Of a stretch of DNA of 64,000 nucleotides, positions 1 through 64,000 are shown one piece after another; within the stretch, counting starts at the first letter, position 1; each line of letters starts with the position of its first letter. The notes under the pieces were generated by a model. It had not been told where the DNA came from. It did not search any database and saw only the letters and a list, made by a program, of their open reading frames with translations. The DNA lies in contig NW_026931035.1 in assembly GCF_032062105.1 (NCBI RefSeq), positions 310,001 through 374,000 on the forward strand. The letters run 5' to 3'. Origin of the DNA: Saccostrea cucullata. Lineage: Eukaryota. The position numbers were made by a program, and so were the translations under genes.

Positions 1-13900: not shown

Positions 13901-16900
13901 ACAATTTGAAGTGCATTAACAAGTTCCCCTGTATCTTAACATGCAGTATGAAATTACCGTAATTGTTTGGGGGCTTTTTTCATTGTGCTGGACACGTGTT
14001 TGGTTTGCTCAGCCTTGAGTGATGTTTTTTGTTCTTTTTACTGCCTGAAATGCAAACAAGTGGAAATCGATTCTAAAACATCGACATATGTTCTTGTTTG
14101 GCCTCGATAAAAAATACCACTGACTATTAAAATTCCTGCCATGGACACGTTTACTTTTCCAAGCTAGCATTCTGACTAAGGCCTTCAGGGTTACTAAAGT
14201 TATCTTCTAAACAAAAATAGTATTCAGCTTTAAACTGCACTGGGAAATTCTAGGTCAAGATAATATGTTTTTTGTAAAATAAAAATGCAAATTAAAACAA
14301 ATGATTGCAAAATTTCTCAGTACCCAGGGATAAATTGACTTCCATGAACTGAGTAGAGCTATAAGCTGGCTGATGGGAATGGAAGCACATTTGGTTAATA
14401 TTAAAATTTCTACAGAAGCAATGGTTATCCAATACTACTGGTCACTAACCTCCAGAATGCCAGAACAGGTCATAGTGACCCTTGGCCAAACAGAAAATGA
14501 AGTAATGATATATTTTTCTTATCTGGTAAAATGATAACGAGAAAATGGCAAATAACAAAACTGAGGCCGGGCCTGGGGGGTTTTCCAATCCAGATGACCA
14601 ATGAAAAAAATGTGTGGGAAGCCATCACTGGGAGTCAAATATTTTGATGTTTTTAATAGTATGGTGTAGGTTTATAGAGGTCTTTTATTTTAATTGAACC
14701 TAACAAAATAAATGTTTACTCAATTTAAAACAAAGCTGGAATTCAGACAGGGAGAAATCAAGATCAGCATTTAAAAATTCTTTATATGATGCAAGACACA
14801 TTTAATTTTTTTTAAATCTTTATTTTCAAAATTTATACATTAAAATTTGGTTTATTTTAATTTCTAATGAATGCAAGATATATTCATTTCAAATCTAAGA
14901 GAGAGAGAGAGAGAAAATTCCTAGAGAATAAAGGTTTTTTGGTCTTATTGAGAAATTATACAGAGTTGCGAGTAAGTATGTGGGATGGGTTTTCATTTGC
15001 CCTTTGACCTGGTCAGTCATAAGTTTTTATTTCCCAGTGGGTCGGGGAATTTCCTTACTTTATTTTGTTGAAAGTGAAAAGTGTTCCCAAGTCACAGTCT
15101 GTTATGCGAGTTCATAAGTTGATTGTCAAATGTGTAGTCTCTTGATGGAAAAATATATTTCATTAGGAAGTGGAAAAATGTTCAATGCATCCAAAATCAC
15201 CAACGAAGTAGAGGAGGAGACAAGATCACAATAAATCAAAAAGGCAGAGTACTGGTTACATTAGTTCAAAAGCACAACGGGGACCTGCTAATTCTGTTTT
15301 AAGTGTGGAGCAGAGAGCTGGGTGTATCGTTACATGATCGTTTTATCGCTTAATCAAAGATATTATCATATCTGATAGAAAAATTATCCCAAAGTGGATG
15401 TTTATTGCATAAGAAATTATGCTTTTGTATGCAGAATATATACTTGATATCATTTGAAACAGAAATGCAGTAGGGTGAAGAATAAGAATTTTCTTTTCCA
15501 AAATAGGTTGAGTGAACTCTTCATTTTATTTATTCAACTTATGTTGAGAATTGCATGTATTTTTTGTTCCATCAAGATCTGGCTATCATAAATAGGAAAA
15601 GCTTGAATTGATTCATGATGGATGACAGCATCCCTTTTGAAAGAGTGACTATAAAGCCCAGCCCTTCTAATGACCAAAGAGCTCTCTTATAAATGGTCAG
15701 TCTTTCGTTATTGGGATAAAAATGTATCTTTCAGAAAATCTGTCAAAACAGTTATTGATTGACCGTCATACAAACAAATGTGGAGGATAATTTTTTCTGA
15801 CCTTGCGGTTCAGATGCAGGGCAAGACAATGGTCACTTAGCAATGGTCACTTAGAAGGACCGGTTCCTGGAAGTCGTGTTTTGTAGCAAAAACTGCAGAA
15901 ACCTCTGAGACACAGACGGTGTGGGTGTAAGATGCTCTGCATCAGAACACGTCCTCAGAATTTAACTGGAAAACAAGAGCTTTAATTCAGATGTGATAAT
16001 GAAATGATTTGCTGTGATTAATAAAATTATGTATCCTTCAAATATATCTATGTACATAAAGTACATAACCCAGTCACATTAAAATTGGGTTATTATAAAA
16101 AAAAGATCTTAGAAGAAAAGAGTAAGTAGCAAACATATTAGCAAACACATTTCATGCAAATATAAGTGAATTCTGGGCTAAGTACAAAAAAAAAAAAAAA
16201 AAAACAATTCATTTTTTCTTATAATGATAAGAAATTGTTCAGGTCTTAATTGTGTAACATGTCCCAGCCCATTGAGTATAATGTAAACAGCTGATAAATT
16301 GGTCCTGGGTTCAAATTCCACTTGTAAAAATTAAAACCTGTCATTTAGATTGGATATACACAAGTCTTGTGCCAGAGTAAGCAATGGGACCTTAATGTAA
16401 GCGGTGACAGGTGATTAAACAAGTAATTTGTTTTTTGCTTACATTCATCTTACGGGGTTTGAGACTGAAGGGTACCTTGCATGATGCAAAAATTACTAAA
16501 GACCCAAGAAAGCAAGTGATTAAAAAAAAAACCAAAGCTGTTTATTGCAAAATAAAAGCAGTGGGAGGGCCAGCTAATCCAATAGATTTTTGTGAGTGTT
16601 TTATTGATGTGGGGAGGAAATATGTTTTGAGAGATGACAAATCTGAAGAGATAGGAAGTAGAGAGTTCAAACTCAGGCAACTTGGTCATTATAGTAGAAA
16701 AATATGTCCTTCAAAGGCAGAAAAAAATACTTCTTTTCATGCTTGTTTAATTTGTCTTTGGGTTGGGACTTTTTACGAGCTTTCACTAAAAAGATGAATA
16801 AATACTTTTTTTTATTTTATCAGCTTCATTAAATGGCCAAAGGCAAAAGCGGTACAGTAATTTGACGTGAAATGGATTTCTGGTCCTGGTCAATATATTG

Positions 16901-18740
16901 GATAAAATAGTATGTGATATGCATTTTTGTGGCCGTGGGTCAGTTTGACCGGGATATTGATTTCCGTGTTCCATGGTCATTTAATACAAAAATGGACATC
17001 CCAGATAAAAAGATGGGGCCCGATACCAAAACCAAACTGATAAATTATGGAGATTAAAAGCCCTTTTATTAGTCCTCCTGAATATTTATATGTAAGATAA
17101 GTTTTTGTTAGTGGGACCTCTGATTAAACATGGACATAAATCTAAAGTCCAGTTGTAATTAGGATATGTTTTTGCCATTGGTTAATTAAGAAACTCTGGA
17201 GTTTGGCAATGAATCACGATATAAATAGGTTTAAGTTCCTTTAGTGGGTACGTAGATTTCAAATGAGGAGGGGTCTAGGTTTGTTTTTATCTACAGGGTT
17301 ATCAATAAAAATGATTTGCACTTCATGGGATGTTTTGACCGCTCCCCCATCGAAAAACTAAGCAAACAATACGAGTTGTTGTTTAGTGTCCAAACGATCA
17401 ATAGGTTTTAGCCGATAAAAAACGTAAATGGTCATAACATTACCGATGGTCACATGGGATACATGTAAGTTTCAATTTAGATACTTGCAGGTAAAATTAA
17501 ATTTATATCTTAGTTCTTAAGTTTAAAATGGTTTTTCAAAAAAGTTTTTTTTGTTGTTTAATGATATGGTTCTAATTTGTATTCAACAAGCAATTGATCA
17601 ATATTCGTGGTCACTCCAACTTTTTCTGTTGTTATCTATGTTTGGTCAAGAGGGATTTAAAATAAGAAAATCTGGTCGCATAACTTTCAATAAATTATGA
17701 TGATTTAGTGTAAAACTGAAAGGCTTTGACAGAAATGAGATGCAAACTGTTTTTCCTTGGTACTTTTGTCCACACGCTGACCCTCCATTTACTCTCAGCC
17801 AATATATGCACGGTCAGAGCATGCATAGGCATCTCCGTTAAAATAAAACATGTCTGTTTGTTTGTGGACATTACATGAGAGAGTGTCAGCATGAAATCAC
17901 TGGACATTTCTGTAAGTGTTTTTCTGGTACATGTATATAGGGTAAAGAAATAGCTTTTTAACTTCAAGACATTCTAAGTTTTGGGAACCCTTAATATTAA
18001 AGATCAGTTAATTTTGGGGATGCTGACAAAGTTTTACATTTTTTCCTCTTTTTTTCTTTGAATATTTGAATTTTATTATTATTTAAAAATTTTTTTTTGT
18101 CTTTTTTGTTTTTTGTTTTCATGATAAATGACATTTTGCTCGAGTTCTTTGAGGGGTATGACTAAGTTGACAGGGGTCACGGAGTAAGCTGATAAAAACT
18201 TTAGCTTTTAGATAACAGACAAAATGATTTAGATACAAGTATAAATTGTTTGTTTCCTATTGTTTGAGATATGATAACTGATTTACCAGTATATCATGTC
18301 ATCATCAGCTAAATTTTGTATTACATGTAATTGTTTTGCTTTTACGCATAATAACCCCTATTTTTATCAAATTTTTTTTGGTTGTAAAAATGTAAAATAT
18401 AAGGGAAGGCTTTTTTCTCATGGTTATTAATTTGATCTTTATTTTCAGTGACACTAGGTTCAAAAGTAAGAAATAGTACCAAGACAGTTTTTATTGGTGG
18501 ATTCAAATATGAAGATCAAAGTGACTGTCGCTTTTGAATCTAATTCCCTTAAAAACATTAAATTTATCATTTCCTTAAGAAGGGAATTTTTAGGAAATAT
18601 TTAGTTTCAATGGTATCAATTATTAATGGGTGTTGTAGGTCATTTTTCAGCTGTTGCACATTTATAAGTAATTAATATAAATCCTAAATGTTTCATATAT
18701 ATCTCTGTCTGTTTTCATATTTGTACAAATCAGACCATTA

Positions 18741-18833
18741 CCTTTGTTTTTCCATCTGTTTTAGGTAAGTCAGAAATCTAAAGATGGTTGTAGAAAAGTT
18801 ACAGGTACCTCCATATACAATTGATATGTAAGT
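18741..18833 (+). other. Candidate recursive splice site (ratchet point) with 63-nt cryptic exon
   Basis: CCTTTGTTTTTCCATCTGTTTTAG|GTAAGT (junction 18764/18765) and a second GTAAGT at 18828. Confidence 0.6.
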
Positions 18834-21800
18834 AATGCTTATATTTACCTGAAGCACATCATTTTTATTATCGCATTTCAGAAATACATTCTAAATCTCT
18901 TTCAACTATTTTCATTTATTTTGGTCTAAATTAAAATATGACCATTACAACTTAATGCTCAAACATATGTAATTCATCACTTTAAAGAATTAATTTGTAT
19001 TGGTAGCCCCAATAAAGTTTAAATTTGATTAGATTACTATCCAAAGTTCTCGAGAGACTGCAAAAGAAACAAAAATACCCATCTAAATACATGATCTCTT
19101 AGATTAAAATTTCTAATTAACAAAATGTTACACCATTTTATTCCCTGTAAATCTAACATTTTGGAAAATTAATTTCTAGCATTATATAACTAAAGCCATG
19201 ATTAGGCCGCAAAAATCCTGGAGAGATTATAGGTTCTGATTAATGATTTCAGGGGGTTTTCAAAGGATTTGTTTAATTAGTCAATTTTTCGGAGGGTTAT
19301 CAGTAAAGTTGCATAAGGAGGGTGGCTGTAATATTTTAGTGCCTGTCTTATCTCCGCTGGAGTAAGCTGTTTTAACTTGTCCACTCCTCAGAGTGGACAT
19401 ACTGAGTCAGAGGGTCAAACAAATAGCCATGTTGTAATCTCCACCAAAAGTTAATTTGACCCTTTCAGTTTAAGACCTCTCGCTGACTAAACAAATGTTT
19501 TATGGGGGGAGGAATTTTAAATAAACTGGCTTTTCTTGTCTAAAAGAGGAAATAAAATAGCCATGAAGAAACTTAAATGTAGTTCTGTTGGATAATTTAC
19601 CCCAAAATTACAACTTTACATTATTTACTTCTTTCCTATCTACCTACAATTTAGGGTCAATCTAAGAAACTTTTAACTAAGATAATTTTCACTTGATCTC
19701 CAAATTGTTAGAGGAACAAAAGAAGATTGTGAAACAAATGTTGAAGTGAATCACTTGCACATATTTTTTATTCTTCATTTTAACATACCTAGACTTTTAA
19801 AAGTGAATTGGTGAATTGTAAACTGACCATTATAGATGCTTAACCATGTTAACAATACTTTGAAAGTTAACAAAGAAGATATCTTTATGTAAAAAAAAAA
19901 AAAAAAAGAAGAAATAAAGTAGTAAAAAATTAACTTGAGGTGTATTGAATTTGACCACTTCCTGTAAATGGTTGAATGCTGTGTGTGTGGGATGTTTCAC
20001 ACTGGCCGTTTATCTGTTATACCCTTTTTATTTCTCAGATGTTCAGGTAATAGCCTTAGCATGGATCTCTCTGTGTAAATACAACTCTGGCCACTGCCCT
20101 ACAACTGGTCAGTATTGGTTATCAAGGTCATTGACCAGCCCACTAGTCACACCTGGTTCCAAAAATTAGGGCAGGTACTTCAGAAAAACATACATAGGTT
20201 ACTGTATTTATAAGAGTTTTTTTTTTAAGTTTATGCCATCATTTTTGTACAGTAGATTTATGGAAATAATCTTTTAATTAAAAAAAAACTAAAAAGGAAC
20301 ATCATTCTTAATTTGTAATTATAAAAAAAATTTAGAAGTAAATCCAATTTCCATCCAGAGTTTTATAGAAATTAGGGGATTTTTTTTTAATCAAAATTAC
20401 CTTGAAGATACCCCACCCCCAAAAAAATGTGAAAGTAAAAAAAAAATTAAAGTTGATATAAAGTGATTAATGATTGAATTTAGAGGGAGTGGTGGGCCTT
20501 TATAATGATAGAGTGAACTGAGTACAAGTAAATAGTGAATGTGTCCGTGCTGGACCAAGAAGTATTTGGTCAAAAGCTATAAACCAGACCATGTCTAAAC
20601 AACAAGCATTGTGTCATAAAACAATTTACACAAGATAGAAGGACCCATTTAAGTCAACAGTTGTTAAATAACATTTATTTGATATTCTGAAACAATAAAG
20701 CAGATAAGATTTAATCTTCGGCTTTTGCACCCCCTTTCATAAACTATTTAGTATATGTACTTGGAAACAAGATACTCAACTTGCTCTTAAATAGTTATAA
20801 AGTTTGCAATAAATAAAAAGAAAAGAGTAAAATTAGTTTATCTAAGTATTACTTTAAAAAAAAAAGATTAATTTTTTGACACACAAAAAAAAATTTCAAA
20901 CTGACAATTCACATTAAAGTTACTGTCAGAAAAATTCAGCATAAAATTCAAGTTCGGCATACTCAAATATTTTTGAAGCTGAAAAAAGTAAAAGTATTGG
21001 AAAAAATATTATATTTAGGAAGTTTATTTGTTTATTTTCTCCTTGTTTATTTGGACAAAATAAACTAAAAATTCTCTTTGAAATACTGACTTTACCATTA
21101 ATTTCTCACAAAAGATAAGCACTCTATTCTGGTCTTTGAGGAAACCTAGAGCTGTGGGTCAGTCCGAATAACTGAAGCAACATGATGGTTTTTTCTCAAA
21201 GATCAGAGCTATTCCCTCTGGTCAGTTTTGAGATAAGATAAAACTGAGTTATAAAGTACAGAGTGGGTCACCCATTAGATTGTTTACTGAATGTGTTTTT
21301 CTCAATGAGAACTCGTGGATGTTTTTAGCTGCCTGTCCGCACACACCAGATTTAGACGTAGAAATATCCTAGTTTTCTTTATAAACATGAATGACCCCAG
21401 TGATTTTCACTTCAATTCATACAGGTTTGAATTCTTAATTAATTTTGACTTTTTTTTTACAGCGAAAATATTTGAGTTTCAAACAAAACATTTTTTTTCC
21501 ATGAACTATTTAAATATCATGCTATCATTTTTTTTCTCAAGAAATAAAATCATGACTAATATTTGGTTAACATTCAGCATCTTTCAATGAAGACAACATA
21601 ATTCAAAAAAAATAATTTATTAGGAAGAAAATGGGAAAATGATTAGTTAGCCACCTATCTGAATTCTTACTGAATCAGTCACATTTTATATTTTTTTCAG
21701 TAAAACCTATATTCTGTGTTTTGATGCATTCTAAAAACTTTTAAATTTTTGACTCTTAAATAAGAGAGATGATTGATTAAGAGTGGAGATTCATCAGAAA

Positions 21801-22483
21801 ACAGGATCAACTGATTTTTAACCACAGGATCCTTTATTGAACAAATACTGTTTCCTGTTTTTAATTATCTTCTGTGGTATAAGTGACCTTGATTTGGTCT
21901 CCACACTTTAAATGTTCCCTTATATGACAAAACCTAGAGATTTTTATTATTTTCCTGCACAAATCTGTGTAAGATTTCACCTATTAACCTACCCCTGATT
22001 TAGACAGGAAGAGGATCTTACAGAACTTGAAGGTCGATCCTTATATAATTTCTATCCCCAACCAAAAATTATTCATCTTTCCAAATACTCAAAGTCCAGT
22101 AAAGGAAAAGAACTGCATAAAAGTTTTTTACACCCTATATTTAGACAGAAAAGCCCCTCCTATCCCCAACCCATCCCCCTCCCCAAAAAGATTTCATCAA
22201 TGTACCTACCTGGGGATTAGACAGGAAAGTGCCTCCTACACCCTCACCCTTCACACCCCCCAAAATAATTATCTTCTCAAACCAGAAGTATGCTTGCAAA
22301 AAAAAAGGCTCCAAAAAACTCTGCACAAAACTGCATCAATATACATGTATCTTCACAAGGTTAAGGCCGGAAAACCCCTTTCTATCCCCCCTCCCCCCAC
22401 GAAAAAGTTAATAAAAAGTTAATCTCCCCAAACAAAGGCCGCCTGCAGCTTCTGATTACATATCATATAAATACTGTAGCTGT

Positions 22484-22614
22484 CAGGCACCTGCTGTTAA
22501 TTATTTTTCTTGTAATAAAAAAATATACTCCCTACCTAATAATAAACTGTTTATTAATAGGTAGGCGGGGTATATCTTTTTATTACAAGAAAAATAAGTT
22601 ATGTCAGGTGCCTG
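22484..22614. repeat. ~130-bp near-perfect inverted repeat (foldback/MITE-like)
   Basis: CAGGCACCTG..TTATTTTTCTTGTAATAAAAA..CTACCTA is mirrored by TAGGTAG..TTTTTATTACAAGAAAAATAA..CAGGTGCCTG. Confidence 0.85.
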
Positions 22615-25007
22615 TGCATATAAATTATTGTGCTTTTCTCTGTGCTGTTGACCATTTGTTTAGAGAGTATAACTGCTTTACCGGTTTACCCATTTCAAAA
22701 TACAATGTAATATGACAGTTAAGTTTGTAAAAACTTAATAATTTATGTAACATCACCACCCCTCCCCCCTCCACACACCCACACAGTTTCTGATTTATGT
22801 AAGCTTAGTTGTTATGCATATATAGATAAGCTTTCAAGAGTTGTCACACTTTAGTTTTAAGATGAAAAAAAAAGTTACATAAAGATATTTGAAAGAATGC
22901 AAAGTAGCAAAATGCAGAGACAGTGAATTGTTAAATTTGTCATGAGTTTTATGGATTAGGTCTCACTACGTCATTTCTCTTTTCCTGTTAAATGACCATT
23001 TCCTCCGTTTGAGAAAATAATGTAGTCATTGTGACACATACACAATAAACAACCCTTAAAAAATTCGCTAACTGACCCATATACCACTAGCTAAAACTAG
23101 CCACACATCTGTCCAAAAAGGAAGAAAAAAAATGTAAGTTTTATCTTCCTCTCTGAAAATATAGAGAAAGTTCTGAATTTAAATCTAAGCAATTTTTATT
23201 AAGTAGAAATTTGTTTTTTTTTTTTTATTCAATACTAAGGATCATATTTATGGTTCTCTATCTTATTATTTTATGCACTTTTTTTAAAAAGAAATTTTAC
23301 AGTTAGTAATTGTAGTATTATGGTATCAATTCATAAGGTTGCATTCATTGACACATGAAATGGTAGTTAAAAAAAGGGAAACAACTGTGGATAAAAAGAG
23401 CACCTGTTCTCATTACTGAGACATGGCAGGGTATCATGTAAATTGCTGATGAAGCTATATCATTAAAATTTGGACTCAGAAATAGGAGTACTTCCTGTAT
23501 AGGAGTAACAAAATTATTGCTTCTCTTATCATATTTTTTTTCATGGAAAATTCTATTTCAGTTTCTTTCAATATAAATCAAAATGCAAAATATTTGAGAG
23601 AAAATAAAATCTAAAAGAAAAACTTTCATAGGAAAGAAAAAAATTCATTACATGTGTCCCCCCCCCCAAATTGTGATATTTTACACACTGCATTGTGTTT
23701 TAAATACATATTTTCATAATGTGCTAACATGGCTGTATTACTTGCACACTTCTAGTGCAATGCAAAAAAATGCTCATTCTATATTGATCAGACAACTTAA
23801 TTGTGAGGAAAAATTTTAAAATACAGTCAAAATGCTTATAAATACTGTATGCATCAACACGTTATTATCATTTATGCCTTCACGACTGATTTTAAAGCCT
23901 ATGGGAAGTAACTCTAGGAGATACCAGAGACTGGTACGGTACTATTTTTTCTCTCACAATTGCTGCGTTCTTTATCCAAGTCCAAAGTACCAAAGAGCAT
24001 GAAGATTATCTGTCCAATTTTTCAGGGAAGGGAATAAAACCATTGCTGTTTTGTCCCAATGTAAGGGTTTTGTTATAAGGAAGGTATAAATATTACAAAA
24101 TGATTAATTTGAGTTCTCCATATATCTTTGGTTTCCTGTTTCTCAACAGTTTAACACTGAAACATCAAAGATTGTTTTTTTTTCACACAGATTCAATCGA
24201 ACACTTGATACAAGTAACAGGAAAGGGAACTATCAGAGTCAATAGCATTATGTCTGTCTCACACTCAAATTATGGGTGGGCCCTGAAAATTAATTAATAT
24301 CATTTTTATTTTTTTTCCATTAAAAAAACTAAATATGAAGGCCTGAACTACCAGGACTTGACTATGAGAATATTACATGGTACTTGTATCACTATTCCTG
24401 TTACAATCGTGAGAAAGACAAAAAATTAACAACAAATGTTAGAACTTTGCTCTTTAACCTGAACAAGTGTTATTTTAGGATTTTTTCCATTAAAATGAAA
24501 AAAAAAAATTGACTCATATCAGAATTATGTATCAAACTTCAACTGATAAGGTTTCTACTTTAACTTTTTTGGTAAGTTTAAAAAAAAAAAGATTTTTACT
24601 TCTTTTTTAACTATTTTTATTTGTTTCAATTTTATGCAAATAATTATTTTCACCATGTTCAATTGGTCCATTATAATTAAAAAAAAAGATTCTTTTAGGA
24701 TTCTTGCACTTGATTTTTGTGCCATATTGCAGATTTTGAAAACTAATTCTTTTTAGGGAGTAATTGATAAAAAAAAAATAGATTCTGAAGCTAAAACAGA
24801 ATTAGAAGATCTCTGTAGATCTATGAGTAACTTATGAGTAAATTAAATGTCTTGATAAAGGAGTTATAATCCTTTTTCATTTCTTTTTGCACTTTTTGTT
24901 TCCCAGGCTTGACCATAGCAAAGTGAAATGAGACTGAAAAAAAAGATAAGAGTTAATGTCTCCTTAAAAAAATAATTTCTGTGAAAGAGAGAGAGACAAA
25001 AAGATTA

Positions 25008-25214
25008 CTGTGAAATCACAAATTTTCGAGGGGTTTAATTTTCGTTGTTTTCAAGATATGAAGAGACCCACGAATTCATGTCCACCACGAAATGTAAAAT
25101 ATTAAGTACATGACTACTCAACATTTCTTCACCCACGAATTCAAATCCCCATGAAGCAAGAGCTTTTACTCAAGCCACGAAACTTTGACTCCACTAAAAT
25201 ATGTGATTTTACAG
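25008..25214. mobile_element. TA-flanked MITE (Tc1/mariner/pogo-type)
   Basis: TIRs CTGTGAAATCACA / TGTGATTTTACAG with TA on both sides. A second, highly similar copy lies at 60618-60828. Confidence 0.85.
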
Positions 25215-28200
25215 TATTACGTGTTCAGGTCAGGTATATCAATATAAAAAGAGGGAAATTAATTTTTTTTAAAAATCTCAATGATGCCACAAGTACATTA
25301 TTTTTATACATATTTTTTTCATATTTAATTTCTCTAGTCATGTTAATGATACATGTACAAAAAATTGCCTTTAACAAAGCAGTCTGTTTACAAGTAACCA
25401 CAGTTTAGGATGTATTTAACAGACAATCCCTCGAGTGCAACAAATCCTTTCATGAGAAAATAATATAAAACAGTAACAGTGTTTCTTTAATATAAGTAGG
25501 ATGTTCCTCTGAAGTGTTTTGGCTCTGGACAGGAAGGGGATGAATTTTTCCATGTCTCATCCTTATTTTATTATGTACCAATGAAAAAAAATTGAATATG
25601 CGACGAAGAGAAAAATAGTGTGTGTGTTAGTTATTGCTTTCCGGTGAAGGAACCCTGCAACGGAAATTTTTGGAGAATGAAAAACTCAGCCATGAGCTGT
25701 CCACTTATGTAAAATAATAAAGAGTAAATTTAGAGTGGTGTACCAGGGCTTGTGGTTTTTTCCAGCAAAGTTCAATTGTACTTTTTTCTTTCAAGATTTC
25801 ACTCAAAATTACTTCTAGCCATCAAATTAAGCATGGGGCTTTTGTATAGAAAACAACCAGGGTTGGTAGGGGGTTGAGGAATTTGGAGTTATCTCCCTCA
25901 TAGCATTTTTTTTGTTTATACCAAATTCAAAAGCTGGTGTTCATTTTAAATACTCTAAGTTTATATTGTCAGTCGTAAATCATATGGCCTTAAATCACTT
26001 AATCCATACATGTTGAGTGTGCTTGTATACTGTCTTTTTCATGCATTGTATCCAAAAGGTCAAAAGAAAAAAAAATTCTTTTGCTATGAGTTAATGGCAT
26101 ACATTGAAAGTATGGGCTTTCATTCAAATTCTGTTTAATATGAACATCAATGTAATTTATTTTAGATCTCAAATTCAATTATAAAAGAAATTGCCTGTTA
26201 GTTTACATTACATTTCAACTCTTGCAAAACCCTAAAAAGTAGCCAGTGACAAAAGACTTTATTCAATTTACAAAATCCAAATGTTTTTATAACAAAAGTG
26301 TGTTATATTGGATTTTTTGTGAAGTTGCTTTTCATTTGTTGTACATTGATTAAAAAACCTGATTGAATATAAATACATCATTAATTTTTGAATGTCCCTG
26401 CTGAAATCTTTTCCACAAATATTGAAAAAAAGATTTGTCAATTGAAAAAACAGTTTCAATAACATATTGACATGGAGAAAAATAGAAAGGGATTTTTTTT
26501 TATGAGGGGTTGGGTGAACTTAAATAAAATGTTTTGTAAGAGAGAGGTAAAGATGTCATAAAAAAAGGTGAGGCCGAATCGGAAGATAAGTTTCACGTTG
26601 TGACAAGCACTTTGGACACCTGACTTTTTGCTCTGACCTGTGCTACGAGGCTCTTTAAAACAATCCACCTGTGGTATACAATCGTAATGATAAAAATCGA
26701 GAGTGATGAAAAAAAAACCCTCACTTTTTTTTTTGTAAAACAATGTGACCTTCTTAAGGAGGTTTCTAGTGTGGGATTTGACGTACGCGTGCAACCTTTG
26801 AAATGAATTGTTTAATTCCTGTTTGGAAAGGCTTTAAAAAATAATACTTGTTGAAAAATTGCAAGTTGTAAACAGAAATAAGGTAAGCTAGGGAGGCTTT
26901 TTTTCCAACCTCCATTTTTGTTTTTGTAATGACATTTCAAAATTCTTCTTCCAACTTTTCTTTCTTCTTTTTGTAATCCTTATCGAAAGAGAAAATGACA
27001 GCTGATTAGCACTATAGGTGTTTTGATAGTGTTTTTATTTTTCTAGTTTCCTCTCCAGGAAAATATACTAACTTTATCTGAGATTATCACATTGGTGGAA
27101 AAATAATTAATACATTTCGCTAAATTCCCACCCCCACTCTCTGTTATTTGTCTGCATTCAAGATGTACCTAGACAAATAGAAAACTATCTAATTAGTAAT
27201 TTCCGGTCGACTTCTTATGAAGGATTCTGAATTTTAACTTGATCGATCATTACTACTGTTATTATTTTAGGGGTAACATTTACACTTGATTCAACATTTA
27301 CAATTATTGACAATTAATTTTATCAACTGCTCGCATAGGCAAAGGATAAATGGTAAAATTTCAGTCCACTTTTAAAAAAAAAAAAGTAAAGAAAGAGGTG
27401 ATGTAGAAAACTAGAACCTCAACACCTCAGTTACTTGTTAACCCACCTTTAAGAAGGTGATTTATTTTAAATGAAAACAAAATTTAAGAAATACCATTGT
27501 GCAACCAGGGTTGACCCTAATCACTATGGTACAACTGACTAGCATGGGTCCAATAAATTTCCATATAATACAAAATATCTTTTTTAACTTCTGTTCAATA
27601 GAAGAATCCTTTGGTAACCCACGCAAAAAATTCAGATAGCCTAGCATTCAATTCTTCTTCTGTATCCCCCCAATTACCTGGATCCACTCCCCTATTTATC
27701 CTTTTCTACGTGCATCAGCATACATGTTTTCCCCAGATTTGTTTAAAATTTGTCATCAAGGTGTTGTTGTTTTTTAACAAAGAAACCTGAATAATAAAAT
27801 GGCCTTCTGAATCTTCCAAACATCATTAGTAGAGAGGAAAATCATATTAGCAAATAGCATTTAAAATTATTTCTTATGCAAAATGTTTGTCTTTTAGGAT
27901 TACATCATGAATAGAAATTGAACAAACTTCTTTACAGTTTGGGTATAAAATATAAAATGAATAATTATAATTCTACTAATAGTAATGAAAAACAAGGGGA
28001 TACAAATTGATATATGAAAACTTCATTTTCAAATGAGTGGTTTACAAGAAACATCATAGACTGCTTTACTACAACAAATAAAATCAATAAATAAGGGTTC
28101 ATTTAAGTAATGTATCTCCGAATGGGAAGAGATATACCAGTGTTTTATATGACTGTTTGTCTGTGTGTCTGTCAGGTGTCACAGTATCCTGACCAGGTCA

Positions 28201-29678
28201 TAACTAATGGGTCACTGATTGGAAGAAATTCAAATTGCCCATGACCTCTTAGACTTAAGGTTATGTCTAAAAGGTCAAGGTCACTAGGCAATAAGATTAT
28301 GAAATGGTGCTAGGGTCATACAGATACGTTACAGGAATAGGGGAGGGAAATTTTTTAATATTTCTAGATATATACATTTACACGTAAATGTCAAGTTATT
28401 TAAATTCCAATGAAATATATATTAAAATTAGGAAGGAAAAATTGTTGATTTAGACTGGATCATTCCACCAACCCAGCAGTTACTCTGACTAGAGCTAAAG
28501 CCTGATGTTCCCTTTATAACCTCTCCCTCTCCACATTTTTAACAGTACATGTGTATGATTTTTTTCTCTCCAATTTAAAGATGAACTATAAGATATACTA
28601 TCACTGTGTATACAATGAATACTTGAAAGATAATAACACCTCGATAAAAACAATGGTGAAACTCCCGACCTCCTGTGAAAAACGCCATATTTTGATGAAG
28701 GAGTGTCCTTTCTGCACGAAAAAAACATGATAATGCCTGATAAAAATGGTCATAAGGGCAAAAATGCCCACCACAGGTTCAAAGTTAACAATATATGACA
28801 ATATTGGTGTATTATCTATATCTTTGTTTAGTGTGAGAGAGAGACAATGCAAGCTGTCTGCAAGATGAAGGGCTAAGTTAATGTAATTAATTAACTGATA
28901 ATCAATTATGGATGTGTTCAGGTAGGGGGCATAACTCTTCCTATGTTCTAATTTTCCAACTGATACATTTTTTAAAGTTACTTGAATTATGCATAGTATT
29001 TATAAACAGAACTTTTGAATAGTTTTAAAAATAATTGAGTTAATTAAAGATCTGAGATTAACCAGCAGCTTAAATGGTGCTATTTAAAATCAACTCTTTT
29101 TACATCTCTTTAAATTGTGTGTTCAGTTTCAAAAGTTGCAAGTACAGTAGAACACAGTTATAATGAACAAGCTTATACTGAATTCACACTTACAGTGAAA
29201 TGCTTTTCATTCGATGTAGGTTTTAAAAACTTGTCAGATATTTTAATTATACTTAAAAACAAATCTCTTAACTACTTAAATCATGTTTTTCTGAAATATA
29301 AACATAATGCGAGAGAAATTTCCCAATGTAGCTAATGCAGTTATTTTTTTAAGTAGCTGAACTACATTACCATACAACAAATATTAATTCAATATCAGCA
29401 AGATAAGTATATTTGATGTTATAATATTCTACAATAATTTTCACTTTAGAATTAAATGTCAAATCTTTTCAAACACATAAGGTTCATTCATAATTTTTAT
29501 ATATTACAACTTGTTTACACCTAATTTATTAGCACTAATAAAAATGCACAGACTCACTGAATGAAAAAATTATCCAATAGAAATTACGATGAACTCTTTA
29601 CAGAAAGGTTTGTGTAGGATGTTCTTAATTAATAGAGAAAAAGCAGATATAAAAAAGCCTTTCTTCATTTCCTTACAG

Positions 29679-30205
29679 GAAAGACATTGTGTCTCCACAG
29701 GCCGCGGATACTGGCGAAAAAATACCCAGTCCAGGCACCATCACCTCAGGCAATTTTCATCCTAAATCACATGACTCTCCCTTAAACTCGGAACCTCACA
29801 CGCCCGAAAAATCGGACAGATCCACGCCACCCCCAGGGCCGGAGAACCATCCCAACAGGAACCCCAGTCCCTCAGATCTCAAACAGCCATTTTATTCTGG
29901 CTACCACACTCCCAACCTTCAGGATTTTAAGTCGTCTTTCGGAGGGAGCTATCCAAGCCCTGGTGTGGGATTTCCCAAAACTCCGACGAGTCAGGACGGG
30001 GACACCCCCCGGGGTCATCTCTCCCTACAGAGGAGCTTCAGCCTATCCGACAGTTTCCATGACGATAACTCCAACTCCTCCGAGTCATCATTCCTAAATC
30101 CCAACACTGGTCAGCCTAATTACACCCGCGACCCCAACACTGGACAGATCACCTACCAGCCTAATAAGGAGGGAATCTTCTTCTGCCATCTCTGTAGCTT
30201 CTCTG
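29679..30205 (+). CDS. hb: hunchback coding exon 3 (Pro/Ser-rich region and first half of N-terminal finger 1, ...GIFFCHLCSFS)
   Basis: TTCTTCATTTCCTTACAG acceptor; corresponds to ORF 29689..30240; G|GTTGGT donor in phase 1. Confidence 0.9.
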
Positions 30206-32169
30206 GTTGGTATTTAATATTAATTGTCATATTACAATAATCCTATTCAATATTATGCAGACATAAATAATTAACAATACCCACACTTTTTTTTTATGCA
30301 ACATATGCAACATATAAAATGCTCTTACTGAAAACCAAATAAAGGATAAAAACTAAATAAAGGATAAATTGTTTAAATGCATCAGCACAATTTTAATTTG
30401 TGGTCTACCAGGTCCCATAAAATCTTTTATTTTAATTCATACTGGTCCTTTTTTTATGTTTGGGTATTTTTTTAAATACTTTAAAGAAAGTTTAAACCAA
30501 TTAGCAGCAGTTGGCTTTTAAATGTAAGCCGAAAAAAAAAGTGTTCTATGTAAAACAATTATCTATTACGTAATTTCTTTAACACGGTCGGATTATAACA
30601 TTTACTTAAAATAGCTTAATAGTGATATAAAGATTTTGCTTTTCTTTTTTTTTCCATAATGAGATTTTCAATTGGCTAAAAATCAAGCAATATTAATGAT
30701 TACAGCATGCTTGCTCTTTGTAAAGCTGAAATAAATAATTCCAAGGATCTATTTTCATCTTTTGTCCATCCACAAATATCAAAACATTCTAAAAGTCGTA
30801 AACAACTATCTGGAATCATGGAGGGAAAAAAAATCCATTAACAAAAAAATTTAAAGCCAAGTTTATAAAATAGTTTTTAAGAGTCCCTAGATAAAATAGA
30901 TTTTATTTTTATAGAGTTTAAACTTTTTCTAATGATGGCATGATTTACAGGTTTAGTGTTTGAGCTGGGTTAAAAATGGTTAACAAAGTGCCACATAACT
31001 GTGTTGACCCCATGTCTTTTGTTGACACAAAAAAGGGGTGTATATATGCTGAAGGAACCTTTTATGGCCCTGTTGTTTTGTGACCACGTCCATTATCAAG
31101 TGTTTTGTTACTGTAAAAACCTGCCTGTACAAAACTTCTCTCATGTTGACTTAAGACACAGTTTATCTAAAATCAAATATTTAAGATAAGTGGTGCCCTG
31201 AGAGCTGGCCGATATTTTATCAAATATGTAATTATAAATGATCCATTTTCTTGCCACAAACATGTGCATGTACTTCATGTACAAGATACTACATCAATTT
31301 AATTCTGAAGTGAAGCATTAATTAATTTTCTGTTATTGGTGTTCCTTAATAGTACAAGTCTAAATGTCAAAATTGAAAAAACAACATGAAAAATAAGCTC
31401 AATATATAATGTATATCGCTCAATATTTAATATATATATATCATGTACTATTTTTTTTATTTTATAATAATTTTCAAGCAATAATAAAAAAAATCTGACT
31501 ATCATATGGAAAAAAAAGTTTAAATGTCAGAATTCAGAGTTAATTTTCTAGGGCTTTTTGTTCTTGTTAAAGACACACACTTGTCTATATGTATTTATAG
31601 TCCAGCTGATAAAGAGAGATAAACTAAGATCAAAGGTACAATGTTAAGTTCTCAAAAAAAAGATTATACTATCAGCACATGGGGAAAATCACCATGTGTG
31701 GAGATGTTATAAAGGCCTGCTTAACAAATATCACTGAAATATGATCTGAAACAGTATAAAAATAGAAAAGGAAAGTTTGATACAAAAACTATTAAGTTTT
31801 AATAACGAGAGGCCTATAGGCCACAAAACTTACCTGGCTTAACTTTTCTTCATAACAAACAAATTATGAAATGGTCCTTTGTTACTGTTGATATTTCACC
31901 AAATTTATTGTTGCCTTGTATAAAATTTACATATTTATTGTGGTTCTAACTCTTGTCCACATAAATGTGATCTGAATAGATCTCTAATTTACTACCCCTG
32001 GAGATGTGTTAATACACATTAAATTGAATCTTGTCTTTTGGACTCTCTTACTTATCAAAATGCAGGCTAAAAAATTATTCCTTTATAATTTTAAGACAAA
32101 CTTTGATTTTTCAAAGTTGATAATTCACTCTAAGAGGCATTTATACAAATTTTATTTTCTAGAAGCTTT

Positions 32170-32700
32170 ACTCATTCTAAGTTTGAGTTACATATGAACT
32201 ACTTGTTCTGAGTTTGAGTTACATATGAACTACTTATTCTGAGTTTGAGTTACATATGTACTACTCATTTTGAGTTTGAGTTACATATAAACTACTTGTT
32301 CTGTCAGTTTGAGTAACATATGAACTACTTGTTCTGAGTTTGAGTTACATATGAACTACTTGTTCTGTCAGTTTGAGTAACATATGAAATACTTGTTCTG
32401 AGTTTGAGTTACATATGAACTACTTGTTCTGAGTTTGAACTACTACTTGTTCTGAGTTTGAGTAACATATGAACTACTTGCTCTGAGTTTGAGTTACATA
32501 TGAACTACTTGTTCTGTCAGTTTGAGTTACATATGAAATACTTGTTCTGAGTTTGAGTTACATATGAACTACTTATTCTGAGTTTGAGTTACATATGAAC
32601 TATTTGTTCTGAGTTTGAGTAACATATGAACTACTAGTTCTGAATTTTGAGATTGAGTAACATACAGGATCAAGTGGTTTTGAGTTTGAGTAACATATGA
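32170..32700. repeat. 31-bp minisatellite (GAACTACTTGTTCTGAGTTTGAGTTACATAT), ~16 copies
   Basis: Tandem units of 31 bp (some 33-bp variants) ending just before the acceptor of hb exon 4. Confidence 0.95.
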
Positions 32701-32714
32701 CATTTCTTTTATAG

Positions 32715-32929
32715 GAACTACTCGTTCTGACTTTGAGGATCATATGACATGCCACTTTGAGCACATCTGTCCACACTGTGATTACAAGTCTCGGACCGAG
32801 GGCCGACTAAAGCGACACATTAAAGATTTTCACACAGAGGAGTCACCGGACGGTTTTGGTTCCAAACGCAATATGGGAAGACCCAAAATTTTTCGCTGCA
32901 AGCAGTGCGATTTTGTTGCCACTGACAAG
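32715..32929 (+). CDS. hb: hunchback coding exon 4 (GTTRSDFEDHMTCHFEHICPHCDYKSRTEGRLKRHIKDFH...FRCKQCDFVATDK)
   Basis: TTTCTTTTATAG acceptor (phase 1). Completes finger 1, contains finger 2 and starts the first middle finger. AAG|GTAACT donor, phase 0. Confidence 0.95.
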
Positions 32930-33108
32930 GTAACTGAAAAGCATCCTATACTTTAAGTCTTCGTAAGATCTTGCAGAAAAAAGAGCAATTGAGATGTTAG
33001 AGGTTTATCATTAAAGGATAAAAAGAAAATTGTCAAAAATAATTCATAATTCTTAAGGGAAAAAAGTTAATAAAATTGTCTTCAATGATTTCATTTTCTC
33101 TTTTGTAG

Positions 33109-35232
33109 AATGACTTTTGGCAGCATGCTCGATCTCATATCAAGGAGGAGAAACTTCTGCAGTGTCCTCGCTGTGAGTTTGTCACTGAATACAAACATCA
33201 CCTTGAGTATCATCTCCGAAATCATTTTGGATCCAAACCATTCAAGTGCAACAAGTGCAATTACTCCTGTGTAAACAAATCCATGCTTAATTCCCACATG
33301 AAATCCCACACCAATGTGTACCAATATCGCTGTGCGGACTGCACTTACGCCACCAAGTACTGCCACAGTCTTAAGCTTCATCTGCGGAAATACAACCACA
33401 AGCCAGCCACAGTCCTGAATACAGATGGTAGCCTCCCACAGGGGATAGATGCAGAGTCCTCAGGATTGTCTCTGTTACAGAAGAGGGGGCCACCACGGGG
33501 GCCAAGGGGTCCAAGAAAGGATAAGTTTGACCCATTTGTTGGACAGTTTATGATGCCTCACTCACTACCGGGCATGGCTCCAACACTGAGTCCTGGGATG
33601 ATGTCTCCATTTTGGCCTCTGCTCAATCAAGTACCAAACGGACTGCCTCCACCCCATCACCCAATGATACCAACACCACTCAGTGCTAAGCTGCCTTCAC
33701 ATCTTGGGCAAAATAAAATGATGCCATCCTCACCATTTGGTTTCAGGCCCCTCATGCCAGGGAACATGGGTGCACCTTTTAAATGCAATCTCTGCTCATT
33801 TGCCACAGATATTCAGCAGGACCTGCTTCGTCATGTTATGAAAGTACATGCATCAGAAAACTCAGACTTATTTTCCATTTTTGGTATTTCATCAGAAGCT
33901 TTGCTTGAGGAACAAAATAGGAAGATGAATTTCCTTTCACAGCAGCAGGTAACTCCACTTAGAGAATTAACTACACCTGAGAAATCCATTCCCACCTCTG
34001 CAGCTCTTCATATCAAAACAGAACAACCTACTCTAGAAAGTTCCAAAACAAGTCCCCATTCATGGCCTCATCACTCACCACCAAACAGTAAGCCTAACCC
34101 AGAAAGCAGACCAACTAGTCACTACAGCATGCCAGAAATGAACTACAGTTCCTACCTTAATGGCAAAGCTAGTCCCAAAGAAGCAGATGCTCCAGAGGGT
34201 GAAGACATCATCAAACAAATGATGAACAAGTTTGGTTCAGGGGTTCCTATTGAAAAGTCCCAAATTGCTCCAACACTGCAGCTAGAAAGACCATTCCGAG
34301 AAAGTCCACTTGACCTCACAAAATCCTCTAGGTCACCTTCTGATGACATGGATGACCCAGCCAATGATGGGGGAAACCTGTCCAGTGGTGAAAACTCAAA
34401 CACTGCTGAGAATGTGGTGAACAGAAAAAGATCTCGCAAAGGAAAAGCTTTCAAACTGGACACACTCTGTCTGAAACTGCAGGAGAAACAGGCGGACAAC
34501 CCAGAGGAGGAAGAGGAAAGTAACTCAGGGATGGAAGACATGGAAGATGAGCTGCAGATTGATGAAATGAATGAGTACGACAACATGGAAACCAATGAAG
34601 AGGGAGACGATGAAGAACCAAAGAGCAAAGAGCCGAGACTGGGAGAGATGGAGTCAATGACAGACCTTCAGAGGTTTGAACAGATGAGGAAACTTGCAGC
34701 TGCTGCCGATGCAAGTCCAACAGACCAGTTTGAGAGAAGTCCTTCTGCACCAATCAATGAACCAGCTTTTCCCAATGAGTCCAAGGATAAAGTGGATGCA
34801 AGTGAAGAACAAATTGATCCCAAAGAGTTCATTGAGGAGATGAGTAATTTGTCTGAGAACGTTCCTCAGGCTGTCAGAAGAGGGACGGAGCTGGCCTGGA
34901 AGATCATCCAGGACACCACAGGGGCACCTGTCCCCCCACCCGTTACCACGGCAACCTCCAACGGCCACTACAGGAGTGAAGATAATAAACAATTCCCTGT
35001 CTCACAAGACATGCATCTCTTCACAACTAGTACACCAAGGGACAAAAATGGACACAAAAGTGCCAAGTATGAATGCCCTTACTGTGAGATCGCATTTAGA
35101 GATTGTGTCATGTACACAATGCACATGGGTTACCATGGTTACAAGAATCCATTCAAATGTAACATGTGTGGTTACCATGGGCACGATAAGGTGGAATTTT
35201 TTCTCCACATCGCCAGGGAAGCCCACAACTAA
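33109..35232 (+). CDS. hb: hunchback terminal coding exon (middle DNA-binding fingers, extra finger, basic box, C-terminal finger pair)
   Basis: Diagnostic Hb sequences [80 protein letters not shown], and [19 protein letters not shown]...PFKCNMCG...[18 protein letters not shown] acceptor; TAA stop. Confidence 0.98.
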
Positions 35233-36099
35233 ACAATTCTCCACATTCAAAGCAATAAATTATAAGATTTATAACTCAAGGATGAGTTGAGTAGAAACAG
35301 CATATGGACTATAATCATTAGTGCTATTTCTGCTAAGTATTTTTTTCACTTTCTTGATTTTAATGATTTGTTAATGATGCTTTTTTTTAACCGTTATTTG
35401 ACTTTGGTTTTGGGACCAGATGCACCTTGTGGTAGTATTTTGTTGGCAGGTGCTGGCTTTTAGTGCTTTGCTTGAGGTTTTTTTGTCCAAACATGCTAAT
35501 TTTTAAATACAGAAATTAATCCCGGTTTTTCATGGAAAAAAAACTAGTCATTTTATTAAATATTATTTAAAGGGAGAACCATTAGTCCTAAAAAAGTAAG
35601 CTTCATACACTAATTAGTTACAAAAGTAAGCTACATACACTAATTAGTTACAAATTTATACTTAACATATTTAGAAAATGCATGGGTCAAATTTTGTTTT
35701 AAGTCAGTATTTAAATTTTTTTTTCATATTATAACTTTTTATTAAAATACATTCCTTCTCAAGATTAACCCCCAGTAACTTGGCTGGTTGATAGCTTTAC
35801 ATCACCATTATTTATAAAAGTTTACAGGCCTGTTGAAAAAAAATTGTTTGCAAGTTTTATCTGTTTATATTTTTCAGTCAGAAAGGTGCTCAATTTAAAA
35901 ATGTGCTTAATTTAAATCTGCACAAATTGTGCTCTTTCTTGTTTATTGTTATATGTTTTTAGTATATACTGGTAACATTGGTCTTATTGAATTTTTAACT
36001 TATACGTTGTCTGTTGAAATCTTTGATATTTCCACATGGTTCCGACTGTTTTTTTTTTTTTTTTTTTTTTACAACATCACCATAACTAGAATCACCACT

Positions 36100-36870
36100 T
36101 CACTGTGCAATAAGGATCATGTAATCTTTTGTAATTTAAGTTTCATAAAAGTATAACTCAGGGATAAATATTGTGTGCTTTGATTTTATGATGCTCTTGC
36201 CACGAGGACTCCTCTACAACCCCCCATCCCCACCCCTTTTTGTCCACTAGGTTTCCTTAACACACCCCACCCCCCTTTTATCCACTAGGTATCCTTAACA
36301 CACCCCTATCCCACCCCACCCACCCTCTATTAACTAGATATAGAGTACTGTATCTATAATTACGTGAATTTTCACTGTTTGCAATTGTACTAATTTTTTT
36401 ACTGTAATTAAATGTTTAAATCAGTGTAGTTTTGATGTCAGTTCAGATATATATGTTTATTTATAAAATGTCGACCATTTCTGTCATTTTTATTGTACAT
36501 ACAATTTTTCTATATAATCCAGCAATACTAGTAGTAATACAGTGTGTATAGTATTTTTTTTAAATCCAGCTGTGTGTTATTTATAGTTCTATAGTGTATG
36601 TGTATTTTATCATTTACCCTCAGTGGAGGATTTTTTGTGTAATTCAGCAATAACTTGTACATACATATAAGTAACACTTTACGTGGGCATTGACATTTAT
36701 AGTCACATTTTTTTTTTACTATATTAGCCAGCGTCTACCTCAGTAGCTGATTATCGTTAGCGTTTTCAATCACTCGCCTTGATTTCATGTACAGCAAAGC
36801 CTAAGAAATATATGAGAGCAGATAGAGTTATCTCCCTTAAGATGGTCACTCTTCACAATGGCTACCTCTA
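36100..36870 (+). promoter_or_regulatory. hb 3' UTR regulatory cluster: miR-92, miR-125/lin-4, miR-31 and let-7 (x2) seed sites plus Pumilio/NRE-type elements
   Basis: GTGCAATA 36105; CTCAGGGA 36157; TCTTGCCA 36195; ATTGTACATA 36492; TGTACATA 36656; CTACCTCA 36735; CTACCTC 36862. Confidence 0.7.
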
Positions 36871-37773
36871 TTAGCAGATCATTGCCAGAGACAATTCAAA
36901 ATTGAATTGATATGCATTTTAATTACTTTAATGATATTTTAAATTGAGGAACATTTTAAAGTCCACCTAAAAAGAGATTTTTGAAATGTATAATTTTCAC
37001 AAGATCAGCTGTTCTTTTTAACAGCTGTGCAGATTAATTTGGCTGTTTGAAGTCTAGAATTTCAAAGTTACAAATATTTAAAAAGAAGTAAAAATATGTA
37101 TTTTTTAAAATTTTAATTGTATCTTTTAGCATGGAATATATTCTAGTGTTTTATGCACAGTCATTAAGTGTTATTTATTTCACTCATCCAAACATTTTTC
37201 ATCTATTTATTATGTTACCCCTTATGGTAATTAAATTTTTAATTACACATCTTAATTCACAATTCTTTAGCATCACACACCTTCCCCGAAAGTGGGACAC
37301 ATCTTAACCAACACATGGTCATTATCTAAAATATTCCATAATAAATCATCATCTTAATTTAGCTCTTCAATTTTTATCTTCTGGATTCCCACCATTATTA
37401 TATGAAGTTGCTCAGAATTAATGAAAACTACATTCCAAAAACTCTTGCCATCTCTGAATTGGGAATCCTTTATCGGCAGGGATAAAAGACATCATTTTGC
37501 CCAGAAAAAGAGCATGTAAAAAATATAATGTGTTTTTATTTGAATTATTTCAATATCAGCTAATGATATGTAATAGTTTAATGCAAGAAATTGATTTAAT
37601 TCTTTGTTTTCCAATTACAGGTGTTTGTGTAAAATGAAAGTAGTTCTTGAACTGCCAATCTACTTTCTAATTAATTAAGATCCTCGTATATATCTTATTT
37701 AATTTGATGTTTATTATAGGGTTAGTCTATTTCTTATCATTAATTGTCAGTGATTAAATGTACTAAGTGGTGT

Positions 37774-37810
37774 AATAAAAATATGCAAATCACCTTCAGT
37801 GTTTTAATGT
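37774..37810 (+). terminator. Candidate hb polyadenylation signal
   Basis: AATAAA at 37774-37779 followed ~20 nt later by CA and a GT/T-rich stretch (CAGTGTTTTAATGTTTTT). Confidence 0.5.
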
Positions 37811-38237
37811 TTTTACAAAGAAGAGAATTCCTGCATAGGACATAAGAAACAGAGAACACACTTCTGATGAACAGTTGCTTACAGCAGAGTGATCCTCATT
37901 CCTCAAAGTTTCAAAATGATCATTATATGCTTATAATACAGCAAAATTGGCTAGTTCATGATTAGCATGTTTTATCAACTCTAATCATACTAATATATAA
38001 TTAGACAGAGAGTTTACCTAGTACATGGAAAATGGGAAAACAAAAAATATTTAATGAACTTAAAATCTATAAAACCCAAGCTTTGATTTTGATAAATCAG
38101 AGTCGTAAAAGAAGGCCACAAGACAGTGTCAATGTAAGATACTTTACCAAATTTTCTCAAATCTGATGAATTTTTTTCAGACTTGAGATACTTTTCCCTT
38201 TGGAAAATACAAAGAAAAAGTTTGCTTGTGAGTTTTA

Positions 38238-38840
38238 AGGCCCTGGGCAACAACACTCACCTGCTTGAGTATATTTGGCCCTGTCTTTGTAACAGAATTC
38301 CCCCATTGGGGCCCCACCCTACCCCTGGGGACCATGATTTCAACAGTTTAGAATCTACGCTATCTTAGGATGCTTCCACATAAGTTTAATCTTTTCTGGT
38401 CTAGTTGTTTCTTAATAAGAAGATTTTTCCGATATATTTCATTGTAAAACTTTGATACCTTTTTGTTGCATCACCATACAAATGGGGACCATGATTTGAA
38501 CAATTAAGAATCTACACTACCCCAGGATGCTTCCACATAAGTTTCATCTTTTCTGGCCCTGTGGATCTTGAGAAGAAGATTTTTCAAGATTTTTCCTATA
38601 TATTTCATTGTTAAACTTTGACTCTCTATTGCAGCCCCACCCTACCCCCGGGGATCATGATTTGAAGAATTTAGAATCTACACTACCCCAGGATGCTTCC
38701 ACATATATTTTATCTTTTCTGGCTAAGTGATTCTTGAGAGGAACATTTTCAAAGATTTTTTCCTGAACAGTTCATTGTAAAACTTTGACTCCTTGTTGTG
38801 GCCCCACCCTAGCCCTGGGGAACATGATTTAAAATCTACA
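38238..38840. repeat. ~160-bp satellite-like tandem units (~4 copies), probably the internal array of a Helentron/HINE-type element
   Basis: Recurring GCCCCACCCTACCCC..GGGGA.CATGATTT..AGAATCTACACTACCCCAGGATGCTTCCACATA units. Degenerate relatives near 48800 and 51570-51990. Confidence 0.7.
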
Positions 38841-40457
38841 GCATGTACCTACTTCTTTCATACTAAGATTACAATTCTTACAAAAAAATGATTTAAGAGA
38901 GGATTCAAACACTTGACTCTTGGATCTTCAGCTGAGAGTATATCTACTTTCATTCTGCTCGTAAATTTTGACATTTAAACTTGAATTTATTACATACTGT
39001 AGTAGAGCACTCTGTGCAGTTCTGTAGGATAAATAATGTAACCAATCAGAGGTCACAAATCCAACAATTCCAATCTAAATTACGTTAGCATATATATGTT
39101 AAAACTATATTGTCTGAAGTTACATGCTTTGAACATAATTGTATCATAGATGGGAGATAAAATCGGTTGGAATGGATTCTAGAAAACCATACTATCTATT
39201 TGCAAAACCCTTTCTTTTTCACAAAATCTTGACAGATTTTGCAGAGTTGTGACACTTGTTCAATATACAATTAGGCCATTCCAATTTTTTTCTATGTTTA
39301 GTGTCCGTGTGCGCCTTGGTTTTTGACACCCCATGAAAAACACCCAATGATCATGAAATGAATGAAAAATGTCCCTTATTTACTTTATACACCTTGAAAG
39401 TCATGATCAACAAATATACACTCAGCATTTGAATTTTTGCTGACTTATATCATTATATGTTTTGTCTCCCTCTTTCACTGAAAGTGGGGGATATTAATTT
39501 GGGTCTGTGCATCCATCTATATTTCTGTCTGTGTGTGCAACATTTTCATTTCTTGATGATAGGGCAAGAAGCCTTAGAGCTCTCTACGCAAAACATTGTC
39601 TAGATGATAAATTTAGTTTTCTTTGAGCTTTGAAAATTCAATATCACAACTTCCAATGGTCTAAAGATGAACCCCGTCAATTTTGAGGTCAAAAGGTCAG
39701 AGATCATACATTTTATACATTCTATTTAACACTTTTTTTTCAAACTGTCTTAAAATCAATCTGAGAATTTGCAATGAAATTTTACATCACAACTCCCCAT
39801 GACCTTTAAAACCTCTCAATTCACAAAAGTCAAGATCAGAAATACAAATAACTTTAAAAAGACTTATATTGTCTTAAAGGCCAAAATATAAAAGGTTATG
39901 GTTGACTTTTTTTCTCTCTGAAATATAGACAAACAGACAGCTAGACAGACAGACCCAAATCAATACACCCTACTTTTAGTAGAAGCAGGGGGATATTTTG
40001 ATTTGTGGCATGCAAGAAAAGTTTTTGTTAAAATGTAAAACGGAAATATAAAACTTCTTAAGTTTCTAAATCAAATTTGCAATTTGTTTTAGTGTATTTG
40101 AATTTGGCACAAATGAAGATCATGGGCTCCTTTTCTTTTTTGATCACTTTTTCCTTCATTCCATCTAATTTGAGTGAGATAAAAATTGCTGGAGCAACCA
40201 GTTCAAACAAAGTATTTATAAGAAGCAAACTTATCTTTTATTTGTGCCAAAACACAAAAAAGATAGAATCTTTACAACTGAAGTGAAGTAACCGTGAAAC
40301 CCTCACCATTTTACTGTTAAAGTTTAACATCTTTGTTTAGAAATAGAAAAAAAAGTCAAAGCAAAGTTTATATTCTTCATTTAAAATGTCAAATAAAATC
40401 ATGCAAACAAAATTGTCAACAAACAAGAACATGTGGTTACTTCTGAATCAGTGTCTA

Positions 40458-40535
40458 TCAAGAAAATGCTCTGCACATGGCCACTGTGTGATCCACCCCA
40501 CAAAACACTCGCAGGATCTCAGCAGGAACCGACAC
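40458..40535 (-). CDS. RCC1L: RCC1L last exon (VSVPAEILRVFCGVDHTVAMCRAFS*)
   Basis: TTTCAG acceptor, phase 0. Resembles the RCC1L/WBSCR16 C-terminus (CGVDH motif). Confidence 0.9.
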   Translation of the reverse strand: MSVPAEILRVFCGVDHTVAMCRAFS

Positions 40536-41253
40536 CTGAAATAAAACCATTCTACCTTTAACTTTCACTTTCATCTTGTAAGCTTTTTCATTTTGTAAGC
40601 TTTTAGGAAAAGTTTGGCCAGAACCTTTATCTTCAAAACTATTCATTACAATTCAATTTTTATAACATATTGCACATTATACAATATTCAATTTTAAAAC
40701 TGCTCTCAAAGTCATAGGGAAAGAAGATTTATAGGGGACTATTTCTTATGGAAGAAGGATATTTAGAAGAAAATTCTTCAAATCTACACATCTGTTAGTT
40801 TTAATATCTTAGAACTTAAGCCCTAGTATATATTGTTACTCAGAGAATATTTTCCACTAATATATGCCAGTAATATTAAATATTGGTTTCAATGTATATT
40901 TTTTTAAAAAATCTTACACATTCACATGTAAATATGTTAAAGATATATATATCAAAACCACTATTTGTACTGCAATTTTGAATCACGCTAGATGAGTACT
41001 TATGTAAAATATCCTTCTAAAAAAATTCTTGATAATGGGTACATATATACCATAATCTTGAAAAAACAAAAAAATTAAAGTTTAAATACCAATGTCAAAA
41101 CACTTTACATTTTGCTGAACAGTCATGACTTTTATTAATGAAGGAAACAATGGTTAGATCATGTACTATCCTAATAAGCTTATATAAAATAGCTTCAGAC
41201 TTCTGTAAAATATATATGAATTATATACGGGTAGTTGTGCTGAAGTTCCTTAC

Positions 41254-41345
41254 CCTGAATGGGTATGTCTGGTCCATTCTCTCCGCGATATAAATTCCCA
41301 GGCAGCCTTTCTGATTCTTTCCCCATACGAACATTTCATAATCAT
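41254..41345 (-). CDS. RCC1L: RCC1L exon (DYEMFVWGKNQKGCLGIYIAERMDQTYPFR)
   Basis: RCC1 repeat VWGKNxxGCLG; AG/GTAAG boundaries with compatible phases. Confidence 0.9.
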
Positions 41346-41734
41346 CTGAAAGAGAAAAACTTGCGAGACCTATGTGTCACACTGCTAACCAGAGTACTTT
41401 GGCCAGGAAATTGAAAACTTTAATATCGGTGGCATATTACTGGTCAAAAAGATGGGGGGAGGGGAGTATTGGAAAATTTGTACTTACTTGAATCTATAAA
41501 TAATATAGGATGCTTTGATTCATAATTCTTTGACTATAATCATGTAATTAGAATTTTAAAAAATTTATATACATATTTCTTTTCATTATATACCCAACTG
41601 CGTAAAACTCAATTTTACTGCTGAATTTACGTAATCACATGACGTCGTGATCCGACTTTCTGGATCACCACACTGTGGTTTTCTGAATCTATATCACCAT
41701 TCTCTGAAACTGATGATGTGTGCTAGCACGTTTC

Positions 41735-41804
41735 GTTGACAGGCGCAGATCATCAGATCAAACTTGAGGCTTCTTGTTTGATCTGATGATCTGTGCCTGT
41801 TAAC
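41735..41804. repeat. 70-nt hairpin (29-bp stem, 12-nt loop)
   Basis: GTTGACAGGCGCAGATCATCAGATCAAAC pairs with GTTTGATCTGATGATCTGTGCCTGTTAAC. Confidence 0.9.
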
Positions 41805-42150
41805 TCTACATACTACGACTCTTCGGATCAAGTTACTTATCTATATGTTTGATCTTCTATTGTGGCCCAATTTACCCAGTGGGTCATGGATTGATTAAAT
41901 TTATAATAATTATCTACAGTACTTCTGCAATACTCTTATCCCCTTCTTTGAAGTGGCCCACTTTCATCCCCAAGATGATCATTTTTCCAGCATGTAAATT
42001 TCACCAAGGGATAAGTCAATAGCTACGGAGGCCTTTGCCCATTATGCAAATTATCCCACATTTCCAACTATCCTTGATGCCCTTGCATACTCTACTAACT
42101 AGACAGTGATTTCTTAAATGCATATCTATATAAATGAAGTATATACACAC

Positions 42151-42324
42151 TTGTTCTGGCTGCAAAGTGGTTGATGCCACAAGTAACGTCCACGACAAGT
42201 TTTTCCGGTGCTAATTCGTTCCGACCAAACAACGTGGGGGGTATTGCCTGGGGGGTGCTGGATGACTGGACATTAGGTCCCAGCCCTAATGATCCAAATC
42301 CCCATACAAGTACCTCATTATTAT
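42151..42324 (-). CDS. RCC1L: RCC1L exon (DNNEVLVWGFGSLGLGP...VTCGINHFAART)
   Basis: RCC1 repeat motifs; TTTCAG acceptor and GTGTGT donor, phase 1/1. Confidence 0.92.
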
Positions 42325-42660
42325 CTGAAATAAACAAGTACCTCACTCTTATCTGAAATATACAATACAAGTACAAGTACCCCATTCTAAGCTGAAATAT
42401 ACAATACAAGTACCTCGTTTTAATCTGAAATATACAAGTACCCCATTCTTATCTGAAATATACAAGTACCCCATTCTTATCTGAAATATACAAGTACTCC
42501 ATTCTTATCTGAAATATACAAGTACGGTACCCCATTCTTATCTGAAATATACAATTACCCCATTCTTATCTGAAATATACAATACAGGTACCTCATTCTT
42601 ATGTGAAATATAAAACGTAAGTACCTCATTCTTATCTCAAATATACAATACAAGTACTTC
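42305..42660. repeat. 28-33 bp minisatellite (TACAAGTACCCCATTCTTATCTGAAATA), ~11 copies
   Basis: Tandem units; the first unit straddles the RCC1L exon/intron boundary. Confidence 0.92.
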
Positions 42661-42932
42661 TATAATATACAATGAATGTGGATAAATTCTTATGAGAAAG
42701 GTAATTAAGCAAGTGCAATAAATATGCTTAAAAATATGCTTATAATGCCATGATATTTTATTTTTATGCTGTTCTTCTTAAAAAAATTTTTACCACGATA
42801 TCTTTTGAAAAATTCAGGTTTAAACCCTGTGTGTTTGAAATAAAAATTTGTTGTTAGTTCCACAGAGATTTTGTTATATATACCTGTTACACTGTACTTT
42901 GAGGGGAACCTGTTTCGGCCCTGTATATATAC

Positions 42933-43196
42933 CTGTCAGCACGGCACACTTTGACCCTGCCGCTGCTGCCTTGGTAACGGGGTGGTGGAGTGGGATGTGT
43001 CTGGGGACGGACACCTGTGTCTCCTCTGTAATCATGGACAACTGTCCGTACTCTGAGTTCCCCCAGCCGAACAGATCCCCTCGCTCCGATACCGCCAGCA
43101 CGCAGTCCGCCTTACTGGCTAGCTGTACGATCCTCTCCCCAGCAATGTCTCCACCCACTAAAGATGGCCGCCACTCACAGTGGTAATGTTGTAAAC
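42933..43196 (-). CDS. RCC1L: RCC1L exon (GLQHYHCEWRPSLVGGDIAGE...LFGWGNSEYGQL...CAVLT)
   Basis: LFGWGNSEY is characteristic of RCC1L; canonical splice sites, phase 1/1. Confidence 0.95.
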
Positions 43197-43516
43197 CTGT
43201 CAGAGAAAGTCATTTATGATATAGCTCATCTTAACTAGGGCATGAGTTAGAGAGAGTAACAACTAAAATGTAAAACATACGATTGTTACCCTTCACTAAA
43301 GTAATTTATTCCATGTTGAGCTTTGTGAATTACTATATTTATATTCTTTGCATTTATCTATCAAATTATATCATAAAGAAAAAATCTTACATTGTTAGTT
43401 TAAATTTGTTTCGAGACATAAAGTACTCATGTATAAAAATAAGTCTGTGAGCAAATGCTCATTAGTAATACCCCTGTGCTAATGTGAATATACCCTCTCA
43501 TATTCACATGTTTATT

Positions 43517-43677
43517 TAAGGAATAACCGTCTTATTTTTCGATTTCATGAAGTGATCAATGGATTGGCTTGCATGATAATTTGCATAAACGCCGAAGGCA
43601 TTTATGCATAAAATTATCACGCAAGCCAATCGATTGATCATCTTCATGAAATTGAAAAATCTGACAGTTATTCCTTA
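43517..43677. mobile_element. 160-bp fully palindromic foldback MITE
   Basis: TAAGGAATAAC...GCATAAACGCC-GAA-GGCATTTATGC...GTTATTCCTTA; the arms are complementary along the whole length. Confidence 0.8.
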
Positions 43678-44055
43678 TATTTACATGCTTTGATTCCGCC
43701 AATCCACGTGCTCCAAGCACTGCTTCTGTCTAGCTGTTTGTCCCGCCCTGCACGTGGTTTTTTTTGGAACCGCACCAAAACATTGATGGGGGAATAAAGT
43801 ACATTTACAATTGGTAATTTTATCTCGGACAAAGACATTAGAAATGTAAATACACAGAAATGAATCCCACCATATGGCATGCCTAAACAAAGAGTGTGGT
43901 AAAATTTTCAATCAGTTGTTGACAAACTGTGGTGGAAATTTGTTATGGACAGACACATAGAGAACATGGGTAAAACAGTACACCCCCTCTCAATTGGAGG
44001 GGGAGTATAAGAAATCTACAGTTTATTTATTTGTGTTATATATATATTTACCTAC

Positions 44056-44140
44056 CTGTTTGACCATCAGCTCCTAGACCACAACTGTACACCTGTCCAC
44101 TGCTCGTCAAGAAAAAAGAGTGGTCTTGTCCACAGACAAC
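44056..44140 (-). CDS. RCC1L: RCC1L exon (VVCGQDHSFFLTSSGQVYSCGLGADGQTG)
   Basis: CGQDHS...GADGQTG motif; TTTTAG acceptor, GTAGGT donor. Confidence 0.95.
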
Positions 44141-44773
44141 CTAAAAAAAAAATAGGAGTACATTTAATGAAAAAACCTGAAACAATAGGAGTACATTTAC
44201 TGACACAGTCTGACAAAATAGGAGTACATTTACTGACACAACCTGAAACAATAACTGTACATTTACTGACACAACCTGACACAATACGATTACATTTACT
44301 GAAACAACCTGAAACAATAGGGTACATTTACTGACACATCCTAAAACAATAGGTAAACATTTACTGACACAACCTCAAACAATAGGAGTACATTTACTGA
44401 CATAGCCTAAAACAATAGGTGTACATTTACTGACACAACCTAAAACAATAGGTGTAAATTTACTGACATAACCTGAAACAATAGGTGTAAATTTACTGAC
44501 ACAGCCTAAAACAAAAGGAGTACATTTACTGACACAACCTAAAACAATAGGTGTAAATTTACTGACATATCCTAAAACAATAGGTGTACATTTACTGACA
44601 CAACCTGAAACAATAGAGTACATTTACTGACACATCCTAAAACAATAGGTAAACATTTACTGACACAACCTCAAACAATAGGTGTACATTTACTGACAAA
44701 ACCTAAAACAATAGGTGTACATTTACTGACACAACCTGAAAAAATAGGTGTACATTTACTGACACAACCTGAA

Positions 44774-46246
44774 ACTAGAAATATGTCCATAGGACATGAA
44801 TGCCCCGCCAAGGATATATTAGTAAAGCAACATGAAAATTCGTATGTGTATAAAATTTGATCAGTTTGGTTCAGGTAGGGGTTATAGTTACTCTGGGAAT
44901 AAAAATGTATATAGATCCAGCATCCGAAGCAAGTCTGGTAGTGTCCATCCCTAGATGCATCATCCATGCAAGTTTGGTTCAGGTAGGACTTATAGTTACT
45001 TGGGAAGGAAAATGTAGGTCAGATCCAGCATCCGAAGCAAGTCTGGTAGTGTCCATCCCTTGATGCATCAACCATGCAAGTTTGGTTCAGGCAGGGCTTA
45101 TAGTTACTAGGGAATAAAAATGTAGGTCAGATCCAGCATCCGAAGCAAGTCTGGTATTGTCCATCCCTTGATGCATCATCCATGCAAGTTTGGTTCAGGC
45201 AGGGCTTATAGTTAATGGGAATGAAAATATAGGTCAGATCCAGCATCCGAAGCAAGTCTGGTAGTGTCCATCCCTTGATGCATCATCCATGCAAGTTTGG
45301 TTCAGGCAGGACTTATAGTTACTTGGGAATGAAAATATAGGTCAGATCCAGCATCTGAAGCAAGTCTGGTAGTGTCCATCCCTAGATGCATCATCCATTA
45401 AAGTATGGTTCAGGTAGGGCTTATAGTTAATGGGAATGAAAATATAGGTCAGATCCAGCATCCGAAGCAAGTCTGGTAGTGTCCATCCCTTGATGCATCA
45501 TCCATGCAAGTTTGGTTCAGGCAGGACTTATAGTTACTTGAGAATGATCATATATGTCAGATCCAGCATCCGAAGCAAGTCTGGTAGTGTCAATCCCTAG
45601 ATGCATCATCCATGCTAGTTTGGTTCAGGTAGGGCTTATAGTTCCTTGGAAATGGACCTACTCCAAAAACTTTAACCTGGTCACTCATCTGGATAATGTA
45701 GGTCAGATCCAGCATCCGAAGCAAGTCTAGTAGTGTCCATCCTTAGATGCATCACCCATGCAAGTTTGATCCCAGTAGGGCTTATAGCTCCTTAGGAATG
45801 GACTTGCTCCAAAAACTTAACCTGGTCACTCATCTGGAAAATGTAGGTCAGATCCAGCATCTGAAGCAAGTCTGGTAGTGTTCATCCTGAGATGCATTAT
45901 CCATGCAAGTTTGTATCAACATGTGAAGTTTGATAACACCATCTTGAATGGTATGTTTAAAACTGAGCTGAAATACTTTAAGAAAAGTGAAGTCAAGGTC
46001 AAAGGAAAGGTCAAGGTCAAAAAATGTTGATGCAGTTGCATAGCTCTCATCAATATCTATCAGCATTATGAAGTTTGATGAAAATATCTTGCATAATTTC
46101 TTTGAAACTTAGCTATAAACAGAGCTAAACGCAAAGTGTGACGGAAGGACAGAAGGACGGAAGGACAGAAGGACGGAAAGACGGAAAGACGGAAGATGGA
46201 CATGACAAACACTATATGCCCCGGCCATATTCATGGCGGGGCATAA
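44774..46246. mobile_element. Non-autonomous Helentron/HINE-type element with internal 108/146-bp tandem repeats
   Basis: Begins ACTAGAAA..ATGCCCCGCC. Contains nine AGATCCAGCATC-containing units, a GACGGAA-type microsatellite and a terminal ATGCCCCGGCCAT..ATGGCGGGGCAT hairpin. Inserted in an A-run (TT on the other strand) with no evident TSD. Confidence 0.75.
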
Positions 46247-46362
46247 AAATAGGTAAACATTTACTGACACAACCTCAAACAATAGGTGAACATTTCCTGA
46301 CACAACCTCAAACAATAGGTGAACATTTCCTGACACAACCTGAAAAAATAGGTGTACATTAA

Positions 46363-46953
46363 AGTGGCACAGTGACGCACAAGGGGGAAAATTGACAAAT
46401 GTAGAATTTTCACATAACCTCTGTAAATTTTGTTCAATTCCTTAAAGTATTAGGTTTCAGAAAATTACAGGTTTCAGAACCTAAAAATTAAAATTTTATG
46501 GGGAAAAATAAAAGTAAAAATAATTTCTGTCTGCCCCAGAACGAAAATATTGCAAAATACCCTTCTTCCTTCCTATCATACGCGTGTGCAGAAAAGTGTT
46601 TAATAAGTTTCCATAGTTACCATGGTCTCAGGTATCCACGAATGAATATAAGTAAACCAAAAAATTTGATGCAATCTTTTTAAAAAGTTGTTAGAAGATA
46701 TTTCTCACCTTTGCAAGCTCCAGTTGAATTTTGTTTACAAGTTTGAGCTAAAAATAAGAGTAGCGTGACCTTGACATATACGAAACAACGAAACGGTTAA
46801 TACAACCTTTGTTTTTCCGGCACTTATATTGTGCAGTCAATTCTTGCAGTTGAATTGTCATATCTTCGCTATATACTCATAATTTTCGTAAGTCTTTCTC
46901 TGTATGCTACAGAATCTTAAAATTAAGATATGAATTTGACTCACTGTGCCGCT
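46363..46953. mobile_element. Non-autonomous TIR DNA transposon at a TTAA-like site (Kolobok/piggyBac-like)
   Basis: TIRs AGTGGCACAGTGA / TCACTGTGCCGCT; flanks TTAA and TTTA; interrupts the 33-bp array. Confidence 0.7.
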
Positions 46954-48159
46954 TTTACTGACACACCCTAAAACAAGAGGTGAACATTTACTGACACAAC
47001 CTCAAACAATAGGTGTAAATTTACTGACACAACCTCAAACAATAGGTAAACATTTACTGACACAACCTCAAACAAGAGGTGAACATTTACTGACACAACC
47101 CAAGTTAATAGGTGTACATTTACTGACACAACCTGAAAAAATAGGTGTACATTTACTAACACACCCTAAAACAAGAGGTGAACATTTACTGACACAACCT
47201 CAAACAATAGGTATAAATTTACTGACACAACCTCAAACAATAGGTAAACATTTACTGACACAACCTCAAACAATAGATGAACATTTACTGACACAACCCA
47301 AGTTAATAGGTATAAATTTACTGACACAACCTCAAACAAGAGGTGAACATTTACTGACACAACCTCAAACAATAGGTAAACATTTACTGACACAACCTCA
47401 AACAATAGGTGTACATTTACTGACACAACCTCAAACAATAGGTAAACATTTACTGACACAACCTCAAACAATAGGTGAACATTTACTGACACAACCCAAG
47501 TTAATAGGTATAAATTTACTGACACAACCTCAAACAAGAGGTGAACATTTACTGACACAACCTCAAACAATAGGTAAACATTTACTGACACAACCTCAAA
47601 CAATAGGTGTACATTTACTGACACACCTCAAACAAGAGGTGAACATTTACTGACACAACCTCAAACAATAGGTGTAAATTTACTGACACAACCTCAAACA
47701 ATAGGTGTACATTTACTGACACAACCTGAAAAAATAGGTGTACATTTACTGACACAACCTCAAACAAGAGGTGAACATTTACTGACACAACCTCAAACAA
47801 TAGGTGTATAAACAACAACTTTTTAAGAGACAAATCCTAAGCCTTCAAAGGACTCTAAACCATACTAATATACATTAAATGAAAATAGTTGCACAAACAG
47901 ATTTTAATTTAAAGCTTGATTTTAAGATTCTTAAAATTAAATACATGTAATAATAACCACATCCGTTGGATTTAAATGCCATGTGTTCAACAACCACCCA
48001 GGCAAAAGAATGGCTTAGAGCAAATATAGCAAGTATTACCAAATTGTAGGTGTTCATTTCATAGTTGTTTTTGAAGGGATATTAACATTTATTTATTAAT
48101 ATAATATTAATAATAACATTAATATTATAAAATTAGACTTTATCCTGTAAATGCCATTG

Positions 48160-49150
48160 AAACAAGAAGCCTATGGACAACAATGCTCACCTGAGTCACA
48201 ATTTGGCCCTACTTTTTTTCCTAAGCAGATTCTAACCCAATTTTTGTAAAACAAAATGTGTTTGTGAAACACTGATGCCCCCATATGGCATGCTTTTGGC
48301 AAAAGATTAAAATTTCTCAAATGCAAATCAAGAAGTGAGTCATAATCAAGGTCAATAGGTCAAAAATACCCATAGAAAGGACTCAGCATAATGAATAAAC
48401 ATGTTAAGTATGAAAGAGTCCAAGCACCAACTGTTCAAAAGTTATGGCCATTATTAAAGTTGGCTATATTCTTGCAAAATTGGGTCAAACTCTAAGGTCA
48501 AGGTCAAAAGTTCAAATACATGTATTTTGATACACAAAGAAAGGCCTTGTCCCAGCTAGGAAATACACATGTAAAAATATGAGAGCCACAGCTCAAACAT
48601 ATCAACCTATGAAAAGTTATGGGCAATGTTTAAGTTTTTTTTTTTTGGGGGGGGGGGCAAACAGACAGACAAACAGGACACACATTATATACCCCTGACT
48701 CTTCAATTATGGGGAAAATATAACTAATTCTGGCTTTATCTTGGCTTTGCTGAGAAGATATTCAAGGATTTTATTCCCATGTAAAACTTTGATTGTCCAT
48801 TATGACCCCAACCCCTACAGGGTTCAGAATTTGAATCTACTCTATGACTGGAAGCTAAGTTCGTCTTTACCAGCCCGATGGTTTTGGGGAAGATTTCTAA
48901 ATGAATCCATTAAATTTTCCCCTTTTATTTATAAAGACTTAGAGGATGTGGTCCTTTCTTTAAAGAAACCTGAATGACCTTCACCCATACTTTGTGTCAA
49001 TTTTGGTTGCAAATAGCCCAGTGGTTCTGAAAAAGATCAAACTATAAAAAGCTTAAGATGATGACAAGGACAAAATCAATGCCAACGATGATATAGACAA
49101 TGAAGATAATTTCATCACAAAAGCTAACGCGAGCCTTTGGCTGTGGTAGG
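48160..49150. mobile_element. Degenerate, nested HINE-type elements
   Basis: ACAAGAAGCC..GCTCACCTGAG and ACAAAATGTGTTTGTGAAACAC..ATGCCCC starts, AAGGTCAAGGTCA motifs, a CAGA microsatellite and terminal hairpin remnants. Confidence 0.5.
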
Positions 49151-51133
49151 CTATAAATACTTTTCTACGAACAAGGGATGTGAACATCATGACCCAATTA
49201 TCCCTAAAGTCCTAGAAAACAGAGATACCTCTGTACTGGTGTTAATTATTACCTATGCAGGAGACAAATAAATAACTACAAACTATCATTGGCTTCCTGA
49301 TTCAGCAAACAAAGAGTACATAAATTAAATAAGTAGATATTATTCACAGCCTATTTGTTTTCAAGAAACACCTGTTTTGTACATCAACAATGGAATTCCA
49401 ATAAATGAATTAGGCTAATAACCATTTAGGGGGGAGAGGGTATTCATTCTTATTTCAATAGCCTGGTTTTTGTAAAATTGAAGTGCAAGCAGCAAGCTCG
49501 ACAGACTATTTTATAAGAACATACGAAATCTGAACTAAAGTATGTATATTCATTTTTTTTTTAGTAAATATTCCACCCTCAACTAAAAAAGTTGAGGGTG
49601 GGATATTTTTCCCCATAGATTTTTCATAGATTTTTTTTTTTCAATAAAAGCTTTAGACTTCTGTGATCACACTATCCCAACATCCCCTGTATAAGCCGCA
49701 GACCTCTTTTTAAAACAGTTCAAAGATTTTCTTTGTAGAGGTCTAGGTGTACATCTTACAATGCAGTGTTACTCGGTCGAGGTGAAATTATCAAATTTTA
49801 TGTTTTTTCTGAGCCAGGAGAAAAGTAGCATCATATATACAAGTCAATGCATTATTTACAAACAGTAAATGCACATAATGCAAGGAATATTTACAATTGC
49901 AATATCTTAGACTGAGATAAAACTACAAATAAGGTAATAGCTTTATAATCTCATAAAAGCGATTTGCACAGCACATGACAGTACTGCATGCTTGCTCACT
50001 GTGTGTTGCTTAGTAATTAATCCACCTGAAGAGAATGGTTAAATTTCTTATTATTGAATGAAATATTTTTTATTGAATCAAAGATAGAGCAAACTGATAG
50101 ATCACATCACAAAACCTAAAAACGTAGTTATTCCTTAAATAAATGCACGAAATGTAAGACATGAGTTTTAAGTCTGCAATCTAGGTGTAACAAAGTCGAA
50201 GAGTTTATATACCTATTTGACAGTGGCTTTTTATGAATAGTGTTCAGCTTTAAGCTATAAAGAAAAAAAATTATTATTTATAATAGATCTTTGCAAAATG
50301 CAAATGGTAGCCATTGGTACATTTGGGATACATGTTTTAGGCTAAAAAATGCTTAACAATATTTTACCTGATCAAACCTGTTAAATATGAAGGGCATAGA
50401 CCCGCTCACTCAAAAGTAATGGGCAAGGTTAAGGTTTTTGTGGACAAACAGACAGACAAACGGATGGACAGGCCAAAAACTATACCCCCAAATTATTGAT
50501 TACGGGGGCATAAAAATTCTCAACAGTAGGTGTTACCTGATCAAAGTCAATCAACTACCTGGATTGGTATATATTTTGACCTATTTTGCTTGTAAACGAT
50601 GTGAATAATAAATTTCTAAAATATTAAGAATTTGTTAACTTGCTAAGATGTTTAAAATTCAACCTCTCTGCAACCATCCTAATTTATCTGTACAATTTAT
50701 GTCACTTAAAATTGAATTATTGTGAAACTTTGGATGAAAAATCAAAATATGTGCAGTTATAAACTTATTTATTTTACTTACATAAATGTAATAAAGGTTG
50801 TTATTTTCAGGAATTTTTTAAATAAAAGTTTGTATCATCTGTCCTTAAATAAGATCCATAAATTTTTGCAACACTTTATATTATAATGATAAAAATATGT
50901 ACTTCTAACAAATTTTAAGCTTTTACTTCTATTAGAATTTTAATTGTAATTCATTATCAGATTTATCTTCACTTCAATAAATTTATATAAAACAAAAAAA
51001 TAATTAATTTTTCAATTAAGTGTTGATTAAAGTTCAGCATTGGAAAATCCCTTGACCTAGGTTGGCCTTTAGTGGAGGTACTGTTTGCCTTAAACCCACG
51101 CTGGGTGTTTATTATAAGTTTATCGTACTTATA

Positions 51134-51345
51134 CTGTAGACGTACTTTTTTTCCACAGGTCATAATTCTGCGGAATCTCAATTTCTGTTTAATCCACGGG
51201 TGGAAAATTACGTGGATTTCCCAGACTGTCACTATATGCCTTACATTTACCAGGTATTAAGTACGCTTGGACAAATTTATGCGGAAAGTTTGTGACCACC
51301 TACATAGCGTAAATTAATACCGCATGGAAAAAAGAACTTCTACAG
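51134..51345. mobile_element. TA-flanked MITE
   Basis: TIRs CTGTAGACGTACTTTTTTTCCA / TGGAAAAAAGAACTTCTACAG with TA on both sides. Confidence 0.75.
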
Positions 51346-52014
51346 TAATTAAAAGTTCTACATCTGCTAAACTTGAACCAATTAATTAGTTTATTTTAGA
51401 CTTATCAATCAATAACCTTTAGCAATGAGAGACTTCTTAGGTTATTGATTTACATTTTAATCTGAGACATACAGTAGAACCTGTCTTATCCGACATAAAG
51501 AGAAAAAGTTTGTGTCAGAATACACAGGGTGTCCGAATACAATATATTAAAGATCATGGAAAGTAGTACAAGAGGCCTGTGGGCCACAATGCTCATCCAC
51601 ATCAGCAGGTTTTCCAGTATAATTGTGGCCCCACCCTACCCCCCGAAAATAATGATTTGAAAAAAAAAAATTAAATTAACACTACCTAAAGTAGTGTAGA
51701 TTTCATATCAGTGAGATTAAATATAATTTTAATTTTCTCAAGAAGAACATTTTTTTTACACTGTTTGTTCTTTCCACCCTACCCCAGGGGTTCATGATTT
51801 GAATAAACTCAAATCTACATTATGTAATGAGGGTTTCAAATAAGTTTGATTTTTCAAGCCAAATGATTTTTGAAAAGAAAATTTTTACCACCAACTTTTT
51901 TACTAATACTTCAAGATAAATTCAAATTGCCCAGTGGTTTTAAAGTAGAAGTTGAAAATATGAAAAGTTTACAGATAGACATATGCACAGCAGACACAAA
52001 GTTATCTGTGATAG

Positions 52015-52419
52015 TGTAAGACACACTGCTTCCTACTAGCTTGGGCTAGTGGGTTAACCCTTTAGCTCAATTGGTAGAGCAATGGACTGGTAAGCTTACG
52101 GTCCCAGGTTCAATCCCCAGCAGAGGCACAAAACTGTCTCTGTTACATTACTGGTCTGTTTTTTTTTTCTTCTTTCCTGTTACATTTGATGTCATAATCA
52201 GGATGTTATGATCAGGATTTGATAATCAGGATGTGACAGGTAGAGAAACTAGGTTGGTTTCCTCTGAGACAAAGACATTTAAAGAGAGGATCGGATGTGG
52301 TGATCAATCAGGTCAACTCACTGGTGGTCCGAGATAACTCCAGATGTTTATTATACAGAGATCTGTGTAGGGTTGGGAATAATTCAAGGTTTAGCTGAAA
52401 TCCCTAAGTCACACTTACA
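52015..52419 (+). mobile_element. ~400-bp TGTAAG...CTTACA-bounded element containing a tRNA-like sequence (52057-52128)
   Basis: Short inverted termini; A box TAGCTCAATTGG, anticodon-loop-like CTGGTAA, B box GGTTCAATCCC. The acceptor stem is degenerate. Confidence 0.6.
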
Positions 52420-52520
52420 TATTGTCTAACACATTTAATTGATTTGTTTGAATGTAGTACCAGAAGATCTACAAATAGAAATACATATACATGTACTGTG
52501 TATTTACAGGTATACCTCAC

Positions 52521-52572
52521 CTTTACTATATCAGAAGGTAAGTCAGTCACCTTGTTTACCACCTGGCTGCCT
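52521..52572 (-). CDS. RCC1L: RCC1L exon (GSQVVNKVTDLPSDIVK)
   Basis: TTTAG acceptor and GTGAGG donor; phases 2/0 bridge the neighbouring exons exactly. Confidence 0.85.
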
Positions 52573-52758
52573 CTAAATAAGAACAAAAAATCATCAGTAG
52601 CAGAGCACATGTACTGTGACTTTAAGTACAGTGGTCATATGAATGTATGATTTCAATCATTGTGAGTATTTATGATTTAACATTTTCAGCAAACTCTTCA
52701 GATAGAGCAAATTAATGTTAACAAAGCAGTATCACAATAGAAAAACACCATCAAATAA

Positions 52759-53060
52759 TTGATTGATTGTATGTTGTTTAACGTCCCTCTCGAGAATTTT
52801 TCACTCATATGGAGACACCACCATTTGCCGGTGGAGAGCTACAATTTTGTCCTATACTTGGCACTCAGGGCCATTGAGCAGGGAGGGATCTTTTTCCTGC
52901 CAGCAGCTACTGCAACACGGGACATCGGTTTATTTGGACTCATCTGAGGGATCGGTCTCCATGTCCCACAGTGGGATTCGAACCCGTGACATAAGGATCA
53001 ACTCCTTACTTTGAGACTCTAGAGCAAAGGCTCTTACCACTGTGCCACACGGGTGACCAC
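52759..53060 (-). mobile_element. tRNA-derived SINE
   Basis: Minus strand shows A box TGGCACAGTGG, B box GGTTCGAATCCC, a ~200-bp body and a (CAAT)n tail. Confidence 0.85.
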
Positions 53061-53375
53061 TACAAATTAAAGAAATTTCATGAGGGCTCATTCGACGATC
53101 CAGCTGACAACATATGCCCTTCCCCATCATTCGTCCTGTAAAAATGACCAGTCATAGCACATCCTCAGATCATAACCAATCTGGGCATAGTTATTCAATA
53201 GATCCAATCCTAATTTTGCCTGTTTAAATGGCCATATACACAGAGGAAATTTTCCAATGGTCTCAATTTCAGGCCCAGGAGAGTTATTTACAATGGTTTG
53301 GGGGAATGTTTTATTGTGAAAGCTGTGTAAAACTATGTTAGGAAATATATGATTTTCATATTTTGAGTATATATC

Positions 53376-53376
<1 letters not shown>

Positions 53377-53422
<46 letters not shown>
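53377..53422. repeat. (TA)n microsatellite
   Basis: About 23 TA units. Confidence 0.95.
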
Positions 53423-53428
<6 letters not shown>

Positions 53429-53907
53429 TTTTTCAGACCAGTGTGCTACAAATATAGCTTTTTTTTACAACTAAACAGCTTGCACTATAGTTTTGTCATG
53501 AAGTATGGTATAATGACATCAAAATGGACTATTTCTAATTTGCAAAGAAAAATATTTGGAAATGTAAATATTTCAGAATGTCTTACTTGTATATTTCTCC
53601 TTCCACTATTTTTCTACCACACTACTACAAAAGTCCATGGGCATTCATCCGGCAAACGAACCCAGTAACAGCTAACTTTTTTTGTGTGCAATTAATATAC
53701 ACTTTTTTCAATAGGTGGCACTGTAGCTCCCTAGTCACCCTTCCCATTTTTTCAGACCAGTGTGCTACAAATCTGCAGCTTTTTTTTACAACTAAACAGC
53801 TTGCACTATAGTTTTGTCATGAAGTATGGTATAATGACATCAAAATGGACTATTTCTAATTTGCAAAGAAAAATATTTGGAAATGTAAATATTTCAGAAT
53901 GTCTTAC

Positions 53908-53974
53908 TTGTATATTTCTCCTTCCACTATTTTTCTACCACACTGTCCATAGGCATTGTGTCCCAAACTGAAAA
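53908..53974 (-). CDS. RCC1L: RCC1L exon (VFSLGHNAYGQCGRKIVEGEIYK)
   Basis: RCC1 motif GxNxYGQCG; TTTTGTCAG acceptor, GTAAGA donor; phases 1/2. Confidence 0.92.
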
Positions 53975-56866
53975 CTGACAAAAGAATGGGCATTCATTGT
54001 ATCAACAAAATAAGAGGAAGCTCATAAATTGATAGCAGACAAGTATCAGTTTCTAGTTTCTCTAAGAAAACAAAATCATTGGACATGATAGACAATGATA
54101 AAAAACAAGGGTGCAAGTCCAGTTAATTCTGAGGTTATAAGCAGGAATCAAATAGGTGTGTGATTAATAATTAGATAGTTTGTACCAGTCAGCTGTATAT
54201 TTTACAGTAAGTTGTTGCATTAAGGTTTAGGTCTTGTAAATCATGTAAGCCATTTCTACATGATAAATAGAAATTAACGAGGCAGATAATGACTGATGTA
54301 TTCATCAAGTACCAGGCAATCATTGATGAGTTTAAAAATTATGCTTATCAGTATCACTTGTGTTGTTAATTAATTCAAGTTGTACAGATTAACATCCATA
54401 CTACTTTTGAAGATAAACTTATGATTTTCTTGTCTGCCACCTCTGAAAATCAAACATGTCTACTACTTGCCCATTTATATATCATAATTATACAGAATAT
54501 AACTTTCCAAAAATACATCTAAACAAATACTGTTTGGGAAAGAGAAGATTAGAAAATTGTTTTTCAACTCTTTTCATAGTGACAAACCGCATTAAAACTA
54601 GAAACTTGTTGACATGGCAACAAGTCTTTCTTGGTTATATGTGATATAGCACGCAGGAAGGAATCATACAAATACCTGCTATACGTAGACCCCCCCTCAA
54701 AAAACCCACTAAATTGTAATTTTTTTCAGAAACTGTAAAGGAAAATGGAAACCAGAAGTCTCTCATGAGACTTAAGCTCTACTGGTTTGAACTTAAAATG
54801 AAGGAGGAGAGAAGTTGCACTTGGACTTTGAAAACTTTGCAACTATAATAAACTGAATAATTATCCTTGTTTAGTCTCTTTTTGTGGCAAAATTTATCAC
54901 AATCAGACTAAGACTGTATTTCATAGAAATTTCTATTTAAAATAACATGACAGCACCATTCATTGAAAATATAAAAAAAAAAATAGAATATGTATTATCT
55001 TAGTTTAGTCTGTGTGTGTGAGGAGTAATTATATCAAATTCAGACCAAACTGGAAGGAATGTTTGTCCAAAAACATTAACAAGGGCCTTGAATCGCTGAA
55101 ACTTTGTCTGGTACAATGAAACACACTAAAATCACTTCTATGATGTCTAACTATATGTACACAGAATAAAACCTTTAAATTGAAAAGTGCTCCAAAAAAC
55201 TTAACCTTCATTTTGACGTTTAAAAACTCGACGCCGAAGACGCCAGGATAATCAACTGACAAATGTGATGATTCTAAGCCCCTTATTGGTATTATCCAAG
55301 AACCCAAAATGCATCAATTGACATTAGTTTAATGATCAATAAGTAGGTGTGTGATTAATAATTAGAAGTTTGTACTCACTGTATATTTTGATATTGAATA
55401 TTAAGGTTTAGGTCTTGTAAATCATTAAGCCATTTTTAAGATAAATAGAAATTAACAAGCTTTAAAATGAGAGAAAAACCTGGCAATTTTTATTAAAAAT
55501 TGAATAACTTGTGTTGTTAAAAATTGAAAACAAAAAAACATTCTACTTTTGAAGATTATCTTATGAAGTTTTGAAGAGTGAAAATCAAACATGTCTACTA
55601 CTTGCCCATTTATATATTATTTAATTATTTATTTGTTCACTTAATTATTGTATAATTGTTTCTAGTACTTACAATCACTTGTATTGTTGACAGGCAACAA
55701 GTTTTATAGTGATATACACACGGAATCATACAAATACCTGTTTATGTAAAAATCATTAAAAATTTTTTCAGGAAATTAAAGCAAAAAGTAATTGCTTTGA
55801 ATATTTCTGGTTTGAACCGTTAGGAGAGAATTGTTGGACTTTGAAAACTTTGGTATAAATTTGTAGGAGTTATCAGTGTAGTCTCTTTTAGTAAGGCAAA
55901 ATTAATCTGGAACATACTAAGAGTATTTCATAGAAATTTCTATTTAAAACAATCATTACAAATTTGATATATACCATTCAATATTTTTTTAAAAATATGT
56001 GTGTGAGTGCATTTAACGAACTTCACATGAGATTTGTTAATCCCAAATAATGGCATAAAACTTATCCTTTTTGGAAGAACTATCCTGTAATATAAATAAA
56101 TTTTTTTAATGCAAGATGTATTTATTTTTTTATCGAGAGCCCAGGATAATCAACTGACAAATGTGATATTCGAAGCCCCTTATTGGTATTATTCGAATAT
56201 CATCAATTGACATTAGTTTAATGATCAATAAGTATATGAGATATTTAAATATAGCCATAAAATGTCTAAAGTAAGTCACTGTGACCTACTTTATGGTTGA
56301 GAATCTCCGTAAACCCAAGATAAATCAACTGACAAAGTTTGAAGATTCTAAGCCAATAAGTACCTGAGATACCTAAATATAGCCATAAATTGTCAAAAGT
56401 AGGTCACCGTGACCTACTTTTTTGTCAACCATCTCCGAAGACCCAAGATGCATCAACTGACAAAGTTTGATGATAATAGGTCTGAAAGTATTTAAAATAT
56501 GCCATTTTAATAATTTGAAAACAATTGCCTGAAAAATTTTAAAAGTAGGTCACTGTGAGCTACTTTTTGATAAAAATATTTTAAGGCCTCAAGGTGCATC
56601 AAATTACAAGGTTTGATGATTCTAAACCTCTCAGTATCTGAATGAATTGCCTTAAATATTTTAAAAGATATAAGCCATAAAATTCAAAAAGTAGTTAATT
56701 TGACATTGTTTGAGGACTCAGGATGCATCAACTTTCTTTTTCATTAATACACAACAAGATTACCACTTTTCCTAAGTATTAAGAATAAAATTAAAATTTG
56801 TGAAAGTGCAAGGATGTGTCAATCAAACCATCCAAAATTTTGAAGTTTCAATAACTTTTAGATGAA

Positions 56867-57343
56867 ACTAGAACTGTCCAAACGGGACAAAATACCCCCC
56901 ACTGGGTTTTTCAGAAGTAAGTTTTTCCATAAGAAAGATATGGACCAGACACGAATTATGAAATTTTTCTTCCAGTGACCTTGAACTTCCCCAAATGACC
57001 TTGGGTCAAGGTCATGACACACCCTTGGGTTATGGGCAATCTTTGTGTGAAATGAGAACCTACCAAGTTTATCCATAAGAAAGATATGGACCGGAAACGA
57101 ATTGCGAAATTTTTCTTCCAGTGACCTTGAACTTCCCCAAATGACCTTGGGTCAAGGTCATGACACACCCTTGGGTCATGGGCAATCTTTGTGTGGAGTA
57201 GTAGATTCTAATGTCCCTCTGTAAGAAAGATATGGACTGGACACGTTTGCACAGACAGATGGACAGACGGACAGCTAGACAGACGGACAGATGGACAAGG
57301 TGATTCCTATATACCCCCCAAACTTCGTTTGCGGGGGGTATAA
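56867..57343. mobile_element. HINE-type element with ~138-bp internal tandem repeat
   Basis: ACTAGAACTGTCC..ATACCCCC start, two near-identical TGACCTTG-rich units, a GACA/GACG microsatellite and a terminal ATACCCCCC..GGGGGGTAT hairpin. Confidence 0.75.
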
Positions 57344-58559
57344 TAAGATTTTTAATTTATTTTCATGTGAAATGCTATTACAATATATAAGTAGTGATAT
57401 TATACAGAAAATATTAATTTCAAATCTGTGTATGCACCTTTCAGCAGGTGAAAAATTTTGTGTTTTTGCTTGCTCAAAGGTATGCCAATAATTTTGGTGG
57501 AATTTTTAAATAGGTGGACACAAAATTCAATAATACTTTAAATGAAAGAAAGTTCATCTTTAGATGATTTTTAAGTACATTTAATCTAAATTTGAAAACA
57601 ATTCACAAAAAAGTTTCAGTAAAACGAATACCATATGAAAATTTATTTCTTTACGTTTTTACTCCAGTATTCTCAGTGAAACTTCGTATCTATAGAAACT
57701 GTTTTTCATGCACGAGCGATTTAGCGCTCACTATAAATACTTTTACCGGGGAATGTTCGATTAATGCGACGTTCGTTACAAAGAATCGCAGGTTGTTTTG
57801 TGTCTTTGGCTTTCCCTGCCCTCCCAGCCCTTGCATTGTTCATCTTAAGTTATGAGTTTGATTTGTATGTTTTGAATAAAAATGCGATTTGTAACGAACG
57901 CAACAATCCTACAGTATATTCTTTTTCTTTGTTTTCAATAAATTAGTCAAGAAAATATTTATTTGCGGAGGAGTGAAACGAGGGAGAAAATAAGATACAT
58001 GCTTCAACAGCATACAGATCAAAGTTAACTTCATTTAGTTTAGTACTTATGCACAAAGATGCAAAAGCGATCAGAATTTTAGCAGATTGCTTCAGAAACA
58101 CTAAAATAAGGAAAAATGAGCACCTGGCAAAAAATCTATATAAAACTATATGGTAATTAATGGTTATGCAATGCCTTCAAACAACAAAAATTGCCCTTAA
58201 ACATTAATACTAATTAAAAGAAGGATAATATTCCCTTCAGAAAAATTAACACCTACATAAACTGTATATTTTTTTGATCCTCTAACGCACATGAAGTATT
58301 TAACCACACAAAAGAAAATTGTGATTGGTTTTGAGTTCTAGTGCACAGAATGATTTTTTTTAACTTATTTGTTTTATATGTAATCTTATTATCATGTCTG
58401 AGGCAAATAGAACAAATAGGGTATTATCTGATATATATTCTGTAAAATTTTTGCATTCTGTAAAAATATTTGATAAATATAGGACATTATGTGATACACA
58501 TTTAAGAATTTGTGAAAATGACATTGAAATGGGTGTAAAATTCACTCAGCTTTAATGTT

Positions 58560-59250
58560 AAAAGTTCAAGGGGCAAAACTGTCAAAAATCATTGGACCAC
58601 AACCATAATCCAAATTGATCTGTGTTTTCTGTACTTAACATAGATGCCTATGAAATTTCAACCACAGACATAAATCCCTATGAAAGTTAGAGAGTGGAAA
58701 CTGAAAATGTCTCCTAATTTTTTCTAAGTTCAAGAAGGATAACTCCATCAAAAACCATTGAACCATGACCAAATTTTAACTTGACCTGCATATTTCTATG
58801 ACGTATCCAGGTCAAATTTCAGTTGAATGTGTGCAACTGTTGCCAAGCTAATGGACAGAACAGAATGTCAATGATGACGAAATGACAGAATGATGGAACA
58901 AGGTATATATGCACTCGACCATTGTATGTTGGGGCGTAAAAATGAAGTGAAAGTCTTATCTCCCCGTTAACAAGAGATGTAACACTTATGCTCCCCCTCC
59001 CCCAAATAATTGGAATTTTTTTAAGTCCAAAGGGTATAATTCTGTCAAAAATGGCCTGAACGTCTCCAAAACATAACTTAACCTAGATATTCTTCTGATA
59101 AATCTGTATAATAAATTTCATTTTGATATGTGCAACCTCTGGAAAGAAAATGAACAGAAACTGATGGTGGACCAACAGACAGACTGACTAACCAACCAAC
59201 AGACAGCAGCAAAGCAATATGCCCTTCCTTCTTTGAACGGGTTGATAAAT
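58560..59250. mobile_element. Degenerate HINE-type elements
   Basis: Repeated AAGTTCAAG..AACT..CAAAAA..TTGACCTG units, CAGA/CCAA microsatellite and terminal hairpin remnants. Confidence 0.5.
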
Positions 59251-59292
59251 ATAATTTTCCCTTGTTGAGCCTCTCCTTGGTACATTACTTAC

Positions 59293-59421
59293 CCCCTTCC
59301 TTATCTGTGAGGACTAACGTGTGGGCACGCCCACAGGAGACATCTACCACCTCTGTAGACTGGGGGCACTCCAAGGGGAGAGGAATCAGCACCGGCTCTA
59401 TGATGTAATCCAGCACTCTAT
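59293..59421 (-). CDS. RCC1L: RCC1L exon (DRVLDYIIEPVLIPLPLECPQSTEVVDVSCGRAHTLVLTDKEG)
   Basis: VSCGRAH motif; TTACAG acceptor, GTAAGT donor, phase 1/1. Confidence 0.95.
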
Positions 59422-60617
59422 CTGTAATTCAAAAGCTTATTTCCAGTACTTCATATTTATAAAGACCATTTACATGTACATGTACTACTTTTTACCAATA
59501 AACAACAAGTTTCCTACATGTATTTTCATTCAGATAACTTCCTGTATGTTCTCAACACTTAATTTTACATATATCTACACCTTTAATTGTTGGGTCCCAA
59601 ATGTGTGAAACCTGTCAAGTCTTAATGGGACAGAAATTGAGAATCGTTTGATGAAGCATTTATTATCAACCAGTCGTCAATGTGATCAGATAAGTCCATA
59701 TCCTCTTATACTTGATTACCTGTCTGAAATATTATATTATATAATAATTTAAAATTAATAATTTTCCATTCACTCACATCAAATTTATTTTCAAATTAAT
59801 AGCAACCAGAACTAAGAACTATTTAATTTGACTAATGCTAATTTATTGCAATGGAAGGCCAAATTCCTCTGGTCAAAACCCAAGAGATAAAAAAAACACT
59901 AGCTTGATCAAAGATGCTGAGCCAGATTTCTCCTAACACTGAACTCAAGAATTTATCCCTAATTTGATGAAAATCTCCTTAAAACACCATGAGACCACTG
60001 ATTAACATTACACCCATGAAAGAAGTGGAATTTTTTCTTCAACCTTAAAGAAAGCCTGATGATTCCAAGCTTAAAAATTTTCCAGTTATGAGCCAGACAG
60101 CATTTTACTGTATTTGATTATTTAAATCAATTTAATTTTGATTGTAACTTGTCATTTGAAATTAATTTATATTGTGTAATCTGTGTTCCCAATGTCACAA
60201 TGAACTGCGTCAGAAACGTATCAATCAGCTTGCAGTTACATTTAAAAAACAAACAATTTGAAGGCAATTTAAATCAATGGAAAAATTTTCATATTTTTTT
60301 TTTACACTTACGGATAAATCAAATTAAAAGGAATGAATTTAATAGCTTTATAGGTTATGTAGCTATTAAATTCATGTCTTCCTTAAATATCATCTTAAGG
60401 GGTACCAGCACTCTGATAAGGCAGATAACATTCTTAAAAAATTATCTGAATACTGTTTTCCATTTGAAACTTATGCTATTGCTCTTATAGAAAGCAATAC
60501 ATGTATTGGGAAGTTTTAAAAAATGTGAAATTTAGAGCAGAGGGTTATTAGTTCATAGCGACCTACGGTACTTTTAATGTTGGTCACACCTTCTGTTGAC
60601 AAATTTTGAATACTGTA

Positions 60618-60828
60618 TTGTGAAATCACAAATTTTCATGGGGGTTTAATTTTCGTTGTTTTCGAGATATGAAGAGACCCATGAATTCATGTCCACCATG
60701 AAATGTAAAAATACTATAAATACATAATTACTCAACATTTCTTCATCCACGAAATCAAATCCCCACGAAGCAAGAGTTTTTACTTAAACCATGAAAATTT
60801 GACCCCATGAAAATATGTGATTTTACAG
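60618..60828. mobile_element. TA-flanked MITE, same family as 25008-25214
   Basis: Colinear similarity along its whole length, with the same TIRs. Confidence 0.85.
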
Positions 60829-61533
60829 TATTCTAGACTTTATAGTATTAGGTCTTAAGACAGCTACATAAAAAGCAAACATCTATATACAAATTGTATG
60901 TTATTATATAGAGAATAATACATAACTGACCCTTTTTTTACAATATGGTGTCTCGGGCTGATACAGGATGTGATGTGGAAAAGGGTCGGCCCTCTGGCTG
61001 ATATTGGTGTCTCGGGCTGATACAGGATGTGATATGGAAAATATGTATTAATATGACCCCATGAAAATATGTGATTTTACAGTAAATTCTAGACTTTATA
61101 CTATTAGATCTTACATAAAAAGCAAACATCTATATACAAATTGTATGTTATTATTGTGTTGTTTATTCTTCTGATATCATTTATTTACAAGTATCTATTT
61201 TTTTTTGTTACAGAGCAGTTAGATTTATTTGTTGTGAAATTCAATGTACATATGATCAAACCCTGTTACACATCTGTGTTTGTACATCTTTGTTTACGTG
61301 GTCTGATTGGTTGCAAAAAAATTATATACCCTTTGCCAGTCTAGTGTTTTGGGAGAAGAAATTGAATACCTACAGACAATAGCTTCAAGACACCAGACAG
61401 ACAATGAGCGATTCTGACCAGAAAAGCTCCTTGGGCTTTTGGCTCAGGTGAGTTATGTGTCGAATCAAAACACCCCCCCATCCCTGCTTTAAACCTTACA
61501 CTTTATGATTTTTTCTTCCATTTATTGGCTGAC

Positions 61534-61666
61534 CTGCTTTGGTGGTGCCTTTGTGGTACCCCAGCTGAGAGTCTGTGTTGATTCCACAACCATACAACTT
61601 CCTCTTCCCATCAGGCCCTTGTAGAATGAAGACTGTAAAACCATACCCACAGTCCAAGGACCGGGC
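61534..61666 (-). CDS. RCC1L: RCC1L exon (ARSLDCGYGFTVF...LYGCGINTDSQLGYHKGTTKA)
   Basis: CGYGFT and GxNxDSQLG motifs; TTTTGTAG acceptor, GTCAGC donor. Confidence 0.93.
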
Positions 61667-61732
61667 CTACAAAAATCAAAGTACTGACAGGATCTATGGT
61701 ACAGTGGAATGAGCGAATTATGAAATAACTTA

Positions 61733-62443
61733 GGTCACTTTTTTTAATTAGTTGTTTTTCAAAACAGCCGACTTAAAATTCAACAAATTTTTTAAAGTAA
61801 AATTTTTTTATGGACATTTTTTATTATTTTAAATTGCTGCTGAAAAATACAAAACTAGATTTTTGGGGGAAAAAAATGTGTCATATGCAAAATGGCGACG
61901 ACCACGGAAAGGAGCATGTCAGCAATGGCTCATTTCTTCCGAGTCAAAATTTAACATACATTAGGTAAAAAAAAAAAGAGCATTTTTATTTCATGGTGAG
62001 TGCAATAAAAAGGAAATTTAAACAAGGTTTTTTTTTTTTTTTAATAGGAATCACTCAGAAGTTTTCTTCAATATGTAAATAAGAGTGTTGGTAAAATGGA
62101 ACATCAACAAAGAAACATTTCAAGTTAAAATAAATTGGGATCAAACGATATACCGCAACATGAAATCAAAAATTAAAATCACTCCTAAAATAAGGCAAAC
62201 ATACACATTTTGTTTAAAATATGTATTTATTATTTTAAACTAGAGTAGATTAACATACAAAAAGCAGTTTAATTGCAGTTAAAAGATTATATAATTTTAA
62301 CAGTGTAACAACTCCATCGTATTCTATCGTCTCTGTTTAGTAGGACCGCTTTTCAACTGACTCTTCTTTTTTTTTCAATTGACCGACCTATAGTTATTTT
62401 TTTTGAAAATAGTTTTGAAAAACAACTTATTAAAAAAGTGGCC
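61733..62443. mobile_element. Non-autonomous PIF/Harbinger-like element
   Basis: ~33-bp TIRs GGTCACTTTTTT..TAGTTGTTTTTCAAAAC / GTTTTGAAAAACAACTTATTAAAAAAGTGGCC, with TTA on both sides. Confidence 0.75.
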
Positions 62444-63173
62444 TTATCAAGTCCAACTGGAAATTCCATTATGATTCACAATCAAAATTAATTGGATTTT
62501 TTATTTACGTAATAAAATACATGTACTCTACATACTCTATATTGTTGTTTCTTTCATCTATATAGCATAAAGTGCACATGTACGCCTATATTTAAGTTAA
62601 ATGAACTGAGTTACTGATACATTTATTTGACTTTGGTAATTAAAGGTAGAAATACTACTTGTTTTCAATTTCAGTTCCACGAAAAAACATTTTAAAGTCC
62701 ATAAAAATAATGTTTATCATATTGACTATTGAAATATAAAAGATTTTTATTTTCATGTTTTTGTTTTTGTTTTTTTTTTTTGATATATTGCTATTAAAAA
62801 CTTTACACTCAATGTTCACATAGTTCATATTTAATTTGAATTTGTTCAGAGAAATAATGCAAAATGCATCTGTATAATGTACATTAAATCTGTAAGATTT
62901 TTGTCCAGTTTTCAAATCTGTAACTATAGCTTGACTTGATGTATACTGGGTTATTTTTCACCTGTGTTATTTTCACCTCACACTTGCAAACAATTTAATT
63001 GCCCATTCATAGATCTGTTTCAGAAGTCATACTGTGTTCTTTGAATTCACCCCCTTTCAAATCTGAGTAGGGCAAAGGGCTGAAAATCAGACATGGACAA
63101 ACATTTCCCTGTATACAGTATCACCAGGTTTTAGTTAAGTATTCTGATTCATTTACCCTACAATTTGACTTAC

Positions 63174-63274
63174 GACTAAGTTGTTCTCCAGTAGAAATCG
63201 CAGTCTTGCTGGTCTGCTCATCTGGGCCAGGTATTTCTGTTTCTTCTCTTTATGCCTAAGATAAGAGCTGATGC
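63174..63274 (-). CDS. RCC1L: RCC1L exon, most 5' in window (GISSYLRHKEKKQKYLAQMSRPARLRFLLENNLV); gene continues beyond the window
   Basis: TATTTTAG acceptor, GTAAGT donor, open frame, phase-0 join to the next exon. Confidence 0.75.
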
Positions 63275-64000
63275 CTAAAATAGTGAATTTAATGTATTTA
63301 TCTGACTCATGTTCAAAGCTGCAATGTCCATTCTATGTAAAAAAAAAAAAAAACATAAAAATTATACTGTAGTGTGAAGTTTTCACATTTGGAGGGGGAT
63401 ACAAAGTGACAAGTCTCTTTGTACTAATGAAAGCCACAAAAATTGACCTCCAAGAAAATAAGTGATTTCACAGTACATTGTACTTATATTGAATTGTAAA
63501 TTTTGGATGTTCAACAGGTTATAATGTGGACGGACCATGCATTAGCACATTAAGAGAATTTGTCTGTATACCTGTCCCTCTTTTAAGAAATTGAAGTCTA
63601 AAATTTACAACCCAATACTTACATTTTCATTTTTAAATGTCATAGTTGATTGATAATAAATCATGTACTTTTTTGAAGTTTAGAATATTTGCCTGGTTTA
63701 AAATGACATATTCCACACATGTACAGTACATCTATCATAAGGAAGCACACGATACTGTTCAAAATAAGCAGGAATTTAGATTTTTGCTAATGACATAGCA
63801 AATATTTGTGATGTCAAAATTAAAATCATATTAGCGTAACATTTTGAATTCTCTGTCCATGTGATGGTGTTTTGAATACTGAAGCTTTCCACACATATTA
63901 CAAGGAAACATGTGCCAGTTAAGCATATTCAGAATATTACCAGTATATCCACTCAAAGATCTATATTTCACAGGGATGGTACCAGATATTTGGGAGGGGG

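What the first reader, a model, noticed from the sequence alone, without database searches (positions are those of the whole stretch)
32170..47808. Recurrent pattern: minisatellites nucleated at 3' splice junctions
Seen: the three large minisatellites in the window that are not internal to transposons (32170-32700, 42305-42660, 44141-47808) all sit at the 3' end of an intron relative to their host gene, on opposite strands. All have 28-33 bp units resembling the adjacent acceptor and/or exon start. Inference: a systematic process duplicates junction sequence into the upstream intron (e.g. slippage or repair at the intron/exon boundary), and only expansions that preserve the last acceptor survive. 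This creates arrays of decoy acceptors and is raw material for exon extension or intron gain by tandem duplication.
Basis: partly seen in the sequence, partly recalled or inferred. Interest (0 to 1): 0.7.

Follow-up and report, generated by a model that had tools for sequence, protein, structure and literature searches.

The report
Exon-edge "mirage" repeats across bivalve genome
Three repeats in two neighbouring genes of a probable oyster are head-to-tail copies of exon edges, a type already named "mirage" in lancelets; in a sample of about 1,100 introns such repeats are roughly four times commoner than chance and sit mostly at exon ends rather than exon starts, and they are likely tolerated by-products of DNA duplication.

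Summary
The three arrays are real and locus-specific, and each copies an adjacent exon start. Array 1's repeating unit is exon-only and lacks the junction AG, so it is not a decoy-acceptor array. This is the known "mirage" class (amphioxus; human F7-type VNTRs). The scan has noted it before: 14 findings in at least 10 genomes, plus two more in this genome.

I tested the pattern on 1,088 annotated introns from 81 other regions. Of 33 minisatellites with 3 or more copies, 23 are junction-anchored, against 5.8 expected from target size (P 3e-11; 4e-6 under a stricter null). They favour donors 19:4, so the acceptor-specific claim fails. Two-copy seeds are barely enriched (12 of 37), so the excess arises mainly during expansion (odds 4.8, P 0.004). 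Probable alleles differ by 2.6 vs 16 and 5 vs 30 copies.

In a related species' RNA, the true acceptor of array 2 carries 60 reads and its decoys none. I found no intron gain. Best reading: tolerated by-products filtered by splicing; the cause of the extra expansion is inferred, not shown.

The parts
29680..30205 (+). Upstream coding exon of the zinc-finger gene (hunchback-like; name recalled); donor GT at 30206
   Evidence: Joined to 32715 it gives an open frame with a complete CxxC-x12-HxxxH finger across the intron; RNA depth in a relative, but no joint listed
32152..32700 (+). Array 1: about 16 copies of a 31-bp unit equal to the first 31 nt of the next exon; only the distal copy keeps an acceptor (AG 32161-32162)
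   Evidence: TRF 32175-32647 x15.3; 26/31 identity to the exon start and acceptor scores; multi-copy array also in a relative's DNA contigs
32715..32929 (+). Host exon of array 1 (C2H2 zinc fingers); true acceptor AG 32713-32714
   Evidence: junction inferred from coding continuity, not seen in RNA
33109..35232 (+). Last coding exon of the zinc-finger gene
   Evidence: 707-aa open frame, Pfam zf-C2H2
42151..42324 (-). Host exon of array 2 (RCC1 repeat; RCC1L/WBSCR16-like, name recalled); true acceptor AG 42325-42326
   Evidence: RNA joint 42324->42933 in 27+17+16 reads of three runs of a relative; Pfam RCC1
42304..42657 (-). Array 2: about 11 copies of a 28-33-bp unit spanning acceptor and exon start; 9 of 11 decoys keep AG
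   Evidence: 251 bases shorter in a relative's DNA contig
44056..44140 (-). Host exon of array 3 (RCC1 repeat); true acceptor AG 44141-44142
   Evidence: its donor joint 43196->44056 seen in RNA
44141..44775 (-). Array 3, proximal block, 33 bp x about 19; 16 of 18 detected decoys keep CAG/TAG
44776..46247 (.). Inserted non-autonomous element with its own 108/146-bp internal repeats and a 3' hairpin (Helentron/HINE-like, label recalled); splits array 3
46248..46360 (-). Array 3, middle block, 33 bp x 3.4
46361..46953 (.). Inserted element with about 14-bp terminal inverted repeats in a TTAA/TTTA context (Kolobok-like MITE, label recalled); splits array 3
46954..47808 (-). Array 3, distal block, 33 bp x about 26; 18 of 22 detected decoys have weak GAG
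52521..52572 (-). Exon upstream of the 8.4-kb intron that holds array 3
   Evidence: open spliced frame
53427..53944 (-). Two-copy duplication across the DONOR of exon 53908-53967 (37 exon nt + about 160 intron nt; copies 53746-53944 and 53427-53623)
   Evidence: 196 identical bases; exon frame

Best explanation
These are 'mirage' minisatellites, tandem copies of exon edges lying in the neighbouring intron, and they are likely tolerated by-products that splicing mostly skips, enriched because exon-containing seeds expand more often than intron-only seeds, probably through misaligned recombination or repair anchored in the exon. Steps: (1) Shown: the units derive from the adjacent junction, are unique to their locus, and occur at both intron ends with a donor bias. 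(2) Shown statistically: two-copy seeds are at or near background frequency at junctions, whereas arrays of 3 or more copies are about fourfold enriched. (3) Inferred: selection removes duplications that break the frame or the outermost working site. A donor needs only about 6 intron nt to survive, an acceptor its pyrimidine tract and branch region, which would give the donor excess. (4) Partly shown: the exon-side copy is the one used. (5) Inferred, about 40% likely: in a highly polymorphic genome exons are the islands of homology between alleles, so strand invasion and misaligned exchange concentrate at exon edges and grow or shrink the arrays there.
For: Enrichment: 23 of 33 arrays vs 5.8 expected (P 2.8e-11); 10.3 expected with introns capped at 300 nt (P 3.9e-6); 14.8 at 150 nt (P 0.0025); within-region null P 4e-12; best-supported introns only 14 of 24 vs 4.1; events spread over 21 of 81 regions. 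Arrays of 5 or more copies: 14 of 16. Expansion odds ratio 4.8, P 0.004. The junction term survives adjustment for GC and period (LRT P 0.03, n=72, before six more near-duplicate regions were dropped). Shuffled introns give only 0-3 chance arrays. Donor units carry less intron than acceptor units, and 19:4 fits a 70:30 filter (P 0.26). Decoy GT/AG do not decay faster than neighbouring bases. Probable allele pairs: 2.6 vs 16 copies and 5 vs 29.6 copies at the same junction, 3 vs 3 at a third. In one pair, exons are 97.7% identical while about 11 of 32 introns differ in length by more than 10% (my count). RNA of a relative: 60 reads at the true array-2 acceptor; zero depth over 42428-42826 and 44157-44260. 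Human F7 experiments show that only the most upstream identical donor is used (PMC1557585, passages).
Against: The expansion mechanism is not shown. My test for inter-allele refreshing, excess synonymous differences between decoys and true exon, was not significant (20 vs 16.7 expected, P 0.24). Polarity was weak (proximal decoy closer to the exon in 14 vs 9 arrays). Junction units are GC-richer than interior ones (0.39 vs 0.27), so composition may contribute. The sample is four gene families, rates differ between them (8/586 dynein vs 16/240 kinesin, P 0.0006), and the dynein subset alone is not significant under the capped null (P 0.051). The strictest null on the best introns gives P 0.09. 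The RNA comes from a related species (most reads 90-95% alike) in which array 2 is short, and only 15 of 77 joints were displayed. The array-1 junction had too few reads. Some human arrays do use their second and third donors (6-16, CBS; PMC1557585 introduction).
Confidence: 0.72

Rival explanations
1. One reading: a process specific to 3' splice junctions builds arrays of decoy acceptors.
For: All three large arrays in the window are at acceptors; arrays 2 and 3 keep many strong AG decoys.
Against: Donor:acceptor is 19:4 for arrays of 3 or more copies and 12:2 for 5 or more; the window has a donor duplication too; array 1's unit lacks the junction AG.
Confidence: 0.04
2. Composition or chromatin, not homology: GC-richer, exon-like sequence slips or mis-processes lagging-strand flaps more often, so any unit containing exon sequence expands more.
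For: Junction arrays GC 0.39 vs interior 0.27; donor units average 59% exon.
Against: AT-rich junction arrays also expand (GC 0.21-0.32: window arrays 2 and 3, k260, m12612). GC is not significant once junction status is in the model (P 0.16). Exon CpG depletion, a methylation proxy, does not predict rate (P 0.27).
Confidence: 0.2
3. Transcription- or splicing-coupled instability (polymerase pausing, R-loops or RNA-templated repair at the 5' splice site) makes junction seeds expand.
For: The donor bias would fit; the mechanism itself is recalled, not tested.
Against: The donor bias is already explained by the survival filter (P 0.26 vs 70:30); births are barely enriched.
Confidence: 0.15
4. 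The arrays are selected: decoy sites tune splicing or expression, or seed new introns.
For: Decoys often keep full-strength sites (33 GT copies at one junction). Arrays 1 and 3 are also present, at least in part, in a relative. Only 1 of 12 acceptor units is a multiple of three.
Against: Copy number differs five- to six-fold between probable alleles; no decoy use seen; no array spans a whole intron; transposons sit inside array 3.
Confidence: 0.06
5. The enrichment is an artefact of my annotation or of the assembly.
For: Junctions were predicted by my own spliced aligner; in one case it picked the last decoy as donor; the null depends on how intron target size is counted.
Against: It holds for introns with homology on both sides and under two stricter nulls. 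Arrays hamper annotation, so many were left out of the counted set. Units vary in sequence, and a relative's independent DNA shows arrays 1 and 3.
Confidence: 0.05

Closest known systems
Amphioxus 'mirage' minisatellites (Adh3; globins BflGb6, BflGb9; troponin C; PGBD5). Seen: passages of PMC3087553 and PMC3902484. The original Adh3 paper (Canestro 2002) was not held, so it is known here only through these citations.
   Same: Tandem copies of an exon-intron boundary at either intron end; units of tens of bases (Adh3 10-72 bp); many but not all keep AG/GT; copy number differs between haplotypes; normal splicing; intron gain proposed.
   Different: Here a bivalve. Those passages describe single genes and call the mechanism unclear, while here frequency is measured against a null: about 2% of sampled introns carry one with 3 or more copies (23 of 1,088), donor-biased, with the excess at the expansion step.
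Human splice-donor VNTRs: F7 intron 7 (37 bp), CBS intron 13, 6-16, LAMIN B2, PDGF. Seen: abstract and passages of PMC1557585.
   Same: The first unit spans the exon-intron boundary; the pseudo-sites are intact yet mostly silent; length polymorphism.
   Different: A handful of human genes, all donors in those passages; the three window arrays are acceptor-side; prevalence in the sampled bivalve genes looks far higher, though no human rate was measured here.
Variable internal tandem repeats at exon-intron boundaries in human segmental duplications (De Grassi and Ciccarelli 2009). Seen: passages of PMC2812944.
   Same: Minisatellite units of about 30 bp at exon-intron boundaries; proposed route to new introns.
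   Different: Concerns recent paralogs and documents structure changes; here ordinary conserved genes, with no intron gain seen.

Membership tests
Mirage minisatellites | Tandem units copied from the host gene's own exon-intron boundary | tested here: met
   Arrays 2 and 3 span the acceptor. Array 1's unit is exon-only, with an acceptor only in the distal copy, so it is a trimmed derivative.
Mirage minisatellites | Born in place, not carried by a dispersed repeat | tested here: met
   Each array matches only its own locus. In the sample, 0 of 33 arrays with period 15-125 match two or more other regions, whereas 19 of 19 with period over 125 do.
Mirage minisatellites | Many, not all, units keep AG or GT | tested here: met
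   Array 2: 9 of 11 AG. Array 3: 21 CAG/TAG and 22 GAG of 43. Donor arrays mostly GT.
Mirage minisatellites | Both 5' and 3' boundaries can be duplicated | tested here: met
   19 donor and 4 acceptor arrays; donor duplication in the window.
Mirage minisatellites | Copy number varies between haplotypes | tested here: met
   2.6 vs 16 and 5 vs 29.6 copies in contig pairs with 98% identical exons; allelism inferred. Not tested for the three window arrays themselves, beyond a shorter array 2 in a relative.
Mirage minisatellites | Normal splicing at the exon-side site | tested here: inconclusive
   True acceptor used and decoys uncovered for array 2, no depth over the proximal decoys of array 3, but in a related species; array 1 too little RNA.
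Mirage minisatellites | Somatic instability | not testable with these tools
   Needs tissue DNA from one animal.
Intron gain by tandem duplication (Rogers model) | An intron wholly made of repeat units, resembling both flanking exons | tested here: not met
   0 arrays reach both junctions in 1,088 introns.
Transposon-borne satellites (Helentron/HINE-type) | Dispersed copies inside element termini | tested here: not met
   Not for the three arrays; met only by the 108/146-bp repeats inside the insert at 44776-46247.

The most novel reading that the evidence does not exclude
Exon edges are the main nursery of locus-specific minisatellites in hyper-polymorphic marine invertebrates. Duplications are born roughly at random, but those touching an exon expand about five times more readily because meiotic strand exchange is confined to exons, the only islands of homology between indel-ridden alleles. 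Most long unique minisatellites in these genes are therefore splice-site arrays, giving thousands of natural experiments on splice-site choice.
Probability: 0.33. Interest if true: 0.62.

Novelty: new member of a known kind. Interest (0 to 1): 0.4.

Why it matters
The repeat type is known, but as far as nine literature searches show (open-access library only) it has been described gene by gene, not measured. The sample suggests about 2 in 100 introns carry one, and that 14 of 16 long arrays in annotated introns are junction-derived. If that scales, the genome holds thousands of polymorphic arrays of intact pseudo-donors and pseudo-acceptors. That makes two open questions testable with existing data: how the spliceosome picks one of many identical sites, and why minisatellites start where they do. 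It is also a practical trap for gene prediction: my own aligner chose a decoy donor once.

Tried and rejected
Acceptor specificity: rejected (19:4 donors). Inter-allele refreshing of decoys from exon alleles: a first look showed 37 synonymous vs 36 non-synonymous differences (P 0.014), but with the empirical mutation spectrum and unit age the excess vanished (20 vs 16.7, P 0.24). Purging of decoy GT/AG: not seen (decoys were located by similarity, which biases decay downwards). Unit length in multiples of three: none for donors (7 of 25); 1 of 12 for acceptors, too few. Germline methylation proxy (exon CpG o/e): no link. Consistent microhomology at breakpoints: estimates were too noisy in old arrays to judge. 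RNA test of the array-1 junction: only 13-45 reads per run on the whole stretch, no joint. The kinase protein search was not used in the annotation. Dropped before the final count: 13 of 95 fetched regions as probable alleles or recent duplicates (7, 6), one region with no confident intron, and all introns failing the support filter. Supplements of the cited papers were not read; the globin paper's additional files bear on unit-level comparison.
Full report
Setting. The window lies in an animal genome of 1.17 Gb. It looks like a bivalve; earlier scan notes call it an oyster, which I did not test. It holds a + strand C2H2 zinc-finger gene (hunchback-like, name recalled) and a - strand RCC1-repeat gene (RCC1L-like, name recalled). 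Both splice into open frames with canonical GT-AG introns. Four RCC1-gene joints are seen in three RNA runs of a related species.

Observation. Array 1 (TRF 32175-32647, 31 bp x 15.3) repeats the first 31 nt of the exon at 32715 (26/31 identity). Its units lack the junction AG. Only the distal copy has a matching acceptor (7.8 bits vs 10.2), so the likely history is one junction-spanning duplication followed by amplification of its exon-only part. Array 2 (42304-42657) spans the acceptor (25/28 identity); 9 of 11 decoys keep AG, eight scoring 7.1-9.4 against 9.9 for the true site. Array 3 is about 48 copies of a mostly intronic 33-bp unit in three blocks split by two inserted elements. Proximal decoys keep CAG/TAG (16 of 18) and distal ones are mostly weak GAG (18 of 22). 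All three match only their own locus. A relative's DNA contigs show array 1 as a multi-copy array, array 3 at least in part, and array 2 shorter by 251 bases. The window also has a two-copy duplication across a donor at 53427-53944.

Genome test. I located dynein heavy chain, myosin, kinesin and kinase genes by Pfam, independently of repeats, and fetched 1.52 Mb in 95 regions. I annotated introns with a spliced protein-to-DNA aligner, homologues and leave-one-out profiles. After dropping probable alleles, 1,088 introns in 81 regions remained. The null places each array's founding unit at random on junction-spanning versus intron-internal positions of the collapsed introns. Of 33 arrays with period 15-125, 3 or more copies and score 100 or more, 19 are donor-anchored, 4 acceptor-anchored and 10 interior; 5.8 junction arrays are expected (P 2.8e-11). 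With introns capped at 300 nt, 10.3 are expected (P 3.9e-6); at 150 nt, 14.8 (P 0.0025). For introns with homology on both sides it is 14 of 24 (P 3.7e-6, 0.003 and 0.09 under the three nulls). For 5 or more copies it is 14 of 16. All 19 arrays with period above 125 are interior and dispersed. In all fetched DNA, 45 of 69 comparable arrays touch a predicted exon (my count, lower-confidence annotation). Rates differ by family, so four families cannot give a precise genome-wide rate.

Birth versus expansion. Two-copy duplications are junction-anchored in 12 of 37 cases (6.5 expected, P 0.017; 11.4 under the capped null, P 0.48). Chance arrays in shuffled introns number 0-3. The odds of having expanded are 4.8 times higher for junction seeds (P 0.004), and the junction term persists beside GC and period (P 0.03). 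So the excess is mainly in which seeds grow. Probable allele pairs differ at the same junction by 2.6 vs 16 and 5 vs 29.6 copies, while a third pair has 3 and 3, which shows ongoing length change.

Filter and splicing. Donor units hold a median of 20 intron nt and acceptor units 35. A surviving donor needs little intron, whereas a surviving acceptor must carry its pyrimidine tract and branch region (established splicing knowledge). A rough 70:30 expectation fits 19:4 (P 0.26). Only 2 arrays lie inside 152 kb of exon, both in-frame doublets. Decoy dinucleotides do not decay faster than their neighbours. In the relative's RNA the true array-2 acceptor carries 60 reads, and no depth lies over 42428-42826 or 44157-44260; only 15 of 77 joints were shown, and it is not the same species. 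No array fills an intron from end to end, so intron gain is not seen.

Mechanism. I commit to neutral duplication, a splice-site filter, and exon-anchored expansion. For the last step I favour misaligned exchange with the homologue (about 40%). Allelic exons stay 96-99.8% identical while introns often differ by large indels, so exon-derived units are the ones with a reliable partner. This is inference: the synonymous-excess test was not significant and polarity was weak. Composition and transcription-coupled instability remain open.

Known systems. This meets the tested features of amphioxus 'mirages' (PMC3087553 and PMC3902484, passages) and resembles human F7/CBS-type VNTRs (PMC1557585, abstract and passages) and boundary repeats in human duplications (PMC2812944, passages). 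Nine searches returned no mollusc report and no count against a null, but the library lacks most subscription journals. The scan has noted such arrays before, in ctenophore, urchin, octopus, mussel, shark, camelid and this genome (unchecked notes).

Verdict. Real, a new member of a known kind, and not acceptor-specific. What this work adds is the measured enrichment, the donor bias and the expansion-stage excess. Interest 0.4.

Noticed in passing
window 53427-53944 (-): Near-perfect (196 identical bases) two-copy duplication across a donor, copies 319 bases apart, ending next to a (TA)30 run; a very recent duplication or an assembly artefact.
   Followed up: partly
window 54150-55640: Two diverged copies of a several-hundred-base non-coding segment about 1.1 kb apart, seen by eye.
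   Followed up: no
window 44776-46247 and 46361-46953: Two different non-autonomous transposons inserted inside array 3, so the array predates both; the blocks on either side differ in acceptor type (CAG/TAG proximal, GAG distal).
   Followed up: partly
window 2819-2934: 28-bp x 4 array not tied to any exon that I identified.
   Followed up: no
L182 (myosin region; array 7144-10000 on the gene strand): 21-bp donor-like unit repeated at least 136 times, running off the fetched stretch; the longest array seen.
   Followed up: no
L223 (G000:C21725:186001-196000): One kinesin gene with four arrays, three at predicted junctions, including 33 copies of an intact donor that fill about 93% of their intron.
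   Followed up: partly
L222 (G000:C21725:248001-258000): The same 40-bp acceptor array appears twice, about 9.7 kb apart, suggesting a tandem gene duplication that copied an existing array.
   Followed up: no
L045-L049 (contigs C846, C10314, C6622, C21038, C23021): Several dispersed copies of one dynein AAA exon, the two translated ones sharing the same internal stop: a multiplied gene fragment, possibly carried by a transposon.
   Followed up: no
sampled gene families: Junction arrays are about five times rarer per intron in dynein heavy chain genes (8 of 586) than in kinesins (16 of 240); unexplained.
   Followed up: partly

What the first reader, a model, noticed from the sequence alone, without database searches (positions are those of the whole stretch)
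36143..36868. Heterochronic let-7 and lin-4/miR-125 sites in a mollusc-type hunchback 3' UTR
Seen: (1) a let-7 8mer CTACCTCA (36735-36742) preceded by ACTATAT-T-AGCC (36718-36729), which pairs with the let-7 3' half (3'-UGAUAUG-UUGG-5', two G:U), giving a seed/loop/3'-paired site like nematode let-7 complementary sites; (2) a second let-7 7mer CTACCTC (36862-36868) with upstream ACAA matching nt 13-16; (3) a miR-125/lin-4 8mer CTCAGGGA (36157-36164) with upstream TCATAA able to pair the miRNA 3' end. Established: C. elegans hbl-1 is repressed by let-7-family and lin-4 miRNAs through its 3' UTR to time larval transitions; let-7 and miR-125 are co-clustered, late-expressed miRNAs in bilaterians. 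Inference: the miRNA-hb timing circuit is ancestral to protostomes and may gate larval-to-juvenile metamorphosis here.
Basis: partly seen in the sequence, partly recalled or inferred. Interest (0 to 1): 0.85.

Follow-up and report, generated by a model that had tools for sequence, protein, structure and literature searches.

The report
let-7/miR-125 sites in oyster hunchback

Summary
The three seed matches are exact. They lie in the ~2.57 kb 3' UTR of the single hunchback gene of a Saccostrea oyster: the poly(A) signal at 37774 is conserved in three oysters, and RNA contigs of a relative cover the sites. The genome encodes matching let-7 and miR-125. In nine other taxa the let-7 8mer follows the hb stop in 6 and the miR-125 8mer in 4 within 3.5 kb (chance 0.24 and 0.20); within 6.1 kb, 7 and 6. 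These two seeds top an alignment-free ranking of all 65,536 8-mers, although the UTRs cannot be aligned beyond oysters. Lingula has two let-7 8mers and a miR-125 8mer. Ecdysozoan support is weaker (Priapulus 7mers; one Limulus let-7 8mer), Capitella is weak. The claimed 3'-supplementary pairing is real for one let-7 site but fades outside Saccostrea; for miR-125 it is no better than chance. The UTR also keeps sites for other miRNAs and a Pumilio element. Published oyster data show both miRNAs rising from veliger to pediveliger and again in adults, with no jump at settlement, so gating metamorphosis is unsupported.

The parts
10767..35232 (+). hunchback coding region, four coding exons (about 10767-10921, 29679-30205, 32715-32929, 33109-35232 stop); searched exon by exon, no joined model built
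   Evidence: tblastn of S. echinata Hb, 92-100% per exon; last exon 97% to S. echinata 'protein hunchback-like'; single copy in genome; splice sites
35233..37805 (+). hb 3' UTR, about 2.57 kb
   Evidence: Relative's RNA contigs and reads cover it to about 37770; collinear conservation in three oysters ends just after the AATAAA
36157..36164 (+). miR-125/lin-4 8mer site
   Evidence: lies on a contig that looks spliced and runs from the last exon to 36223
36735..36742 (+). let-7 8mer site
   Evidence: conserved in register in three oysters
36718..36729 (+). 3'-supplementary pairing to let-7 nt 11-21; kept in S. echinata, degraded in the third oyster
36862..36868 (+). let-7 7mer-m8 site (low predicted accessibility)
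37774..37779 (+). conserved AATAAA, probable poly(A) signal
   Evidence: in register in three oysters; a relative's RNA contig ends at 37773
36490..36501 (+). Nanos/Pumilio-type element (NBS+PRE consensus); a second PRE at 36656-36663
   Evidence: consensus from PMC5785226
36195..36202 (+). miR-31 8mer, conserved in three oysters (second one at 37443-37450)
36521..36653 (+). two miR-137 seed sites (36521, 36646) conserved in three oysters
36105..36112 (+). miR-92 8mer, present in three oysters, Pinctada and the heterodont bivalve L035
   Evidence: mature sequence read from the C. gigas hairpin
37408..37414 (+). miR-87 7mer-m8; the same 7mer follows hb in most taxa examined

Best explanation
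These are functional canonical seed sites. Argonaute loaded with let-7 and miR-125, both from the miR-100/let-7/miR-125 cluster, binds the hb 3' UTR and lowers Hb output by deadenylation and translational repression as the miRNAs rise in late larval, juvenile and adult life. This would switch off an early-fate transcription factor, as let-7-family/lin-4 do for hbl-1 in C. elegans. Selection has kept the pair at least since the mollusc-brachiopod ancestor. It acts with Pumilio-type elements and other miRNA sites. Shown: sequence, approximate UTR extent, miRNA genes, cross-species excess. Inferred: binding, repression, timing role.
For: Nine unseen taxa: let-7 8mer in 6 and miR-125 8mer in 4 within 3.5 kb (expected 0.24, 0.20); 7 and 6 within 6.1 kb (0.33, 0.23); letter-permuted seeds reach at most 3. 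Among all 65,536 8-mers the four top ranks are these seed words or their 1-nt shifts. Sense strand 8 and 5 hits, antisense 1 and 0, control DNA expects 0.48 and 0.19 (window included). UTRs unalignable beyond oysters. All three sites among 52 of 2593 three-way identical 8-mer positions or in identical runs. Order miR-125 then let-7 in all bivalves examined. miRNA genes in own genome. C. gigas let-7 rises 5,600 to 46,000 RPM trochophore to pediveliger and 312,000 in adult; miR-125 about 150 to 2,100 to 48,000 (PMC4138081). C. elegans precedent (bioRxiv 698977).
Against: No reporter, CLIP or hb time course. UTR ends are unknown outside oysters; Solemya sites lie 3.7-6.0 kb out and the Limulus miR-125 site 6 kb out beyond a gap, probably outside the UTR. 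The 6.1 kb window was set after seeing Solemya. Capitella has only a let-7 7mer-A1 (p~0.1); Patella lacks a miR-125 8mer. One to three let-7 sites against ten in C. elegans. RNA evidence is from a related species, low in depth and in pieces across the let-7 sites.
Confidence: 0.8

Rival explanations
1. The let-7/miR-125-hunchback link is one inherited circuit from the protostome ancestor (shared with nematode hbl-1) that times juvenile-to-later cell fates; this is the strong form of the best explanation.
For: Priapulus: two miR-125 7mers and a let-7 7mer-A1 with good 3' pairing before the first AATAAA (p~0.02); Limulus let-7 8mer at +106 (p~0.017); two unidentified short metagenome hb pieces with a miR-125 8mer where 0.07 are expected; C. 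elegans ten let-7 and one lin-4 site.
Against: Ecdysozoan sites are mostly 7mers with modest p; short crustacean-like pieces have none; the order differs in Lingula; unalignable UTRs cannot prove homology; no insect UTR examined.
Confidence: 0.55
2. Functional sites, but for general late or adult dampening and tissue clearing (neurons, nephridia, muscle) in a UTR targeted by many miRNAs, with no stage-timing role; nematode and lophotrochozoan sites may have arisen separately.
For: The oyster UTR also keeps miR-31, -92, -133, -137, -279 seeds; let-7 is about 31% of adult miRNA reads and present in every organ; hb is expressed in spiralian nephridia (bioRxiv 2020.11.15.378034; PMC10396302).
Against: Of these, let-7 and miR-125 are the two that persist most widely and outrank every other 8-mer, the same pair as in C. 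elegans.
Confidence: 0.35
3. The circuit is the gate for metamorphosis: miRNA-driven loss of Hb triggers settlement and the larva-to-spat change.
For: Both miRNAs climb 8- to 19-fold up to the competent pediveliger in C. gigas; Drosophila let-7/miR-125 act at metamorphosis (cited).
Against: No step between pediveliger and spat (let-7 46,052 to 36,850; miR-125 1,730 to 2,482 RPM); in Rapana miR-125 and miR-100 rise only after metamorphosis.
Confidence: 0.2
4. Chance seed matches in AT-rich downstream DNA.
For: Each 8mer has a 1-2% chance per UTR and the miRNAs were chosen after the fact.
Confidence: 0.03

Closest known systems
C. elegans hbl-1 3' UTR, repressed by let-7-family (mir-48/84/241) and lin-4 (Abrahante 2003; Lin 2003; Ilbay and Ambros, bioRxiv 698977)
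   Same: Orthologous hunchback-family target, same two seed families, several let-7 sites and one lin-4/miR-125 site.
   Different: [quoted passage not shown]
Drosophila let-7-Complex targets chinmo and broad-Z3 (PMC4979967, PMC7144073, abstracts)
   Same: Zinc-finger temporal factor co-targeted by let-7 and miR-125 from one cluster.
   Different: Different target genes (BTB-ZF proteins, own knowledge). Fly hb is best known for Nanos/Pumilio/Brat control; its UTR was not examined here.
let-7/lin-41 and let-7, miR-125/lin-28, the deeply conserved heterochronic pairs
   Same: Seed sites kept over great distances; this genome's lin-28 has a let-7 8mer 493 nt after its apparent stop.
   Different: lin-41 sites depend on 3' pairing, which is not conserved here; no miR-125 7mer or 8mer was seen near the oyster lin-28 stop.
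Drosophila hunchback Nanos response element (PMC5785226)
   Same: An NBS+PRE consensus lies in the same UTR in oysters, other bivalves and Capitella.
   Different: No Box A-Box B pair found; PREs only about twofold over background.

Membership tests
hunchback gene family | Central C2H2 cluster plus C-terminal two-finger domain; best hits are Hb | tested here: met
canonical miRNA target sites | Perfect match to nt 2-8 of a miRNA encoded in the same genome, with t1A for 8mers | tested here: met
canonical miRNA target sites | Located in the 3' UTR of the mRNA | tested here: met
   Relative's RNA and conserved poly(A) signal; not shown in this species; let-7 sites lie on a separate contig
canonical miRNA target sites | Conserved above background | tested here: met
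canonical miRNA target sites | Seed-dependent repression or Argonaute binding | not testable with these tools
   needs reporter or CLIP
nematode-type let-7 complementary site (lin-41 type) | Conserved extensive 3' pairing | tested here: not met
   p=0.04 in window, 0.07 S. echinata, 0.17-0.95 in the other bivalves and Lingula
heterochronic pathway (hbl-1 module) | miRNAs rise during post-embryonic development | tested here: met
   published C. gigas table; eggs and blastulae also score high, from small libraries
heterochronic pathway (hbl-1 module) | Hb falls reciprocally with the miRNAs | not tested
heterochronic pathway (hbl-1 module) | Loss of sites reiterates earlier fates | not testable with these tools
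   needs genome editing
protostome-ancestral interaction | Excess of sites in both Spiralia and Ecdysozoa | tested here: inconclusive
   strong in molluscs and brachiopod; suggestive in Priapulus and Limulus; weak in Capitella

The most novel reading that the evidence does not exclude
let-7/miR-125 repression of hunchback is a single circuit inherited from the last protostome ancestor, making the hbl-1 arm of the C. elegans heterochronic pathway a Cambrian-age timing module that also times larval progression towards competence in molluscs and brachiopods.
Probability: 0.4. Interest if true: 0.85.

Novelty: new member of a known kind. Interest (0 to 1): 0.72.

Why it matters
Few miRNA-target pairs are known to span phyla; let-7/lin-41 and lin-28 are the usual examples (own knowledge). 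The papers I read describe the hbl-1 link in Caenorhabditis only. Finding the same two seeds as the best-conserved words behind hunchback in bivalves and a brachiopod gives a specific, editable target for asking whether the heterochronic pathway times life-cycle progress in trochophore animals, with a side interest for oyster larval rearing.

Tried and rejected
Proximal AATAAA at 35254 as the UTR end: not kept in S. echinata, and a relative's contig runs past it. Conserved 3'-supplementary pairing: rejected. miR-100 co-targeting: no site in this UTR; 7-8mers in Pinctada, Capitella, Priapulus only. Full Box A-Box B NRE: none. Structured RNA: no Rfam hit in the window. Three contig look-ups (Mytilus, Mizuhopecten, Haliotis isoforms) returned nothing. 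Most metagenome hb contigs end too soon after the stop. Paper searches for the claim found nothing; the library lacks most subscription journals, so absence is weak. PMC2981144 was not held. Zero read depth beyond 37728 is not independent proof of the 3' end, since homology to relatives also ends there. The spliced gene model was searched exon by exon and not joined.

Full report
The gene. The last exon encodes a protein 97% identical to Saccostrea echinata Hunchback, with mollusc, brachiopod, annelid and arthropod Hb proteins next. It has the central finger cluster and the C-terminal finger pair, four coding exons from 10767 to the stop at 35232, and is single-copy. The window is therefore from a Saccostrea rock oyster.

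The observation. All three seed matches are exact. The genome encodes canonical let-7 with miR-100 about 440 nt upstream and miR-125 20.6 kb downstream on the same strand. Duplex folding confirms the described let-7 site 1 geometry (p=0.04), while the 3' pairing claimed for site 2 and for miR-125 is not better than random UTR sequence. A relative also carries a substitution at 36145 inside the claimed miR-125 pairing.

Are the sites in the mRNA? RNA runs of a related species give a contig that starts at the last exon's splice acceptor and runs to 36223, past the miR-125 site. A second run has pieces over 36519-37019 (both let-7 sites) and on to 37750. A distal contig of the first run, at the same depth as its main contig (77), ends at 37773. 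The AATAAA at 37774 is in register in three oysters and similarity to S. echinata stops at 37805. The UTR is thus about 2.57 kb. Caveats: another species, one run only guessed to be RNA, raw reads at depth 1-5, and the let-7 region is not on one contig with the coding exon.

Conservation. In three oysters (42% three-way identity, 52 of 2593 8-mers identical) all three sites sit in identical blocks. Beyond oysters the UTRs do not align, yet the sites recur, counted from the stop: Pinctada miR-125 8mer +1459, let-7 8mer +1857; Solemya +3664, then +5482 and +6005; a heterodont clam from a metagenome +2130, +2968; Lingula let-7 8mers +2240, +2509, a 7mer +2708, miR-125 8mer +3001, then AATAAA; Patella let-7 8mer +1604 and only a miR-125 7mer at +4363; Capitella one let-7 7mer-A1; Priapulus miR-125 7mers +1126, +1205 and a let-7 7mer-A1 +2896; one Limulus paralogue a let-7 8mer at +106. 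Taxa were chosen for phylogenetic spread before their sequence was seen. Over these nine (third oyster included) the let-7 8mer occurs in 6 and the miR-125 8mer in 4 within 3.5 kb, against 0.24 and 0.20 expected; within 6.1 kb, a limit set after seeing Solemya, 7 and 6 against 0.33 and 0.23. Permuted seeds reach at most 3. In an alignment-free ranking of all 8-mers over eight taxa the top four words are the two seeds and their one-base shifts; without oysters and at 3.5 kb they rank 3 and 11. The antisense strand and flanking DNA show no excess.

How it probably works. Canonical 8mer sites recruit miRISC and lower mRNA stability and translation (established knowledge). In C. gigas let-7 is 5,600-6,200 RPM from trochophore to D-larva, 18,000 in umbo, 43,000-46,000 in pediveliger, 37,000 in spat and 312,000 in adult; miR-125 follows 110-190, 790, 1,700-2,100, 2,500 and 48,000 (PMC4138081; egg and blastula values are also high). 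So repression should build through late larval life and be strongest in adults. In C. elegans, deleting the ten let-7 sites and one lin-4 site of hbl-1 reiterates L2 fates. I infer a similar shut-down of an early-fate factor. Binding, repression and phenotype are not shown. The lack of a step at spat, and the post-metamorphic rise in Rapana, argue against a trigger for metamorphosis. Known spiralian hb expression includes nephridia, so tissue clearing is a real rival.

Context in the UTR. Other blocks conserved among oysters match miR-31, -137 and -133 (genes verified), miR-92 and miR-279 (sequences from papers). A miR-87 7mer (gene verified) follows hb in most taxa, and a Nanos/Pumilio consensus lies at 36490-36501. 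The UTR is a dense regulatory platform in which let-7 and miR-125 are the most deeply kept 8mer inputs.

Comparison and novelty. It works like the hbl-1 arm of the nematode heterochronic pathway, and like fly chinmo/broad co-targeting by the let-7 cluster. It passes every testable criterion for conserved canonical sites but fails the test for conserved lin-41-type 3' pairing. Lophotrochozoan conservation is strongly supported; protostome ancestry is plausible but rests on modest ecdysozoan signals (p about 0.02 each) plus C. elegans, and independent gains cannot be excluded. Four paper searches found no report of the interaction outside nematodes, in a library that lacks most subscription journals. 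The scan's notes hold nothing similar on other DNA. Verdict: real conserved feature, new member of a known kind, interest 0.72.

Noticed in passing
L009 (Patella hb, after 28578): The limpet keeps the let-7 8mer but has no miR-125 8mer; the limpet Lottia is reported to lack miR-125 (PMC3384580). Possible site loss with miRNA loss; Patella's miR-125 status not checked.
   Followed up: partly
G000:C11803 minus strand, about 236850-230800 (L064): lin-28 homologue with a let-7 8mer 493 nt after its apparent stop and another at +3426; no miR-125 7-8mer nearby.
   Followed up: partly
window 37408-37414 and L002, L005, L007-L009, L011, L035, L053: miR-87 seed match downstream of hb in 9 of 11 taxa (10 hits against 2.3 expected); a possible third ancient input.
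   Followed up: partly
L005, L007, L008, L011, L035: miR-9 8mer (seed from memory) downstream of hb in five taxa but absent from Saccostrea.
   Followed up: partly
L008 +2708 and L007 +553 after the stop: The Lingula and Capitella let-7 7mer-A1 sites share a downstream GAATGTAG, perhaps a homologous site.
   Followed up: no
window 36490-36501, 36656-36663: Nanos/Pumilio-type elements; NBS+PRE consensus also in other bivalves and Capitella.
   Followed up: partly
window 35318-35331, 35461-35469, 35886-35934, 35519-35528, 36880-36889: Blocks identical in three oysters (several GTGCT cores; ATCCCGGTTT; CATTGCCAGA) that I could not assign to a miRNA.
   Followed up: no
window 32175-32647: 31-bp minisatellite (15 copies) ending just before the third coding exon; its unit resembles the intron-exon junction sequence.
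   Followed up: no
window 38311-38830; 44147-47806: 166-bp high-copy repeat just beyond the UTR (huge read depth); 33-bp and 108-bp tandem arrays, one giving a repetitive 235-aa ORF at 46946-47653.
   Followed up: no
L040, L049: Unidentified metagenome hb genes (one annelid-like by best hit) with a miR-125/lin-4 8mer within 450 nt of the stop.
   Followed up: partly
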